A stretch of 64,000 bases of DNA, from positions 640,001 through 704,000 of the forward strand of contig CAVOGR010000001.1 of NCBI GenBank assembly GCA_963695555.1, given 5' to 3'. The translations under genes were made by a program, and so were the position numbers. Positions 1-64,000 of this stretch are shown here, piece after piece (position 1 is the stretch's first letter; each line of letters starts with the position of its first letter). The stretch comes from an uncultured Gemmatimonadales bacterium (GTDB lineage Bacteria > Gemmatimonadota > Gemmatimonadetes > Gemmatimonadales > GWC2-71-9). The notes beneath the pieces were generated by a model. It saw nothing but the letters and a program-made list of their open reading frames with translations. It was not told where the DNA came from and did not search any database.

Positions 1-3000
1 GCCGGGCGGAGTCGTCGCTCATCAAGAACACCTTGGGCAAGGATCCGACGCACAGCGAGGCCGAGGCGCTGGAGCAGATCTACTCGCTCCTCCGGCCCGG
101 TGAAGCTCCGAATCTCGAAACGGCGAGGGAAGCGCTCAAGCGACTCTTCTTCAACCCGAAGCGGTACGATCTCGGCCGGGTGGGCCGGTACAAGATCAAC
201 CAGCGGCTCGGGACCGTGTCCCCGGAAGACCACACGGTCCTGACCGAAGACGATTTCGTCGCGATCATCCGCTACCTGATCCATTTGCGCGAGGGTCGCG
301 GCTACACCGATGACATCGACCACTTGGGCAATCGCCGAATCCGGTCGGTCGGCGAGCTGATTGCGAATCAGTTCTCGGTGGGTCTGTCGCGGATGGCGCG
401 GCTCGTCAAGGAACGGATGAGCATCAACAGCGATCCCGAGAAGATCTCGCTGGACGATCTTGTCAATGCGCGGACGGTCTCGGCCGTCATCCAGGCGTTC
501 TTCGGATCGTCACAGCTCTCGCAGTTCATGGACCAGACCAATCCGCTCGCGGAACTGACCAATAAGCGGCGGCTGTCGGCCCTAGGGCCGGGTGGTCTGA
601 CGCGGGAGCGCGCTGGCTTTGAGGTGCGCGACGTCCATTACTCGCAGTACGGCCGCATGTGCCCCATCGAGACGCCTGAAGGCCCGAACATCGGCCTGAT
701 TACCAGCCTCTCGACCTATGCCCGGATCAATCATCTGGGATTCATCGAAACGCCGTATCGCGTGGTCAAGAACGGCAAGGTCACCGATGAGATCCACTGG
801 CTCTCGGCCAGCGAGGAGGAAGAGTACGCGGTTGCGCAGGCGAACGCCCCGCTCAACCCGGATAACACCTTCCAGAATCCGCTCGTGCTGACCCGGAAGG
901 GCGACGACTATCCGTTGCTCGCGCCGGAGCACATCGAGTACATGGATGTGGCGCCGGAGCAGCTGGTCTCCATCGCGGCCGCGCTCATTCCGTTCCTCGA
1001 GCATGACGACGCCAACCGCGCCCTCATGGGCTCCAATATGCAGCGTCAGTCCGTGCCACTCCTGTTCCCCTCGGCGCCGCTGGTTGGAACCGGGTTGGAG
1101 GAGAAGGTGGCGCGCGACTCGGGGGCGGTGATCGTGGCGCGCCGTGGGGGAATCGTGACGCGCGTGACGGCAGACGAAATTCTCATCGATGCCGGTGGCA
1201 AGCGCGCCAAGCCCAGCTCGGCGCCCCTCTCGCGGCTGATCCAGCACGACCGCTATCGCGTGAAGAAATTCTGGCGCACCAACCAAGACACCGCCATCAA
1301 TCAGCGGCCCCTCGTCCAGGTCGGCGATACCGTTACCGAGGATCAAATCATTGCCGACGGACCCGCCACCGACCACGGCGAACTCGCACTTGGCAGCAAT
1401 GTCGTTGTGGCGTTCATGCCGTGGTACGGCCACAACTTCGAAGACGCCATCGTCCTGTCCGAGCGCCTCGTGAAGGACGACGTGTATTCGTCGATCCACA
1501 TCCAGGAACTCGAGCTCCACGTCCGCGATACGAAGCGTGGCCAGGAGGAGATCACGCGCGAAATCCCGAATGTCTCGGATGAGGCGTTGGTCGATCTCGA
1601 CGAACGCGGCATCGTCCGGATCGGGGCCCACGTGGTTCCCGGGGACATTCTCGTTGGAAAGATCACGCCGAAGGGTGAGACCGAGCTCTCGCCTGAGGAA
1701 AAGCTGTTGACGGCCATCTTCGGCGAGAAGGCAAAGGACGTCAAGGACAGCTCCCTCAAGGTGCCGCCTGGTATGAAGGGTGTCATCATCGACGTCAAGA
1801 TCTTCAGCCGCATCGAAGATCAGGTTGTTGAGAAGGATCGTGGCGAGCGTATCGGGGAAGTCCGAAGGATCGAGAACGACGAGAAGGCTCGCATCAGCAC
1901 CGCGATGTTGGAGGAGCTGGCGGACCTCCTGGAAGGCCAGGAGGTGGCCCTCATGCTGAAGGCGGGTACGGTCGAGGAATTCTATCCGGCCGGGACCAAA
2001 CTTTCCGGCGCGATGCTGAAGGACCTCGATCTGACGGAGATCGACCTGAAGACGCTGAGGGTGGCCGATACAGCCGCGAACGACCGCATCAGGGCCACGA
2101 TCGATACGGCCGCTGCCGAGCGGGCCAAGGTCGAGGAGAAGGCTGAGGACCAGATTGACAAGATCCTGCAACCGGATGAGCTGCCTCCGGGCGTCATTCA
2201 GTTGGTCAAGGTCTATATCGCGGAAAAGCGCAAAGTCAGCGTTGGCGACAAGATGGCGGGCCGTCACGGCAACAAAGGCATCGTCGCCCGGATCGTGCCG
2301 GAAGAGGATATGCCGTTCCTACCGAACGGGGAACCGGTCGACATCGTGCTGAACCCGCTCGGCGTGCCGAGCCGTATGAACGTCGGCCAAATCCTGGAAA
2401 CCCACCTGGGGTGGTGTGCGCAGCTGCTCGGGTTCGAGGCGAAGACGCCGGTGTTCCGCGGCGCCGACGAAGCCGAGGTGGGCACCTTGTTGCGGCTCGC
2501 TGGATGCAAGTGGGCGGCCCAGGCGCTGCATCTTCGAGCGCCCGCCCCCGAGCCGACCAGCGATGTCATTACCCAGATGGTGGACGACCTCAAGCGGCTG
2601 GCGCCGCACGGGGAGAAGACGGCCATGGAAGACATCGGCATTGGATTGTTGGCCGATGCGAGTGCCGCACCCTCGACCCGCGCGCTGCACGATCAGGTTC
2701 GCACGTTCCTCGTCGAGGCAGCCAAGGATCTTGGCGCCCGCGAGCAGGAGCAATCACGGCACACACTCGCCTTCCACCAGGCCTGGGTCGAGCAGGCGGA
2801 CGACGCAACAGTGACCGGCCAGCCGTCCAAGAAGGCCATGAAGGAGCTGGAGGCGAAGGCTGAGGCATCACTGGCTGACGCATTGACCACGGGGGGGTAC
2901 CCTGCATTGGCCGAGGCGCTCGAATCCAAAGGCAAAGGCGACATCGACGCGTCGGTCGAAGAATTGATGCGCGCTGCCGGTCTGCTGCCGTACGGCAAGG

Positions 3001-3416
3001 CTCGGCTTCGTGATGGCCGTACCGGGCAGGAATTCGAGGGCGATGTGACGGTCGGTTCCATTTACATGCTGAAGTTGAGCCACCTGGTCGATGACAAGAT
3101 CCACGCCCGATCGATCGGCCCGTACTCGCTGGTCACCCAGCAGCCATTGGCCGGAAAGGCGCAGTTCGGCGGTCAGCGGTTCGGGGAAATGGAGGTCTGG
3201 GCGCTCGAAGCCTACGGCGCCTCCCACGTCCTTCAAGAGATGCTGACGGTCAAGTCGGACGATGTGAACGGCCGCAGTAAGGTTTATGAAGCGATCGTCA
3301 AGGGTCAGAATCTTCCGGAGCCCGGGATTCCCGAATCCTTCAATGTATTGGTCAAGGAACTCCAGGCCCTGGGGTTGAAGGTCACGCTCGGCACCACCGC
3401 CGACGGCGACGAGTAA
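1..3416 (+). CDS. rpoB: RNA polymerase beta subunit (5'-truncated by window edge)
   Basis: Motifs [56 protein letters not shown]; reading frame is open back to position 3. Confidence 0.99.
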
Positions 3417-3426
3417 CGAGGTAGCC

Positions 3427-6400
3427 ATGATTGATTTTCGCAGCGGACGCGAGCCCGACGGTTCGAATTTCGACTATATCAGCATCCGGATCGCCTCCCC
3501 CGAGGAAATCCGGGGGCCCCGGGATACCAAGGAACGCGAGCGGCTTGAATTGCAGGGCCAACGCACCTGGTGGTCGTGGGGCGAAGTGACCAAGCCGGAA
3601 ACGATCAACTATCGGTCGTTCAAACCGGAAAAGGACGGGCTCTTTTGCGAGCGCATCTTCGGCCCCGTAAAGGACTGGGAATGCCATTGCGGCAAGTACA
3701 AGCGCATTCGCTATCGCGGAGTGATCTGCGACCGGTGCGGTGTCGAGGTAACGCTGAGCAAGGTTCGGCGCGAGCGCATGGGGCACATCGAGTTGAGCGT
3801 GCCGGTCGCGCACATCTGGTTCTTCAAGACCCTCCCGTCGCCCATGGGAAATCTCCTGGGCATGACGCTCCGGGACCTCGAACGGGTGGTGTATTACTCG
3901 AACTACATCGTCATCGATCCGGGCAAGCAAGAGGTGGAGCTGCATCAGTTGCTTGATGAGGACCAGTATCTCGATCTCCGACAGAAGGCCCAATCCGACG
4001 GCGACAACGGGTTCAAGGCCGACATCGGCGCCCCGGCAGTGCGGGAGATCCTGAGCCGCCTCGAACTGAAGAAGTTGGCGGAAGATCTTCGCGCCAAGGT
4101 CGCGACCGAGACCAGCCAGCATCGGAAGAAACAGATGCTCAAGCGGCTCAAGATCGTGGACGCGTTCTTGAGCTCTGGCGACTCCGGCGACCTGCCCAAT
4201 GATCCCAGCTGGATGATCTTGGACGTCGTGCCGGTCATCCCGCCTGATCTGCGGCCGCTGGTTCCGCTCGATGGTGGGCGCTTTGCGACCAGTGACCTGA
4301 ACGATCTCTACCGCAGGGTCATCAACCGCAACAACCGGCTGCAGAAGCTGATTCAGCATCGTGCGCCGGAAGTCATCTTGCGGAATGAGAAGCGGATGCT
4401 GCAAGAGGCCGTCGACGCCTTGTTCGACAACGGCCGGCGCTCAAAGGCCATCCGGGGCAGAGGGAAGCGGCCGCTCAAGTCGTTGTCCGACATGCTCAAA
4501 GGAAAGCAAGGCCGCTTCCGCCAGAATCTGCTCGGGAAACGAGTCGACTACTCGGGCCGTTCGGTCATCGTGGTGGGCCCGGAGCTCCGGCTCCATCAAT
4601 GCGGGCTGCCCAAGGCCATGGCCGTCGAGCTGTTCAAGCCCTTCATCATCCACAAGCTGGTGGAAAAGGGCATCGCCGAGACGGTGAAGCGTGCGAAGAA
4701 GATCGTGGAGCGCGAATCCTCGGAAGTCTACGAGATCCTGGAAGAGATCATTCAGGACCACCCTGTGCTTCTGAATCGTGCGCCGACGCTCCACCGGCTT
4801 GGTATTCAGGCCTTCGAGCCGGTCCTGGTCGAAGGAAAGGCCATCCGGATCCATCCGCTCGTGTGCGCGGCCTTCAATGCGGACTTCGATGGCGACCAAA
4901 TGGCGGTGCACGTGCCGCTGTCCTTCGAGGCCCAGCTCGAAGCGCGGGTGCTGATGATCTCATCCAATAACGTCCTCAAGCCCTCCGATGGCCGGCCGGT
5001 GGCCGAGCCGTCACAGGACATGGTGTTGGGTTGTTACTTCCTGACTAAGTTGCCGCCGGGCTTCGAAGAGCGGCTGTCAGCGGCCGAGGGCGAGGAGCGG
5101 GTGGCCGTGAAGGCGGAGCTCTGGAAGGACGCTCGGCATTTCGGCAGCCCGGCAGAACTGGAGATGGCGCTGCTCGGCAGTTCTGTGGGATACAATTCGG
5201 CCATCTGGTTCTGGTATGTGCCACCGCACGAAGCCCAGGACCCGTATCCGCGGTGGGTCATGACCACCATCGGCCGGGTGCTGTTCAACAATATTCTGCC
5301 GCGGCAGCTCGTGGCCGAGCTGGGATTCCGCGATGACCTGATGAAGAAGAAGACGCTGTCCGAACTGGTGCTCCAAGCGTATCGACGCGCGGGGCTCTCG
5401 GAGACGGTACTGTTCCTGGACCGGCTCAAGGATTTCGGGTTCCGGTTCGCGACGATGGGCGGCATTTCGATCGGGGTTGAAGATCTGGAGGTGCCGGCAG
5501 AGAAGGCCACCCTCATTGAAGAGGCCGATAAGCGCGTCGGGAGATTCCAAAAAGCGTACAACACGGGGCAGATCACCTTCGGAGAGCGGTATAACAAGGT
5601 GATCGACGCCTGGACGCACGCCAATAACGACGTCGCCAACGCGATGATCAACCATATGCGGACCTCGCGTGGCGGCTACAACCCCGTCTTCATGATGTTC
5701 GATTCGGGGTCTCGGGGAAGCCGGGACCAGATCCGGCAGCTGGCCGGCATGCGGGGGCTGATGGCCAAGCCCCAGAAGAAACTCACCGGCGGCATCGGGG
5801 AGATCATCGAGAGTCCGATCAAGTCGAACTTCCGGGAAGGCCTCACCGTCCTCGAGTACTTCATCTCGACCCACGGAGCCCGGAAGGGATTGGCCGACAC
5901 GGCCCTCAAGACGGCCGATGCGGGATACCTCACCCGTCGGCTCGTCGACGTGGCGCAAGACGTCACCATTACCGAAGAGGATTGCGGGACCATCCTCGGC
6001 CTCGACGTGACGGCCCTCAAGGAGGGAGAGGATGTGATCGAGCCCGTGGCCGAACGCATTCTCGGCAGTGTGATCTCGGAAGACGTGTTCGATCCGCATG
6101 AGCTCGATGAGGACGGCGATCCGAAACTGCTCGCGCATGCGGGCCAGCTCGTGTCGGAAGAGATCGCCGCCGCGATCGACGAAGCCGGCATCGATAAGGT
6201 CGCGATTCGATCGGTCTTGACGTGTGAGTCCCGGCGTGGTGTGTGCCGGATGTGTTACGGGCGGAATCTCGCCACCATGGACATGGTGGACATGGGAGAG
6301 GCCGTTGGCATTTTGGCTGCCCAATCCATCGGTGAGCCGGGGACGCAGCTCACGCTCCGCACCTTCCACATCGGCGGAACCTCCGCCCGTATTGCCGAGG

Positions 6401-7959
6401 AAGCCGAGCGACGAGCCAGGTTGGACGGAATTGTGCACTATACCAAGGGATTGGAATACGCCGACCTCCCGGTCCGGCATGAAGACGATTCCGAGAGCAT
6501 AATCCGTGTCGTGCTGACGCGTGAGGATGAATCCGCCGAAGAGGAACGGCGCGAAGGCATCATCGTCGTCGACGCCAACGACCCCGAGCGGATCCTCAAC
6601 CGGTACCCGGTTCCCGAAGGGGCGGTGCTGCACGTCAAGGAAGGCGACAAAGCCATCCGTGGCGACGGGGACCGGCGTGCCACCATTCTGTATACCTGGG
6701 ATCCGTACAACGATCCGAGCATCATCAAGCTGGACGGAAAACTGCGCTGGAAGGACCTGGTTCCCGGCGTCACCCTGCGCGAAGAGCTGGACGAAGCGAC
6801 AGGGCTCCGGTCTCTCGTAGTGAGCGCCGATCCTGATCGGGAGCTCCATCCCTCGGTACTGGTGTATAGCACCAACCGGAAGAACCCGCAGGAATACACC
6901 CTCGCCGAAGGGTCACGCATCATTCTGGGGTCGCCCACCGACCAGGTGAGCCGGGCGATGAAGCTGGAAGATACGGGGAACCCGTGGTCCTCGAAGTTCC
7001 ACGTCGAAGAGGTCGGCGTGAATGTCGCCTGGCCAAGCAAGGGCAAGAAGGAGAGCAAGGACAAGACGGTCTTCCTTTCCGACCCCGTGAAGGTCATGAA
7101 GGGTGTGACCGTCACCAAGATCCCGCGCCAGGCGTACAAGACCAGGGACATCACCGGCGGTCTGCCTCGGGTGGCCGAATTGTTCGAGGCTCGCCGTCCC
7201 AAGGATCCCGCGACGATCTCTGAGGTCGATGGCGCGGTATCGTTCGGAGAGATCAAGCGCGGCAAGCGTGAGATCTTCGTCACTCCGGGCGAAGGCGAGG
7301 CGCAAACGTACGAGGTCGCCGCCGGCAAGCACCTGCGGGTGCATGAAGGCGACCGGGTGCGCGCGGGCGACCGGCTTACCGAAGGCCCGGTCAATCCTCA
7401 CGACATTCTGCGTATCAAGGGACCACGGGCGGTGCAGGAGTACTTGCTGAATGAGGTGCAGGAGGTCTACCGGTTGCAGGGAGTCAGGATCGCCGACAAG
7501 CACATCGGTGTTATCGTCAGGCAGATGCTGCAAAAGGTGCGTGTCAGCGCTCCCGCCGACACCGACTTCCTGGAAGGAGAGACCGTCGACCGGCTGCTCT
7601 TCCGCGACGTAAATGAGCGGACCGTCAAGCGCAAAAACACCCCGGCGACCTCCGAGCCCGTTCTGCTCGGCATCACCAAGGCGAGCTTGACGACGCAGTC
7701 GTTCATTTCCGCGGCCTCGTTCCAGGAGACCACGCGAGTGCTGACCGATGCGGCCATTCGCGGAGCCAAGGACGATCTGCTCGGCCTCAAGGAGAATATC
7801 ATCATCGGCCACCTCATCCCGGCCGGAACCGGCATCTACCGGTATGCCGAGATCGAGATCGAACCGCCGGCGGGCTTCGAACCGCCGCCGCCGCCGGAAC
7901 CGGTGGAGGAACCGACGCCGGAACAGATGGGAATCGTGTCGGCGGCAGTGGCAAGCTGA
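3427..7959 (+). CDS. rpoC: RNA polymerase beta' subunit
   Basis: Catalytic NADFDGD motif, N-terminal Zn finger CHCGKY...CDRC, GAGG RBS. Confidence 0.99.
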
Positions 7960-7980
7960 GCCGGCAGCGGGTCCACGGTA

Positions 7981-8016
7981 TCGCGGGGGCAGGCCACGGA
8001 CGGCCTGCCCCCGCGA
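7981..8016 (+). terminator. Perfect 15-bp hairpin after rpoC (terminator-like, weak U-tract)
   Basis: TCGCGGGGGCAGGCC-ACGGAC-GGCCTGCCCCCGCGA, 21 nt after the rpoC stop. Confidence 0.7.
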
Positions 8017-8054
8017 CGTTGAGGGACTGTCGCATTCCGTAGCGGTCTCGGCCG

Positions 8055-8570
8055 ATGGGGAGTATGATTCCGTACGGTGATCTCGACCGTCGCCCCTCGT
8101 TCAATCCGGAGGTTCGCACCGAAATGCCATCCCAACCATCCGCACCCCATCCCGACCGGATGCAGCGCGCCCAGGGACAAATTGCCGAGGATCACCACGA
8201 CCTCCGACAGGCTCTGGTGAAGCTTCGGCACACGACGGAGCTCGCTCTGCTGATTCCCCAGCTCACCCAGCTGCGCGCCGAATTGAAAGAGCACTTCGAG
8301 CTCGAAGAAGGCGAAGAGGGGCTGGCACAGGCGATTGGAGAGTCAGCTCCCCATCATTTGAACCGGCTCACTAAACTCTTCGACGAACACGTCGCCATGC
8401 TCGCTGCGGTAAATGGGATCATCGAGCGGGCCGAAGCCTGCCTCGATGGGCCGGTTGCGGAGGTGTTTCGTGAGGTGACGGGGCTGTGTGGCCAGCTCGA
8501 GGAGCACGAGGCCAACGAGACCCAGCTCCTCACCGAGGCCGTATTCACCGATTTGGGGACAAGCGGCTAG
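8055..8570 (+). CDS. Hemerythrin/HHE cation-binding domain protein (true start may be 8124 or 8160)
   Basis: H...HFELEE...DEH...HEANE pattern typical of hemerythrin-like four-helix bundles. Confidence 0.7.
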   Translation: MGSMIPYGDLDRRPSFNPEVRTEMPSQPSAPHPDRMQRAQGQIAEDHHDLRQALVKLRHTTELALLIPQLTQLRAELKEHFELEEGEEGLAQAIGESAPHHLNRLTKLFDEHVAMLAAVNGIIERAEACLDGPVAEVFREVTGLCGQLEEHEANETQLLTEAVFTDLGTSG

Positions 8571-8580
8571 CCAAGCAGCG

Positions 8581-9579
8581 CTAGAGCGAGCTCACGATCC
8601 TCGCATTGTGCCCGCGGCCGGCCAAGATGCGCTCAGCGTCGGCCTGCCGCATGCCGAAGATCGCGGTCGCCGCGGCGTCCGCGTGCATACAGGAGCTGGC
8701 CGAGACGCTCACGCTGTGTGTCGGGGTCAGGCGCGGTGCCGCAGTCCGAGGGTCCAGGAGATGATGGTAGCGGCGCCCCGCGTACTGGAAGTACTGGAGG
8801 TAGTCCCCGCTCGTTGCCACCGCAGCATCGGTGAGCTCGAGAGTCCCGGCTAGGCGCGAGGGATCGAGCGGCGAACGGATGCCTATGTTCCACGGGTCGC
8901 CCGACGGCGCCCGACCCAAGGCGTAGAGATCTCCCCCCACATTGATCAGCGCCCGATCGATGCCACGGCTCCGGAGCGCAGCCACCGCGCGGTCGACCGC
9001 GAATCCCTTCGCGATACCGCCAAGATCGACGTGAATATCGTCGGTGGTGAAGCGGACAGCCGCGGCTCCCTGCCAGCGCGAGACATCCATGCCCCGATAG
9101 AATTGTCTCGCGGCCAGCGTGTGGACTTGCCGGGCCGGCGGCGGTGCGTGCCGGTGCATGACATCCCAGAGCTCCAGCGCCTTGCCGATGCACGGATCGA
9201 ACGCCCCGTCACTCGCCTCCGCCCAGCGAAGCGCCTCCTGGAGCACGAGGGCCGTGTCGTCGCTGATAGGCACGCCGTCTGCTGCTGCCCCGCGGTTGGC
9301 TCGACCAATATCGGACGAGGGGTCGAACCGGCTCATCGTGCGCTCCACCGCGCGCAGCTCGTCGATGGCCGCACGGATGGCCTGCTGCGCCAGCCGTTGG
9401 TCGAACGTCAGGACGGCAAACTCGGCGATGGTACCCATGACGGGCACGGTCCGGCGGACCAGCGTGCGTCGGTGCCATGAAAACGGCACCGCCGACACGA
9501 GGAAGGCACCGAGGCCCATGCGCAGGACATCGCGCCGGGTGGGATGGTGGTGGGGCACTCCGGGCTCACGGCCGTTCAT
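8581..9579 (-). CDS. apbE: FAD:protein FMN transferase ApbE with Tat-like signal peptide
   Basis: VMGT, DLGGIAKGFAVD, GGDL, VATSGDY and HHLLDPRT motifs; N-terminal TRRDVL; ends the rnf operon. Confidence 0.93.
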   Translation of the reverse strand: MNGREPGVPHHHPTRRDVLRMGLGAFLVSAVPFSWHRRTLVRRTVPVMGTIAEFAVLTFDQRLAQQAIRAAIDELRAVERTMSRFDPSSDIGRANRGAAADGVPISDDTALVLQEALRWAEASDGAFDPCIGKALELWDVMHRHAPPPARQVHTLAARQFYRGMDVSRWQGAAAVRFTTDDIHVDLGGIAKGFAVDRAVAALRSRGIDRALINVGGDLYALGRAPSGDPWNIGIRSPLDPSRLAGTLELTDAAVATSGDYLQYFQYAGRRYHHLLDPRTAAPRLTPTHSVSVSASSCMHADAAATAIFGMRQADAERILAGRGHNARIVSSL

Positions 9580-9743
9580 GGTGACTCCGGTGGACGAGCG
9601 GCACAGCCGCAGTGATGACAGGACGCCGGCGAGTCTCCGGTCGTGCAGGTATCGCAGTGGGTTGACGTGGGCGCCCCCCGCTGGAGCAGGCCGAAGCCCG
9701 CGAACATGAGGGCGACCGCGAAGACGGCGATGACGATGCTCAT
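9576..9743 (-). CDS. 55-aa single-TM, Cys-rich membrane protein (NqrM-like maturation factor candidate)
   Basis: MSIVIAVFAVALMFAGFGLLQRGAPTSTHCDTCTTGDSPASCHHCGC...; ATGA overlaps with both the rnfA stop and the apbE start. Confidence 0.7.
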   Translation of the reverse strand: MSIVIAVFAVALMFAGFGLLQRGAPTSTHCDTCTTGDSPASCHHCGCAARPPESP

Positions 9744-10321
9744 GTGGAACTCAGAAGGCCGGCAAAGCCCATAAACGCGAGGGACAAGCTCCCCGCGATG
9801 ATCAGGACCAGGGCGGTCCCGCGCGCAAGGTCGGGAATCTCGGCCAACTCGGTGTTCTCCCTGATCGAGGCCATGAGGACCAGCGCGAGCGTCAAACCGA
9901 GTCCCGCCCCAACGGCGAAAAACAGCCCCTGCCAGAATCCGTAGCCACGATTGGTCTGGAAGATCGCGAGTCCCAGAATGGCACAGTTGGTGGTGATGAG
10001 CGGAAGATAGATCCCGAGTTGTCGGAACAGGGTCGGGCTCACCTTCTTGATGACCATCTCGACGATCTGTACCAACGACGCGATCACCACGATGAAGGAA
10101 ATGAGCCGCAGATACGGCGCATGCGGCAGAATGAACGTGTTCAGGAACCAGGCACAGATCGATGTGATCGTGAGGACGAAAATATTGGCCGCCCCCATCC
10201 GGAGGGCCGTCTCGATGCGCCCTGAGACGCCCATGAACGGACACAGTCCAAGGAACAGCACGAGCGTGAAGTTGTTCACCACCATCGCGGACACGAGGAT
10301 CCACATCAGGTCGCCCATCAT
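9740..10321 (-). CDS. rnfA: Rnf complex subunit A
   Basis: NNFTLVLFLGLCPF and LGIYLPLITTNCAILG; ATGA overlap with rnfE. Confidence 0.95.
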   Translation of the reverse strand: MMGDLMWILVSAMVVNNFTLVLFLGLCPFMGVSGRIETALRMGAANIFVLTITSICAWFLNTFILPHAPYLRLISFIVVIASLVQIVEMVIKKVSPTLFRQLGIYLPLITTNCAILGLAIFQTNRGYGFWQGLFFAVGAGLGLTLALVLMASIRENTELAEIPDLARGTALVLIIAGSLSLAFMGFAGLLSST

Positions 10322-10974
10322 GCGGTCCTCCTCTGGGCCACGCCCTCCGGCCACTCACGGATTGCCGCGTTCAGCGCTCGCTTGCGCTGGACCCAACTCA
10401 GCGCCAACAGCAGGAAGCCTAGGGTGAGGAACCCACCGGGCGGCAACGCGAAGATGACCCAGGGTTCGAAGCTCGACCCGAACACGCTCATTCCGAGGAA
10501 GGTTCCGTTGCCGAGAATCTCGCGGACCGAGCCCATCATGAGCATGGCGATCATGAAACCGATGCCGGACCCAAAGGCGTCGAGGAGCGATCGGCCGACC
10601 GGGTTCTTGGAGGCGAAGGCTTCCTGACGGCCAAGGATCATGCAGTTGACGACGATGAGGGCGACGAATGCGCCGAGCGCCTTATGGACCGTCGGCACCA
10701 TGGCTTCCAGCCCCATGTCCGCGATCGTAACGAAGGTGGCGATGACGAGGATATAGGTCGAAATCCGCACTTCGTGCGGGACGAATCGCTTGAAGGTCGA
10801 GACCAGAAGACTCGAACCGGTCAGCACGAAGAAAGTGGCCACGCCCATGGCGATGCTGTTGGCGACCGTGTTGGTCACCGCCAGGGCGGGGCAGAGTCCA
10901 AGCATCTGCACCAGGACAGGGTTCTCCCGCCACACCCCGCGCAGAAAATCTGCCTGCCGTGTCGTTTCTTTCAT
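10318..10974 (-). CDS. rnfE: Rnf complex subunit E
   Basis: ENPVLVQMLGLCPALAVT, LIVVNCMILGR, PPGGF. Confidence 0.95.
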   Translation of the reverse strand: MKETTRQADFLRGVWRENPVLVQMLGLCPALAVTNTVANSIAMGVATFFVLTGSSLLVSTFKRFVPHEVRISTYILVIATFVTIADMGLEAMVPTVHKALGAFVALIVVNCMILGRQEAFASKNPVGRSLLDAFGSGIGFMIAMLMMGSVREILGNGTFLGMSVFGSSFEPWVIFALPPGGFLTLGFLLLALSWVQRKRALNAAIREWPEGVAQRRTA

Positions 10975-11636
10975 GGGCTTCGCTCGGCAACCGAGGATTG
11001 AAATGCCGGTTGCAGACGTTCCAGCGCGTTGTTGATGATGCGGATTACCGCCCGCGACGAGATGGTGGCGCCCGTGATCATGGCGACCTCATGTGGGTCG
11101 GTGCCGGTCACGTCCCGGGCCTTCATGCCTTTGAGCGGTGAGCCGGCGCCCTGGAACTGGGAGACGAAATCCTGATCCTTCTCGATCTTGTCCCCCAGGC
11201 CGGGCGTTTCCTTGCTCTCCAGGACCTTCATGCCGAGGATCGTCCCCGTTTCAGGATCGTAGCCGAAGATCAGCCGAATCACATCCTGGAAGCCTGGCTC
11301 CCCGGCCGGAATGGCATATCCGATGCTCGTTCCATCCGTTCGGTATCCGTGGTAGACGATTTCTAGGCCCTTGTCCCGCGGCCCGACCCCGGGGGGCGGG
11401 CTGTCATGCAGTACGCCCGCATAGGCGTAGAGCGTGTCGTAGTGGTCCGGTGCCTCCAGCACCTCGTACACCGCCTCCTGAAGCATGCGTGCCTTGTAGG
11501 CCTGAATCGTCGGCTGGGTCCAGCCGAACACGAAGACGATGAGGAGCCCGGCCACTGCCCCCGCCCCCGCGAGCGTGGCGAGCAGACGTCCGGCAGCCAC
11601 GTTGGGCCGTTCGGTCGGCGGCGTTGGAGGCGTCAT
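10971..11636 (-). CDS. rnfG: Rnf complex subunit G (FMN-binding)
   Basis: N-terminal TM, ETPGLG, flavinylation motif ITGATISS; start inferred from ATGA overlap with rnfD. Confidence 0.9.
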   Translation of the reverse strand: MTPPTPPTERPNVAAGRLLATLAGAGAVAGLLIVFVFGWTQPTIQAYKARMLQEAVYEVLEAPDHYDTLYAYAGVLHDSPPPGVGPRDKGLEIVYHGYRTDGTSIGYAIPAGEPGFQDVIRLIFGYDPETGTILGMKVLESKETPGLGDKIEKDQDFVSQFQGAGSPLKGMKARDVTGTDPHEVAMITGATISSRAVIRIINNALERLQPAFQSSVAERSP

Positions 11637-12640
11637 GACGGCTCCGGCCGCTTGGTGCGCGCCCCGAAGGGACGTGGCTGGGTCGCACGATTGATGAACG
11701 GCACCATCGCGTTCATGAGCAGAATCGCGTACATGACGCCTTCGGCCAACCCACCCCAATACCGGATGACCACGACCAGGAGCCCGATCCCGACCCCGAA
11801 TATCCAGCATCCGGCGTTCGTCACGGGAGATGTGACCATATCGGTGGCCATGTACACCGCACCCAACATGAGGCCGCCGGAAAAGAGCATGGCCATCGCA
11901 CCGGCGTACCGCACCCCGTCGATGGTGTGGAGAAGCGCGGCAAAGAGGGCCACGGTGAGGAAGATGCTCGCAGGGATCCGCCAGTTGAGGTGCTTGCGGA
12001 GCGCCAGATAGGCGCCGGCCAGCAGAATCACGACGCCGGACGTTTCACCCAGCGATCCACCGGTGGCTCCGATCATCAGGTCCCAGAGGCCGGTGGGCGT
12101 CTGCTCGAACTTCATGAGGCCGAGCGGTGTTGCGCCGGTCAAGGCATCGACGACGCGGGGACTCGCGAACGGCAGGGCCAGGTTGTCTCCCCGGAACTGC
12201 CACCACGACTGGGGGGCGATCGGCCAGGTCGTGAGCGCAACCGGGAAGGCCGCTTGCAGGAAGGCGCGCCCGAGGAGTGCCGGATTGAAGACGTTTTGCC
12301 CCAGGCCCCCGAAGATCAACTTGCCGAACGCGATCGCGAAGGCGCCGCCGACAAATGCCATCCAGACGGGTAAGCCCGCGGGAAGCGAGAGCCCGAGCAG
12401 GAGACCCGTGATCGTGGCCGAGCCGTCGCCGATGGCGCCCCGTTGACCGAAGATCCGCTCCGTCACGAGGGCACCTGCCGTGGCGCCAACCAGCACCAGC
12501 AGGACGCTCGGTCCGAAATAGTAGGTGGCGATGGCAATGACCGGGACGAGGCTCCCGACTACCGACCACATGATCGTCGGCGTGCTATCGCGCCCGGAGA
12601 TATGGGGCGACGCCGCGATGAGAAGTCGGGGCGTCGTCAT
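11633..12640 (-). CDS. rnfD: Rnf complex subunit D
   Basis: SPH, FGGLGQNVFNPAL, flavinylation motif LTGATPL, MATDMVTSP; start at MTTPRLL. Confidence 0.95.
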   Translation of the reverse strand: MTTPRLLIAASPHISGRDSTPTIMWSVVGSLVPVIAIATYYFGPSVLLVLVGATAGALVTERIFGQRGAIGDGSATITGLLLGLSLPAGLPVWMAFVGGAFAIAFGKLIFGGLGQNVFNPALLGRAFLQAAFPVALTTWPIAPQSWWQFRGDNLALPFASPRVVDALTGATPLGLMKFEQTPTGLWDLMIGATGGSLGETSGVVILLAGAYLALRKHLNWRIPASIFLTVALFAALLHTIDGVRYAGAMAMLFSGGLMLGAVYMATDMVTSPVTNAGCWIFGVGIGLLVVVIRYWGGLAEGVMYAILLMNAMVPFINRATQPRPFGARTKRPEPS

Positions 12641-13962
12641 GCAACGGCCTTCTGCTTGCGCAGCGCGAGCTTGGACGCCTGGAACAGTTGAGAGAGGGGA
12701 ATGTTCGACGGGCAGGTATAGCTGCAGCAGCCGCAGAGCATGCAATCGGCCAGCCGGTTCGCCTCCATGTCCTCGTACCGCTCGACCATCGCCAAATTGC
12801 CGAGCAGTTGCGGATTGAGATACACCGGGCAGGCATCGACGCAATGGCCGCAGCGGATGCACGGGTAGGTGGCCACCGGGCGGCAGTCCGACTCGGTCAA
12901 GACCACCACGCCGGTGGTGCCCTTGAGGACGGGGGCGTCGAGGTCGGCGACGGCCGCCCCCATCATGGGCCCGCCAAAGACGACTTCCTTCGCGTCGGGG
13001 GTGAGTCCGCCGCAGGCGTCCAGGAGGTCGCGGGTCTTCATTCCCACCGGCACGATCAGATTGGCCGGCTCCATGACGCCGTGGCCGGTCACGGTGACGA
13101 TGCGCTCGATCAACGGGAGTCCCGTTTCGAACACCTCGGCGATGGTCGCGACAGAAGCGACATTCTGGACCACGGCACCGACGTGCATTGGGAGCTTGCC
13201 CGACGGGACCTCCCGGTCGAGCAGGGACTTGATCAGCATCTTCTCCGCGCCCTGCGGATACTTGACCGTGAGCGGGTGGACGGAAATATCGAGGTCGCGC
13301 GGCCGCGCGGCCTCGATGGCCGCGATCGCATCCGGCTTGTTCTTCTCGATGCCGATCATGGCACGCTCGACCCCGAGGCACCGCATCATGATCCGGATGC
13401 CGAGGTGGACCCGATCGGGGTACTCCGCCATGGTCCGGTGATCGGTGGTCAGATACGGCTCACACTCGCAGCCGTTGATCACCAACACGTCGATCGGCTG
13501 ATCTTTCGGCGGGGTAAGCTTGACGTGAGTCGGAAACGCGGCTCCACCCAGACCCACGACGCCGGCGTCTTGGACGGCGCGTACCAACTGCTCGGCTGTG
13601 AGGCCTCGCCAGTCCGGGATGATGCGCGGACGCGGCGCTTGGGCGGAGAACCGCTCCACGGTGATGCGCACGGCCGTGGCGTAGGAACCATCCGGGTGCG
13701 GCCAGAGGTCGATGTCCCGCACGACGCCCGTGGCCGAGGCATGGACCGGCGCCGAGATATACCCGTCCGCCTCCCCGATCTTATCGCCACGCTCCACCCG
13801 ATCACCGGGGCGAACGATGACCTTCGCCGGCTTGCCGGTGTGCTGACGAAGCGGAAGGATGACCTCCTCGGGGAAGGGCACCCGCCGGATGCGAATGCTT
13901 CCGGTAAGCTCCTTCAGGTCAGGCGGATGGACCCCATGGCGGAACTTGAGTTGGTACGGCAT
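12637..13962 (-). CDS. rnfC: Rnf complex subunit C
   Basis: GLGGAAFPTHVK, NGCECEPYLTTD, YPQGAEK, GGPMMG, two CxxCxxCxxxCP motifs. Confidence 0.96.
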   Translation of the reverse strand: MPYQLKFRHGVHPPDLKELTGSIRIRRVPFPEEVILPLRQHTGKPAKVIVRPGDRVERGDKIGEADGYISAPVHASATGVVRDIDLWPHPDGSYATAVRITVERFSAQAPRPRIIPDWRGLTAEQLVRAVQDAGVVGLGGAAFPTHVKLTPPKDQPIDVLVINGCECEPYLTTDHRTMAEYPDRVHLGIRIMMRCLGVERAMIGIEKNKPDAIAAIEAARPRDLDISVHPLTVKYPQGAEKMLIKSLLDREVPSGKLPMHVGAVVQNVASVATIAEVFETGLPLIERIVTVTGHGVMEPANLIVPVGMKTRDLLDACGGLTPDAKEVVFGGPMMGAAVADLDAPVLKGTTGVVVLTESDCRPVATYPCIRCGHCVDACPVYLNPQLLGNLAMVERYEDMEANRLADCMLCGCCSYTCPSNIPLSQLFQASKLALRKQKAVA

Positions 13963-13969
13963 CAGGGCC

Positions 13970-16900
13970 TCACGCGAAAGGCTCGGCCCGCTTCATCCAC
14001 TTCGCGAGGTCTTTCTCCTTTGGGTTGAGCGGCGTGCCCGGGTGAATGATCTGTACCGGACACTTCTCTGCGGCCATGACCAGCTCCTTGAACGTGCCGG
14101 CCTTCGGATCCTTGATGTATGCCTGCTTCTTGTCGTTGTAGGCGAACATACGCTTGTTCATGTTGGTGCACTCGTCGCACGTGGTGCACCGCGCCGAGTC
14201 GATCCACGGCCCCAGCACCAGGCCCTCTTCTTCCTCTTCCTCCACGGCGGCCGGCGCGGCCGCCGAAGCCGGAGCTACGGCGACCGGGGCGGCTGCGGCA
14301 GTGGCGCTCGCCGCCGGTGCGGCCCGCAGGTCACTCTCACCGGGTTCGAGGCGCAATGGTGCCAAGCCGGGTTGGGACTGGACTTGTGCCAAGAGATCCG
14401 CCACGGTCCGCTGGCCGTTGCCCGCCCGGACCAGGCCCTCCGCCATGCGCCGTGCGATGACCCGCGGATACCGGGTCTTGAGGTCGGCGATCTTCGCTTC
14501 GTACTCTGCGCGAAGGGCCTCGACTTTCGCGGCGAATTCCTGTTCCACCGATTCCTCGACTAAGCCTCGCACCTCCTCCGTCGCCTCGAGCCCGGCCAGC
14601 TGCTTGAGTTGGGACCAGACTTCGAGACGGTCCTCCGCCAGCCGGACGATCTCATTCGAGGCGACGAGCCGGCCCAGCCGGTTGCCGTCCTGGTGGACAT
14701 AAATGAATGGGGTGTGACCCTCCCGTTCTTCCGGGGCCAGCTCCAGATACTCATGGAAGGGCACATACTCCCCTTCGGCATCCCGAGCCAACGGGCTGAA
14801 GTGTTTCTTGAACCTCGTTTCGGTGGCGGCCCAGTCGGCGATGGTCAGCGGCAGCGTCATGACTGCTTCGTTGCCATCCTCGTCCTGGTACTTGAGGTCG
14901 TACTCCGGCCAGGTGTCCCGGATCGATGGGTTGCCGTCGAGCGATAGCCGTTCGGGGAAGGATGTTCCCTGCGCCGGGTCGAACACCAAGACCGGGTAGG
15001 CCCGGGTCTCGAGCGCCAGCCTCGCCGCCTTGGTCGAGGCGTCGTCGCCGAGGCCATGCTCCGGCGGGCAGGGAGAGTGGAGCATGAACACCGAGGGATA
15101 ATGCGATTGGAGACCGCGGAGGACGCCGCCGATCAAGTGGGACGACGCCGCTTGCGACGACTGGAGCACGAAGACGTTGCGATGGGCCATCGCGATGAGC
15201 GACATCTCCTTGCGGGTCTCCTCCTTGCCGTGCTGTCCCTTTCCGAACGCGGCCATGTCGCTGACCTGCCCGAGGAACCCGCTGGTGCAGGCCTGTCCGC
15301 CGGTGTTGGAGTAGACCTGGGTATCGAGCACCACGACCCGGATCGGCTTGCCGGACGCCAGGAGCCGGGACAGGTTTTGGAATCCGATGTCGAGCATGGC
15401 GCCGTCGCCGCCCAAGGCGATGATCGGCGGACACATATCGAACTCATCCTCGTTGAACTGGCGCCATTCGAACCGGGTGAACTCCCGCTCGTGCTCGGCG
15501 GGGTCATATTGGTCGGCCAGCTCGAGCTCCGCGCGGCGCACCGCGACGAACCCATCGGCCATCTTCCGCATGTGCGCTTCGAACACTCCGATGGCGATCG
15601 AGGGCGCATCCTGGAAGAGGTGGTTGACCCATGGGAACGGATACGGATTGTACGGATACGTACTGCCCCAGACCGAGGAACAGCCGGTGGAGTTGGCCAT
15701 TCCCACCGTGGCCCGTCCCTTGCCGCTGGGCCCCTCGGTGTAGCGCCACCTCAGGTCCTTGAGATCGCGGAGCATGCGGGAGATCCGCTCTACCACGGCC
15801 TTCTTCTCACCCTGAAGCGGGATGTCTCCGCCGTCGAGAATCCGTGCCACGCCGTCCAGATCGACCTCCGACGCGAGAATGCCGCGTGCCTTGGCGTCGA
15901 GCTGGGCAATTAGCCCGTCCAGCCGTTCCACGTAGCGTTTCACCCGCGGCAGCATGAGCGCGTTGACGGCCGAGAGGACCAAGTGCACCACGGTCTTCTC
16001 GCCGCAGCCCATGCAGGCGCCGTCGCCACCCGCCATGGATCGGTAGTTGCTCTGCTTGAGCAAGAGCGATGACAAGACGCCGATGCCCTCTTCGAGACTC
16101 GCGATGTTGACGTAGCGATCGTTGGTCTCGGGCAGGTGCTGCCAGACCTTCCACGTGCGCCGCAGCTGATCGACGACTTCTTCGTCTTGCTTGATGGTGA
16201 TCAATGCCTGATCGGGGCACACTTCGACGCAGAGGTTACAGCCCTTGCATGCCTCCGGATTCACAGTGATCGAGAGCAACCCGCCGGTTCCCTTTTCCTT
16301 GGACTCCGGCAGATCGAAGAACGGTCCGGTCTTGGCCAAGGGGAATTCGACTAAGGCTGAGTAGACCGGCGCGAATTCATCATCGAGCTCGCGGCGGCGC
16401 TCCGGTGACAGGTTGAGCTTGTCCGTCACGGTCCGGTATGCGGTCGACAGCACATCGGAAAAGCTGGTCAAGGACACACCCTTGAGAATGCGACGTGACT
16501 CCATGGAAAGCGGCTTCACGATCTGGCGCAGCCGATCGAACGTCCGGCCGTTGGAGACGCTCGCAATCGCGGCGTGAATAACCTCATCGATTTCGCTCAC
16601 CACACCCGGGATGGCCGCATCGGGGCATTGGGTCCAACACTGGGCGCAGCCGGTGCACTTGTCCGCTATGAACTTGGGCACTTCGAACCGGATGTCGGTC
16701 ATATCGCGGATTGTGCTGGTAGCGGCCGGAATAGCGCTCATGGCCGCGAAGGGATCAGCGATCCCGTCGTCACCCGTCTTATAGAGGGCGCACACCTGTT
16801 CCCAGAACCTGCCCGGGTTGCCCATGCCGGGCCGTACGTTGGTGCCGTCGAGAATGGCCGGCATGACGGGCGGGGCACCAACTTCGCCTTCAGCCACTGA

Positions 16901-19009
16901 GAAAGCGGCGGTGTCCAGCGTCTGGACTTCATCGAAGCCGCGCCGGATGACGCGCAAATTGTCCTCCACCACCCGCTTGCCTCGGCTGCCGAACTTCTTG
17001 GACATCTGCGCGCGAATGCCGTCGAACAGCTTGACTTCATCCAGCCCTTCGCGCTCGATGAGTCCGGAGACCCGGAAGAACGCCCCCATGAACGCGGCAC
17101 CCTGCATGCGGTACCGGAGATCGGGGTCGGATGCCTCTTCCATGGCGATCTTGAACGCATCGAGGAAGTGCACCCGGATGCCGCGGTCTTTGATCGCCTT
17201 GTGGCCGGTGGCCGGGAGACTGGCCCAAAACTCCTCCGGAGACCGGTCGGTTTGGATCACGAAGACGCCGCCCTCGGCGAGCCCCGCGAGGGGATCGGAA
17301 TGGCGGAACACGTTGGGATCGGGTGAGAGCACGACGTTCACATTCTTGAGCTCGCAGTTGAGCCTGATGGGCTCCTTGGCGAGCACCGCATAGAACGTGG
17401 TCGGCTGGCCCTTCTTTTCCGACCCGTACTTGGGGTTGGCCTTGATGTACATGCCTAGGAGTTCCGAGGCCGTCATGGCGACGTTCTTCCCCATCGTGAT
17501 CGCCCCCCAGCCACCCACGGAATGGATGCGAATGGCGGTGGATCCTTTGGGGAGGAGGTTGACGCCGTCCGCCGGTGGGAGCGACAGCTCCACCAGCTTG
17601 GGGTAGGTCTCCAAAAGTTCCTGCTGCCAGATCTCAAGCTTGGGCAGTCGGGTTCCCTGCCGGATGAAGTCGATCCCGAGATAGAACTGCCGCCGGTTCG
17701 CTCCTCCAGGCAGCATGTTCTCGACCGCCGCGATGAGATCGTGCGGTTGGAGATCGCGGCTGCCGAGTCCGAAACACCCCGCGTAGAAGGCCGGTACCTC
17801 GGACGGGCCGCATGCGGCTAGGCCCGGGAACGGGGCCGAACCGTTGCCCCGCGAATTTTCCGCGGCCTTGCTCATCGCCGCACGGATCTCACGGAGAATT
17901 GGTGGATCGACCGCGAGCGGCTGGTCCAGCCGCTCGAGCACCGTCACGGCCCGCTTGCCCTTGAGCAAGTGGGTGATGACATCCGCGGGGAAGGGCCTGA
18001 ACATCGTCACGTTCAGGATGCCGATCTTGAGTCCGCGGGTCTCGCGCAGATAGTCGCACACCGCCTCGGCGTTGGGCACCACCGAGCCCTGCCCGGCGAT
18101 GACGAACTCGGCGTCATCCAACCGATAGCCCGAGGCCCGCGCGTATTGCCGGCCCGTCAAGGCGGCGTATTCCGCGAAGACCTGGTCGGTAAGCGCCAGC
18201 AGGTGGTCGAAATAGAACGGACGTTGGGCCGCGACACCTTGCTGGTAGCTGTCCTGATTCTGCACGACGCCCGTCATGGTCGGGTAGTCGAGATCGAAGA
18301 TTTCGGGAATCCGGCGACGGCGGTCACCGAAGACGTATCGCTGCGCCGGCGTGGGAGACTCGATCATGTCGGAGGGGTCGCCAAGGAACTCCTTGACGAG
18401 CTCGCGCTCCGGCATGAGGACGGATTCGATGACGTGGCTGGTGAGGAACCCGTCTTGGGCGCAGATGCCGGGATTGAGCGACAGCTCGGCGACCTTGTGG
18501 GCAATCAGGTTCAGATCGGCCGCCTCTTGCGCGTCCTTGGCGAAGAGCTGGAAGAACCCGGTATCGTCCACCGCGTGATAGTCGTCGTGCCCCGCGTGCA
18601 CGTTGAGCGCGTGCTTGGTCATGGCCCGTGCGGCGATGTTCAGCACGTAGGTCAAGCGCTTCCCGACCGCGGCGTACAGCGACTCGTGCATGTACGCGAT
18701 GCCCTGGCCGCTGGAGAAGTTGGTGGCGCGGAGTCCTGCCATGCTCATTCCGGCAGTGACCGCGGCCGCGGCGTGTTCACCTTCGGGCTCGAAGAAGATG
18801 AGCCGTCGGCCGTTGACGTTGGTCTTGCCCTCGGCCACGGCAGCCGCCCAGCCTTCGCCCATCTGGGTCGACGGGGTGATCGGATACGCTCCGGCTCCTT
18901 CGCTGGCCGCCGTTTCCATCTCGACAATGGAGCTGGTGCCGTCGACCGCCGTGGGAATGCCGGGGTACTTCGGTGAAGCAGTCGGGGGAGTCTTCTTCTT
19001 GAAAATCAC
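13970..19009 (-). CDS. Large single-chain pyruvate:ferredoxin oxidoreductase (NifJ/PFOR-type) with extra C-terminal ferredoxin domain
   Basis: YPITPST, GACMGCGE, STGCSSVWG, GGDGAMLDIGFQ, VYSNTGGQ; two ferredoxin Cys motifs plus C-terminal CTTCDEC...CP. Confidence 0.92.
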   Translation of the reverse strand: MIFKKKTPPTASPKYPGIPTAVDGTSSIVEMETAASEGAGAYPITPSTQMGEGWAAAVAEGKTNVNGRRLIFFEPEGEHAAAAVTAGMSMAGLRATNFSSGQGIAYMHESLYAAVGKRLTYVLNIAARAMTKHALNVHAGHDDYHAVDDTGFFQLFAKDAQEAADLNLIAHKVAELSLNPGICAQDGFLTSHVIESVLMPERELVKEFLGDPSDMIESPTPAQRYVFGDRRRRIPEIFDLDYPTMTGVVQNQDSYQQGVAAQRPFYFDHLLALTDQVFAEYAALTGRQYARASGYRLDDAEFVIAGQGSVVPNAEAVCDYLRETRGLKIGILNVTMFRPFPADVITHLLKGKRAVTVLERLDQPLAVDPPILREIRAAMSKAAENSRGNGSAPFPGLAACGPSEVPAFYAGCFGLGSRDLQPHDLIAAVENMLPGGANRRQFYLGIDFIRQGTRLPKLEIWQQELLETYPKLVELSLPPADGVNLLPKGSTAIRIHSVGGWGAITMGKNVAMTASELLGMYIKANPKYGSEKKGQPTTFYAVLAKEPIRLNCELKNVNVVLSPDPNVFRHSDPLAGLAEGGVFVIQTDRSPEEFWASLPATGHKAIKDRGIRVHFLDAFKIAMEEASDPDLRYRMQGAAFMGAFFRVSGLIEREGLDEVKLFDGIRAQMSKKFGSRGKRVVEDNLRVIRRGFDEVQTLDTAAFSVAEGEVGAPPVMPAILDGTNVRPGMGNPGRFWEQVCALYKTGDDGIADPFAAMSAIPAATSTIRDMTDIRFEVPKFIADKCTGCAQCWTQCPDAAIPGVVSEIDEVIHAAIASVSNGRTFDRLRQIVKPLSMESRRILKGVSLTSFSDVLSTAYRTVTDKLNLSPERRRELDDEFAPVYSALVEFPLAKTGPFFDLPESKEKGTGGLLSITVNPEACKGCNLCVEVCPDQALITIKQDEEVVDQLRRTWKVWQHLPETNDRYVNIASLEEGIGVLSSLLLKQSNYRSMAGGDGACMGCGEKTVVHLVLSAVNALMLPRVKRYVERLDGLIAQLDAKARGILASEVDLDGVARILDGGDIPLQGEKKAVVERISRMLRDLKDLRWRYTEGPSGKGRATVGMANSTGCSSVWGSTYPYNPYPFPWVNHLFQDAPSIAIGVFEAHMRKMADGFVAVRRAELELADQYDPAEHEREFTRFEWRQFNEDEFDMCPPIIALGGDGAMLDIGFQNLSRLLASGKPIRVVVLDTQVYSNTGGQACTSGFLGQVSDMAAFGKGQHGKEETRKEMSLIAMAHRNVFVLQSSQAASSHLIGGVLRGLQSHYPSVFMLHSPCPPEHGLGDDASTKAARLALETRAYPVLVFDPAQGTSFPERLSLDGNPSIRDTWPEYDLKYQDEDGNEAVMTLPLTIADWAATETRFKKHFSPLARDAEGEYVPFHEYLELAPEEREGHTPFIYVHQDGNRLGRLVASNEIVRLAEDRLEVWSQLKQLAGLEATEEVRGLVEESVEQEFAAKVEALRAEYEAKIADLKTRYPRVIARRMAEGLVRAGNGQRTVADLLAQVQSQPGLAPLRLEPGESDLRAAPAASATAAAAPVAVAPASAAAPAAVEEEEEEGLVLGPWIDSARCTTCDECTNMNKRMFAYNDKKQAYIKDPKAGTFKELVMAAEKCPVQIIHPGTPLNPKEKDLAKWMKRAEPFA

Positions 19010-19858
19010 GCGTATGCCCTCTCAGCTGTCGGGGTGCGCTCGAAGGTCTGAGCGCCGTCAACCCACACGATCGCACCCGTGGGACACCGTGCCGTCGCCT
19101 GCAGGAGTGGCGAGGCTGTTCTTAGAATAGTCGATGACGGCCAAGCCGTTCACCATCGCGATCAGTCCGGGAGCCGCATCCAGCGCGCACTTGCCGCATC
19201 CCGTGCAGGCGACCTGGCAGACCGCTTCCGCCTCGTCGCCCTCGAGCAGGTTCTTGCATTGCACGATGAGCATCTGCTCGACGGGCATCAAGGTGAACAG
19301 GTCCTTCGGGCAGGCCTCCACGCAGTCGCCGCATGCCGTGCAGCGCTCCGGGATCACGACCGGAAGCTCCGCATCGTTCATATAGATCGCGTCGAAGTCG
19401 CACGCGATCTCACAGTCCGCGAGGCCGAGGCAGCCCCACGAGCAGCCCTTCCCGCCGCCAGCGACCGCCGCGGCCGCCTTGCAGGTCTGGAGCCCCCGGT
19501 ACTCGGCCTGCGGCGGGGCGACGTCGCAGCCGCCCGCGCACAGGAGCCGGGCCACCCGCTTGGTGGCCTCGCCCGCATCCACCCCCAGATAGGAAGCCAT
19601 GTCCGTTACCTGGTCGGGGCCCATCACGGTGCAGGTTGCCGGTTGGATCTGTCCGTCGATCAGGGCCTCGGCAAATGCCCGGCACCCCGCCTTTCCGCAG
19701 GCGCCGCAGTTGTTGCCCGGGAGCATGTCGGCCACCGCATTGATCCGGGGGTCTTCCCACACCCAGAACTTGCGGTTCGCAAGGGCGATGAGGGTGGCAA
19801 AGACCAAGCCGACTCCGCCCAGGATGGCGACCGAGACCAGTACCGTCGTAAGGTCCAT
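19006..19858 (-). CDS. rnfB: Rnf complex subunit B (one-base frameshift near 19100, probably a sequencing error)
   Basis: LPGNNCGACGKAGC and ferredoxin motifs; removing one base near 19100 restores ...ATARCPTGAIVWVDG...AYA* with TGA overlapping the PFOR GTG start. Confidence 0.88.
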
Positions 19859-19869
19859 GGACGCTCCAG

Positions 19870-20892
19870 TCAGCTCACGTCGGTGAGATCGGCCTGCTGC
19901 AGAAGCCAGGCGGCGAGTTTGTCGACCGGATCGGCTGCGGTCTCCGGGGCTCCAGCCGGAAGGCCTCCGACCGAGGCGTCGCCGCGGGCCGGACCGCTGG
20001 GCTTGGCCGCTTCTGCCATGGCGGTCAACTGCCGAAGTTCCTCGGCCTGCTGACGCGGACTCAAGCCGCCCGTGGAGCGCGTCGGTTCCCGTGATGGTAC
20101 CGATCCGATCGAGAGCCGCTGCCACGGTGCCGCGCCCGCTGCCGGATCGTGGGTGAACACGGCCGCCGTTTCGGGCATGAGGGCCGCCACTCCCGGTCCG
20201 TCCCAGGCAGCGAAACGGTCTAGGCCGCTCACCACGTGCGTCTGCATCACAAAGGTGCCCGGCGTGATTAGACGGACCAGCGGGGCCGGGGGGGCCTCTC
20301 CCCGAACGACCAGGACGAGCTTCTGCGATCCATCCAGGAATTCCGCCACGCCGCCGGTCCGCAGATCGGCGCCGTCGACCGTGACCACCAGCGGCGGCGC
20401 TAGCGCACGCTCGCGCCGGCTCCACTCGGGGAACGCGAAGCCATCCAGGCTCGGCGCCCGCGTGGTGCGCGCCGCTCCTCCGGACCGGGCCTGATCGAAC
20501 GCGCGAGCAGCACCGAAGGCGCGTCCAATTTGTTCGAGCGCCTGGCCGACCGTCGCGGTGAGGTTCCCTCCCGACGGCACGTCCACGAGGAACAGGTCCC
20601 GATCGAGCGCCGCCAGATCGCGGATTGTGTCGCGGGCCTTCTGGATCGTCTTGAGGAGCCGCCCATCCAACGACGCGGTTGCGAACAGGGACGAAAACCG
20701 TTCGCCATCGATGCGGCTGCCGGCAAACGGCCCGAGCTCGACCGTCATGCGCTCCCGGGTCCCATTGGAATTCCCGCGGTTCGCGATGTAGTGGTCGACC
20801 TGGTCGGCTGTGGTTCCAAGGGCGGCAAGGAAGGCATCGCGCTGGCCCGCCAGGGCCTGGAAGACGAGGTCCACGCGGTCGTCAGACGGCAT
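19870..20892 (-). CDS. Conserved hypothetical protein; degenerate paralog of the PFOR C-terminal TPP-binding domain
   Basis: EWSRRERALAPPLVVTVDG, TFVMQT and FTHDPAAGAAPWQRLSI align by eye with the neighbouring PFOR (EW...CPPIIALGGDG, VFVLQS, VFDPAQGTSFPERLSL). Confidence 0.7.
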   Translation of the reverse strand: MPSDDRVDLVFQALAGQRDAFLAALGTTADQVDHYIANRGNSNGTRERMTVELGPFAGSRIDGERFSSLFATASLDGRLLKTIQKARDTIRDLAALDRDLFLVDVPSGGNLTATVGQALEQIGRAFGAARAFDQARSGGAARTTRAPSLDGFAFPEWSRRERALAPPLVVTVDGADLRTGGVAEFLDGSQKLVLVVRGEAPPAPLVRLITPGTFVMQTHVVSGLDRFAAWDGPGVAALMPETAAVFTHDPAAGAAPWQRLSIGSVPSREPTRSTGGLSPRQQAEELRQLTAMAEAAKPSGPARGDASVGGLPAGAPETAADPVDKLAAWLLQQADLTDVS

Positions 20893-21835
20893 ATCGATCC
20901 AGCTCCGTGTTGAGCAACGCCAGCTTCTGTTCTGCGGACTGGAGGTGCTCGCGCCGCACCTCCTCGTACACCGGCAAGCTCGCATTCCGATAGAACATGC
21001 CGAGGCGCACCTTCCCGTCGACCTGGGCCAGGCGATGTGCCTCAGTCAGGTCGGAAGGGTCGTGGACGACATGGTTCTGGTAGAGCGCCTCGACGTCCGG
21101 GGCCACGATTCCGTTCGGATGTACGAGGAGTTCGACGTTCTTCGGGTCGCGGACGGCGTCCAAGAAGAGCGTCTCGGTGAACTTGGGACACCGCTGAAGG
21201 ATCCGAATGAAGGAAAAGCCGCGGTGGTGGAACCCCGCCGAGAGCGTTTGAAACAGATGCTCAGGAATCCAGTCACCGGTCTGGGCCACGAACGAGGCAT
21301 TGGTGACGCCAAGTGTTGTGGAGATCGGATTGAGGCCCGGGAGATAGGCACCCCTGGGCTGAGTATTACTGGGTTGCCCCTGCGGCGAGGTCGGCGACGT
21401 TTGGTTCTTGGTCAGGCCGTACACGCCATTGTCCAACATCAGCACGACCATGTCCGGGTTGTACCGGGTCGTGTGGATCCAGTGCCCGGCGCCGATGGAG
21501 CAGCAGTCCCCGTCACCCATGACCACAAAGACGTGGAGGTCGGGGCGACGGAGTTTCACACCCGTGGCGACGGGAAGCGCCCGGCCGTGCAGGCCGTGGA
21601 AGCCGTAGGTGTGGAGGTAGTGGGGGAAGCGGCTGGAACACCCGATGCCGGACACGAACACGGTGCGCTCGGGCGGCAGTTGCTCGGTTTCCAACAGGCG
21701 TTCGACCGCGGCGAGGACGGCGTGGTCTCCGCACCCAGGGCACCAGCGCGCCGTGGCTCCGGCATAGTCGTCCATAGTGAACGAACGATCGTCGTCCGTT
21801 CCGCACCCCAGCAGTGAGCAGCCCTCCTCGATCAT
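20882..21835 (-). CDS. korB: 2-oxoacid:ferredoxin oxidoreductase beta subunit
   Basis: WCPGCGD, SGIGCSSR, HGLHGRA, GDGD, DNGVYGLTKNQTSPT. Confidence 0.92.
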   Translation of the reverse strand: MIEEGCSLLGCGTDDDRSFTMDDYAGATARWCPGCGDHAVLAAVERLLETEQLPPERTVFVSGIGCSSRFPHYLHTYGFHGLHGRALPVATGVKLRRPDLHVFVVMGDGDCCSIGAGHWIHTTRYNPDMVVLMLDNGVYGLTKNQTSPTSPQGQPSNTQPRGAYLPGLNPISTTLGVTNASFVAQTGDWIPEHLFQTLSAGFHHRGFSFIRILQRCPKFTETLFLDAVRDPKNVELLVHPNGIVAPDVEALYQNHVVHDPSDLTEAHRLAQVDGKVRLGMFYRNASLPVYEEVRREHLQSAEQKLALLNTELDRYAV

Positions 21836-23746
21836 GACGTGGCTCCCTTCGCCAGATGGGCGAGTATGGCCTGGTGAATCATCTTGGGCTGGAGTGGCTC
21901 GCCCGGCACGCGTGTCCAGCAGTCGACATCGACCAGCGTCGTTGCCCGGAGCAGCCAGGCCAGCTGCCCCCGGCGTCGATTCTCGTCGGTAATGAACGGA
22001 TCGTCGGGCTCGTCGCTGTAGTTGATCTCGACGGTCATGACCTTGCCGAACCGGTGGAAGATATCTTTGAGGCCGGGCTCGAGCGGCGAGAGGAAGCGGA
22101 GGTGGAGCGAGGAAACCGCGAGGCCCTCCGCTCGTGCCCGATCGACCGCTTCATTGATGGCCCCCTCGGTGCTCCCCCAGCCCACGACCAAGAGATCGCC
22201 GGCGTCATCCCCACGGACCGTGGGAGGCCGGAGCGTGCTCTGAAAGACCGCCAGCTTGCGACTGCGCATGGCGCAGCCGAGCTGGTTCACTCCGGGGCCG
22301 TAGGCGACCTTGCTCCGCTCGTCGTGGGCCAGGCCGGTGGCGGTGAACATCCCGCCGGGTTGGCCGGGAATGATCCGGCGGGAGAGCCCGGCCTCCGGAT
22401 CCCATTGGTAGGGCAGGGTGCCCTCCGGAACGGGGCTCAGGTCGACCGGAGCGGCGATCCACTCCGTGGTCACCTCCGGCCGAAGGAAGGGCTGAACCCC
22501 GGTGGCCAGGTTGGCATCCGACAGCACCATCACGAGGCAGCGGAATGCCTCGGCGATGCGCCGGGCCGTGATCATGCAGGCAAAGCACTCTTCGATGGTG
22601 GCCGGGGCGAGGACGACGTGGGGCGTGTCGCCGGGCTGCCCGAAGATGGCGGCCAGGAGATCCGATTGCTCGACCTTGGTCGGCAGTCCCGTGCTCGGCC
22701 CGCCGCGTTGCACATCCACCAAGCACGAGCGGCGTTTCGGTCATGACGGCAAGGCCAAGGAACTCGGTCTTGAGCGCCAAGCCCGGGCCGGAGGTGATGG
22801 TGAACGCCACCTTGCCCGCGTAGGAGGCTCCGATCGCAACTCCCACCGCCGCGATCTCGTCCTCGGCCTGGTGGACGACGCCGCCAAAGTCCTCGAAGAC
22901 CTCGCTCAGGTAGTGCGACGCCGAGGTGGCCGGGGTGATGGGGTACATGGCACAGAGTTCCATGCCCGCCGCGATCGCGCCCAGGCCGACGGCTTGGTTG
23001 CCGTTCATGACGACCATGGCCCTCTCGCTCTTGGCGATGGGGACCTCAACCCGGAAATCCAGGTGGTCCTCAGCCCAGCGGATTCCAGCTTCCAGGAGGG
23101 CAATGTTGGTGTCGATCACCTCCTGTGACTTCTTTCGGAACTCATTGGCGATGAGCATGCGGAGGATGTCGGCGTCCCGGCCATACACGCCGGCCAACAG
23201 CCCGAGCGCGAACATGTTCTTACCGCGTGCCGGGATGTCCAGGATCTTCTGGCACTCCTCTTCCATCGGCACCCGAATAAACTGGTAGGAGCGCTGCCCC
23301 AGCTCCTCCATGGCCGTCTGCCACTCCTCGCGGATCGTGGGATCCTCGTGGGTTTCCCACTGGCTCTCGATCAGGATGATGGCGTCCTCGGCCAAGGCGT
23401 CGAGGCGATGGCGGGACAGCAACACCTGCTCGTTGAATGCCACCACTACGTTGGCGGCGTCACCCCAGTTGGTAACCGGCTCGGTGCCGATACGGATACG
23501 GTTGCCGCTCGCGCTGCCGGGCGTGCGGGCCGGCGGCTGGATTTCGGCGGGGATGATCTCGACCGTCCACACCCCGTTCCCCATGCGGGCCGACGTGCGA
23601 CCGAACAGCTGACCGCACTTCTGTGCGCCCTCGCCCGAGTCGGAGACGATCTCGACCGTGTGCTCGGGGACCCGGATCTGGGTCGGGGGTCCTTCGAGAA
23701 CGATGGCGGTCGCGGAGTCGACAGGGTTGGAGGCGGAGGAGTTCAT
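21832..23746 (-). CDS. korA: 2-oxoacid:ferredoxin oxidoreductase alpha subunit (gamma-alpha fused; one-base frameshift near 22721, probably a sequencing error)
   Basis: DSGEG, YPITPATS, QAEDEIAA, TSGPGLALK in one frame, continuing as VDVQRGGPSTGLPTK in the next; CTTGGTGGAT carries one extra base relative to CTG GTG GAT. Confidence 0.88.
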
Positions 23747-23849
23747 GGGTGTTCCGGTGCCAAAGTCGTGGATGGGTGGCCAGGTCAGGTCCCGGGCCAC
23801 ACACATTCTAGCTCGTGGAAGGCCCCAGTCGCAGTGACGCTCAACCACG

Positions 23850-23960
23850 TGTGAAGGCCCGGCCTGCTACCAGGTTCATGAAGCCGGGTAAATCCTTACG
23901 AATCTTAAACTAAGGCCAGCAATAATGGCATAAGAAACCATGAAGGAATCTTCATTGTTG
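23850..23960 (-). promoter_or_regulatory. AT-rich putative promoter region of the kor-rnf operon with inverted repeat ATGAAG-GAAT-CTTCAT (23940-23955)
   Basis: Local drop in GC upstream of korA; TAAGAT -10-like hexamer on the minus strand; short palindrome. Confidence 0.35.
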
Positions 23961-23962
23961 GC

Positions 23963-24895
23963 TCAAACAGGCCCCGCCGGGCGTGCCGCCAGTCGCAGCC
24001 CACCGAGCCTGGCGGCTATCCAACTCCAATTCACGAACAAGAGCAAGTGGAACATGCTCACGAAGAAGATTTGCATGCTCAACAAGATGGCCAGATGAAA
24101 GCCCACGGCGGCCGGGACGAGGATACGGCGCGCCATCTTCGAGAAGAGCGTCGTCACGAATACCAGCTCGAACAGGAATACGGCGACCGCCCCGAGTGTC
24201 GTCAGCACGGCAGACCCGGCGACGAGCGATCCCAGGTTGCTGACCTGGTGCCCGGGGACGATGTGGGCGAAGAGCACGGCTTGACGGCCGATTTGTTCCG
24301 GACTGAACCAGCCTAGTCCATGGTGATACAGCTTTCCCCAGAACCCGAACAGGTAGATCTGCGCCACGAAGAGCTGCATGAGGCGGAGCGGCCAGGTGTA
24401 CTCCCAGTGGGGTGCGATGGACGCCGCGCCACCGGTGCGACGGCCTACTCGCCAGACGTCGGCACACCTGGCCGCCGAGAGCACCACCAGGCTCAGGACC
24501 GCAATAGTGAAGCCCCGCGCGTGAGGGTCCGTTTCGACCAAGAACGTCTGGAGCGGCGCGAGGTGGTACAGCATCACCGCAGCCGCCAGCGCTGCCACGC
24601 GTGTCCAGAGCCCCAAGAGCACGGCCAGGAGGGCGACGAGCGCGAGTGCCTCGATGATCTGTTCCACCCCGGGGTGACCCGGGAAGATGAGAAAGCGCCA
24701 TTGGGCCGAGAGCCGTGCTTGCCACCAGAATCCCTGGGGAATACCGGACAGCGCCGCTATGTCCCAGGACCAGACAACCCACATTGCATGTGCCGCGATG
24801 ATAATACGCGCCGCCGACAGATTTGCGGCGGCGCCGGGCGTGTACCACAGTCGCTGCCACTCGTGTTTCAGCCACCCTAGCAATCGCGCACTCAT
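23963..24895 (-). CDS. HTTM / vitamin K-dependent carboxylase-like (SdpB-like) membrane protein, copy 2
   Basis: Multi-TM; NLSAARI, YTWPLRLMQL..AQIYLFGFWGKL, FELVF, GFHLAI; paralog of 27171..28106. Confidence 0.7.
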   Translation of the reverse strand: MSARLLGWLKHEWQRLWYTPGAAANLSAARIIIAAHAMWVVWSWDIAALSGIPQGFWWQARLSAQWRFLIFPGHPGVEQIIEALALVALLAVLLGLWTRVAALAAAVMLYHLAPLQTFLVETDPHARGFTIAVLSLVVLSAARCADVWRVGRRTGGAASIAPHWEYTWPLRLMQLFVAQIYLFGFWGKLYHHGLGWFSPEQIGRQAVLFAHIVPGHQVSNLGSLVAGSAVLTTLGAVAVFLFELVFVTTLFSKMARRILVPAAVGFHLAILLSMQIFFVSMFHLLLFVNWSWIAARLGGLRLAARPAGPV

Positions 24896-25548
24896 GGCGC
24901 GATGTACTCGAAGACGAGGCTGCGCGGTTGGTCCGCTGCCGCTTGTGGAGGCTCATCGAGGTTGGCGTGAAACTGGTAGATCCTGAGCCCCTTCACGTCG
25001 AGCGGGCTCATACTGTCGCCGTGCGTCCACACCGGCGGCAGCACCAGCCGGGGACGCGCGGCCAACGGCCCCCGGTCGCCAGGAAGGCGACGGCCCGCGT
25101 CCAGGTCTCCGCGTGCCCTGGCGATTTTGTCGAGGAGCCAGGGGGCCACTTGGGCGAATGCCTCCGGATTCCGACGGCGGGTCCGCTCGAGCCAGGTATG
25201 GAGGTCCATCCAGTCGATGGGATAGAGCGCTCGCAAGTCCAAGTCGTGCTCGACACCCTTGTCGTCGACGACGACGGGACGGAGGCCCGAATACTCAGCC
25301 ACGAAATACTCGTTGTCCATCGGCCAATGAGTGAAGGGCCACATTTCGTGCTGCATCGCCCCAACCGCCATGCTCACCACCACGGAGAATGCCACGAGGA
25401 GGCCCACCCCCCTGCGCCGCTCACCCGGCGAGCGGACGAGCAGGCTGCCGGCGCGTACCGCCAAAACGACGAAGGTAAGGAATACCACGAGCCGGGCCAT
25501 GTCCGCGATTGCCGTCAGACTCGACACTGGCCCTCGGATGTCTTGCAC
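24892..25548 (-). CDS. HTTM partner protein (SdpA-like), copy 2
   Basis: Two TM helices then HEMWPFTHWPM; paralog of 28103..28819; overlaps the HTTM gene start. Confidence 0.6.
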   Translation of the reverse strand: MQDIRGPVSSLTAIADMARLVVFLTFVVLAVRAGSLLVRSPGERRRGVGLLVAFSVVVSMAVGAMQHEMWPFTHWPMDNEYFVAEYSGLRPVVVDDKGVEHDLDLRALYPIDWMDLHTWLERTRRRNPEAFAQVAPWLLDKIARARGDLDAGRRLPGDRGPLAARPRLVLPPVWTHGDSMSPLDVKGLRIYQFHANLDEPPQAAADQPRSLVFEYIAP

Positions 25549-25647
25549 GGAGGGAGCATATTTTCGAGTGAATGCGTTGGCAGAGCCCGTGTGTCGTGAG
25601 CTCGGCGAAGGGTGGGGCGCAAGCTTAGGCGCTCACTTCGAGCGGAG

Positions 25648-25851
25648 TCACCCCGCGTCACCGGCACCACTCGACGACGTGGCAACCGCCTTTAAGGCAA
25701 AGCGCATGGCCTCACCGAGTAATTCGGGAGGATAGGCCTGGAGGAATGGTTCTGGAGGATCCACGTATAGCCAGAAGATCTCCATGCACTGTTCGTCGCT
25801 CAGCTCCTCGATCCAATCAGTGCCGGCTACGTCCGGGCTCTGTTGTGCCAT
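25648..25851 (-). CDS. 67-aa acidic hypothetical protein
   Basis: GGAG RBS 6 nt before ATG (MAQQSPD...); fills the intergenic gap on the cluster strand. Confidence 0.5.
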   Translation of the reverse strand: MAQQSPDVAGTDWIEELSDEQCMEIFWLYVDPPEPFLQAYPPELLGEAMRFALKAVATSSSGAGDAG

Positions 25852-25966
25852 CGACCGCTCCACGTCCGGAATAGGTGGTATGGGTGCGCGCTCCGGCCTG
25901 CAATCTGTGCGTGATAGCGGCACCAGGACAAGCGAATGAGGACCTCACACGTCGTGCGAGTGAGTC

Positions 25967-27154
25967 TCAGCTGCTTTCCGGCGTCCGCGTGGCGGGCAGA
26001 TCTCGGGAACCCATCAGCTTGACCGCGCCGGCAATCGGCAGCGCGCTCGCGACCAAGAGAGCCCGATATGCCGCTCTGACGGATACCCGCCAGGCTCGCC
26101 CCAGGCGAGGGAACCGGTGCTCCAGCCAGGCAATGAAGCGGTAGGGGGACGGCTCCAGGGTCCGTTGCCACACCTGATGGATCCAGAGCGCTCGGCGCTC
26201 CCGCCTGCCCAGCAGCAGCGCGAAGGTCCACTCGGCCAGGTCTCTGGCGCGGGCCGCGGAGACCGGAAGTCTCCGTGTTAGCTGCCTCACCAGGTAATGG
26301 GCGAGCGCCAGGTGGCGGAACCGATCGGCGGTCGGAACACCCGTCGACATTGCGTGCGCCATCGCAAGGACGTCGCCGAGTGGTGTTGCGTACTCGTGTT
26401 GATCGACTCGTGTCTTCAGCCCGGTCAGCTCCTCGGCCCCGCATGCTGCGACCGCATCGGCCACCACGATCACGTCCCGCAACCGACCCCGCCGGTTCGG
26501 ATGGTCCACCACGGCATGCCGGAGGACATGCCACAGATGATCAGCCGGCGCGAGCGCGTGCAGGCCGGAACAGCCGGGAACCGGCGTGAGCCCATGCCAC
26601 ACTCGCTCGGCGGGTGGCGTGCCGTCCGCGTCGAGGCTGAGGTGAATCTCGACTGGCAGGGCATTGGGCGTAATCCGGGCACCGAGATGCTGGGCGGTGC
26701 TGAAGATGGCGCCGTGGCCCCGCTCATCGAGGATGGTTGCCAGGGCCCCCGCCGCGGCCCCCGGTAGGAGGATGTCGACGTCGTTGAGGTCGACCGGCCC
26801 GGGGCCGACGAGCGCGGACAGCCCGCCCTTGAGCACGGCCGGGCGCCAGTCTCGCTCCAGCGCGATCCGCCCGAGCTCATGCAGTTGGCTCCGTGCGGAG
26901 AGGACCCGGGTCTGCTCGTCCAGGGCCCGCTCGCGGATCGCGTTCTGGACCTCCGAAGTAAGCTGCGGGAGATGACCCGTGGTCTCCAGGCATCGCTCGA
27001 GCCGGATGGCACAACGCTCGGCACGCAAGAACGCGTGCCATGTCGCGGGTGAGCAGGCAAGTGCCGGCTGCCACGTGGGTCCGGCGGGCAGGCCACTCAG
27101 CGTTCGCAGAGCCAGTTCGCGAAGTCGGAGTGCTCCGCGGGGCGATCCGCTCAT
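25967..27154 (-). CDS. Nucleotidyltransferase family protein (NTP_transf_5-like, as in lasso/RiPP clusters)
   Basis: VLKGG, DLNDVDILL and VEIHLSL motifs. Confidence 0.8.
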   Translation of the reverse strand: MSGSPRGALRLRELALRTLSGLPAGPTWQPALACSPATWHAFLRAERCAIRLERCLETTGHLPQLTSEVQNAIRERALDEQTRVLSARSQLHELGRIALERDWRPAVLKGGLSALVGPGPVDLNDVDILLPGAAAGALATILDERGHGAIFSTAQHLGARITPNALPVEIHLSLDADGTPPAERVWHGLTPVPGCSGLHALAPADHLWHVLRHAVVDHPNRRGRLRDVIVVADAVAACGAEELTGLKTRVDQHEYATPLGDVLAMAHAMSTGVPTADRFRHLALAHYLVRQLTRRLPVSAARARDLAEWTFALLLGRRERRALWIHQVWQRTLEPSPYRFIAWLEHRFPRLGRAWRVSVRAAYRALLVASALPIAGAVKLMGSRDLPATRTPESS

Positions 27155-27170
27155 GTCGGATGAAGTCGAA

Positions 27171-28106
27171 TCACGGCACAGCAGCGTGGAGCGGGACTCG
27201 AGGAGCGCCTGCCGGGCGCTTCAACGCCTTGAGCCACACCCAATCCCAGTTCACGAAGATCAGCAGAAGCAGCGCAGTGACGAAAGTCAAATTCATCGCA
27301 TATGCGATACCGATATGGAATGCCAGCGCGGCAGGCACGAACCAGCGCCGGGCCATGGACGAGAACATGACGGACACAAATCCGAACTCGAGGACGAGTG
27401 CGCCAATGGCGATTCCGAGGCAAATCGTGGGATGCGACGCGATCCAGAGCCCAAGCGCCTGGAAGCGGGCCACTTCGGGGTCCTGCACCAGATAGAGAAT
27501 CCAGCGCCGGATGTTGTCGGCGGACACCCAGTCCAATCCCGTCCGCACGATCTTCGACCAGCCGGAGAAGAGATAGATTTCGCATATCAGCAGCTGGATG
27601 AGTCGAAGCTGCCACGAGTAGGCCAATCCTGGGCTCGGCTCGCGGTTTCGGCCGGGTGTAATGAGGGAAAGGCGGTCATCGCAGCGCGACAGGGAAAGGA
27701 GGATGAGAGCCAAGACGGGAATGGTGAGACCGCGAACGTACGGCGTCGATATCCAGATGATCCCTTCGAGTGGCGCCAGGTGGTAGAGCAGGATCCCGGC
27801 TATGGCACAGCACACGCGGGCGTAGATACCTACCAACGCTCCGACGAGCGTGACGAGCGCCACGACGAGGAGAATACGCTCCAGTTCCGGGTGACCGGGG
27901 AAGACGAGGTACCGCCACATCGTGCTCGGGTCCACCCGAGACCAGAAGACTGACGGTAGCCCGGAAATGGCTGGGTAGTCGCGGGAGAGGAGGATCCAAA
28001 GAGCCTGGGCCGCTACCAGCACTCGAGCCACTGCCAGATTGAGCGCAGATGCGTGCTGGAACCAGAACCAATCCCAGGACGAGCCCCTGGGAGCCACGCC
28101 TGTCAT
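27171..28106 (-). CDS. HTTM / vitamin K-dependent carboxylase-like (SdpB-like) membrane protein, copy 1
   Basis: WDWFWF, NLAVARV, YSWQLRLIQL..EIYLFSGWSKI, LEFGF, AFHIGI. Confidence 0.72.
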   Translation of the reverse strand: MTGVAPRGSSWDWFWFQHASALNLAVARVLVAAQALWILLSRDYPAISGLPSVFWSRVDPSTMWRYLVFPGHPELERILLVVALVTLVGALVGIYARVCCAIAGILLYHLAPLEGIIWISTPYVRGLTIPVLALILLSLSRCDDRLSLITPGRNREPSPGLAYSWQLRLIQLLICEIYLFSGWSKIVRTGLDWVSADNIRRWILYLVQDPEVARFQALGLWIASHPTICLGIAIGALVLEFGFVSVMFSSMARRWFVPAALAFHIGIAYAMNLTFVTALLLLIFVNWDWVWLKALKRPAGAPRVPLHAAVP

Positions 28107-28819
28107 GGCGTCTGCTCCGGGAATTCGTGGAGCACCTCTCGGACGAGCTCGGTCCGGCCTTCATCGACATTCCACCATTCCCGAATGACCCGCACACCGA
28201 CGAACGGCTCGGCAGGGGCATCATCCGGCCGGGACCACACGGTGGGATGCAGCATGTGCTCCGGTGCGGTGAGCGGTCCGAGAAATCGATGGAGATACCC
28301 CACGCGGCGGCCCTGCCGTGCCTGGACTCGCCCTGCATTGGCACGATCGAGCAGCCAGCGGCTCGCCTCATCCTGCTCCGCGGGTGTCAGGGTGGTGAAT
28401 CGGAGATCGAGCCACGCGATCAGTTCTTCCCATTGGAGCGGATGCCAGGATCGAGAATCGACGACGTGTTCTTGGCCGTTCGCACCAATGGCGAACACGC
28501 GGGCGTGACCGACCTCGGGCGAGCGCACGTCGGGGATCATGGACCAGGCCGAGAACGGCCAGAGTTCTCGTCGCGAGAGTCCTGCTGCCATACTGATTCC
28601 CAGAGTGAACACCACGAGCGCATTGACGGCCCGCCGACGCGTGTACGATGATCGTCCGGTATGTTCCGTCCACCATACCCGTGCCGCCGAGAGAAGGAAC
28701 ACCACCCAGCCGAGGGCCGGCACCAGGTTCTTGACCCAGCGCGGGATGGTACTCTCCGCCATGAAATCTGGAATGCGCCGCTCTTGCACCGTCGCCCTCC
28801 GCAGTCGTGCTGCGATCAA
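28103..28819 (-). CDS. HTTM partner protein (SdpA-like), copy 1 (alternative start 28762)
   Basis: Two TM helices then RELWPFSAWSM; coupled to the HTTM gene by an ATGA overlap. Confidence 0.6.
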   Translation of the reverse strand: MIAARLRRATVQERRIPDFMAESTIPRWVKNLVPALGWVVFLLSAARVWWTEHTGRSSYTRRRAVNALVVFTLGISMAAGLSRRELWPFSAWSMIPDVRSPEVGHARVFAIGANGQEHVVDSRSWHPLQWEELIAWLDLRFTTLTPAEQDEASRWLLDRANAGRVQARQGRRVGYLHRFLGPLTAPEHMLHPTVWSRPDDAPAEPFVGVRVIREWWNVDEGRTELVREVLHEFPEQTP

Positions 28820-29748
28820 AGATGATTCGTGGGGCCGGTATCGGGCAGGACCGGCACCCGGCCACTCAGGTGAACCACTCCGTCCTTGCAGTAGAGCAGG
28901 GCGCCGTCTGCGGTGCGCGCGACCGTCCCGGCGCGCTCGGCCACCGTCTGGTGGCGGAATCCCGGCACGCTGGCATACTCTACGGGTTGGCCCATGTCGT
29001 CGAGCAGGGGCTCATGGAATCGGGGGACCAGGCCCGCCAGAAAGTGCCACACTCGCTCGACATCCCACTCGGCGAAATCGACCATGCGGCTTCCGGGCCC
29101 GATCATCGGAGCGGCGGTGGCTCGCTGGTGGTCTTGGGGAATCCGGGGGGCTGTCCCACGCTCGACGGCCTCGAGGGCCCGCCGCAGCAGGGCGCCGCCC
29201 TCATGGGCGTTCCGTCGGTTCAGGGCTTCGACGGGGTACCCCCGTGGCAGCGGCATAGCGTTCTGAAGGAGGATATCGCCGGTGTCGGCATGTTCATCCA
29301 CCCAGTGCACCGTCACCCCAGTCTCGCGATCGTCCTGATAGTAGATCCAAAACAAGGGAAGGACTCCCCGGTGCCGCGGCAGTAATGACGGATGGCTATT
29401 GATGGCACCGATCGCCGGCACCGCGAGGAATGCGGGCGGGAGAATCCAGCGATACCCCGCGATGCAAAAGAGATCCGGCTGGAGTTCCTCGAGGCGTTCG
29501 ACGATGCGGATATCGTTGCCGGAGCGTGCCGCCCAACACGGGATGGCATGCTCCCTGGCCACTGCGGTGAGGACGTCCGGGGTGCCAATTCTGAGTGCCC
29601 GGGCGGCCGCGGCGACGCGCCGGCGAACTCGCGATCCTCGCGCGAAGGAAGCCGCGCGGATGACGGCCACGACGCGATGCTCATCCACGATCGACCGTAA
29701 GTGCTCAGCCGAATACTCGCCGCCCATGCCGAAGAACGCGATTTTCAT
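28816..29748 (-). CDS. N10-formyl-THF-dependent formyltransferase (Fmt-like)
   Basis: MKIAFFG start, INSHPSLLPRHRG, GVTVHWVDEHADTGDIL. Confidence 0.88.
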   Translation of the reverse strand: MKIAFFGMGGEYSAEHLRSIVDEHRVVAVIRAASFARGSRVRRRVAAAARALRIGTPDVLTAVAREHAIPCWAARSGNDIRIVERLEELQPDLFCIAGYRWILPPAFLAVPAIGAINSHPSLLPRHRGVLPLFWIYYQDDRETGVTVHWVDEHADTGDILLQNAMPLPRGYPVEALNRRNAHEGGALLRRALEAVERGTAPRIPQDHQRATAAPMIGPGSRMVDFAEWDVERVWHFLAGLVPRFHEPLLDDMGQPVEYASVPGFRHQTVAERAGTVARTADGALLYCKDGVVHLSGRVPVLPDTGPTNHL

Positions 29749-29856
29749 CAGTGGGCGACTGTGTCTCGGGCAACGCGACGCACGATCAAGCCGGTGCGGT
29801 GACGCATGGGGTGTGGGATCGTTGGGCGGCGGGATATGTTTGGCCCATGCACACCG

Positions 29857-30513
29857 ATGGGTCTGAGTGACCCCGCGGCCGATCGATCGACGCCCATGGA
29901 GAACGAGGTGCGCCACGTGAGGCCGGACGACGCGCCTGCGGCGGCTCGAGTCCGGGTGGTGGAGCCGTCGGAGGTCCGGGCTGTTGCCTCGCTGCTCAAG
30001 CGCTCGAACGAAGTAATCGAATCGCGAATTGTCGGGGCGAGCATGGGTGCCACGATGCCGGCGGGGACTCGGATCCGCATCCGGTGCGGCGACGTGTCGG
30101 AATGGTCGATCGGCGCAGTCGTGGTCTTCTTCACGGGACGCACCCTAGTAGGACACCGAGTCGTCGCACGGGGAACGGGACGGGCCAAGGACTATTGGGT
30201 CACGCGGGGCGATGGTACGATCTTCTGTGATGCGCCGGTGCACCAAGACGTGATCCTCGGGGTGGTGACTGAGTGCGCGGGTGGAACCGACTGGCACCCG
30301 GTGCCCGCCTGTGTCCCGGCCGGCTCCGTTCGTCGACTGGCTGCAAGCGCCGCCGGCGCCATCCTTCGCTTATTGCTCAAAATCGACGTTGCCGTTGCCA
30401 CGCGGTGGGCCACGGGGACCGTTCGATTGGGCCATGGGTTCAGGCGGCTCCGTGGTGAGAAGCTCGGGACCCGGCCCGCCGCCGCCGGCCAGGACGACTC
30501 GCCCGGCGGCTAG
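29857..30513 (+). CDS. S24/S26 family (signal peptidase I-like, Ser-His) peptidase
   Basis: GASMGATM nucleophile box, VGHRVV, TRGD; start uncertain (29857 or 29896). Confidence 0.7.
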   Translation: MGLSDPAADRSTPMENEVRHVRPDDAPAAARVRVVEPSEVRAVASLLKRSNEVIESRIVGASMGATMPAGTRIRIRCGDVSEWSIGAVVVFFTGRTLVGHRVVARGTGRAKDYWVTRGDGTIFCDAPVHQDVILGVVTECAGGTDWHPVPACVPAGSVRRLAASAAGAILRLLLKIDVAVATRWATGTVRLGHGFRRLRGEKLGTRPAAAGQDDSPGG

Positions 30514-30521
30514 CTGCGGTC

Positions 30522-31304
30522 TCAATCGATTCCCAGTCGCTCCCGTACTGCGGCCCGGCGGGCATCGGACTGCTGGACCGCCACCTCGACCTCGCCCGGA
30601 TCGAAGCCCGCCTCGAGCCGCGCCTCCGTGGCCACCCCGTACTTCACGACGTTGGTGCCGCCCTTGGCGAAGACCTGCTCGAAGGCGCGCGCACCCTGGG
30701 TGAGGGCGCGGGACATGTGCAGCACGTTCCGCGGATCCTTGCCGAGTTGCTCCTTGATCCAGTCGTTGGCGAATCGGATGTGCAGCACTTCGTCGGCCTG
30801 CTGGGTCTCATACATCTCGGCGAGTTTGTCCTCGCCGTCCCGTCGGGCCTCCTCAATGGCGTGCGTGACCGCATCCAGTCCGTCGGCCTCGAAGGTCCGG
30901 TTTTGGACGGCGAGGCGCCCGACGAGCGTATCGATCTTCCGAAGAATCCGGTACTGGAAGTTCATCACCGGGTATTGGCCGACCTCTCCGCCACGTGCCT
31001 CGAGGAGCTCGCGGTAGGTGTCGACATGACGCGCTTCATCAGCAGCCTGCCGGGCCAACCAATACCGGATGTTCCAGTCGGCGTCCGGGAAGTCGGTGAT
31101 ATTGCTGGCCGCGTTTTCCAGGACGTTGCATTCCTCGTTCATCTGCCGGTGGAAGAACTCCATTTTCCACTCGGGATCATCCTCCGGCAGGTTGACCATG
31201 TCGACCCAGACTTCCTTCACGGTAAAGCGTTCGTCGCGCGCGGGACCCTCTCCGAAGAACGCAGGGTCGAGTGCCGGGTGGATCGTCGATGCCATGGTGT
31301 TCAC
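30522..31304 (-). CDS. Ferritin-like diiron protein (DUF455-like) A
   Basis: NEE...DEARH...FEA...DEVLH: full diiron carboxylate ligand set. Confidence 0.8.
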   Translation of the reverse strand: MNTMASTIHPALDPAFFGEGPARDERFTVKEVWVDMVNLPEDDPEWKMEFFHRQMNEECNVLENAASNITDFPDADWNIRYWLARQAADEARHVDTYRELLEARGGEVGQYPVMNFQYRILRKIDTLVGRLAVQNRTFEADGLDAVTHAIEEARRDGEDKLAEMYETQQADEVLHIRFANDWIKEQLGKDPRNVLHMSRALTQGARAFEQVFAKGGTNVVKYGVATEARLEAGFDPGEVEVAVQQSDARRAAVRERLGID

Positions 31305-32098
31305 CTTAGGGCGGATGGAATGATGGTGCGGAATCCGGCCTGGCTGAGCACTTCCTTGATTTCATCCATCGTAAACTCTGCCTCGAGCCGATCCTCGATA
31401 TTGACCGCCGGGGGGCGGAGCTTCTCTTCGGTCCACACCGTCCCGACGACGTTGGTCTCGCCTGGTTTGAGCTGCATGGAGCCGATCGCCTTTCCCAGAA
31501 AGCGTACGGCCATCGCCACCTTCAGCAGGATGGCCGGATTCTCCTCGGTCATGCGCTTGATCCACCGGTTCCCGAAGCGCACGTGGGTAATCTCGTCGGC
31601 CAGGATGCTTTCGAGCATGTCGGCGGTGGCATGATCGCCTTCCTTCCGCCATTTGTCCCGGAGCGTGCCCAGGAGATCGATCAACCCCGCCTCGAAGGTG
31701 CGGTTCTGCACCGCGAGGCGGCCCGGCAGGTTGTCCAGCATGTTGGTTACGCCCCATTCGAAGTTTGCGATGGGGAACTCGCCCTTCGCGCCGCCCATTT
31801 CCACCAGCCGGTTCAGCAGGAGGTCGGCGTGCCGGGCCTCATCCGTGGCCTGCCGCGCCAGGTTCATGCGGAGGCCCCAGGGCGCCTCCGGGAAGTCCAC
31901 CAGAGCCTGCGCCGCGATTTCCATCGCGCCGGTCTCATTGTTCATGTGGCGGTGGATCCGCTCACGGCGGGAAATCTCCGACATGTCGGGCCACTCGTGC
32001 ATCTCGTCGTCGGTATTGACGACCGTGAAGCACTCCTCCCGTGCCGGATCGGCGGCGAGGACAAAGCCGCGGATCTCCTTGGTTGGTGCACTGTTCAC
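31301..32098 (-). CDS. Ferritin-like diiron protein (DUF455-like) B
   Basis: NNE...DEARH...FEA...DEITHVRFG; paralog of A; GTGA overlap. Confidence 0.8.
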   Translation of the reverse strand: MNSAPTKEIRGFVLAADPAREECFTVVNTDDEMHEWPDMSEISRRERIHRHMNNETGAMEIAAQALVDFPEAPWGLRMNLARQATDEARHADLLLNRLVEMGGAKGEFPIANFEWGVTNMLDNLPGRLAVQNRTFEAGLIDLLGTLRDKWRKEGDHATADMLESILADEITHVRFGNRWIKRMTEENPAILLKVAMAVRFLGKAIGSMQLKPGETNVVGTVWTEEKLRPPAVNIEDRLEAEFTMDEIKEVLSQAGFRTIIPSALR

Positions 32099-32670
32099 GA
32101 CGAGACCCTCTCGAGCGTCTGTGGCGGCGCGGGGCGGAAGGCGATGAAATCCGCCGGCGCCTTGGCGATGGACTCGAACCGGCTCTTCCAGCCCTTGTCC
32201 TTGGGCCGGAGGTCCGGTCGCTGGTCACGGAATTGCCGGTAGTCCGCTTGCATGCGCTGGAAGTCGCTGAGCACCCGCTCGATGACCCGGACGGACGGTT
32301 CGTCCTGCATCTGGTTGGTGCCGTCGAGATAGGCTTGATAGCGCTGCTCGAGATCCGGCAGGAACCCGGCATACATCGCCTCCGCCCGCTCCGCCGTGTC
32401 GGTCAGACCGGCGAGGGTGTCCAGCACCTTCATGTAGGCGTCGGTGGGCCGGGCGCTGTAGTGCAGCGGCGCTCTGAGCTCACTGGTGCGTTGGCCCAAC
32501 CCGTCGGCTTGCTGGGCCATGTCCCAGATGTGGCGGCCGAACAAAATCTTGGCCTCGAGCTCCGGGGTGAGCGGTACCCAACGGGCCAGCGTTTCCATCA
32601 GGTTGACGCTGATGAAACGAAACGTGCCAATGGCGTCGGCTCGCTCGCGAATCGTGTTGTATCCCATCAC
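32095..32670 (-). CDS. Degenerate ferritin-like helical protein (likely metal-free partner subunit)
   Basis: LMETLARW..ELEAKILFGRHIWDMAQQAD: helical bundle pattern with ExxH replaced; translationally coupled on both sides. Confidence 0.6.
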   Translation of the reverse strand: MMGYNTIRERADAIGTFRFISVNLMETLARWVPLTPELEAKILFGRHIWDMAQQADGLGQRTSELRAPLHYSARPTDAYMKVLDTLAGLTDTAERAEAMYAGFLPDLEQRYQAYLDGTNQMQDEPSVRVIERVLSDFQRMQADYRQFRDQRPDLRPKDKGWKSRFESIAKAPADFIAFRPAPPQTLERVSS

Positions 32671-33686
32671 ACATCTCCTAGGGCTTCAATGAGGTCCGTA
32701 GTGTCATCTGGCGTGCCAACGTCGAGAAAGAAACAGCGCGTGCTCGACATGAGACGCAGCATCTGCATGATTCGCAAGGCCCGTGGCACACCCCACAACG
32801 TGCACCCTAGCGGCGTCAGGAGCGACAGGTGGTCGCGTCCCGGGCTGAACCCTTCGAGGTGGGCTGTCTCGCTGAATCGCCGCAGGAAGATAATCGCGCG
32901 CACCGGCGCTTCGGAGTGACCGGCGCCTGGGAACAGGCTGGCCACCTCGCCTCGCAGGCGGCGGGAACCGTCGGGGAATTGTTCGTGGCGCAGTCCTCCC
33001 TGCTCGACCAGCCGGTCCACGGCACGCGGGCGCGGGCCCTCGCGAATCGATACCGACCGGCGCATTGGGATCAGGTCCAGCGTGCCGACCCTGACTCCGG
33101 CGATCTCGTCGCCCAGGAACCCGTGTCCGCGCTCCGCCAATGCGAGAGAGAGGGTCGTCTTCCCCGATCCCTTCGGCCCCACCAGGAGAATTCCCGAGCC
33201 CCGGACGCTCGCCGAGGCGGCATGAAAGAAGAGGAGGTCGCGCTGGCGTCTGAGCAGTCGGTTGAGCGCCAGATTGCCCAGGAGCGACTGCCACTGGAAG
33301 TCGCGATCGGCCAGAGCGTGGGGGCCGGAGAACGCGAAGGGAGCCCCAGGGCCGGGAGCATCGAGCCGGCGCCATCCGGCGGACGGCGGCTGCCCCTCGG
33401 TGTATCCCCGCTCGCCGAACAGCTCGAGCGTGAAGTCCACCAGGTCGAGCGGCTCGGCATCCTCGAAGCTGACCAGCGCGGCGTTGAATCGTTCGAGCAG
33501 CCGCACCTGGCAGAGTACCCTTGGCAGGTCCGCCCGATCGGGGCCCGGGACGACGCACTCGGCGTAGAGTTCCCGGAACCGCTCACCGAGCGGTTCGTCC
33601 TCGGACTGGATGCCCAGATAGCCGTCCCCGATCTGATACCAATCGGGGAGGCCCGTGAGGGGCCTCCCCGATTCCTGCTCCTGCAC
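32667..33686 (-). CDS. HPr-kinase-like P-loop kinase (RiPP peptide kinase type); start uncertain (GTG 33686 or 33758)
   Basis: FFHAAS, Walker A GPKGSGKTT, FLGDE; the ORF-track start at 33935 overlaps the precursor gene and is unlikely. Confidence 0.8.
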   Translation of the reverse strand: MQEQESGRPLTGLPDWYQIGDGYLGIQSEDEPLGERFRELYAECVVPGPDRADLPRVLCQVRLLERFNAALVSFEDAEPLDLVDFTLELFGERGYTEGQPPSAGWRRLDAPGPGAPFAFSGPHALADRDFQWQSLLGNLALNRLLRRQRDLLFFHAASASVRGSGILLVGPKGSGKTTLSLALAERGHGFLGDEIAGVRVGTLDLIPMRRSVSIREGPRPRAVDRLVEQGGLRHEQFPDGSRRLRGEVASLFPGAGHSEAPVRAIIFLRRFSETAHLEGFSPGRDHLSLLTPLGCTLWGVPRALRIMQMLRLMSSTRCFFLDVGTPDDTTDLIEALGDV

Positions 33687-33790
33687 CGCAATCGACTGGC
33701 TACACCACTGGGAGATTGCGTCTGACGCGCCCGCCAGGTTGGGCTGGCCGTGCGTCACATCATGGGCGATCCGAGGGTTCGAATCGGCCC
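33641..33790 (-). other. Three tandem stem-loops downstream of the precursor gene
   Basis: Hairpins at 33764-33790, 33723-33757 and a perfect 14-bp stem AATCGGGGAGGCCC-N5-GGGCCTCCCCGATT at 33641-33673. Confidence 0.65.
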
Positions 33791-33922
33791 TCAGCCCCAC
33801 CAGGACGCGCCGGCGCTCGTAATCTGGAACGCCTTCAAGACCTCGGCCTCGTCCATGACTTTGACTGCGGGGGCCACATAACGGCGCCGAGTCGACTCCG
33901 ACTGCATCTTCTGTTCGGCCAT
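33791..33922 (-). CDS. 43-aa RiPP precursor peptide candidate MAEQKMQSESTRRRYVAPAVKVMDEAEVLKAFQITSAGASWWG
   Basis: GGAG RBS 7 nt before ATG; YxxP RRE-recognition motif; lies directly between PqqD/RRE and the kinase. Confidence 0.8.
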   Translation of the reverse strand: MAEQKMQSESTRRRYVAPAVKVMDEAEVLKAFQITSAGASWWG

Positions 33923-34051
33923 GCGATAACTCCAACGATTAGGGGGAAATCGAACAAGTAAATGTAAGAACTTTTCACCTCGGGCGCCAGCCTGGATTCC
34001 TTGCCGCCCGACGACTGTCAAACAATGATACAACGAACCGGCCGCCCTGTA

Positions 34052-34324
34052 TCACGATGACTCGACAATCAGGTCGAGTCGCTGGAACTCCTCGAGGACG
34101 CGCTGGACGTCGGCGGTGGCGGTCGCCACGTCGACACCGTCGAACGACTCACACACCTCGGCTGCCAGCTCCTCCACGGTGCTGGGGGAGGAGAGACAGT
34201 TCCACAACAGCGTGGAGGTCTCGTTCAGGACGCAGAATTGCTTGCTTGACGGGTTCAGGAGAATCGTCTCTTCCAGCATCGGCGATCCCTCGATGTTGGG
34301 ATTGCGCCGGTATCGAATGCTCAC
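34052..34324 (-). CDS. Stand-alone PqqD-family RiPP recognition element (RRE)
   Basis: 90 aa; ETILLN...FCVLNETSTLLWNCL...TVEELAAEVCESFDGV...DVQRVLEEFQRLDLI fits the PqqD pattern. Confidence 0.9.
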   Translation of the reverse strand: MSIRYRRNPNIEGSPMLEETILLNPSSKQFCVLNETSTLLWNCLSSPSTVEELAAEVCESFDGVDVATATADVQRVLEEFQRLDLIVESS

Positions 34325-34383
34325 CGCGGGCTCCTTGGTCAGTGACGATGTGGAACTCTGTCATGGTCAATGTGGTACGACTG

Positions 34384-35262
34384 TCAAGATGGACGGCGCC
34401 CGCCCGAAAACGACTCGGCGGTCTTGGATGGTGGCGCGGCCACCGAACGCCGGACCAGCTGCCGGAACGGAACCACCAACTGATGCGGCAACGACTCCGG
34501 CATATCCAGCCCATCTACCCCGTAGCGTTCCGGACGCTCGGCGTGGGCGGCCGCCGTGCCGAACAAGTGGTCCCAGAGGCTGAGCATCTGTCCCAGGTTC
34601 TTGTTGTGGTCCTTCGGGTCCGCCGAGTGATGCACCGAGTGGAAGATGGGGCTGACCACGATGCGGTAGAGCGGACCGAACCGCCAGTTGAGCTCCGTAT
34701 GGTGGAGCGCCTGAAGCGAGGTCGCCAAAATGTAAAGCGGCATCCACGACCGAGTTGGAAGGCCGAGGGCAAACACGAATACCACGAACAGCGCAACATC
34801 GAGCAGCAACCGGTCGAATGGATGCCGACGATATTGCGTGAGCGTGGTCAGCCGCTCTTGCGAGTGGTGGACGCTGTGAAATGCCCAAAGGAGCGGCACG
34901 CTGTGCTGGAGCCGGTGGACCCAGTAGAGCAGGAAATCGCCCGCCACCCAAAATACCAGCAATGCGAGCCAGAGAGGCGCCGACGCCAGGAGGTCGAATT
35001 TGAGGAACTGGAGTTTCGCTTCGAAGGCGTTGGCGACTGCCGCGAAAATCAAGATATGGTAGAAGGCGCCACGGTAGAAGAGGCTATATACCACGTCGTT
35101 CAGGAAGCTTCTCGTCTTGTAGCGGGCGAGATCCGCCCCGGCCCGACCTTCGAGCACCACAATCGCCGCCAAGAATGGCAAGAGCAAGAGCCCGGCCCTG
35201 ACGGCGGACATGCCAAGCTCTTGGAGACGCATGGTTGCAACCAGTTCTGCCAGTGTGCTCAC
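34384..35262 (-). CDS. Sterol desaturase / fatty-acid hydroxylase superfamily membrane diiron enzyme
   Basis: His boxes YWVHRLQH, FHSVHHS, ALHH and FHSVHHS; NLGQMLSLWDHLFGT. Confidence 0.88.
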   Translation of the reverse strand: MSTLAELVATMRLQELGMSAVRAGLLLLPFLAAIVVLEGRAGADLARYKTRSFLNDVVYSLFYRGAFYHILIFAAVANAFEAKLQFLKFDLLASAPLWLALLVFWVAGDFLLYWVHRLQHSVPLLWAFHSVHHSQERLTTLTQYRRHPFDRLLLDVALFVVFVFALGLPTRSWMPLYILATSLQALHHTELNWRFGPLYRIVVSPIFHSVHHSADPKDHNKNLGQMLSLWDHLFGTAAAHAERPERYGVDGLDMPESLPHQLVVPFRQLVRRSVAAPPSKTAESFSGGRRPS

Positions 35263-35363
35263 GGTGCGGTCGGGAATTCCCTCGAAGAAGTATGATGAAA
35301 TGGTTCGAAACCCGGCGAACCGTAATCACGCGGTCTCGGCGGGGTCAACCTTTTCGGGGAATC

Positions 35364-37388
35364 TCAATCGAATTCGGCCTCGAAGTGCCGGGCCCAGGCC
35401 GCGAGGCCGACCAGCCGCCAGACCAAGAAGCTGTTGCGCAGCTGATCGCCTTTGGAAATCCGGCTCAGGAATCCCGACAGCGGTTGCCCCGATTGGACCG
35501 CCACTAGCAAGCGCTCGACCACTCGTCGGTTGACCGCGGGAATCCGACCGGCCTCCGCCAGCAAACCTGGCAGGTTCGGGACCAAGGGAATCCACGCCTG
35601 AATGGGGACGGCAAACCCTACCTTGTCACGCCGATCCAGGATGGCGTCCGGCACCAGGCCCCGCATAGCAGCCCGGAATACCGCCTTGCTCGTGCCTGAA
35701 GCGTCCACCAGATACTCGGCTGGGAGGGACAGGATAAATTCGGCGAGTTTGGTGGTGAGGAACGGCAGCCGCCCCTCGACCGAATACGCCATGGAGTTGC
35801 GGTCCTCGTAGCGCAGCAGGGTGGGGAGGCTTTTCTCGCTGATCGAATGCCACAGGGTGCGCCGAATCCCTTCCTTGCCGACACCCACCCACCAGAGGTT
35901 CCGCGTCCCGATGCCGTGAGCTCGGCACCACGCGCGGTCGATCCAGGGACGCTGGCCGCGCCCGGAGGCCTTGACGGCAGCGGTACCGAGCCAGGCCGGC
36001 AGGGCCATGGCGAGACCCCACAGGGCGGTGTGGCCGGCCGATGGATCCCAGGGCTGGCGCGAGGCCCTGGTTTGCCTCAGAAAGCGCGCCGCTTGGCCTA
36101 TCTGGCCGCGCCCCAGATGCTCTGCCATCCGAGCCGACCACAAGTAGCGATATCCGCCTAGGAGTTCGTCCGCTCCCTGCCCATCCAGGACCACCCGCAC
36201 ACCCGCTTCACTGGCGCGGCGGAATAGGCGGTTCTGGGCATAGATGGCGATGGTGCCGAACGGCTCATCCTGCGATTCGATGAGGTGGTCGAATTCCCGG
36301 ACCCATTCCCCCGGATCGAGGTGGATCTTACTGCTCACGGCCCCGGATGCCTTGTTGACCACATCGATCCAAGGTTCTTCGCTCACGGTGCCGGCGCCGC
36401 CGATATAGCTGAATGTGTGAATATCGAGTTGCGGGCCACCCAAATGCCGCATCGCCATGACGATGGCCGAGGAGTCGAGGCCTCCCGAGAGCATGGTGCC
36501 GACGCGAACATCGCTGCGCAGATGAAGCGAGACGCTTTCGAGGAACAGGTCCCTGAGCTCGGCTGCCGCCGCTTCGCGCGAGACGGCTCGTTCATAGTCC
36601 AGGTCCGGCATCCAATAGCAGCTGGGCTCAGTCATGCCGGGGCCGTCCGGGCGGACTTCGGCCCAATGGGCCGCCGGCATGCTCCGGATGCTCGAGAAGA
36701 GCGTCGCTTCGCCGAAATCGGTGATGCCGCGGTCTAGGTAGTCGTAGAGTCGGTGTGGGTCGACCCGGCGATCGGTGCCGGGCAGCTGCAGGAGGGCGGA
36801 TATCTCGGACGCGAAGGCGAACTCGCCGTTTCGCAGGGTGTAGTACAGGGGCTTCATGCCAAAGGGGTCGCGGGCCAGGAAGAGTCGTCGGTCGCGCCGA
36901 TCCCAAACAGCGAAGGCGAACATCCCGACCAAGCGGGGCAGGCACGCCCGGCCCCATTCGGCATAGGCGGCCAGGAGCACCTCCGTGTCCGACCGCGAGC
37001 GGAATCGATGTCCCCGCGACGACAGCTCGTCCCTCAGCTCGACGTAGTTGTAGATCTCGCCATTGAACACGATCGCATAGCGGCCGTCGGCGGTGAGCAT
37101 CGGCTGATGGCCCGCCGAAGATATATCGATGATGGCGAGGCGCCGATGGCCGAGGACGAGGGTGCCTGATGCGGATCCGGCCTCGTTCGACGCTCCCGTA
37201 CCCTCGTGTGGGAGTGAGGTGCGTCGACCGTCGCGATCGATGGTCGCCGTCGATCCCTCGCGGGGGCAGTCGACCAGGAAGCCCAGATCGTCAGGCCCCC
37301 TGTGGGCAAGCCGATCGAGCAGGCCGCGCACGGTTGCCAGCGCGACCGTCCCCTCACGATGCCCGAGGTATCCGACGATGCCGCACAT
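35364..37388 (-). CDS. asnB: Asparagine synthetase B-like glutamine amidotransferase
   Basis: N-terminal MCGI, HRGPD, HRRLAIID, FNGEIYNY, LSGGLDSS, GQGADEL, EGRLPFL. Confidence 0.9.
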   Translation of the reverse strand: MCGIVGYLGHREGTVALATVRGLLDRLAHRGPDDLGFLVDCPREGSTATIDRDGRRTSLPHEGTGASNEAGSASGTLVLGHRRLAIIDISSAGHQPMLTADGRYAIVFNGEIYNYVELRDELSSRGHRFRSRSDTEVLLAAYAEWGRACLPRLVGMFAFAVWDRRDRRLFLARDPFGMKPLYYTLRNGEFAFASEISALLQLPGTDRRVDPHRLYDYLDRGITDFGEATLFSSIRSMPAAHWAEVRPDGPGMTEPSCYWMPDLDYERAVSREAAAAELRDLFLESVSLHLRSDVRVGTMLSGGLDSSAIVMAMRHLGGPQLDIHTFSYIGGAGTVSEEPWIDVVNKASGAVSSKIHLDPGEWVREFDHLIESQDEPFGTIAIYAQNRLFRRASEAGVRVVLDGQGADELLGGYRYLWSARMAEHLGRGQIGQAARFLRQTRASRQPWDPSAGHTALWGLAMALPAWLGTAAVKASGRGQRPWIDRAWCRAHGIGTRNLWWVGVGKEGIRRTLWHSISEKSLPTLLRYEDRNSMAYSVEGRLPFLTTKLAEFILSLPAEYLVDASGTSKAVFRAAMRGLVPDAILDRRDKVGFAVPIQAWIPLVPNLPGLLAEAGRIPAVNRRVVERLLVAVQSGQPLSGFLSRISKGDQLRNSFLVWRLVGLAAWARHFEAEFD

Positions 37389-37401
37389 AATGCGAAGAAA
37401 G

Positions 37402-37450
37402 TAGGGGAGGGAGGAGAGAGAGGGAGTAGGGAGTAGGGAGTAGGGAGGAG
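37402..37450 (+). repeat. Purine-rich tandem heptamer (AGGGAGT)x3 tract with G-quadruplex potential
   Basis: GGGGAGGGAGGAGAGAGAGGGAGTAGGGAGTAGGGAGTAGGG between the M28 peptidase gene and asnB. Confidence 0.7.
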
Positions 37451-37468
37451 TTGGTTACGCGACCTGGG

Positions 37469-38461
37469 CTAGTTCCGTTGCTTCGTCGCCAGGTTACTCG
37501 TGAGGGGAGCGGAGAAGGTCGGCGGAGTCTCCTGGACGAGCAGCTGGGTCAGGACGCGCGTCGCGAGGCTGCCGACTGTCATTATCCCATCGGTGTCGAT
37601 CAGCGCGACATCGTCGCGGGGCGTGTGGTATTCGCCGTGAAGCCCGGTATGGAAGAAGAGCACCGGTATCTGCGCCATGAAGAAGCAATACTGATCGCTG
37701 GCCCCCAGTAATTGGCTGTTGTCCCCGTGGGTCGCCAGTTGGCTTGCGCCCGCATCGTTCAGCATCGTCATCCAATCGGCTGACGAGGAGGAGCCGATCG
37801 TCCAGAGCCCGTTCTGAGCGTAGCGCCCCACCATGTCCAGGTTCAGCATGGCCGCGACACTGTCCATGTTGATCGTTGGCTGGCCACAAAAATGCGTGGA
37901 ACCAACCAATCCGAGTTCTTCGGCGCCATAGGCCTGGAATAGCACCGAGCGCCGGTCTCGACCGGCCATGTTGCCGCCGGCCACGTACGTGCTCAGGGAG
38001 CGGGCGATTTCCAACAGCAGGGCCGTTCCCGATGCGTTGTCGTCGGCGCCGTTGTAGACCAGGACGGAGTCCGGTCCAACCTGGATGAATCCCACGTGAT
38101 CATAGTGGGCCCCGATGACCACCCACTGCCGGGCGAGGCTCCCGTGCCCGGGCAGGATCGCGAGCACGTTTTGCGACATCCGACCCTGCTGGAGTTGAAA
38201 GTGCTGGAGGTACCCGGGGGTACCGGGTCCGAGGCCGTAAGCCATGAAATGATCGCGCAGGTACGCCGCAGCCTGGGTCTCCTGGGAGGATCCCGCCTGG
38301 CGTCCGGCCATGCTGTCGTCGGCCAGCGCGCCGAGGTGCTCGAGCAGATTGGCTTGGCTCAGCGACGGGGAGGGAGGGGTCGGAGTGGTGTCGTCCCGAG
38401 GCGCTGCCGGGGAGCTGCAGGCGGCGAGCCCGAGGAGGGCCAGGTGAACGAATCCCTTCAT
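37469..38461 (-). CDS. M28 family aminopeptidase, lipoprotein
   Basis: Lipobox LAAC; GAHYDH, GADDNASG, AEELGLVGS, NLDMVG, YHTPRD. Confidence 0.9.
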   Translation of the reverse strand: MKGFVHLALLGLAACSSPAAPRDDTTPTPPSPSLSQANLLEHLGALADDSMAGRQAGSSQETQAAAYLRDHFMAYGLGPGTPGYLQHFQLQQGRMSQNVLAILPGHGSLARQWVVIGAHYDHVGFIQVGPDSVLVYNGADDNASGTALLLEIARSLSTYVAGGNMAGRDRRSVLFQAYGAEELGLVGSTHFCGQPTINMDSVAAMLNLDMVGRYAQNGLWTIGSSSSADWMTMLNDAGASQLATHGDNSQLLGASDQYCFFMAQIPVLFFHTGLHGEYHTPRDDVALIDTDGIMTVGSLATRVLTQLLVQETPPTFSAPLTSNLATKQRN

Positions 38462-38591
38462 TTAAGAAAGCCCTCCCAATGGGGCGGCGCGGAAGCCTTC
38501 CGCCCGAATCCTATACCTGGGGGGTCCCCTAGTCGAGCCATCGCCTCAGGGCGGCCGCCGCCAACCCCCCTCTCCCCTCCTGATTCTTCCC

Positions 38592-38620
38592 TTGACCGGG
38601 CCCCTGGACGGCTCTAGCTT
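38592..38620 (+). promoter_or_regulatory. Sigma70-type promoter of the str operon
   Basis: TTGACC-17 nt-TAGCTT, about 50 nt upstream of rpsL. Confidence 0.65.
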
Positions 38621-38671
38621 ACCGTGCTGTCGACTTTTGAGCCTTGTGTCCAGCTCGTAAAACGGAATGGT

Positions 38672-39052
38672 ATGCCGACGATCAACCAGCTCATCCGCCG
38701 AGGCCGCCGGCCGCTCCGCGCCAAGGACAAGGCGCCGGCGCTCAAGGCCAATCCTCAGAAGCGGGGAGTATGCACTCGCGTGTACACCACTACGCCGAAG
38801 AAGCCGAACTCGGCGCTTCGCAAGGTGGCGCGCGTGCGGCTGACCAACGGGTTCGAGGTGACGGCCTACATTCCGGGAGAGGGGCACAATCTCCAGGAGC
38901 ACTCGATCGTGCTCATCCGGGGTGGCCGGGTGAAGGACCTGCCGGGGGTACGGTACCACATCATCCGGGGCACGCTCGACTCGGCCGGGGTCAACGACCG
39001 CAAGCAGAGTCGCTCGAAGTACGGGGCCAAGCGTCCGAAGGGCGGATCATGA
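38672..39052 (+). CDS. rpsL: 30S ribosomal protein S12
   Basis: [30 protein letters not shown]. Confidence 0.99.
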
Positions 39053-39519
39053 GCCGTCGAACGAGGGCCACGAAGCGTCAGGTTCCGCCGGATCCGCGGT
39101 ATGACAGCCAGACGGTGTCGAAGTTCATCAACAACCTGATGTCGTGCGGCGAGAAGAGCACGGCCGAGGGCATCTTCTACCGCGCGATGGACTTGATCGA
39201 GCAGCGCACCGGGCAGGCGGGTGTGGCGGTGTTCAAGCAGGCGCTGTCCAACGCCAAGCCGGCCGTCGAGGTCAAGAGTCGGCGGGTGGGTGGTGCGTCG
39301 CTGCAGGTGCCGGTCGAGGTCCGTCCCGATCGTCGGACGGCGCTAGCCATGCGGTGGCTCATCGGCTTCAGCCGGGCGCGGAGCGAGCGCACCATGGAAG
39401 ACCGGCTCGCGACAGAGTTGGTCCTGGCCTCGAAGGGCGAGGGGAACACGATTAAGAAGAAGGAAGACACGCACCGGATGGCCGAGGCCAACCGCGCGTT
39501 TGCTCATTATCGCTGGTAA
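39049..39519 (+). CDS. rpsG: 30S ribosomal protein S7
   Basis: [24 protein letters not shown]. Confidence 0.98.
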
Positions 39520-39692
39520 GTAACCCTGAGCCGGCGGGGGAGGCGAGCCCGTCGACGTAGTGACACATCGGGCTATGTGACGCGGAGCAGCGTCACCTCT
39601 GGTCTTCTGAAAGCACAACGCGTGGGGTCACGGCTGGCTCCTCATCGTCAGGCGAATGCCTGGATGACGCGCGGAGCGATACCACCCGGACT

Positions 39693-39718
39693 GCCGGGGC
39701 TCGGTCGCCCCGCTTTTT
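39693..39718 (+). terminator. Terminator-like hairpin with T-tract just upstream of fusA
   Basis: CGGGGC-TCGGTC-GCCCCG followed by CTTTTT. Confidence 0.45.
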
Positions 39719-39738
39719 CGCAGGATAGAGTTGAGGAT

Positions 39739-41829
<2,091 letters not shown>

Positions 41830-41917
41830 GCCGACCGCATGAGTAGTGTGATGGATGGACCGATAGCCGATAGCCGAAGACGGACTCAAATACGGACCGA
41901 TTCGAGGAACGCACGCC

Positions 41918-43111
<1,194 letters not shown>

Positions 43112-43179
43112 CGGGAGTAGGGTGTAGGACGGTCGGGAGTAGGAAGGCCCACCGTTGACCCAGAGCCAAGGTATTGAAC

Positions 43180-43488
43180 ATGGCAGGCAAGATTCGCATT
43201 CGTCTCAAGGCATTCGACCACGTGGTCCTGGACCAGGCGGCGGCCGATATCGTGCGCACCGCCGAGAAGACCGGGGCCAAGGTGTCGGGGCCCATCCCGC
43301 TGCCGATGAAAATCGAGCGCTGGACCGTGCTCCGGAGCCCCCACGTGGACAAGAAGAGTCGCGAGCAGTTCGAGCTCCGGACGCATAAGCGCCTGCTCGA
43401 CATCCAGGATTCCCGGCCGCAGACCATGGATGCGCTGACCAAGTTGGATCTGCCCGCCGGGGTCGACGTGGAAATCAAGGTCGGTTAG
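43180..43488 (+). CDS. rpsJ: 30S ribosomal protein S10
   Basis: [24 protein letters not shown]. Confidence 0.98.
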
Positions 43489-43490
43489 CG

Positions 43491-44117
43491 ATGACGACAG
43501 GATTGATCGGCCGCAAGCTCGGCATGACGAGGATCTTCGCGGATGACGGCACCGTGACACCGGTGACGGTGATCGAGGCGGGTCCCTGTCCGGTGGTGCA
43601 GGTCCATCCCGACCGGGTGCAGCTCGGCTTCGGGCAGCGCAAGGCCAAGCGCACGACGAAGCCAGAGCTTGGGCACGCCCAGAAGGCCAAGCTCGAGCGC
43701 GCGCCACGCGTGCTGAAGGAATTTCCGCTCGCGGGGAGCGAGGCGCCCGAGGTCGGCAGCCAGGTCACCGTCGAGCTGTTCGCTCCGGGCGACCGGGTCA
43801 AGGTGACTGGTACCACGAAGGGACGGGGGTTCCAGGGTGTGGTTCACCGCTACGGTTTCGCTGGCGGCCCGGCGTCGCACGGCAACACACGGTACCGGCG
43901 GACCGGCTCCATCGGCCCGGGCACCAACCCGTCCCGCGTGCTCAAGGGGAAGCGGATGCCGGGGCATCAGGGCGCAGCGCGGCATACCGAACTGGGATTG
44001 ACCATCATGCGAGTCGATCCCGAGCAGAACCTGCTGTTCATTCGGGGCGCGGTGCCCGGCGCACGCAACGGCATTTTGACCATCGCCAAGCAGGGAGGCA
44101 GGAGTCGTCATGATTGA
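43491..44117 (+). CDS. rplC: 50S ribosomal protein L3
   Basis: GRKLGMT, KGRGFQG; position in S10 operon. Confidence 0.97.
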   Translation: MTTGLIGRKLGMTRIFADDGTVTPVTVIEAGPCPVVQVHPDRVQLGFGQRKAKRTTKPELGHAQKAKLERAPRVLKEFPLAGSEAPEVGSQVTVELFAPGDRVKVTGTTKGRGFQGVVHRYGFAGGPASHGNTRYRRTGSIGPGTNPSRVLKGKRMPGHQGAARHTELGLTIMRVDPEQNLLFIRGAVPGARNGILTIAKQGGRSRHD

Positions 44118-44934
44118 GGCGCCACTCTACTCGGCGTCCGGCGAGAAGCGCCGCAAAGCGTTCGCCCTACCGGTCGAGTACTTCGACGGTCAGGTGAACC
44201 ACGCCGTGCTGCATCAGTCGGTCCGCGCCTTCCGGAACAACCAGCGGCAAGGCACGCATCAGACCAAGACCCGGTCCATGGTCTCCGGCGGGGGGGCGAA
44301 GCCCTGGAAACAGAAGGGGACGGGCCGTGCGCGACAAGGCAGCATTCGGTCGGCCCAGTGGCGGGGTGGTGGGACGGTCTTCGGACCCTCCCCGCGCGAC
44401 TACACGACACCGGTGCCACGGAAGGTCCGTGGTCTGGCCCGCCGCTCCGCGCTCAACGCGCGTGCCGCCGAGGGGGCGCTCACGGTGGTCGAAGGGTGGG
44501 AACTGGCGGCGCCGAAGACTGCCGACTTTGTCGCGCTGCTCGATCGGTGGGGTGCCACGGATAAGAAGCTCCTGGTGCTCACCCACGGCATGAACCGGCC
44601 GGTCTATCTGAGCGCGAGGAACCTCCCCTCGATCGAGGTCATGCCGTACAACGAGGCGACCGCGTATCACGTCTTGTGGGCGGACACCGTGGTCGTGGAA
44701 CAGGCGGCGCTGCCCGAGGGTGGCGAAGAGGTGGAGCCGACGGCCGAGCCGAAGCCCAAGCCGACGCCGGCCAAGAAGGCCAAAAAGGCAGCCCGGCCCA
44801 AGACCGCCAAGCGGGCCGCGCCAAAGAAGGCCGCCAAGAAGCGCGCGGGTGGAACGGCAACGGCCAAGAAGAAGACGGCCAAGAAAGCGGCGAAGAAGAC
44901 CGTCGCGAAGAAAAAGAAGAAGGGAAGTAGCTGA
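44110..44934 (+). CDS. rplD: 50S ribosomal protein L4 with Lys/Ala-rich C-terminal tail
   Basis: KPWKQKGTGRARQGS, SARNLP. Confidence 0.97.
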   Translation: MIEAPLYSASGEKRRKAFALPVEYFDGQVNHAVLHQSVRAFRNNQRQGTHQTKTRSMVSGGGAKPWKQKGTGRARQGSIRSAQWRGGGTVFGPSPRDYTTPVPRKVRGLARRSALNARAAEGALTVVEGWELAAPKTADFVALLDRWGATDKKLLVLTHGMNRPVYLSARNLPSIEVMPYNEATAYHVLWADTVVVEQAALPEGGEEVEPTAEPKPKPTPAKKAKKAARPKTAKRAAPKKAAKKRAGGTATAKKKTAKKAAKKTVAKKKKKGSS

Positions 44935-45221
44935 TGCCCGCACTTCACGAGATCATCGTCAGGCCGCTGGTCACCGAGAAAAGCTCGGCCGCATTTCAGG
45001 CCCGGCGTGAGTACACCTTCGAGGTGCATCCGGAGGCCAACAAGTTCCAGATCCGCGATGCCTTGGAGAAGCTGTTCGACGTGACCGTGACTGACGTGCG
45101 CACCATGCAGGTGCGGCGGAAGTCCGTCTTCCGCGCCCAGACCATCGGTGCCAAGCCTCGGTGGAAGAAGGCCGTGGTGACCCTCAAGGACGGCGACGAG
45201 ATCGCCGTGTTCGAGAGCTGA
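44934..45221 (+). CDS. rplW: 50S ribosomal protein L23
   Basis: [15 protein letters not shown]. Confidence 0.96.
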
Positions 45222-45223
45222 GC

Positions 45224-46063
45224 ATGAGCATTCGCAAGTTTCGCCCGGTGACGCCGGGTACGCGGTTCCGCTCGGTGTCGGGCTTTGACGAGATCACCCG
45301 GACCACGCCCGAGAAGTCGCTGGTCGAGCCGCTGCGAAAGACCGGCGGACGCAACAGCCGGGGCCACTTGACCATGCGCCACCGTGGCGGTGGCCACAAG
45401 CGCCAATACCGCCGAATAGACTTCAAGCGGGACAAGTTCGGCGTCCCGGCCCGGGTGGCTGAGATCGAATACGATCCCAACCGAAGCGCTCGGATTGCGC
45501 TCCTGGTCTACGCCGACGGCGAGAAGCGCTACATCCTGCACCCCAAGGGCCTCGAGCAGGGTGCCACGGTCGTTTCCGGGCCCGGATCCGACATCCGGAT
45601 CGGCAACACGGTGCCGCTCCGTGAGATGCCCCTCGGGACGACGGTGCACAACGTGGAGCTCAAGGTCGGCAAGGGCGGCCAAATGGCCCGCTCGGCCGGT
45701 GCCGGGGTGCAGGTGGTGGCCAAGGAAGGCAACTACGTCACGCTGCGCCTGCGCTCCACCGAGATGCGGCGGGTCCATGAGCGGTGCCTGGCAACCATCG
45801 GCGAGGTGGGCAACTCGGAGCACGAACTCCTCAGCGCCGGAAAGGCCGGAAAGACGCGCTGGCGCGGACGCCGGCCGAAGGTTCGCGGTGTCGCGATGAA
45901 CCCGGTGGACCACCCGCTCGGCGGTGGCGAGGGCAAGGCCTCCGGCGGCCGCCCACCGACCTCGCCGTGGGGCAAGGTCGAAGGGCGCAAGACGCGGAAG
46001 CATAAGAAGGCAAGCACCAAGCTCATCGTGCGCGGCCGCAAGCGCGGCAAGGCGACCAAGTAA
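45224..46063 (+). CDS. rplB: 50S ribosomal protein L2
   Basis: [29 protein letters not shown]. Confidence 0.98.
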
Positions 46064-46087
46064 CCGGCAGGGAATGAGACTGAGACT

Positions 46088-46378
46088 ATGTCGAGAAGCG
46101 TAAAGAAGGGACCCTACGTCGAGGCTTCGTTGGCGCGGAAAGTTGAGGCGCTCAACCAGCAGAACGACAAACGGGTGATCAAGACCTGGAGCCGGGCGAG
46201 CACCATCTTGCCGGAATTCGTGGGCCACACGTTTGCGGTGCACAACGGGAACAAGTTCATCCCGGTGTACGTGACCGAGAACATGGTGGGGCACAAGCTG
46301 GGCGAGTTCGCCCCCACGCGCCTGTTCCGCGGCCATAGCGGCAAGTTGGCCGCCGACAAGAAAGTGAAGCCGACCTGA
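46088..46378 (+). CDS. rpsS: 30S ribosomal protein S19
   Basis: [18 protein letters not shown]. Confidence 0.98.
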
Positions 46379-46738
46379 TGGCTGCCGGGCATGCGATTCA
46401 GCGGGAGGCGCGCCAGTCTCCCAGGAAGATGCGGCTCGTGGTCGACCTGATTCGCGGCAAGAACGTGAACGAGGCCTACGCGATCCTCAAGTTCAACAAG
46501 AAGCTTGCCGCGCAGCAGATCGAGAAGACCCTGCGCTCCGCCGTGTCCAACGCGGAGCAAAAGGCGATCCGGGACAATCGAGCCGTTCGATCTCGACCAG
46601 CTCTATGTGTCATCGGCGTCGATCGACATGGGGCGAACCCTCAAGCGGTACAAGCCCGCGGCACAGGGCCGAGCCACGCCTATTCGGAAGCGCACCAGTC
46701 ACGTGGTAATCCGCGTGGCAACCAAGGAGACCGACTGA
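46378..46738 (+). CDS. rplV: 50S ribosomal protein L22 (one-base frameshift near 46579, probably a sequencing error)
   Basis: [15 protein letters not shown] in one frame; [22 protein letters not shown] in the next; extra base in GAC AAT C GAG CCG. Confidence 0.92.
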
Positions 46739-47400
46739 TGGGGCAGAAGACGCATCCGCTCGGCATTCGGCTGGGCATCGTGAAGCCTTGGCGGTCGCGC
46801 TGGTACGCAACGGCCCGGGACATGCCCGCGTTCCTCCGAGAGGACGAGCTGATCCGGAAATATCTCTGGACTCGACTCGGACACGCGGCCATCGCGGAGA
46901 TCCACATCGAGCGCAAGCCGGGCAAGGTGACGGTTACCGTGCATACCGGCCGGCCCGGCGTGGTGATCGGGAAGCGGGGCGCCGAGGTCGACAAGCTGCG
47001 TGATGAGCTGGCCCAGTTGACCGGCAAAGAAGCCGCGATCAACGTCGAAGAGATCAAGCGTCCCGAGACGTCGGCCAAGCTGGTGGCGGAAAATATCTCG
47101 CACCAGCTCAAGATGCGGATCTCGTTCCGCCGGGCTATGAAGCGGGCCGTCCAATCGGCGCTGCGCATGGGGGCGCCGGGCATCAAGGTGCGGTGTTCCG
47201 GTCGGCTGGGTGGAGCGGAAATCGCCCGGACGGAAGGGTATCACGAGGGCCGGGTGCCGCTGCACACGCTGCGCGCGGACATCGATTACGCGACGGCGAC
47301 GGCAAAGACCACCTACGGCACGGTTGGCGTCAAGGTATGGATCTTCAAGGGTGAGATCGTGGAAGACCTCCACGGGCGCACCTACAGCACAGGAGCCTAA
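46738..47400 (+). CDS. rpsC: 30S ribosomal protein S3
   Basis: [37 protein letters not shown] upstream. Confidence 0.98.
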
Positions 47401-47405
47401 GGCCG

Positions 47406-47819
47406 ATGCTCGCGCCGAAGAGAGTCAAGTTCCGGAAGATGTTCAAAGGCCGCACACGGGGCATCGCCCGTCGCGGCAACACGGTGACTTTCGGAGAATA
47501 CGGACTCATGTCGCTCGATCCGGGGTGGATTTCCAATCGCCAGATCGAGGCCTCCCGGGTGGCTATGAGCCGGGCCATGAAGCGCGGCGGGAAAGTCTGG
47601 ATCCGCATCTTTCCGGACAAGCCCATTACCAAGAAGCCGGCGGAGACGCGGATGGGCAAAGGCAAGGGAAACCCCGAGGGCTGGGTGGCGGTGGTCAAGC
47701 CCGGCCGTGTGCTGTTCGAAGTGGAAGGGGTCACCGAGCAGGTGGCACGGCGTGCCATGGAGCTCGCCGCGGCCAAGCTCCCGGTAAAGACCCGCTTCGT
47801 GCGGCGCGAGGAGGGCTGA
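47406..47819 (+). CDS. rplP: 50S ribosomal protein L16
   Basis: [15 protein letters not shown]. Confidence 0.98.
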
Positions 47820-47823
47820 CCCA

Positions 47824-48036
47824 GTGCAAGCCAGAGACCTTCGGGAACTGTCGACGGAAGAGCTCGGCCAAAAGCTGGCCGAGTTGATTGAGGAGCGCTT
47901 CCGGTTGCGATTCCGCTCGGCGACCGAGCAGATCGACAACCCACTCCAATTCCGGACCATCAGGCGCGACATCGCGCGGATCAAGACCGTGCTTCGTGAA
48001 CGAACGGGGCAAGTGGAAGGAACGACGCATGAGTGA
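47824..48036 (+). CDS. rpmC: 50S ribosomal protein L29
   Basis: RRDIARIKT; position in operon. Confidence 0.95.
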
Positions 48037-48304
48037 CGCAGCCAAGACATCCGCGCCCCGGACGCAACGCAAGGTCCGCACCGGTGTGGTAACCAGTGAC
48101 AAGATGCAACAGACCGTGACAGTCGAGCTGACGCGGCAGTTTGCCCACCCGACCTACGGGAAGCAAATGACTCGCACCACTCGGATCAAGGCGCGCGATA
48201 CCAACGGTGCCAAGACGGGCGATACGGTTCGCGTCATGGAGACCCGGCCACTGTCGAAGACGGTGCGGTGGCGGGTGATTGACATCGTCCAGCGCGCCAA
48301 GTAG
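48029..48304 (+). CDS. rpsQ: 30S ribosomal protein S17
   Basis: [19 protein letters not shown]. Confidence 0.96.
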
Positions 48305-48317
48305 CGCGGAGCATCTC

Positions 48318-48686
48318 ATGGTTCAGCAAGAGAGCATTCTCAAGATTGCGGACAATTCCGGGGCCCGAAAAGCCCTGGTCATTCGGGTCTTGGGTGGAAG
48401 CAAGCGCCGCTACGCAGGCCTGGGCGACAAGGTGGTCGTGGCCATCAAGGACGCGATTCCGACCGGGCAGGTGAAGCGGGGCGACATCGCGAAAGCGGTC
48501 ATCGTCCGTACTGCCAAAGAAACCCGCCGACGGGATGGATCGTACATCCGGTTCGACGATAACGCGGCGGTCCTCATCAACGATCAGGGAGAGCCGCGCG
48601 CGACCCGCATCTTCGGCCCGGTAGCCCGGGAACTGCGCGACAAGCGCTACATGAAGATCGTCTCCCTCGCTCCGGAGGTGCTGTAA
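48318..48686 (+). CDS. rplN: 50S ribosomal protein L14
   Basis: [21 protein letters not shown]. Confidence 0.98.
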
Positions 48687-49067
48687 GTGAATCGACTGGT
48701 CTATCGGAAGGGCAAGCGCAAGCGCCAACGCCCGGTGATCCGTGTCAAGATGTCGATCACCAAGGGCGACATGGTGCAGGTCATCTCGGGGGAAGACAAG
48801 GGGAAGCGCGGCCGCGTAATGCGTACCCATCCCAAGTCGGGCCGGATCACCATCGAAGGGGTGAACATCGTCAAACGGCACCGCGCGCCAACGGGAACGA
48901 CCGAGGGCGGCATCATGGAGATGCCGGCGCCCATCCATCACTCGAAGGCGATGCTCATCGACCCCAAGACCAACGAGCCCACCCGGGTCCGTCGCCGTGT
49001 CGACAAGGACGGCACGGTCGAGCGCATTGCGACCAAATCGGGCGACTCGATCCCGAGGAATAGATAG
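48687..49067 (+). CDS. rplX: 50S ribosomal protein L24
   Basis: KGDMVQVISGEDKGKRG, EGVNIVKRH. Confidence 0.95.
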   Translation: MNRLVYRKGKRKRQRPVIRVKMSITKGDMVQVISGEDKGKRGRVMRTHPKSGRITIEGVNIVKRHRAPTGTTEGGIMEMPAPIHHSKAMLIDPKTNEPTRVRRRVDKDGTVERIATKSGDSIPRNR

Positions 49068-49069
49068 GT

Positions 49070-49750
49070 ATGGCAACCCAGAGTCCGAAAGCGGAACAGG
49101 CCCCCGCAGGGGAGAAGCCGGCGGGAAAGCGCGCGAAGGCCAAAGAGGGCGGCGCCGAGCGCGAGGCCAAGCCCAAGGCCCGTGAGGGCAAGCCACGCCT
49201 CCAGGTCCACTACGAGACCGTCGTGCGGGGACGGTTGGCGCAGGCGTTCGGCCTCGACAACCCGATGCAGGTGCCGCGGCTGGCCAAGATCGTGCTGAAC
49301 GTGGGCATGGGAGAGGCGCCGAAGAACCCCAAACAGCTCGAGGCCGCGGTGGACGAGCTGGAGCGGATCACGGGGCAGAAGGCCGTCGTCACCCGCGCCA
49401 AGAAGGCCATCTCGAATTTTGCCCTCCGGGCCGGGATGCCCATCGGAACCCGGGTGACGCTCCGCGGGGCGCGCATGTACGAGTTCCTCGATCGGTTCGT
49501 GACGCTCGCGGTGCCGCGGCTGCGCGACTTTCGCGGCCTGCCGACCAAGAGCTTTGATGGCCGTGGCAACTACAGCATCGGCATCAAGGAACAGATGATC
49601 TTTCCCGAAGTGGACTTCGACAAAGTGGAGAAGATCCACGGGATGGACATCACGATCGTGACGACGGCCGGGCGGGATGACATGGCGATGGCGCTGCTTC
49701 GGGAGTTTGGATGGCCGTTCCGCAGCGAGACGCCGATTCGTGTTGGATAA
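49070..49750 (+). CDS. rplE: 50S ribosomal protein L5
   Basis: ITGQK, PRLRDFRG, FDGRGNY. Confidence 0.97.
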   Translation: MATQSPKAEQAPAGEKPAGKRAKAKEGGAEREAKPKAREGKPRLQVHYETVVRGRLAQAFGLDNPMQVPRLAKIVLNVGMGEAPKNPKQLEAAVDELERITGQKAVVTRAKKAISNFALRAGMPIGTRVTLRGARMYEFLDRFVTLAVPRLRDFRGLPTKSFDGRGNYSIGIKEQMIFPEVDFDKVEKIHGMDITIVTTAGRDDMAMALLREFGWPFRSETPIRVG

Positions 49751-49785
49751 CGCAGTAGACGACACTGAGGACACATAGGGACATT

Positions 49786-49971
49786 ATGGCCAAGACCTGT
49801 TGGATCGAGCGATCAAAACGTACGCCGAAGTACAAGGTCCGTGCAGTGAATCGCTGTGCACGTTGTGGGCGCGCACGCGCCTTTCTCCGCAGGTTCGGCC
49901 TGTGTCGTATCTGCTTCCGCACGCTCGCCCTCCAGGGGGAAATTCCGGGCGTGCGGAAGGCTAGCTGGTAA
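49786..49971 (+). CDS. rpsZ: 30S ribosomal protein S14, zinc-binding (type Z)
   Basis: 61 aa; CARC and CRIC zinc knuckles; KASW end. Confidence 0.96.
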
Positions 49972-49986
49972 GGGGGCAGTGATCGA

Positions 49987-50385
49987 ATGACGATGACAGA
50001 TCCAGTCGCGGACATGCTGACGCGCATTCGGAACGCGTGTTCCGCAGGGCATCGCCGGGTGGATGTCCCGGCTTCGAAGCTCAAAGTGGAGTTGGCCCGG
50101 CTGCTCCGGGACAATCACTACGTGACCGATTTCAAGGTGCTGGAAGACGGTGGGGGACGGGGCTCGTTACGGCTCTACCTCAAGTACCACAACGAGGTGC
50201 CGGTGATCCGGGAACTGCGCAAGGTCTCGACCCCAGGGCTCAGGCGCTACGTCAAGAGCCGCGAAATCCCGCGGGTCAAGAACGGGCTGGGGATGGCCAT
50301 CGTCTCGACGCCGAAGGGCCTCATGAGCGACCGGGATGCCCGGACCGCGAACCTGGGCGGCGAGCTCGTCGCTTACATCTGGTAG
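49987..50385 (+). CDS. rpsH: 30S ribosomal protein S8
   Basis: DPVADMLTRIRN, STPGLRRY, GGEL. Confidence 0.97.
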   Translation: MTMTDPVADMLTRIRNACSAGHRRVDVPASKLKVELARLLRDNHYVTDFKVLEDGGGRGSLRLYLKYHNEVPVIRELRKVSTPGLRRYVKSREIPRVKNGLGMAIVSTPKGLMSDRDARTANLGGELVAYIW

Positions 50386-50392
50386 GTGCATC

Positions 50393-50932
50393 ATGTCGCG
50401 AATTGGTAAGCGGCCAGTCCCGATCCCCAAGGGCGTCACGGTGGAGCTCTCGGGGTCGCGCCTGGCGGTCAAAGGCCCCAAAGGCACGCTGGAGCGGACG
50501 CTCCCGGGCGAGATGGCACTCGAGTACGCGGACGACCACATCACCGTGACTCGGCCCTCGGAGGCGACTCGGCACCGGGCACTCCACGGGCTCACTCGCT
50601 CCTTGGTGAACAACATGGTAGAGGGTGTCGCGCGCGGGTTTTCGAAGCACCTCGAGATCCAGGGCGTCGGCTACCGCGCGGAGGCCAAACCCTACGGCGT
50701 TGACCTCATTGTCGGATACTCGCACCCAGTGAAGTATCAGGCGCCCGCCGGGATCACCATCTCGGCGGAGGCCCCGACGATGCTGAAGATCGAGGGCGCC
50801 GACAAGGAACTCGTGGGTCAGGTGGCGGCGGAAATCCGCAAGGTCCGGCCGCCCGAGCCATACAAGGGCAAGGGAATCCGGTACCGCGGGGAACATGTCC
50901 GCCGCAAGGCCGGAAAGACAGGAGCGAAGTAA
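50393..50932 (+). CDS. rplF: 50S ribosomal protein L6
   Basis: MSRIGK, PEPYKGKGIRY. Confidence 0.97.
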   Translation: MSRIGKRPVPIPKGVTVELSGSRLAVKGPKGTLERTLPGEMALEYADDHITVTRPSEATRHRALHGLTRSLVNNMVEGVARGFSKHLEIQGVGYRAEAKPYGVDLIVGYSHPVKYQAPAGITISAEAPTMLKIEGADKELVGQVAAEIRKVRPPEPYKGKGIRYRGEHVRRKAGKTGAK

Positions 50933-50934
50933 TC

Positions 50935-51306
50935 ATGCGATCGATTCACGCACCCAAGACACGACAGGAACGGCGGTACCGCCGTCGGCTCCGCGTGCGG
51001 AAGCGGATCCAGGGGACGGCCGACCGGCCCCGGTTGGTGGTGTTTCGTTCACTGAAGCATATCTACGCCCAACTGGTCGACGACGATCGGGGCGTGACTC
51101 TGCTCGGCGTCGCAGACCAAAGCGAGGGCGTGACCGTGGATGGCTCCGGCAAGGTGGCCCGGGCCCGCGCCGTCGGCGAGGTGCTCGCCGCCAAAGCCCG
51201 TGCCGCCGGCCATAGCCGAGTGGTGTTCGATCGCGGAGGCTACAAGTATCATGGCCGAGTGCGCGCCGTTGCCGAAGGCGCGCGGGCCGGAGGATTGGAG
51301 TTCTAA
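50935..51306 (+). CDS. rplR: 50S ribosomal protein L18
   Basis: [21 protein letters not shown]. Confidence 0.97.
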
Positions 51307-52028
51307 TGGCTGACGAGCAGACGAAGCAGGACGCGGCAGCAGGCGAGCCCGCCAAGGAGGCGGCCGCGCAGTCCGTGCCAGCGGCGGCGGAACAACCCGA
51401 AACGGCGCCGAAGACGGAGGCGGAATCTCCCGCCGTGGCCGCGCCGCCCAAGAAGCGACCGAGTCAGCGCAGGTCCCAGGAAGGACGCGGTGGACGGGGG
51501 GGCCGACGGGATCGCAGCGATCGGGATCGAGGCTCGGATCTCGTCGAGAACGTGATCACGATCAATCGGGTAGCCAAGGTCGTGAAGGGTGGCCGGCGCT
51601 TCTCCTTCAACGCGCTGGTGGCGGTTGGCGATGGCGATGGCAAGGTGGGTGTCGCCATGGGCAAGGCCAACGAGGTCTCCGAGGCGGTGCGCAAGGCGGT
51701 GGAGGCGGCACGGCGAAGCATGGAGACGATCCCACGCTCTGGGACCACTATCCCGCACGAGATCGTCGGCCAGCATGGCGCCGGCCGCGTCCTCCTGAAG
51801 CCCGCAACGACCGGGACCGGCGTCATCGCCGGTGGGCCGGTCCGACAGGTGCTCGAGTGCGCGGGTATCAAAGACATTCTGACGAAGTCGCTCGGGTCGG
51901 CCAATCCGCACAACATGGTGCGAGCCACGATGGATGGCCTGGTTGGCTTGGTGTCACCGGCGCAGATCGCGCGCGAGCGCGGCGTCGATTTGGAGCAAAT
52001 CCACTACCGTTCCCGGCAGGAGGTCTAG
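51306..52028 (+). CDS. rpsE: 30S ribosomal protein S5
   Basis: [22 protein letters not shown]. Confidence 0.97.
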
Positions 52029-52029
52029 G

Positions 52030-52233
52030 ATGCCAAAGAAGACCGCTGCCAAGCTCGCGGTCAAACAGGTCCGGAGCGGGATCGGGCACGCGGAGACGTT
52101 CCGGCGAACGCTCCGCTCGCTTGGACTGCGGCATCATCAGGCGCGAGTCGTAGTCGATGACACGCCCTCCATTCAAGGCATGTTGTATAAGGTGCGGCAC
52201 CTGGTCGAGGTGACGCCGATCGAGGAGACCTGA
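52030..52233 (+). CDS. rpmD: 50S ribosomal protein L30
   Basis: QVRSGIG...LGLR...[10 protein letters not shown]. Confidence 0.93.
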
Positions 52234-52694
52234 TGGCCGAGGATACCAAAGCAGAGAAGCTGACGCTCTCCAATCTGCGTCCGCCCAAGGGTGCCACCCA
52301 GCCACGGCGGCGCGTCGGGCGGGGCCCGGGCTCGGGCCTGGGCAAGACTGCGGGGCGCGGCCACAAGGGCCACAAGGCCCGGACCGGCGGGTACACCAAC
52401 CCCGGATTCGAAGGCGGGCAGATGCCGATCTACCGGCGCCTGCCGAAGCGGGGCTTCACCAACCCGTTCCGGGTCCCAGCCCAGCCGGTGAACATCGCTC
52501 GGCTCGCCGGGCTCGAGGGCACGGACGTGACGCCGGAGACCCTGCACGCCGCCGGGCTGATCGGGAAGCTGGGCGCTCCGGCCAAGATTCTCGCGACCGG
52601 GAACGCCGAGCGTGCCTACACGGTTCGCGGCGTCGCCATCTCTCAATCGGCTCGCGCCAAGATCGAGGCGGCGGGTGGGACCGTCGAGGAGTAG
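52233..52694 (+). CDS. rplO: 50S ribosomal protein L15
   Basis: [26 protein letters not shown]. Confidence 0.97.
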
Positions 52695-54011
52695 GTGACC
52701 AGCCCCCGCCTTCCCACGATGTCGATCGATCCGGAGCTCAAGAAGAAGCTCCTGTTCACCTTGGCGGTGTTGCTCATCTACCGGGTCGGCGCGCACATTG
52801 CCGCTCCCGGCGTCAACGTGCAGGCCCTGGCGGACTATATCAGGAATTCCGCGGCGGCGGGGTTCTTCGGATTGTACGACATGCTGGGCGGCGGGTTGTC
52901 CCGGGCCACGGTCTTCGCGTTGGGCATCATGCCCTACATCTCCGCATCCATCGTCTTCCAGCTGGCGGGCGGCGTTGTGCCAACCATCAGCAAGATGCAG
53001 AAGGAGGAAGAGGGGCGGAAGAAGATCACCCAGTGGACTCGGTATCTCACGGTGATCCTGTCGGCGTCGCAGGCCTATACCTTTGCGTTGTTCACCGAGT
53101 CGATCCCCGGCGCGATCCAGAACCCGGGGCTGGGTTCCCGCATCGTGATGATGCTCATGCTCACGACCGGCGCCATCTTCGTCATGTGGCTGGGAGAACA
53201 GATCACCGAGCACGGAATCGGCAACGGGATGAGCCTGCTCATCACGTTCTCCATTCTCGAGCGGGTGTGGCCCGGCGGACTCCAGCTGTTCGGGTTCGTG
53301 AGCGGACAAGTGGTGTCCATTGCGGCCGCGGTGACCTTCCTTCTGGTGTTGGTGGCGGTCGTCGCCTCGGTCACGGCCATGACGATCGCCGCGCGGCGTA
53401 TTCCGATCCAAATCCCGCGGAAGGTGATGGGTAGAGGACGGGTGCGCGAAGGGCAGAAGAGCTTCATTCCGATCCGGCTCCTCACAGCCAACGTGATGCC
53501 GATCATCTTCGCTCAAACGATCATCATCGTGCCCGGCACCGCCGCGAGCTTCACCAATAACGAGATTCTCCGTGAAGTGGCGAATTTCTTCGTCCCCGGC
53601 GGCATTCCCTACGCCATTCTGTTCGCCGTCATGATCATCTTGTTTACCTACTTTTACACGTCGATCATCTTCAACTCGGTGGATCTGGCCGAGAACCTGA
53701 AGAAACAGGGCGGGTTCATTCCCGGTGTGAAACCAGGGGCGGCCACCGCCGATTACATCGACGGGGTATTGGGCAGGATCACGCTCCCGGGCGGTATCTT
53801 CCTCGCAGCCATTGCCCTGATCCCGATCTTCGTGTCGCAGCGCCTGGGCATCCAGGCGCAGTTTGCCGGTGCGTCCGTTCTGATCGTTGTCGGCGTGTTA
53901 CTCGATACCATCGAGAAAATCGAGCAGCATCGCCAGTTGCGACGGTACGACGGCTTCATGCGCAGTGGACGCGTCCGCTTCCGCGGGGGCCGGCAGCCGC
54001 GCTACATCTAG
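52695..54011 (+). CDS. secY: Preprotein translocase subunit SecY
   Basis: FALGIMPYISASI, GIGNGMSL, FIPGVKPG. Confidence 0.98.
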   Translation: MTSPRLPTMSIDPELKKKLLFTLAVLLIYRVGAHIAAPGVNVQALADYIRNSAAAGFFGLYDMLGGGLSRATVFALGIMPYISASIVFQLAGGVVPTISKMQKEEEGRKKITQWTRYLTVILSASQAYTFALFTESIPGAIQNPGLGSRIVMMLMLTTGAIFVMWLGEQITEHGIGNGMSLLITFSILERVWPGGLQLFGFVSGQVVSIAAAVTFLLVLVAVVASVTAMTIAARRIPIQIPRKVMGRGRVREGQKSFIPIRLLTANVMPIIFAQTIIIVPGTAASFTNNEILREVANFFVPGGIPYAILFAVMIILFTYFYTSIIFNSVDLAENLKKQGGFIPGVKPGAATADYIDGVLGRITLPGGIFLAAIALIPIFVSQRLGIQAQFAGASVLIVVGVLLDTIEKIEQHRQLRRYDGFMRSGRVRFRGGRQPRYI

Positions 54012-54014
54012 CGA

Positions 54015-54090
54015 TGCCGAGTATGACATGGCGGTGAGCGGGGCCCTGCGTGCGCGCGGCCCTGCTCACCGCCGCCGTTTGCTCTCGGCA
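54015..54090 (+). other. Long stem-loop filling the secY-adk spacer
   Basis: 16-bp stem 54030-54045/54058-54073 (one G-U pair) enclosed by TGCCGAG/CTCGGCA. Confidence 0.6.
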
Positions 54091-54115
54091 CACCAGGGAC
54101 GGGGATAGGACGCTC

Positions 54116-54679
54116 ATGGACATTCTCTTGCTGGGCCCGCCCGGGGCGGGAAAAGGCACCCAGGGAGTCATCCTCGCAGACCGGTTGGGCATTCCGAAGT
54201 TCGCCACCGGCGACCTGCTGCGGGAGGCTGTCCGTCAGGGCACTCCACTCGGGCGGGAGGCCAAGGCCGTCATGGAGGCGGGGCACCTGGTGAGCGACGA
54301 CACCATCCTCGGCGTGATGCAGGAAGAGCTGGCCAAGCCCGGCGCGCGACACGGGGTGATCTTCGACGGCGTGGTCCGAACCGTGCCCCAGGCGGAGGGG
54401 CTGGCTCTGCTGCTCGCCTCGCTCGGCCGGCGGCTCGACTTCGTGATCTTTTTCTCGGTAACCGACGAAGAGATCCTGGCGCGCCTGGCAAAACGCCGCA
54501 CGGTAGAACAACGGGCGGATGACGATCCCGATGCCATCCGGAACCGGCTGAGAGCGTACCGCGAGCTCACGGCGCCGGTGCTCGACTGGTACGAGGCCCG
54601 GGGCCTGGTACACAGGGTCCCGGCGGTCGGCGCGGTCGAGGTGATCGCCGAGCGGGTGCGCGCGGTCGTCGGCAAGTAG
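54116..54679 (+). CDS. adk: Adenylate kinase (short LID type)
   Basis: LLGPPGAGKGTQ, TGDLLR, RADD. Confidence 0.95.
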   Translation: MDILLLGPPGAGKGTQGVILADRLGIPKFATGDLLREAVRQGTPLGREAKAVMEAGHLVSDDTILGVMQEELAKPGARHGVIFDGVVRTVPQAEGLALLLASLGRRLDFVIFFSVTDEEILARLAKRRTVEQRADDDPDAIRNRLRAYRELTAPVLDWYEARGLVHRVPAVGAVEVIAERVRAVVGK

Positions 54680-55432
54680 ATGATCACTATCAAGTCGCCG
54701 CGTGAAGTCGAGATCATGGCTCGGGCAGGCCGGATCGTTGCCGAGACGCTTCAGCTGGTCCGGGCCGAGTGCCGCCCCGGCCGGTCGACGGAGGATCTGG
54801 ATCAGGTCGCCGAGGCCTTCATCCGAAGCCACCCTGGCGCGACACCGTCGTTCAAAGGGCTCTACGGCTATCCCAAGACCCTCTGCACCTCCCTCAACGA
54901 GGAGATCGTCCACGGGATTCCTTCACCGGAGCGGGTGCTTCGGGAGGGCAACATCCTGAGCGTCGACGTGGGGGTCTATCTCGAGGGATTACACGCCGAT
55001 TCCGCGACCACCATTGCCGTGGGCGAGGTGACCCCTGAAGCTGTTCGACTTCTCGACGTCACCCGTCGCTGTTTGGAAGCCGGTGTCGTCCAGGCACGGC
55101 ATGGTAACTACGTCGGCGACATCGGGTATGCGGTGCAGCAGGTGGCGGAGGGCGCGGGCTTCGGGGTGGTGCGGGAGTTAGTGGGGCACGGCATCGGTAC
55201 CGAGTTCCACGAAGAACCTCAGATCCCCAATTTCGGCGCCCCGAGACGCGGACGGCGGCTGCTCGAAGGCATGACCGTCGCCATCGAGCCGATGATCACC
55301 GCCGGCGATCCGGCCACCAAGACCCTGGCGGACAAGTGGACCGTGGTCACGGCAGACGGGAGCCTCTCAGCGCATTTCGAGCACACGGTGGCCATTACCC
55401 GCGACGGGCCGCGGATTCTCACGACGGTCTAA
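54680..55432 (+). CDS. map: Methionine aminopeptidase type I
   Basis: VHGIP, GHGIG..FHEEP, IEPM, SAHFEHT. Confidence 0.97.
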   Translation: MITIKSPREVEIMARAGRIVAETLQLVRAECRPGRSTEDLDQVAEAFIRSHPGATPSFKGLYGYPKTLCTSLNEEIVHGIPSPERVLREGNILSVDVGVYLEGLHADSATTIAVGEVTPEAVRLLDVTRRCLEAGVVQARHGNYVGDIGYAVQQVAEGAGFGVVRELVGHGIGTEFHEEPQIPNFGAPRRGRRLLEGMTVAIEPMITAGDPATKTLADKWTVVTADGSLSAHFEHTVAITRDGPRILTTV

Positions 55433-56135
55433 GGCCACGACTGAGCTGGGCCACCAGCTGCCGTTCCTCCTGCCCGAGTTCGAGCATCAACTGCGCCGCT
55501 TGATTGAGGGTGGCGTCCACCCGCTCCGGTCTGACGCCGCCGTCGGCTACCGCCTCCGCCAGGCCGAATTCCGTGCCCCATCCCAGGCCGGCAAGGTTGG
55601 CTTCGACGTTGTACTGAGCCCCGCGGCCCGCCCCAACAGCCAGGAAGATCGCCGCCGCCGCGTCGGCCCGCACCGACGGGTTTCCGGCCTCGAAGACGCG
55701 CCGCGACGTAGCGGCCAGGTTCCGACAGAGCCTGAGGACCTCCAACTGGACGTCCGCCGCTCCCAGGAGGGCATTATTGAGGTTGATCAGACGGAGGGAT
55801 GATTCGTCCGGGTTGGCATGGGGCAAGGCTCGCGCCTCGATGACGGAGCCGTAGGCCACCACGTCCTCTTCCGCCAGGAGAATGAGGTTTTCACGGATCT
55901 CATCCGCCTCTTCCTTGAGCTTTGCGAACTCGGCTTCGACGTTCGCAAACCGTTTCCGGCCTACCGTGAGACCAAGACACATGACCAGAACTGCTCCGGC
56001 CAAGGAAGCCGCAATGGCTGCGGCGGACCCGCCACCAGGGGCAGGGGTCGCCTGCGCAATCGCATCGCTCCATTGCCTGAGGGAGTGTCCTTGGGCCAGC
56101 ACGTCGGAAGGAGTCGGCGTCTCCGCGTCGGTCAT
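55419..56135 (-). CDS. Cyclodeaminase/cyclohydrolase family protein (FTCD C-terminal domain)
   Basis: TPAPGGGSAAA, ED..AY..V, GNPSVRADA, YNV..NL. Confidence 0.8.
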   Translation of the reverse strand: MTDAETPTPSDVLAQGHSLRQWSDAIAQATPAPGGGSAAAIAASLAGAVLVMCLGLTVGRKRFANVEAEFAKLKEEADEIRENLILLAEEDVVAYGSVIEARALPHANPDESSLRLINLNNALLGAADVQLEVLRLCRNLAATSRRVFEAGNPSVRADAAAAIFLAVGAGRGAQYNVEANLAGLGWGTEFGLAEAVADGGVRPERVDATLNQAAQLMLELGQEERQLVAQLSRGLRPS

Positions 56136-56142
56136 CGCATGC

Positions 56143-56952
56143 TCACGGTGATGGTAAGTGGTGGGCCGTCTGGGCGAGCCGTTCCAGCAACCACGGATGG
56201 ATGGCCGGGTTGCCGGCCACGACGGCGGTGTGTGCTACTGCAATATCGCTGCCTCGGAGGTCGGTAATATGGCCACCTGCCTCCCTGATGAGGAGCGCCC
56301 CGGCGGCGATGTCCCACGGGGCGAGGGCCAGCTCCCAAAACCCGTCCAGGCTTCCCCGCGCAACCTCCGCCAGGTCGAGGGCCGCGGACCCGGCACGCCG
56401 GATCCCGCCGGATGCCGTCAGGATGTCGGCAAATTGCACGAGGTAGTGCTCCAAACGGTCGCGGTGCTTGAAGGGAAACCCGGTTCCGATGAGCGCGTGC
56501 TCCGGGCGCGCGATGGCGGACGTGGTCAAGCGATTTCCGTCGAGCCAGGCGCCCGCGCCTGCCTGTGCCTGGTAGAGCAGGTCTCGCACGACATCGAGGA
56601 CTACTCCGGCCACGACCTGACCGTCCTGGACTGCCGCGATCGACACCGCATACGCGGGATAGCCGTGCAGGAAGTTCGTGGTCCCGTCGAGCGGGTCGAC
56701 CACCCAGGTAAGCGGCGCCGACAGCGCTTCGGGCGAGAGTTCCTCGCCCAGGATGGCCGCCTCGGGTGTCGAGGCGCGGAGGATCTCCGCAATCATACGC
56801 TCGGCGGTCCGATCCACCTCGGTCACGAAATCGGACGGGCCCTTCGTGCCCCAGGCCTTCGGGTCGCGCGGGCGAGACACGCTTTGGAGGTATTCTGCGG
56901 CATCGCGCGCCGCCCGGCAGGCGATGCCGAGTAAGTCTTTGGTTGATACCAT
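56143..56952 (-). CDS. suhB: Inositol monophosphatase family protein
   Basis: DFVTEVD, GEE, WVVDPLDGTTNF, GSAALDL, PWDIAAG. Confidence 0.9.
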   Translation of the reverse strand: MVSTKDLLGIACRAARDAAEYLQSVSRPRDPKAWGTKGPSDFVTEVDRTAERMIAEILRASTPEAAILGEELSPEALSAPLTWVVDPLDGTTNFLHGYPAYAVSIAAVQDGQVVAGVVLDVVRDLLYQAQAGAGAWLDGNRLTTSAIARPEHALIGTGFPFKHRDRLEHYLVQFADILTASGGIRRAGSAALDLAEVARGSLDGFWELALAPWDIAAGALLIREAGGHITDLRGSDIAVAHTAVVAGNPAIHPWLLERLAQTAHHLPSP

Positions 56953-56953
56953 C

Positions 56954-56982
56954 TTGCACGTCCACCGCGGGCTAGGTAGCTT
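56954..56982 (+). promoter_or_regulatory. Sigma70-type promoter giving a probably leaderless trpS mRNA
   Basis: TTGCAC-17 nt-TAGCTT; ATG follows 6 nt after the -10 box; no Shine-Dalgarno. Confidence 0.6.
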
Positions 56983-56988
56983 GGCGTG

Positions 56989-58005
56989 ATGCCCCGAATA
57001 TTCTCAGGAATCCAACCTTCCGGTGAACTCCACATCGGTAACTGGCTCGGTGCGGTCCAGAACTGGGTCAATCTACAACAACAATACGACTGCTTCTACG
57101 CGATCGTGGACCTGCATGCCCTGACCGGCGTCCACGAGGCGCGTGGGGACCTGAGTCAACGCACTCGGGAGATGGCGATCGGACTGCTCGCGTCCGGCAT
57201 TGATACCGATCGCGCGACCCTCTTCGTGCAGTCGCACGTGGCGGAGCACAGCGAGCTCATGTGGTTGCTCAATGCCGTCACCCCGGTCGGTGAATTAGAA
57301 CGCATGACCCAGTATAAGGACAAGGCCGCCGGGCTGGAGAGCATTCCGGCCGGGCTCCTCAACTACCCGATTCTCATGTCGGCCGACATCCTGCTGTACC
57401 GCGCCGACCTCGTACCGGTAGGTGAAGACCAGGTGCAGCATCTCGAGCTGGCACGCGGGATCGCACGGCGGTGGAATGCCGAGTATTCCCCTGACGACCC
57501 GTACTTTCCGGAGCCGCAGCCACTGTTGACGCGGGCGAAGCGGATCATGGGGCTCGACGGCGGGAGTAAGATGTCAAAGAGCAAAGGCAACACCATCGGG
57601 ATCCTCGACTCGCCGGACGTCATCTGGCAGCGGCTCCGGCCGGCCGTCACCGACCCGGCCAGAGTCACGCGGAAGGACCCCGGCACTCCTGAGATCTGCG
57701 GCCTGTATCACCTTCATCAGCATTTCTCGCCGCCGGAGACGGTCGAGGAAGTAGCGAAGAAGTGCCGCACGGCCGGATGGGGATGTCTCGACTGCAAACG
57801 GGTCCTGGCGGACAACATGGCGAGTACCCTCGCGCCAATCCGGGCCAAGGCAAAAGAGCTGACGAACGCTCCCGACCAGGTGGATGATCTCCTTGCAACG
57901 GGCGCGGCGAAGGCCCGGGTCCTCGCCCGGCATACGCTGGACCGGGCCCGCGCCTTGATCGGGCTCATGCCGCCGCACCCGGTCGCCGCATCCCACGATT
58001 CTTGA
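56989..58005 (+). CDS. trpS: Tryptophanyl-tRNA synthetase
   Basis: FSGIQPSGELHIGN, VPVGEDQ, KMSKS. Confidence 0.97.
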   Translation: MPRIFSGIQPSGELHIGNWLGAVQNWVNLQQQYDCFYAIVDLHALTGVHEARGDLSQRTREMAIGLLASGIDTDRATLFVQSHVAEHSELMWLLNAVTPVGELERMTQYKDKAAGLESIPAGLLNYPILMSADILLYRADLVPVGEDQVQHLELARGIARRWNAEYSPDDPYFPEPQPLLTRAKRIMGLDGGSKMSKSKGNTIGILDSPDVIWQRLRPAVTDPARVTRKDPGTPEICGLYHLHQHFSPPETVEEVAKKCRTAGWGCLDCKRVLADNMASTLAPIRAKAKELTNAPDQVDDLLATGAAKARVLARHTLDRARALIGLMPPHPVAASHDS

Positions 58006-58024
58006 CGCGATTGGAACCAGCCGC

Positions 58025-59131
58025 ATGAAACAGGATCCTGTTCAGAAGATCATTCAAGTCGCCGTCAAGCGAGGCGCCTCGGACCTGCACATCAAGGCAG
58101 GCGATGTCTTCCGGGCGCGCATCGACGGCAAACTGGTGCCGCTCACCAAGCAACGACTGACACCGGATCAGACGCGGGCCATCGCGCTCATGCTCATTCC
58201 GCACGAGGAAGACCGCCGCCGGATCGATCACCTCAAGGACTACGATTGCTCGTGGGGCATGCCCGGCGTTGGCCGGTTTCGAGTCAACCTGCTCCGCCAA
58301 CGCTCTTCCTTCATGATCGTCATGCGGGTCATTCCTTTCGCCGTGCCGTCCCTGGAGTCGCTCGCCGTCCCCGAGGTCCTGGCGACGGTGGCGGAGCAAC
58401 CCCATGGCTTCATTGCCATCAGCGGTTCCAGCGGCAGCGGACGCAGCTCCACGATGGCGGCCATGATCCACCACTTGAACAGCACCGCGGAAAAGCACAT
58501 CGTCTCGATCGAGAATCCGATCGAATTCCTCCATCGCGACCTCAAGAGCAGTATTACCCAGCGCGACGTCGGCATCGATACCGCTTCGGTGAATGCGGGC
58601 CTGCGATCGGCGGTGCGCCAGGATCCGGACGTGATCGTCATCGGAGACATCCGCGACGGCGACACGGCGGAGACCGCCATCAAGGCGGCGGAGATGGGCC
58701 ACTTGGTGATCGGCGTTCTCTCGGCGCCCAACGTCCCAAGTACCCTGTCACGGCTCCTCGCCATGTTTCCGTCGGAAGACCGGGATATGGCGCGCACCCG
58801 GTTGGCGGACGTGCTGATCGGCGTGAGCGCCCAGCAACTGATTCCACGGAAGTCGGGGGACGGTCGCGTCGCTGTGTTCGAAGTGCTGGTGGCCACCGAC
58901 GCGGTGCGGAACTGGCTCCGGACTCACGGCACGCTGCTCGAACTCCAGGAGCTGATGTCCGCCGACGACGAAGAAAGCGGCATGTGCACCTTCGATTCCG
59001 AAATCGCACGGCTCCGCGACGAAGAGACCATCACGGCCCAGACCGCCGAGGCGTTCTCTGCCCAGCAGCACGCGCCGCCCAAGAAGTCGAGCCGCGGGGC
59101 CAAGGCTCGATCTCGCAAGTCGTCCTCCTGA
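58025..59131 (+). CDS. PilT/PilU-family type IV pilus ATPase with degenerate catalytic motifs
   Basis: ASDLHI, GRFRVN, ENPIEF, RQDPD; Walker A GSSGSGRSST, Walker B GDIRD. Confidence 0.85.
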   Translation: MKQDPVQKIIQVAVKRGASDLHIKAGDVFRARIDGKLVPLTKQRLTPDQTRAIALMLIPHEEDRRRIDHLKDYDCSWGMPGVGRFRVNLLRQRSSFMIVMRVIPFAVPSLESLAVPEVLATVAEQPHGFIAISGSSGSGRSSTMAAMIHHLNSTAEKHIVSIENPIEFLHRDLKSSITQRDVGIDTASVNAGLRSAVRQDPDVIVIGDIRDGDTAETAIKAAEMGHLVIGVLSAPNVPSTLSRLLAMFPSEDRDMARTRLADVLIGVSAQQLIPRKSGDGRVAVFEVLVATDAVRNWLRTHGTLLELQELMSADDEESGMCTFDSEIARLRDEETITAQTAEAFSAQQHAPPKKSSRGAKARSRKSSS

Positions 59132-59146
59132 TCGCGGCGGAAACTC

Positions 59147-60427
59147 ATGTTCGACCCGAAGAGCCATTGTGTCGTGGTGGTTGGTGCCCAGTGGGGCGAT
59201 GAGGGGAAGGGCAAGGTTGTCGACGTCCTCACCGAGCAGGCCGACCTCGTCGTCCGCTACCAGGGCGGGGCCAATGCCGGCCATACGGTCGTGATCGGCG
59301 ACACTGAGTTCATCCTCCACCAGATTCCATCGGGTATCCTGCGTCCCAAGGCGCGCTGCGTCGTGGGCAACGGGGTGGTCCTCGATCCGGATACCTTCTT
59401 TACCGAATTGGATGCGCTCACCGCGCGCGGCATCGAGACCAGGGGGCGCCTCTTCATTTCCGACCGGGCCCACTTGGTGCTGCCCTATCACAAACTCCTC
59501 GATGCGGCCAGCGAAAAGCGGCAGCAAATCGGCACCACCGGCCGCGGGATCGGCCCGGCCTATGAAGACAAGACCGGCCGGCGCGGCATCCGCGTAGGTG
59601 ACGTCATTCACCCGGCCGGGCTCCTCCAGCGTCTGACGGCGCAGGTGGAGCGCTCCAACATGCTGCTCGAGTCGATGGGGAGCGCGGAGCGGGCATCGCT
59701 CGAGCACCATCTTGCGCTCCTCGAGCGAATCGGACCGCGGCTCGAGCCGCTAACCGCCGACACAGGCCTCCTGGTCCACCGTTCGCTCCAGGCCGGGGAG
59801 CGGGTGCTGCTCGAGGGCGCCCAGGGCGCGTTGCTCGACGTCGACCACGGGACCTATCCGTACGTCACCTCCTCCAACACCACGGCGGGCGGCGCGGCGG
59901 TGGGCGCGGGCATTGGGCCTACGGCCATCGATCAGGTGCTGGGGGTGGTCAAGGCCTATACCACCCGGGTCGGGAACGGCCCCCTCCCGACCGAAGCGGA
60001 CGATCCGGATGGCACTCGGTTGCGCGAGGCCGGGGGTGAGTTCGGCGCCACCACCGGCCGCCCCCGGCGCTGCGGCTGGTTCGACGCTTCGGTGGTGCGG
60101 TACTCGGTCAGAGTGAACGGCCTCACCGGGCTGGCGGTAACCAAGCTGGACGTGCTGGACGGCTTCGCGGAGATCCCGGTGGGGGTGGGATATCATGTCG
60201 ACGGGGCGGTATCGGACGACTTGCCTGCTCAGGTAGCGGCGCTCGAGCAGGTCGAGCCCCGGTATGAGATCTTGCCCGGTTGGGAAAAGCCTACCGACGG
60301 CGCCCGCCGCATGGCCGACCTGCCTGCCCAAGCCCGGGCCTATCTCGACCGGATCCAGGACCTGGCCGGCGCTCCGATCCGGTACGTGAGCGTGGGCACG
60401 CGGCGGGATCAGATCATTGAAGTCTGA
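59147..60427 (+). CDS. purA: Adenylosuccinate synthetase
   Basis: QWGDEGKGK, GGANAGHT, EGAQG, GATTGRPRRCGW. Confidence 0.98.
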   Translation: MFDPKSHCVVVVGAQWGDEGKGKVVDVLTEQADLVVRYQGGANAGHTVVIGDTEFILHQIPSGILRPKARCVVGNGVVLDPDTFFTELDALTARGIETRGRLFISDRAHLVLPYHKLLDAASEKRQQIGTTGRGIGPAYEDKTGRRGIRVGDVIHPAGLLQRLTAQVERSNMLLESMGSAERASLEHHLALLERIGPRLEPLTADTGLLVHRSLQAGERVLLEGAQGALLDVDHGTYPYVTSSNTTAGGAAVGAGIGPTAIDQVLGVVKAYTTRVGNGPLPTEADDPDGTRLREAGGEFGATTGRPRRCGWFDASVVRYSVRVNGLTGLAVTKLDVLDGFAEIPVGVGYHVDGAVSDDLPAQVAALEQVEPRYEILPGWEKPTDGARRMADLPAQARAYLDRIQDLAGAPIRYVSVGTRRDQIIEV

Positions 60428-60456
60428 CGGCCCGGCTCCCTCGGGGAGTCGGGCCG
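60428..60456. terminator. Hairpin between convergent purA and pilX-like genes
   Basis: CGGCCCGGCTCCC-TCG-GGGAGTCGGGCCG immediately after the purA stop. Confidence 0.6.
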
Positions 60457-60532
60457 CCAATTAATGGCCGGGATGCAGGGGGCAGGGACGTAGGCCCTCC
60501 GCCCTCACTGGTCACTTCTTACTCTGCACTCT

Positions 60533-62398
60533 TTACTGATTTGCCGCGAACCAGGCCGCCACGTTGAAGCCGGCCGGGTCCAGCTCGTAGTACCGATTCT
60601 TGTAGTAGCGCCCGGTCGTTGGGAAATACGGCGGCGGTGCGATGAACATGCAGCGATCGTAGGTCCACTGCGGGTTCCACCCGGTGCCCGATCCGGCCAT
60701 CCGGGAGCCGTTGATGCCCTGGATGGCAGAGCCTACCATGTTGAAGCAGCCCCGCCCGATCGGGATGCCGACACACACCTCCGAGTTGGTGGAGCCACTG
60801 AACACGCTTTCCGTCTGAATCGAGTTGAGGGTCAAGACCGCGGCGTGGAGATCCTCATCGGGACTCTCGTCGTAGCCGGTGATGTAGGCGTTCTGGACCA
60901 TGAACGGGGCGCTCACGCTGTTGTCTTCCAGCATGAAGAACTGAGTGCTGATGACGCCAAGGGCGTCGGCCGCACAATCGGGATCGCTTCCCGGCGCCGT
61001 CACGTAGGTCAGGTCATCAGCCAACATGACGTTGCCGCTTGCGGCCACCGTGACCCTGCCGCGCACGAGTCCGCTCACACCGGTGCTCCCGTTCACGTAC
61101 ACCACGCCCTTGAAGTTCGGGTTGTAGTACCGGGTCACGGGCCAGAGGTACTGGGCCATGGTTGCGCCCACGGGGGTGCCGTTCGGCAGGATGCCCGCAG
61201 CAATGGCGGCAGGCGGCACGCCACCCCAGCCAGGCCAGGCCACCCACCCGCCGTAGGTGTCGTTGGCCCGAAAGGTCGAATCCGGGTAGAGGCGCGGGTC
61301 TCCGCCGAGGAAGCACCGCCGGGCTGCGCTCCGGAGCGCGTTGCGAACGGCCAGTTGTTTTTGTGCGGTCGTACCGGCCCGCTTGGCGTAGATGGAGTCG
61401 GCCGTCCACCAGTCGCCGTCGCCCCCGTCGGCCACGGACCACGTCCCGCCACAATTCGCCGAGATCATATTGGGGTCTTCGCTCGCGACGGTCCCGGCGG
61501 GGACCGAGGGCCAGCGGCGGCCGGTCACGTACGCCAGGGCCTGCGGGGTCGTGAGTGAAGTCTGGAACACCCGCATGAACCCCTCGTCCTCCCCGCTGAA
61601 ATCCCCGTCGCCGTTCAGGTCGACTGGGATGAACTCGATCCGGGTGTTGGGATTGTAGATCGTCGTGCCGAGGGCACCGCCGGTGAATGATGTCTGCCCC
61701 GCCGTGGCGTAGGTGTTGAGCGTCGCCAGAGCGGTGGGTGTGGGCATGGGAATGACTTGAACGTTCTCGGTGTATCCCTTGAGGAAGTCGCCGTTCGCGG
61801 CGACGGAGATGGTGCTGGCCGTCGTGACCTCGGCGTGGAAGGTCGGCCGCCCGCCGGCGGCGTCTACGTAGAGGACGCCGTTCGTGTGGAGCGGGCCGAA
61901 CACCTGGATTCCCCGTGCAAAGCGAATGCTCGATGTCGTCACATCGTCGAACCGCGCGAACTTGGCGAAGGACTCTTGGGACAGCTCGGCCCGGCGCACC
62001 ACCACTGCGCCGCGCGGGCTATTGATGACCGAGATGACGCTGGCAAACACGCCGTACTGGCCGGTGATGTTCCCCGACAGCCCGGCGTAGACCGACCGCG
62101 TGAACCCGGGAATCGGGTTCCCATCGGCATCATAGGCCTGGGCGTTGGTCTCGAGGGTTGTGAAGCCGCCGCCGGGCGGTATCAATCCCGGGGTACCGTT
62201 CAGGGTGTCCCGGGCTTGTTCGAGGCCCGCCTCGGCGGCGGCCTGCATCATGGCCTCGTTGGCGTGGAACTTGGACACCAGGCTGTTGTTCTGGGCGATG
62301 AGGACCATGCCGATCGCCATGCTGGTCACCACAACGGCGAGAATCAGGCTCAAGAGCAGGGCCATCCCGCGTTCGCCATGTCGGGTTCGTTCGATCAT
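60533..62398 (-). CDS. PilX-like type IV minor pilin / large pilus-associated protein
   Basis: ERG|MALLLSL prepilin-like site lacking Glu5; AAEAGLE PilX N-terminal motif. Confidence 0.75.
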   Translation of the reverse strand: MIERTRHGERGMALLLSLILAVVVTSMAIGMVLIAQNNSLVSKFHANEAMMQAAAEAGLEQARDTLNGTPGLIPPGGGFTTLETNAQAYDADGNPIPGFTRSVYAGLSGNITGQYGVFASVISVINSPRGAVVVRRAELSQESFAKFARFDDVTTSSIRFARGIQVFGPLHTNGVLYVDAAGGRPTFHAEVTTASTISVAANGDFLKGYTENVQVIPMPTPTALATLNTYATAGQTSFTGGALGTTIYNPNTRIEFIPVDLNGDGDFSGEDEGFMRVFQTSLTTPQALAYVTGRRWPSVPAGTVASEDPNMISANCGGTWSVADGGDGDWWTADSIYAKRAGTTAQKQLAVRNALRSAARRCFLGGDPRLYPDSTFRANDTYGGWVAWPGWGGVPPAAIAAGILPNGTPVGATMAQYLWPVTRYYNPNFKGVVYVNGSTGVSGLVRGRVTVAASGNVMLADDLTYVTAPGSDPDCAADALGVISTQFFMLEDNSVSAPFMVQNAYITGYDESPDEDLHAAVLTLNSIQTESVFSGSTNSEVCVGIPIGRGCFNMVGSAIQGINGSRMAGSGTGWNPQWTYDRCMFIAPPPYFPTTGRYYKNRYYELDPAGFNVAAWFAANQ

Positions 62399-62428
62399 GC
62401 GTTCACTCCCACTGGCGTTCCACCGGAC

Positions 62429-63607
62429 CTAGAACGAGACGAAGGTTGCGGCACTCTGGATCAGAGTCGATTCCCTGGGCGTACAATCCTGTGCCCCCAC
62501 CGCAAACTCGTACGTCTGACCGGCCACCAATCCGTTACCACTGGTGATGTTGTAGGGATTCTGGCCCGGCGGGATGGTCCCCATCAGATCCCAATCCGTC
62601 GCTGCCATCACTCGGCGGTACACGTTGTACTGGGTCACGTCGGTCTCGCCGCTGGACTCGTCGACCGACGGCGGCCAAATCAATTGCACGGAGGGCGGGG
62701 TGCCGGGTGCATTTGGATTCGCGGTGAGCGGCCCCGACAAGATCGGGCGCGAGCCACATGTGGCCAGCTTGACCAAGCCGTTGTTGGGAGTGGCGATCAT
62801 GGTCGAGACCGTCCGGGCTGAAGCCTCAGGCCCGGTGAGCCCGTTGGTCGCCACGAAGTTCACCCGCACGATCCGAACACTGTCTGCCAGGGCCGACGCC
62901 GCCGTGTCGGCCGGGCTTCCGTGAATCGGGGCCAGGTGCCGCACAGGGATCATCGATGCCGGCATCTGGCGGGACACGCGATTCCCACTCGCCAGGGTCG
63001 AGTCATACCAAAATTCGAAAAACGCCCGGCTCGGATACGGCGCGAGATTTCGGGCAATCAGCTCCGGTGCGAGATCGTTCACCCGCTGCATCAAGGCGTA
63101 GTCGCTTGGATTCGGGGTGGACAGGTCAGGCTCGAAGTAGAACATGATCGTCTCGGCCCGGCTCGGCGTGCCGCTCGTTCCCCAGTAGTAGTTGGTGTCC
63201 GGGTAGGTAATGGCCGTGCCGTAGATCGTCATGAGCGACGCGGTCGTCATCGAGAGGGCTGCAGTGGGTGGCAGATCGGGATTCACGTAGACTGCGTCGC
63301 CATCGGCCGTGTCGGTGGCGAAGTTGGCGTTGAACACGATCACGTCGTTTGCGCCGTACACCAGCATCGGCTGTCTGGCCGTGGTGCCGCTGCCCAGGGT
63401 ACGCAGCGAGCGATCGATGGTTCCGAGCGCGAAGCGCATATTCTGGATCGCCTCCATCTTGGTGCTGCCGACCCGAAAGCTGCTGCTCTGCGAGCGGAAC
63501 AGATTGAGCGCCGTACCCATGATGATCCCAACCAGGACCAGCGCGATCAGGAGTTCGATCAGCGTGAAGCCATGGGGCGCAGGGCGACGCGAGGAGGCGT
63601 GCGTCAT
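62429..63607 (-). CDS. PilW-like type IV minor pilin with C-terminal FN3-like domain
   Basis: HG|FTLIELLIAL N-methylation motif; LIW...YNVYR...YEFAVGA. Confidence 0.8.
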   Translation of the reverse strand: MTHASSRRPAPHGFTLIELLIALVLVGIIMGTALNLFRSQSSSFRVGSTKMEAIQNMRFALGTIDRSLRTLGSGTTARQPMLVYGANDVIVFNANFATDTADGDAVYVNPDLPPTAALSMTTASLMTIYGTAITYPDTNYYWGTSGTPSRAETIMFYFEPDLSTPNPSDYALMQRVNDLAPELIARNLAPYPSRAFFEFWYDSTLASGNRVSRQMPASMIPVRHLAPIHGSPADTAASALADSVRIVRVNFVATNGLTGPEASARTVSTMIATPNNGLVKLATCGSRPILSGPLTANPNAPGTPPSVQLIWPPSVDESSGETDVTQYNVYRRVMAATDWDLMGTIPPGQNPYNITSGNGLVAGQTYEFAVGAQDCTPRESTLIQSAATFVSF

Positions 63608-63999
63608 GGACGCGCCACGACCGCGGTCACGTTGACGGTGTCCATCACCGTTGAGCCGGGACGCCGCATGGTGGGCTCGGTCACCTTCACGGTGACGACC
63701 GTGTAGTCACGCACCGGAGCGGTCCCGGTGACCCGAGTCACCCGCGTGATGCGGGTCATGGCGGGATAATCCGGAAACCCGATCGCGGTGCCGACCCAGG
63801 CGCCGGGCAGGGGATACGTCGGATCGGCCCGCACTTCTTCCAACCGCTCGCGGGCCACCGACGCGGCCACGGTGCGCGTAGTGGAAGTACCCACCGCGTG
63901 GAGGAATTCCCCGGCAAACCGCGCAAGCCCGAGGATCACCACCGACAGGATGGCGAGCGAGATCACGATCTCGATCACGGTGAAGCCGCGGCGGTCCAT
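63604..63999 (-). CDS. PilV-like type IV minor pilin
   Basis: RG|FTVIEIVISL N-methylation motif; ATGA overlap with the pilW-like gene. Confidence 0.8.
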   Translation of the reverse strand: MDRRGFTVIEIVISLAILSVVILGLARFAGEFLHAVGTSTTRTVAASVARERLEEVRADPTYPLPGAWVGTAIGFPDYPAMTRITRVTRVTGTAPVRDYTVVTVKVTEPTMRRPGSTVMDTVNVTAVVARP

Positions 64000-64000
64000 C

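Follow-up and report, generated by a model that had tools for sequence, protein, structure and literature searches.

A gene cluster of soil and sediment bacteria that looks like an undescribed pathway for modified peptides

Do the genes for ferritin-like proteins, a PqqD-family protein and a kinase-like protein that surround a very small open reading frame (ORF) in an uncultured Gemmatimonadales bacterium form a pathway that modifies a peptide? The genes are found at positions 23963-37388 of a 64,000-nucleotide stretch of contig CAVOGR010000001.1 (GenBank assembly GCA_963695555.1, positions 640,001 to 704,000), here called the window. A preliminary description had read them as a candidate new RiPP system and had named beforehand three results that would count against this reading: absence of co-occurrence elsewhere, homologous neighborhoods lacking a conserved short peptide, and a match to an already described class. 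All 16 genes that it had listed were found, on the strand and in the order given:

35364..37388 (-): Gln-dependent AsnB-type amidotransferase (Asn_synthase, 201 bits; GATase_7, 171.5 bits)
34384..35262 (-): membrane FA_hydroxylase-family His-box protein (PF04116, 96.2 bits)
34052..34324 (-): PqqD-family peptide-binding chaperone, or RRE (PF05402, 56.8 bits; cut-off, 23.4)
33791..33922 (-): predicted 43-aa precursor peptide (conserved leader with Y15..P18; C-terminus ...FQITSAGASWWG)
32667..33800 (-): HprK/ScmC-like P-loop kinase-like protein (Hpr_kinase_C, 25 bits, below the 33.3 cut-off)
32095..32670 (-): Fer191, ferritin-fold protein without diiron ligands (predicted fold only)
31301..32098 (-): DUF455 ferritin-like diiron protein a, DUF455a (PF04305, 106.1 bits; cut-off, 34.3)
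30522..31304 (-): DUF455 ferritin-like diiron protein b, DUF455b, a paralogue of DUF455a (PF04305, 77.2 bits; cut-off, 34.3)
29806..30513 (+): S26-like Ser/His peptidase without membrane anchor (TIGR02228, 29.7 bits, below the 51.85 cut-off)
28816..29748 (-): formyltransferase, Fmt/ArnA N-domain type (PF00551, 106.8 bits)
28103..28819 (-): single-pass membrane protein paired with HTTM, start uncertain (one TM segment, conserved motifs)
27171..28106 (-): HTTM-domain polytopic membrane protein (PF05090, 30.8 bits; cut-off, 27.7)
25967..27154 (-): NTP_transf_5 nucleotidyltransferase (PF14907, 53.2 bits)
25648..25851 (-): 67-aa conserved small protein (no family match)
24892..25548 (-): duplicate of the HTTM partner (33% identical to the protein at 28103-28819, E 4e-24)
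23963..24895 (-): second HTTM-like membrane protein (39% identical to that at 27171-28106, E 3e-61)

The overlapping junctions reported earlier were also present. Six junctions are 4-base overlaps (three GTGA, two ATGA and one TTGA), and the kinase-like gene, Fer191, DUF455a and DUF455b are linked successively in this way. With the kinase or the third ferritin-like protein (Fer191) as bait, we gathered 87 related loci and counted each core gene only in loci with enough flanking sequence; accessory genes were counted in the long loci (n = 18; n = 21 in the Pfam tally). The genes recurred together in the order PqqD, short peptide, kinase-like protein, ligand-less ferritin-like protein, DUF455a, DUF455b and S26-like peptidase. 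The kinase was found in 56/56 loci, PqqD in 44/47, DUF455a in 65/65, DUF455b in 53/54 and the S26-like peptidase in 40/42, counts that overstate the independent support, as both baits are the cluster's own proteins and many loci are closely related. Three of them (L041-L043) share 92-99% identity with the window. The co-occurrence extends to Gemmatimonadota, Acidobacteriota (Thermoanaerobaculia), metagenome-assembled genomes of Pseudomonadota and 80 metagenome contigs. Because it recurs in 87 loci and several phyla, the arrangement is far beyond chance.

The conserved core consists of seven genes: PqqD, the peptide, the kinase, three ferritin-like proteins and the S26-like peptidase. This core of the gene set first proposed as the system stands, and AsnB, the formyltransferase, the HTTM pair and FA_hydroxylase, originally included in it, are frequent accessories, as is NTP_transf_5. 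Pfam and NCBIfam contained no model for the peptide or for Fer191, and neither these databases nor the literature that we searched yielded a described class that the cluster matches or a description of the system.

The ORF at the center of the RiPP-type reading is preceded by GGAG and ends in SWWG; the WW pair of what had been called a WW-ending precursor is present, followed by one Gly. A peptide gene lies between the PqqD and kinase genes in all 48 loci with enough upstream sequence, so homologous neighborhoods do keep a conserved short peptide. Its leader follows the consensus Y..P.V.V[ML].E..[VL]L..FQ, and an invariant WW is found near the C-terminus. A strict form of this pattern retrieved 35 distinct sequences, every one with WW. 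Over all loci, a single pattern match was off target. Eight peptides from four phylum-level groups share 12 invariant columns, among them Y, P, FQ and WW. The segment from FQ to WW holds no invariant position, which leaves the kinase target and the cleavage site as guesses. WW is preceded by S, T, G, M, C or V and followed by a tail of 0 to about 15 residues, and tail and flanking core residues vary freely. Where three or four copies of DUF455 are present (seven loci), the core is always long and has Cys after WW, in six of them also directly before it; the 11-residue FQ-to-WW core of these loci occurs in no two-copy locus. Cys-bearing C-terminal tails were found in three shorter loci as well (L006, L115 and L118). 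Thus, core type covaries with enzyme content, namely, DUF455 copy number.

The two genes flanking the peptide encode proteins of recognizable type. PqqD is present in 18/18 long loci and does not reach the NCBIfam cut-offs for PqqD proteins of the lasso, HPr-rel-A or ScmD type. The kinase-like protein starts at GTG 33800 or GTG 33758. Its family profile matches HPr kinases in the PDB (E 1.6e-7), the Walker A residues G213, K214 and T216 are invariant in the family, and its relatives (342-381 aa) carry PF07475 or PF27840 ("ScmC"). A PqqD-family protein is likewise combined with an HprK-like or ScmC-like P-loop protein in the SynChlorMet cassette (ScmC/ScmD), to which PF27840 is a further likeness, and in HPr-rel-A (TIGR04352/TIGR04353). 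However, the proteins score far under the cut-offs for those systems (45 bits versus 200 for the kinase-like protein against TIGR04352, 26 versus 35, and 22.7 versus 100), and the cluster lacks the radical SAM proteins ScmE and ScmF.

Three ferritin-like genes had been proposed. Two of them are DUF455 paralogues with metal ligands, and the third is ferritin-like by predicted fold, but without those ligands. All six predicted diiron ligands are kept by both paralogues: E55, E87, H90, E136, E169 and H172 are invariant in 55 DUF455a sequences, and E58, E90, H93, E139, E172 and H175 in 49 DUF455b sequences. The two families align in hhalign with 100% probability and 38% identity. The AF2 model of DUF455a (pLDDT 89.6) gave a VIA Z of 15.8 to aldehyde-deformylating-oxygenase-like chains. 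Fer191, which has no ExxH motif, was modeled with a pLDDT of 90.4, and its VIA Z scores of 16.2 to 12.7 were mostly to ferritin-superfamily chains, including monooxygenase beta subunits. For both models, Foldseek E values were weaker than 0.001 (best for Fer191, 0.047), and the Z scores are to be read on a scale where helical bundles reach about 13-14 from their common arrangement alone. In 8 of 15 longer relatives from other bacteria, a Fer191-like domain and DUF455 are fused in one chain in operon order. Fer191 is presumed to be a noncatalytic partner.

Such a combination of catalytic diiron subunits with a ligand-less ferritin-fold subunit is known from the alpha and beta subunits of toluene, phenol and methane monooxygenases and from PaaA/PaaC, and the structural neighbors of Fer191 include the beta subunits 1t0q_B, 2inn_C and 1mhy_B as well as PaaC. 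HMMER detected no sequence relationship to these heteromeric monooxygenases. They have one catalytic subunit type, whereas the cluster has two catalytic paralogues, encodes no reductase or ferredoxin for the diiron site and no effector, and has a peptide as its presumed substrate. MNIOs (DUF692) are TIM-barrel proteins, in contrast to DUF455, a separate family with the four-helix ferritin fold; their pathways, such as that of methanobactin (MbnBC), resemble the present one in that, in the portions of the sources available, O2-dependent multi-iron enzymes act with a partner on ribosomal peptides. The literature searched linked no ferritin-like diiron enzyme to RiPPs. The diiron enzymes may perform the class-defining chemistry on the Trp-Trp core, an idea strengthened by the loci that have a third DUF455 copy, in which the core differs from the others, is longer and contains Cys.

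The remaining core protein is encoded on the opposite strand. Forty homologues share its SM..P, HR and RGD..D.P motifs, no hydrophobic segment was found in it, and its true start is probably inside the ORF. We consider this S26-like protein a candidate leader peptidase.

Taken with the recurrence of the genes, the conserved peptide and the lack of a matching class, these findings support the RiPP-type interpretation, and the cluster likely encodes an RRE-dependent peptide-maturation pathway of an undescribed class. What the analysis establishes is a gene set with conserved content and order, a family of precursors, the two sets of metal ligands, the folds and the fusion of Fer191 with DUF455; the chemistry of each step, the point of cleavage and the sequence of the steps, set out next, are inferred. 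The stand-alone PqqD would bind the 43-aa precursor through the conserved leader and present the short C-terminal core to the HprK/ScmC-like P-loop protein, which probably phosphorylates a core Ser or Thr. The core would also be presented to a three-part ferritin-like oxygenase, formed by the two DUF455 paralogues and their ligand-less partner, that would use O2 to oxidize the invariant Trp-Trp by hydroxylation and/or cross-linking. The soluble S26-type peptidase would then remove the leader by cutting behind a small residue that lies a few positions before WW, so that about 5 to 20 residues of core remain. Accessory genes may tailor or export the product. AsnB probably amidates a carboxylate, most likely the C-terminus; in the available part of one report, an asparagine-synthetase-like enzyme modifies the C-terminal carboxylate of a RiPP (PMC13060819). 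NTP_transf_5 probably adds a group to the phosphate, as in pseudomycoidin: the accessible text of PMC8498205 describes HPr-kinase homologues that phosphorylate lasso precursors and a nucleotidyltransferase that adds a hexose onto that phosphate. The formyltransferase probably formylates an amine, and the FA_hydroxylase-like protein and the HTTM pair would act at the membrane.

PqqA and MftA are scaffolds for PQQ and mycofactocin, respectively, and the cluster resembles these pathways, of which a PqqD-family chaperone is a hallmark, in its small precursor with its only critical residues near the C-terminus, its proposed oxidative tailoring and its dedicated peptidase. The peptide might likewise be a sacrificial scaffold whose Trp pair the diiron proteins oxidize and cross-link to a tryptophan tryptophylquinone-like quinone; the peptidase would excise this compound, which would act in redox reactions as a cofactor or mediator and not as a peptide antibiotic. 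It would explain why WW is the sole invariant part of the core, between variable flanks and tail, and why leader and enzymes are strongly conserved over phyla as in a cofactor pathway. The PF05402 match of the chaperone, a family named after PQQ synthesis, the absence of a transporter gene from the window and the presence of two oxygen-activating paralogues for two Trp residues would also fit. Yet we think such a cofactor unlikely. The spread is patchy, with strong Fer191 matches in 16/401 Gemmatimonadota genomes and 0/2 other genomes of the same genus, a pattern more in keeping with an accessory natural product than with a cofactor that has its own dedicated enzyme, and no conserved candidate for a cofactor-using dehydrogenase lies beside the cluster. 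ABC transporters occur in 5/21 long loci, and tailoring of peptide termini by AsnB and the formyltransferase suggests a peptide that survives. Moreover, PQQ and mycofactocin synthesis start with a radical SAM enzyme, of which the cluster has none; here ferritin-like diiron proteins are the presumed oxidants, and a kinase-like protein accompanies them throughout.

The accessory genes raise a different possibility, that the substrate is a lipid or belongs to the cell envelope, and that the small ORF encodes not a substrate but a regulatory or structural subunit. FA_hydroxylase has an HxxxH box, two HxxHH boxes and three hydrophobic segments, and among named families it comes closest to the ornithine-lipid hydroxylase OlsE, with a score (88.6 bits) that falls far short of the cut-off of 475. 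The formyltransferase, whose start is MKIA at 29748 and whose PF00551 match begins at residue 57 of the long ORF, resembles the ArnA N-domain. AsnB would fit such a role, and so would the recurring polytopic membrane proteins, HTTM (six hydrophobic segments) and a protein of about 360 aa without a family in 11 loci. The aldehyde-deformylating oxygenases nearest to DUF455a act on fatty aldehydes. However, it is the lipid-like genes that vary between loci (FA_hydroxylase in 6/18 long loci, AsnB in 12/18 and the formyltransferase in 14/18), whereas PqqD, peptide and peptidase are near-universal. A PqqD chaperone beside a YxxP-leader peptide is a standard signature of peptide substrates, and the core sequence covaries with DUF455 copy number. 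A lipid or envelope substrate is therefore very improbable.

The cluster shares with the paeninodin and pseudomycoidin lasso clusters a stand-alone PqqD/RRE adjoining a short precursor with a YxxP-type leader and, as far as the available text of PMC8498205 covers them, a neighborhood with an HprK-like kinase, NTP_transf_5 and an AsnB-family protein. Although the lasso cyclase model NF033535 is among the AsnB matches and the best NCBIfam matches of PqqD are lasso models, below cut-off, we give almost no credence to a divergent lasso cluster in which AsnB is the macrolactam cyclase and the S26-like peptidase replaces the B2 protease: as the preliminary description had noted, the cluster has no Transglut_core3 (B2 transglutaminase-like protease) gene and the core in the window has no Asp or Glu for ring closure. 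Most other cores lack such a residue too, there is no C-terminal Ser, and AsnB is dispensable (missing from 6/18 long loci) and a true Gln-dependent amidotransferase, passing the asparagine synthase model TIGR01536 (422 bits; cut-off, 267), failing the cyclase model (289.7 versus 525) and keeping its N-terminal Cys (MCG). The two PF13471 genes of the genome are on other contigs, one within a complete canonical lasso cluster, and the enzymes conserved here are instead the trio of ferritin-like proteins together with the S26-like peptidase.

Among the other accessories, the HTTM partner always adjoins HTTM, and the pair occurs in 13/18 long loci. The earlier label "SdpA-like" for this partner drew on gene-order analogy and is not upheld, as no Pfam or NCBIfam family matched even at E 5. 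The second HTTM-like protein has no Pfam match of its own, and the duplication of the pair is local to this lineage; an M28 peptidase gene is local to this genome or lineage. The NTP_transf_5 family is found in 9/21 long loci (Pfam), and the 67-aa protein in 5/18, with 70-77% identity over 44-49 aa in three loci (L001, L003 and L005).

The cluster (23963-37388) lies in a window with a G+C content of about 65% that also carries rpoB- and rpoC-sized genes and the genes for ribosomal protein S12 and EF-G, together with ribosomal-protein genes. On its left, up to 23848, are 2-oxoacid:ferredoxin oxidoreductase genes; on its right, the gene for an M28 peptidase (37469-38461) precedes that for S12. 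The named relatives of the cluster proteins are from Gemmatimonadales. The POR_N domain of the oxidoreductase is split across two overlapping minus-strand ORFs (21832-23848), with profile positions 2-92 on the ORF at 22205-23848 and positions 91-171 on the ORF at 21832-22722, which points to a frameshift or a misassembly. Every gene named in the preliminary description was found in the cluster, which comprises the following features:

35364-37388, minus strand: AsnB, N terminus MCG (TIGR01536, 422 bits; cutoff, 267)
34384-35262, minus strand: FA_hydroxylase, a His-box protein
34052-34324, minus strand: PqqD (PF05402, 56.8 bits; cutoff, 23.4)
33791-33922, minus strand: precursor, a 43-aa ORF
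32667 to about 33800, minus strand: kinase-like protein, an HprK-like P-loop protein
32095-32670, minus strand: Fer191, 191 aa, no family match
31301-32098, minus strand: DUF455a (PF04305, 106.1 bits; cutoff, 34.3)
30522-31304, minus strand: DUF455b (PF04305, 77.2 bits; cutoff, 34.3)
29806-30513, plus strand (the only such entry): S26-like protein (TIGR02228, 29.7 bits; cutoff, 51.85)
28816-29748, minus strand: formyltransferase (Formyl_trans_N)
28103-28819 and 27171-28106, minus strand: HTTM pair 1, a small membrane protein and an HTTM protein
25967-27154, minus strand: NTP_transf_5 (PF14907)
25648-25851, minus strand: 67-aa ORF, conserved, no family
24892-25548 and 23963-24895, minus strand: HTTM pair 2, 33% and 39% identical to HTTM pair 1

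The overlapping junctions previously described are present as well: six overlaps are 4 bases long (GTGA three times, ATGA twice, and TTGA once). Some of the labels fared less well than the genes. The kinase and S26 peptidase genes exist, but both products score below the curated cutoffs of their nearest families, and of the three genes called ferritin-like, two encode DUF455 proteins but the third (Fer191) has no Pfam or NCBIfam match even at an E value of 5. The SdpA/SdpB label was not upheld. Neither protein had an NCBIfam match at an E value of 5, the SdpA-like proteins matched no Pfam model at that value either, and the sole match in this comparison was the general HTTM domain (PF05090, 30.8 bits) in one protein. 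SdpB is an HTTM protein.

We examined whether this gene set recurs elsewhere. Among 8000 scored candidates, the kinase-like protein had 67 relatives at an E value of ≤0.001. Of these, 44 were aligned (A1), and a search of named genome records with this alignment recovered seven syntenic loci; the remaining 33 loci matched in the P-loop alone. The syntenic loci come from four Gemmatimonadota MAGs, a Burkholderiales MAG, and one MAG each labeled "Pseudomonadales" and Thermoanaerobaculia. A second alignment, of Fer191 (A3), found at least 522 relatives among 598 candidate stretches of metagenome contigs, the best 80 of which were analyzed together with the seven genome loci. In tblastn searches of these 87 loci with the window proteins, counting only loci with sufficient flank, we detected the kinase-like protein in 56/56, PqqD in 44/47, DUF455a in 65/65, DUF455b in 53/54, and the S26-like protein in 40/42 loci; Fer191 or the kinase served as bait, so its own presence in these counts is by construction, and many of the loci are kin (L041 to L043 are 92 to 99% identical to the window). 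The gene order in the collected loci is invariably PqqD, peptide, kinase, Fer191, DUF455a, DUF455b, S26. The co-occurrence of these genes elsewhere, on which the preliminary proposal depended, is thus borne out by a core set that recurs in order across genome records and metagenomes.

The proposal also required a conserved short peptide in the homologous neighborhoods. The 43-aa ORF lies 129 nt downstream of PqqD, is present in a single copy in the window's genome, and matches no Pfam or NCBIfam model. All seven genome loci contain a related small ORF between PqqD and the kinase gene, in six cases with an ATG start after a GGAG-type site. Alignment of the eight peptides revealed 12 invariant columns (Y15, P18, V20, V22, E25, L29, F32, Q33, T35, A37, W41, and W42). 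Of the 48 loci whose upstream flank is 1700 nt or longer, 43 matched a strict peptide pattern, yielding 35 distinct sequences, all of which contain the Trp-Trp pair (WW) even though the pattern did not demand it. A looser pattern ([VILMA][LM]xxF[QE], 3 to 14 residues, WW, 0 to 20 residues, and a stop) matched in 48/48 loci and produced a single off-target match when all loci were scanned in six frames. The short peptide is therefore conserved in every one of these neighborhoods, and its Tyr, Pro, FQ, and WW are invariant in the eight-peptide alignment. In the larger peptide set, Thr35 and Ala37 vary (some sequences read FQVPVVAGSWWG), WW is preceded by S, T, G, M, C, or V, and the tail after WW ranges from 0 to about 15 residues. 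The core following FQ in the window is ITSAGASWWG. The cluster thus has both a PqqD domain scoring above its cutoff and an adjoining precursor gene that combines a conserved leader with a separate core, as expected for an RRE-dependent RiPP pathway.

In one Burkholderiales locus (L007, 8532-8996), the WW peptide shares the frame of PqqD: no stop codon separates the two, and the conserved leader is not preceded by an ATG, GTG, or TTG start. Judging from this reading frame, the two may form a natural RRE-precursor fusion.

Among the closest known pathways is that of lasso peptides, whose precursors can be phosphorylated on a C-terminal Ser by HPr-kinase homologs and then receive a hexose on the kinase-added phosphate from a nucleotidyltransferase, as described in PMC8498205. 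However, lasso clusters have a PF13471 protease, an AsnB-like cyclase, and a core Asp or Glu at about position 7 to 9, and the Trp-Trp cluster differs in all three respects. As the preliminary description had stated, the B2 transglutaminase-like protease is missing, since none of the 16 cluster ORFs matches PF13471 (Transglut_core3). AsnB passes TIGR01536 but was rejected as a lasso macrolactam cyclase (NF033535, 289.7 bits; cutoff, 525). The reported lack of an acidic ring-closing residue also holds: the window core contains no Asp or Glu, and neither do most other cores. By its gene content and core sequences, the cluster is not a lasso cluster.

The window's genome does contain two PF13471 genes, on contigs C5 and C12. 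The former belongs to a canonical lasso cluster (locus L125, 6220-12114; 349-355 kb of C5) with the order PqqD, Transglut_core3, Asn_synthase, ABC transporter, NTP_transf_5, and the latter lies near NTP_transf_5 and radical SAM genes (locus L126).

The candidate catalysts of peptide maturation lie in the ferritin-like trio. DUF455a and DUF455b are paralogs (hhalign probability, 100%; 38% identity), and each carries a full E/ExxH/E/ExxH ligand set on four helices, comprising E55, E87, H90, E136, E169, and H172 in DUF455a (invariant in 55 sequences) and E58, E90, H93, E139, E172, and H175 in DUF455b (invariant in 49 sequences). Sequence searches with DUF455a found no related solved structure. 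The nearest solved chains to its AF2 model (pLDDT, 89.6) are aldehyde-deformylating-oxygenase-like (Foldseek E value, 3.1e-3; top VIA Z score, 15.8, with 192 aligned residues and an rmsd of 3.6), followed by Dps, bacterioferritin, PaaA-like, R2lox, and monooxygenase chains. A phmmer match of DUF455a to "Crov588" (E value, 5.8e-12; 0 stretches) was discarded as spurious, as that protein is described as a leucine-rich-repeat protein (PMC9525666).

Fer191 is modeled as a helical bundle (pLDDT, 90.4; best Foldseek E value, 0.047; top VIA Z score, 16.2, with 139 aligned residues and an rmsd of 2.5). Its top 50 structural neighbors, with Z scores of 16.2 to 12.7, are nearly all ferritin-superfamily chains; among them are beta subunits that lack the ligands, from toluene, phenol, and methane monooxygenases, with PaaC found by Foldseek. 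Because these Z scores are just modestly above the values that helical bundles reach through their arrangement alone, the fold assignment for Fer191 is only moderately strong; the models of both DUF455a and Fer191 nonetheless predict a four-helix-bundle ferritin fold, with matches nearly all within that superfamily. Fer191 has no ExxH motif and lacks the diiron ligand set, and its invariant residues, among them E26, K41, H47, D56, and R61, are on the first two helices. Profile comparison showed no significant relationship to DUF455 (no Pfam DUF455 match; hhalign probabilities of just 1.8% and 0.1%), and DUF455 as its nearest named Atlas cluster (score, 0.82) is a lead only. A Pfam scan of 15 longer Fer191 relatives found a DUF455 domain directly after the Fer191-like part in eight above the cutoff and in one below it, and none in the remaining six. 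The order within these fusions is that of the operon. Such natural fusions, along with the 4-base overlaps, argue for a complex in which Fer191 acts with DUF455 proteins.

The number of DUF455 genes varies with the peptide core. Seven loci have three or four copies (L007, L101, L102, L105, L106, L107, and L112), and all of them encode long cores of the form [ML][TS]AA.I..A.[CV]WW followed by Cys-bearing tails; none of the two-copy loci has the long 11-residue core between FQ and WW. Cys in the C-terminal tail also occurs in three shorter loci among the two-copy ones (L006, L115, and L118), and an ABC transporter gene is present in four of the seven multicopy loci. This covariation offers the strongest hint so far that DUF455 proteins may act on the core.

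Two further proteins of the conserved core might modify the peptide or remove its leader. The kinase-like protein scores below the cutoffs of PF07475 (25 versus 33.3 bits), TIGR00679 (26.8 versus 240 bits), and the HPr-rel-A models TIGR04352 (45 versus 200 bits) and TIGR04353 (26 versus 35 bits). Its family keeps the Walker A motif GK[ST] (G213, K214, and T216) and D231, its profile matches the HPr kinase structure 3tqf_A (E value, 1.6e-7) over just about 50 residues, and its relatives carry PF07475 or PF27840 ("ScmC"). The S26-like protein has TIGR02228 as its sole match, no Pfam match, and no hydrophobic segment. The motifs G.SM..P, HR, and T-R-G-D..D.P are kept in 40 sequences; we take them to be of the Ser/His type of archaeal and endoplasmic reticulum signal peptidases, in agreement with the single match. 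S26 signal peptidases of this type cleave sites whose positions -1 and -3 are small residues. Since the fourth or fifth residue after FQ is small in the peptides (mostly Ala), the S26-like peptidase would, under this rule, cleave the leader there.

We searched published literature on DUF455, ferritin-like, and HPr-kinase RiPP themes and found no description of a Trp-Trp cluster. In term searches, neither of two RRE papers mentions HPr, ferritin, or related words, and PMC7470986 does not mention a kinase; their supplements may list such clusters. The Trp-Trp cluster is real, widespread, and conserved, and it represents an undescribed class of peptide-maturation cluster. The evidence for its architecture is firm, and we consider the pathway logic outlined here, taken as a whole, to be probable; any single chemical step within it is doubtful. 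One specific scheme, which we regard as improbable, is that a three-part diiron oxygenase, made up of the two DUF455 paralogs and a partner lacking the ligands, is a new class-defining RiPP maturase and converts WW into a tryptophan-tryptophylquinone-like chromophore by fusion or oxygenation. If true, the product would be a peptide-derived quinone that can diffuse and serve as a cofactor or redox mediator, with a wide distribution among the Acidobacteriota, Gemmatimonadota, and Pseudomonadota of soils. A role for the trio in maturation would define the first ribosomal-peptide pathway based on ferritin-like diiron proteins and give a first function to DUF455, a family spanning bacteria to animals. 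The putative assembly would combine catalytic and noncatalytic ferritin-fold proteins acting on a peptide, and the soluble S26-type enzyme is a candidate for a new kind of leader peptidase. Because the invariant Trp-Trp core is tiny, these ideas can easily be tested by coexpression and mass spectrometry.

The system is common, as judged from the marker protein Fer191 and the more than 520 metagenome stretches. Searching 1.84 billion representative sequences with the Fer191 profile identified 1004 representatives of 50% identity clusters at an E value of ≤0.001, of which 369 remained at ≤1e-10 and 36 at ≤1e-30. It is also patchy, in the manner of accessory clusters, as matches occurred in 34 of 401 sampled Gemmatimonadota genomes (the window's own included) and in neither of two other genomes of the window's genus. 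Sixteen of the 34 matches are strong (E value, ≤1e-65). The other 18, one from an unpublished genome (G157), are weak (E values of 1e-24 to 8e-5) and fall in open frames of 448 to 722 aa; from these features, we take them to be of the fused type. Eight fused chains of 409 to 550 aa (P0102, P0111, P0120, P0130, P0132, P0143, P0172, and P0190) consist of a Fer191-like N-terminal part and a C-terminal DUF455 domain and probably correspond to these weak matches.

Estuary metatranscriptome contigs match window positions 30500-35300 at 95 to 100% identity and cover 30, 18, 12, and 8 of 30 bins in four runs (X1, X3, X4, and X2, respectively). Contigs from RNA libraries neither prove transcription nor rank genes, so these matches indicate presence in such libraries only and lead to no conclusion about expression.

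Outside the core, gene content is more variable. The 18 long loci, flanked by 6 kb or more on each side, contain the formyltransferase in 14, the HTTM protein in 13, its partner in 13, AsnB in 12, FA_hydroxylase in 6, the 67-aa ORF in 5, and the M28 peptidase in none. For NTP_transf_5, the tblastn count of 0/18 is a failure of sensitivity, since Pfam finds the family in 9/21 long loci; the Pfam scan of the flanks took 72 of 97 unassigned ORFs, with the outermost dropped. An asparagine-synthetase-like enzyme has been described that turns the C-terminal carboxylate of a RiPP into a nitrile (PMC13060819). The 67-aa protein (25648-25851, minus strand) contains a strongly conserved segment, W.I..L.DEQCMEIFWLYVDPPEPFL...PP.LLG.AMR.AL, is 70 to 77% identical across loci, and lies at the cluster edge in several of them, with no family or evident role.

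Two membrane proteins without a family accompany the core in other loci. In 11 loci (L053, 12106-13239; L062, 10609-11691; and nine more), a polytopic protein of about 360 aa with no Pfam family is encoded in the interval from DUF455b to the S26-like gene, with pairwise identities of 36 to 87%. It is not encoded in the window, and one query did not find it in the window's genome (87% complete); in Gemmatimonadota-type loci, the FA_hydroxylase gene occupies its position. The second, conserved protein, of 450 to 540 aa, is encoded after the S26-like gene in a single group of loci (L053, 13249-14871; L073, 13515-14864; L090, 12963-14366; and L096, 13313-14881), with pairwise identities of 71 to 81%.

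Follow-up and report, generated by a model that had tools for sequence, protein, structure and literature searches.

Overlapping genes of an uncultured Gemmatimonadales bacterium were found to encode two ferritin-like paralogs of the DUF455 family (A and B) and a degenerate relative of 191 residues (p191). On balance, we lean towards the view that the three products form a p191-A-B hetero-oligomer which performs the oxidative tailoring in a RiPP pathway that resembles that of the linear polyphosphorylated peptides (LPPs), the likeliest target being a Trp-Trp pair (WW) of the precursor peptide. This view builds on gene order, protein families, conservation and loss of ligands, the homology of p191 with DUF455, gene fusions and conservation of the precursor, all of which were observed, and it would entail metal binding, complex formation, a peptide substrate, a Trp target and the chemistry. 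The surrounding cassette is a widespread, unstudied soil-bacterial gene cluster, and its product is a small peptide that is modified and has an invariant Trp pair. Its genes are listed in Table 1 as positions in the window, i.e., the whole stretch of 64,000 nucleotides that was analysed.

Table 1. Genes of the cassette in the window, with strand and basis of assignment.
Feature	Position	Strand	Basis
Candidate leader peptidase, similar to archaeal-type signal peptidase I	29806..30513	+	TIGR02228 E 5.2e-7, 29.7 bits (cut-off 51.85)
Paralog B, DUF455, 260 aa, putative diiron-carboxylate catalytic subunit	30522..31304	-	PF04305 77.2 bits
Paralog A, DUF455, 265 aa, putative diiron-carboxylate catalytic subunit	31301..32098	-	PF04305 106.1 bits
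p191, 191 aa (190 aa if from ATG at 32667)	32095..32670	-	ORF list
HprK-like P-loop protein, putative peptide kinase	32667..33758	-	Hpr_kinase_C E 1.6e-5, TIGR04352 E 7e-12, both under cut-off
Precursor peptide, 43 aa	33791..33922	-	Small-ORF homologs in 65/80 loci
Discrete PqqD-type RiPP recognition element (RRE)	34052..34324	-	PF05402 E 2.8e-15, 56.8 bits, over cut-off

The trio that the sequence-only reading had described was recovered as three minus-strand ORFs with 4-nt overlaps at both junctions, namely GTGA at 32098-32095 between p191 and A (TCG TCG TGA running into GTG A) and GTGA at 31304-31301 between A and B (AGG TGA into GTG A). Since the HprK-like ORF also ends within the p191 start (GTG TGA TG, 32670-32667), four genes rather than three are chained. 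Translational coupling of the trio, as read from these frame overlaps, is putative. The start of the HprK-like gene is uncertain, with 33758 being the GTG that was read and the listed ORF reaching 33935, where it overlaps the precursor gene. The signal peptidase-like gene, of uncertain start as well, is convergent with the trio.

Alignment of A with B revealed 38% identity over 240 columns (E 7e-49), and both proteins passed the Pfam gathering cut-off of 34.3 bits for DUF455 (PF04305); A also matched Ferritin PF00210 (32.2 bits, E 1.2e-7). All four motifs claimed to be shared were present in the translations and in the alignment, with HRHMNNE in A and HRQMNEE in B, QATDEARH and QAADEARH, GRLAVQNRTFEA in both, and ADEITHVRF and ADEVLHIRF, respectively, so that both sequences carry the E/ExxH/E/ExxH set that is the criterion for ferritin-like diiron-carboxylate proteins. 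Among orthologs from Gemmatimonadota, Acidobacteriota and Proteobacteria, the six ligand positions of A (E55, E87, H90, E136, E169 and H172) were invariant in 42/42 sequences and five of those of B (E58, H93, E139, E172 and H175) in 41/41, while E90 of B was kept in 40/41, with K at this position in locus L035. Larger, script-made alignments had all six ligands of A kept in 66/66 full-length rows, five ligands of B in 64/64 and E90 in 63/64.

In a PDB sequence search, the two ExxH motifs of A aligned with the DExxH and ExxH motifs of bacterioferritin, and the profile match to bacterioferritin had an E value of 9.4e-6. The top PDB match of A, Crov588, was discarded as an artefact composed of 15 short repeated stretches, each insignificant alone. 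AF2 modelled A as a bundle of helices (pLDDT 90.7), those for the ligand set included; its best fold matches in Foldseek were aldehyde-deformylating oxygenase (ADO) and bacterioferritin, with no match at E <= 0.001. In the ESM Atlas, the nearest clusters were unnamed and the nearest named one was DUF455 (0.82/0.81), which is to be taken as a lead only. A plasmid collection returned only 9 matches for A, all of them distant DUF455 proteins, and no homolog of p191; the single plasmid context inspected for the A matches, Geobacillus pGS18, was uninformative. Together, the DUF455 matches, the ligand conservation and the helical-bundle model of A support the earlier claim that both paralogs are ferritin-like and have all their ligands in place, and both would probably bind metal.

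For p191, neither a Pfam family at E <= 0.01 nor an NCBIfam match was obtained, and no Pfam domain was present in its homologs (n = 280) among the 120 matches listed. Direct comparison with A and B gave BLASTP E values of 17 and 2.5, too weak alone, and hhalign probabilities of 3.3% and 0.3%. An intermediate hhalign profile was built from the p191-like N-domains of 23 fusion proteins and longer relatives; it matched p191 with 100% probability (E 3.4e-44) and A with 96.6% probability (E 6.6e-10, 166 columns). In addition, P0317, P0381 and P0275 are single intermediates that match both the p191 and the DUF455 families. Because the homology appears only via intermediates, p191 is regarded as a divergent relative and not as a recognised DUF455 member. 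The claim of a degenerate 191-aa relative was upheld through this intermediate-profile homology, direct similarity being absent; at the level of sequence, p191 is a real, conserved, degenerate DUF455 homolog.

The stretch DMAQQ, which had been pointed out in place of ExxH, comprises residues 50-54 of p191 and aligns to D86-E-A-R-H90 of A. At the ligand-equivalent positions p191 has S21, M51, Q54, L104, F137 and M140 (0/6 ligands kept), and its family is hydrophobic or neutral at these positions throughout, except for H at position 54 in 24/41 sequences; invariant Arg residues are R18, R30, R46, R61, R66, R128 and R139. The AF2 model of p191 (pLDDT 92.7) consists of four long helices. Foldseek matched it to ferritin-like and heme-oxygenase-like bundles, none at E <= 0.001, with PaaAC chains among the weak matches (TMq 0.48-0.56, E 0.085-0.18), and nothing significant was retrieved in PDB sequence searches with p191 (best E 0.096 with the single sequence and 0.044 with the profile). 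The Foldseek results on the models of A and p191, in which nothing but bundles of the ferritin-like and heme-oxygenase-like kind came up, support a fold class and not a family.

The usual gene order in related loci was RRE, precursor, HprK-like kinase, p191, A and B, with the archaeal-type signal peptidase often coming next, and its hosts are Gemmatimonadota, Acidobacteriota and Proteobacteria MAGs. A followed by B was found directly after the p191 homolog in 65/67 related loci with room downstream, so that the p191-A-B arrangement is not due to chance. An adjacent HprK-like gene together with precursor and PqqD was present in 62/67 loci, and a signal peptidase homolog in 48/52 loci that extended 5.5 kb or more downstream. 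The conservation of this RRE-precursor-kinase-trio cassette lends support to the proposal that the trio has a peptide substrate. FA_hydroxylase was encoded in 41/80 loci, and the genes scanned in the 19-46 kb part of the window included no ABC transporter. Reductase or ferredoxin genes were absent from the 13 cluster proteins scanned and none were conserved in the loci; this counts against a monooxygenase, which would need one, whereas an oxidase-type reaction would not.

The window RRE also matched lasso PqqD models, under cut-off. A lasso peptide, which would call for a cysteine protease of the B2 type and for Asp/Glu at core positions 7-9 as the acceptor in macrolactam formation, was rejected. 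The cluster proteins included no transglutaminase-like protease and hence no B2 protease, and no Asp/Glu acceptor was present between FQ and WW in the window precursor and the 68 precursors read. The AsnB-like protein keeps its N-terminal Cys and reached 289.7 against the lasso cyclase cut-off of 525, while passing the asparagine synthase model with 422.4 bits (cut-off 267.1).

Natural fusions argue that p191, A and B form one hetero-oligomer, and the heteromeric complex proposed earlier is supported by them. Six A-B fusion proteins (P0391-P0396) and a 540-aa ORF in L043 were found among close orthologs, along with one p191-A fusion protein (P0397), and 19/40 scanned distant relatives join a p191-like domain to DUF455, with the DUF455 domain being closer to A than to B in 18/19. 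These same fusions, and the lack of any Hpr_kinase Pfam match in the 40 distant relatives, speak against an unlikely alternative, according to which A and B are independent homo-oligomeric diiron enzymes for separate steps and p191 is not an oxidase subunit, acting instead on its own as a scaffold or chaperone that cooperates with the HprK-like kinase or as a (phospho)peptide binder. That alternative would account for the overlap of the HprK-like gene with p191 (34/36 ORF pairs), which is at least as tight as that of p191 with A (25/39), both counts being approximate as ORF starts in the related loci were set by script. It would also fit P0399, where a DUF455 A-like domain is fused to an HprK-like domain, and the invariant Arg residues of p191, which could bind phosphate. 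Furthermore, B is not always physically coupled, since it is located in a divergent operon apart from p191-A in L019 and does not follow A in L066. Far less probable is that p191, A and B are iron-storage or oxidative-stress ferritin-like proteins merely lying beside a RiPP cluster. The Ferritin and bacterioferritin profile matches of A would suit such a role, as would the names 'bacterioferritin' or 'rubrerythrin' given to homologs in some database sources; however, overlapping frames chain the trio to the HprK-like gene, the linkage recurs in the above loci across several phyla, A and B (~260 aa) have N- and C-terminal extensions and DUF455 rather than Ferritin as best family, and one member, p191, is without any ligands. 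Iron storage was rejected on this context.

The window precursor ends in SAGASWWG, and GGAG is located 9 nt ahead of its ATG. The conserved leader extends from Y-x-x-P to FQ(I/V)T (consensus YExPx.xVMxExE.LxxFQ(I/V)T). WW was found in 68/68 precursors as the sole invariant feature of the core, with the FQ-to-WW spacing being 7 in 59/68 and a core Ser/Thr occurring in 67/68. Past WW, 34 different tails were counted in the 68 precursors, G being the commonest (19); some acidobacterial precursors are Cys-tailed. The idea of one paralog per Trp found no support, given that one locus with a WWW core (L006) still has two DUF455 paralogs and that, of the three loci in which DUF455 occurs in a third copy, the one that yielded a precursor (L080) has a single WW.

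The invariance of WW suggests the Trp pair as the target of the trio. WW could instead serve activity, export or peptidase recognition, and FA_hydroxylase or other oxidases could act on Trp in place of the trio. We also assign a low probability to the explanation that the trio, as a diiron hetero-oligomer, does serve the pathway as an enzyme but is directed at another target, be it beta-hydroxylation or desaturation elsewhere in the core, trimming of the variable tail at the C-terminus by oxidation, or a group that the kinase or a nucleotidyltransferase has added. Ferritin-like proteins cover a wide range of chemistries, which would leave room for this, and both the frequent core Ser/Thr and the diversity of tails, as expected if the tail is cut away or disregarded, are compatible with it. 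It is opposed by WW being the only invariant core feature, held in fixed register with the leader, and by the nucleotidyltransferase (NTP_transf_5), whose product cannot be a general substrate because the gene, although present in the window, occurs in only 3/80 loci.

Under the preferred reading of a p191-A-B tailoring enzyme, A and B would be two O2-activating diiron-carboxylate subunits from DUF455, an uncharacterised branch within the ferritin-like superfamily, and p191 a third DUF455-derived subunit, having lost all six ligands, with a structural or substrate-presenting role. The three would be translated from overlapping reading frames, and p191 would dock to A, which in turn would dock to B. 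The PqqD-type RRE would bind the Y-x-x-P leader, the HprK-like protein would phosphorylate core Ser/Thr, and the archaeal-type signal peptidase would cut the leader off after FQ(I/V)T; these roles are assigned because the proteins are analogous to LppB, LppK and LppS as described in the consulted part of PMC13381572, and the signal peptidase-like protein is, by that analogy with LppS, a candidate leader peptidase. Before leader removal, the trio would oxidise the short core, most likely at the invariant Trp-Trp at its fixed distance from the leader, by hydroxylation and/or cross-linking. A bolder version, which we hold to be rather improbable, is that, with the trio, a ferritin-like (DUF455) diiron enzyme is for the first time known to act on a ribosomal peptide, the paralogs jointly making an oxygenated, cross-linked tryptophylquinone-like chromophore from WW; a RiPP class not described before, and common among Gemmatimonadota and Acidobacteriota of soil, would then be defined, and DUF455 would have a function. 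Formation of a Cys-Trp link is conceivable as well in the Cys-tailed acidobacterial precursors.

In the parts of the literature consulted, no function was reported for any member of DUF455 (COG2833, PF04305, IPR007402), nor was a ferritin-like diiron enzyme in a RiPP pathway described in the literature searched; the RRE-Finder paper has 0 occurrences of ferritin, DUF455 or HPr. The cassette would provide DUF455 with a first functional context, and it supplies a substrate that can be tested, a peptide of 43 aa for which leader, RRE and core are defined. If confirmed, the trio would represent a third iron-enzyme fold in peptide tailoring, after those of the MNIOs and the HExxH enzymes, and a catalytic pair with a pseudo-subunit, split and fused in nature, offers a case for the evolution of hetero-oligomeric oxygenases. 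Measured against the consulted part of the LPP description, the LPP-type chassis of RRE, HprK-like kinase and signal-peptidase-like leader peptidase reaches past Bacillota, to phyla from which few natural products have been characterised.

Compared with known proteins, the four-helix-bundle diiron core of A is like that of ADO (Foldseek E 4.2e-3 with 4kvq) and bacterioferritin (target-normalised TM up to 0.79 with the A model), while identity is 14-22% and A has additional strands at its N-terminus and helices at its C-terminus. PaaA/PaaC of phenylacetyl-CoA epoxidase and the alpha/beta subunits of multicomponent monooxygenases likewise combine a catalytic diiron subunit with a homologous subunit devoid of the metal site, PaaC being metal-free. 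In contrast, the present trio has two ligand-complete paralogs and one degenerate member, its substrate is presumed to be a ribosomal peptide rather than an acyl-CoA or hydrocarbon, and there are no reductase or small-subunit genes as in multicomponent monooxygenases. Membership of the PaaA/PaaC type was not borne out, given the lack of a PaaA_PaaC Pfam match, a Phenol_Hydrox match of A under cut-off (E 0.0098) and the missing reductase; the likeness is architectural only. MNIO (DUF692) enzymes with their partners (MbnBC, TglHI) also perform iron- and O2-dependent peptide tailoring with a catalytic subunit and an adjacently encoded non-catalytic partner. The MNIO fold is unrelated, MNIOs not being known to be ferritin-like, and in the present case the catalytic subunit is partnered by a degenerate paralog of its own and the RRE is separate. 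A pseudo-enzyme MNIO paralog inside a RiPP cluster was reported in the consulted part of PMC13060819.

The closest comparison is that with the LPPs, RiPPs said to be restricted to Bacillota in the consulted part of Popov et al. (Nat Commun 2026, PMC13381572). The LPP core genes given there code for an SpI-like peptidase, a discrete RRE, a kinase similar to HprK, an NTP transferase as well as a transporter resembling MsbA, and the precursor has the motif YxxPxVLxHQxIxFETxxS, with core Ser3 being polyphosphorylated and leader removal by LppS depending on prior phosphorylation of the core; neither ferritin-like nor DUF455 occurs in that text (0 occurrences of either term). In the present cassette, the nucleotidyltransferase is rare and none of the window genes scanned coded for an MsbA-like transporter, in contrast to that description. 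The cassette backbone is alike, with SpI-like peptidase, discrete RRE and HprK-like kinase co-located in the window, where PqqD is over cut-off and the HprK-like and SpI-like matches are significant but under curated cut-offs. A likeness of the precursors is tentative: as judged against the published LPP motif, both leaders carry Y-x-x-P followed by an F-x-T-type end, but spacing and core differ. Relative to the LPPs as described in this source, the present cassette occurs in Gemmatimonadota, Acidobacteriota and Proteobacteria MAGs and is distinguished by a very short core with an invariant WW.

The three minus-strand ORFs under study, p191, A and B (together, the trio), overlap at their start and stop codons in the nucleotide sequence through GTGA at 32098-32095 (p191/A) and 31304-31301 (A/B), and these overlaps, the one basis for this reading, suggest translational coupling. 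As the HprK-like ORF likewise overlaps the start of p191 (GTG TGA TG), the chain comprises four genes. Pairwise alignment of A and B revealed 38% identity over 240 columns (E 7e-49). The sequence-only reading of two diiron paralogs next to a degenerate subunit was confirmed insofar as all motifs it had listed were present in both A and B, with DMAQQ located at residues 50-54 of p191.

Features of the trio, its cluster and a neighbouring ORF in the window
Feature	Position	Strand	Remarks
p191	32095..32670	-	191 aa, ORF
A	31301..32098	-	265 aa, ORF
B	30522..31304	-	260 aa, ORF
Archaeal-type signal-peptidase-I-like gene		+	after B, convergent
FA_hydroxylase	34384-35262	-	membrane, His-box diiron; many Gemmatimonadales loci carry one located after B
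AsnB-like protein	35364-37388	-	starts MCG, intact glutaminase Cys
238-aa/HTTM pair	27171-28819	-	238-aa protein without Pfam match
1679-aa ORF	13970-19009	-	outside the cluster

Against the Pfam model of DUF455 (PF04305), an uncharacterised ferritin-like family with a cut-off of 34.3 bits, A scored 106.1 bits and B 77.2 bits; A was also above the Pfam cut-off for Ferritin PF00210 (32.2 bits), and NCBIfam held no model for either protein. The putative ligands E55, E87, H90, E136, E169 and H172 of A were invariant in 42/42 orthologs from related loci, as were E58, H93, E139, E172 and H175 of B in 41/41, with E90 of B retained in 40/41 (K in locus L035). Larger, script-made alignments concurred, giving 66/66 full-length rows for A and 64/64 for B (E90, 63/64). 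Bacterioferritin was matched by the A profile (E 9.4e-6), its ExxH motifs aligning with both ExxH of A. The AF2 model of A (pLDDT 90.7, pTM 0.86) contained long core helices at 41-68, 74-100, 124-152 and 156-186, and among solved structures Foldseek placed it nearest to aldehyde-deformylating oxygenase (E 4.2e-3) and to bacterioferritins, for which the target-normalised TM reached 0.79; since no match reached E ≤ 0.001, A is without a close solved relative. Outside the four-helix core, a C-terminal R-L-E-A-x-F-x-x-x-E motif is conserved (A residues 237-246, B residues 229-238), which may be a docking element.

For p191, neither a Pfam nor an NCBIfam match was obtained, and BLASTP revealed no similarity to A or B. 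Despite these absent matches, p191 represents a real protein family: 280 homologs were found at E ≤ 1e-3, mostly in Gemmatimonadota and Acidobacteriota and, where named, almost all "hypothetical protein", and an exhaustive search yielded 417 cluster representatives. Its AF2 model (pLDDT 92.7, pTM 0.89) showed four long helices (7-34, 38-64, 92-117, 124-150). Foldseek returned weak matches (TMq 0.5-0.64, none at E ≤ 0.001) to ferritin-like and heme-oxygenase-like helical bundles, including CADD, YciF-type, TenA and PaaA/PaaC. A scan of 40 relatives that are longer or more distant found a p191-like N-terminal domain combined with a C-terminal DUF455 domain in 19. In four p191 relatives of 320-329 aa (P0271, P0281, P0284, P0286), a C-terminal extension of ~130-150 aa was observed, which resembled neither A nor B and had no Pfam match.

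The decisive evidence on the origin of p191 is transitive. Both families are linked by P0381 (E 1e-13 to p191, 4e-7 to A), P0275 (3e-28 and 7e-5) and the N-domain of P0317 (2e-21 and 2e-7). A profile of 23 p191-like N-domains matched the p191 alignment with 100% probability (E 3.4e-44, 179 columns) and the A alignment with 96.6% probability (E 6.6e-10, 166 columns). Direct hhalign of p191 with A was weak (probability 3.3%, E 0.013), placing D50-M-A-Q-Q54 on D86-E-A-R-H90. Combining direct, intermediate and profile alignments, the counterparts of the six ligands of A are S21, M51, Q54, L104, F137 and M140, none of them a ligand. Within the p191 family (n = 41), no acidic residue occupies position 51 (L 17, F 15, M 6, T 2, A 1). 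Position 54 carries H 24 times, Q 14 times and E 3 times; 39 members have a hydrophobic or aromatic residue at position 137 and the other 2 have D, and residue 140 is always M, L or I. ExxH is retained in some intermediates (EAQH in P0381; ADEERH/ADERRH in P0317 and P0275). From the linking intermediates, the lost ligand positions and the ExxH kept in some intermediates, p191 is, judged by sequence, a degenerate DUF455-derived domain, in line with the degenerate upstream subunit proposed earlier.

Evidence for joint action of p191, A and B is genomic. Among longer relatives of A, six A-B fusions (P0391-P0396; 51-57% identity to either paralog), a single fusion of p191 with A (P0397; 45% and 54%) and one A-like/HprK-like fusion (P0399) were found. 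P0398 is a single p191-A-B chain, which may be an assembly artefact: its contig equals in length that of L075, in which the genes appear fragmented. In L043, A and B form one unbroken 540-aa ORF. The DUF455 domain was closer to A than to B in 18/19 distant p191-like fusions, agreeing with the gene order p191-A. In 80 related loci retrieved with the p191 profile, p191 was immediately followed by A and B in 65 of the 67 with room, the exceptions being L019 (B in a divergent operon) and L066 (no B follows). Overlaps, counted approximately as ORF starts were picked by script, occurred in 34/36 HprK-like/p191 pairs, 25/39 p191/A pairs (the other 14 with a gap ≤19 nt) and 38/58 A/B pairs. A third, A-like DUF455 gene lies directly upstream of the HprK-like gene in L052 (8071-8829), L058 (8060-8818) and L080 (8051-8839).

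The cluster spans ~25.9 to 37.4 kb of the window, lying between 2-oxoacid:ferredoxin oxidoreductase genes and a stretch with M28 peptidase and S7/EF-G/EF-Tu genes. The minus-strand order is AsnB-like amidotransferase, FA_hydroxylase, PqqD-type RiPP recognition element (RRE), precursor, HprK-like, p191, A and B; beyond the signal-peptidase-like gene follow, on the minus strand, formyltransferase, the 238-aa protein, an HTTM protein and an NTP_transf_5 protein. Adjacent HprK-like, precursor and PqqD genes accompanied p191 in 62/67 loci with room upstream, and the signal-peptidase-like gene was present in 48/52 loci whose downstream sequence extended for 5.5 kb or more. The 238-aa protein always stands beside an HTTM-domain membrane protein (loci such as L060, L072, L056 and L051), some loci having two or three such pairs, an arrangement which presumably resembles SdpA/SdpB. 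The FA_hydroxylase gene, found in 41/80 loci and twice in some, makes its product another candidate for oxidising the peptide. AsnB-like homologs occur in 50/80 loci; by analogy to TsrC, ScdTA and PesC (PMC13060819), C-terminal amidation of the peptide carboxylate or a nitrile-type role is possible.

The window precursor comprises 43 aa and ends SAGASWWG. Together with 67 precursors from 65 loci (n = 68), it shares the leader Y-E-x-P-x-.-x-V-M-x-E-x-E-.-L-x-x-F-Q-(I/V)-T, followed by a short core resembling S-A-G-x-S-W-W or Q-(A/S)-M-x-T-W-W. WW was present in all 68, at a spacing of 7 from FQ in 59, and a core Ser/Thr in 67; the tail after WW was variable (34 forms; G in 19). Q-(A/S)-M-x-x-W-W cores were observed in L051, L055-L057, L059, L062, L064, L066-L068, L070-L073, L075, L076 and L078, these precursors being of Acidobacteriota/Thermoanaerobaculia type plus L055 (titled Burkholderiales) and L064 (titled Rhizomicrobium). 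Their tails contain or end in Cys (GAC, IAGC, TTGGC, TMGVTCPCT), and a Cys-Trp link is conceivable there. L037 and L039 carry two precursor genes each, the second lying ~6-7 kb downstream and accompanied by a PqqD and a signal-peptidase-like gene of its own.

We infer a ferritin-like oxygenase that forms a hetero-oligomer and includes a pseudo-subunit; its setting, a RiPP pathway and the DUF455 family, is new for such an enzyme. The binding of metal, the assembly of the subunits, the substrate and the chemistry are putative throughout; most likely, the leader would be held by the RRE, the core marked by the kinase and then oxidised by a p191-A-B complex, the most probable site being the Trp pair, whose register relative to the leader is fixed. 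The short product would be released by the signal-peptidase-like enzyme, and accessory enzymes (amidotransferase, formyltransferase, membrane hydroxylase, HTTM pair) would differ among lineages. As no reductase is conserved, the reaction is more likely to be of the oxidase type (substrate-reduced) or to draw on a housekeeping ferredoxin. The sequence-only reading is partly supported; its suggestion of one paralog per Trp found no support, as L006 has a WWW core yet two paralogs, and L080, the only one of the three loci with a third A-like copy to yield a precursor, still has a single WW.

A lasso system was rejected: the cluster proteins include no B2 protease, the core is without an Asp/Glu acceptor, and the AsnB-like protein, its N-terminal Cys intact, scores above the NCBIfam cut-off for true asparagine synthase (TIGR01536; 422.4 bits, cut-off 267.1) and not above that for lasso cyclase. 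In PaaA/PaaC and multicomponent monooxygenase alpha/beta, a catalytic ferritin-like subunit is paired with a metal-free one. The pairing proposed for the trio recalls these systems; by sequence, the trio does not belong to their family, and no reductase is encoded. As far as the retrieved texts extend, literature searches (DUF455/PF04305, ferritin-like or diiron with RiPP) returned no published function for any DUF455 protein and no account of this system. The accessible text on linear polyphosphorylated peptides (LPPs; PMC13381572) mentions no ferritin-like or DUF455 gene; its supplements with domain co-occurrence could name related clusters. According to that text, LPPs, described in 2026 and called restricted to Bacillota, employ LppB, a discrete RRE binding the YxxP leader, LppK, an HprK-like kinase with core Ser3 being polyphosphorylated, and LppS, an archaeal-type signal peptidase cutting RRE-dependently after F-E-T (PMC13381572). 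This chassis of discrete RRE, HprK-like kinase and archaeal-type signal peptidase is, to the extent described there, matched by the window cluster, whereas the nucleotidyltransferase is mostly absent from the trio family (present in 3/80 loci), which occurs in phyla other than Bacillota and is set apart by its DUF455 trio and invariant WW.
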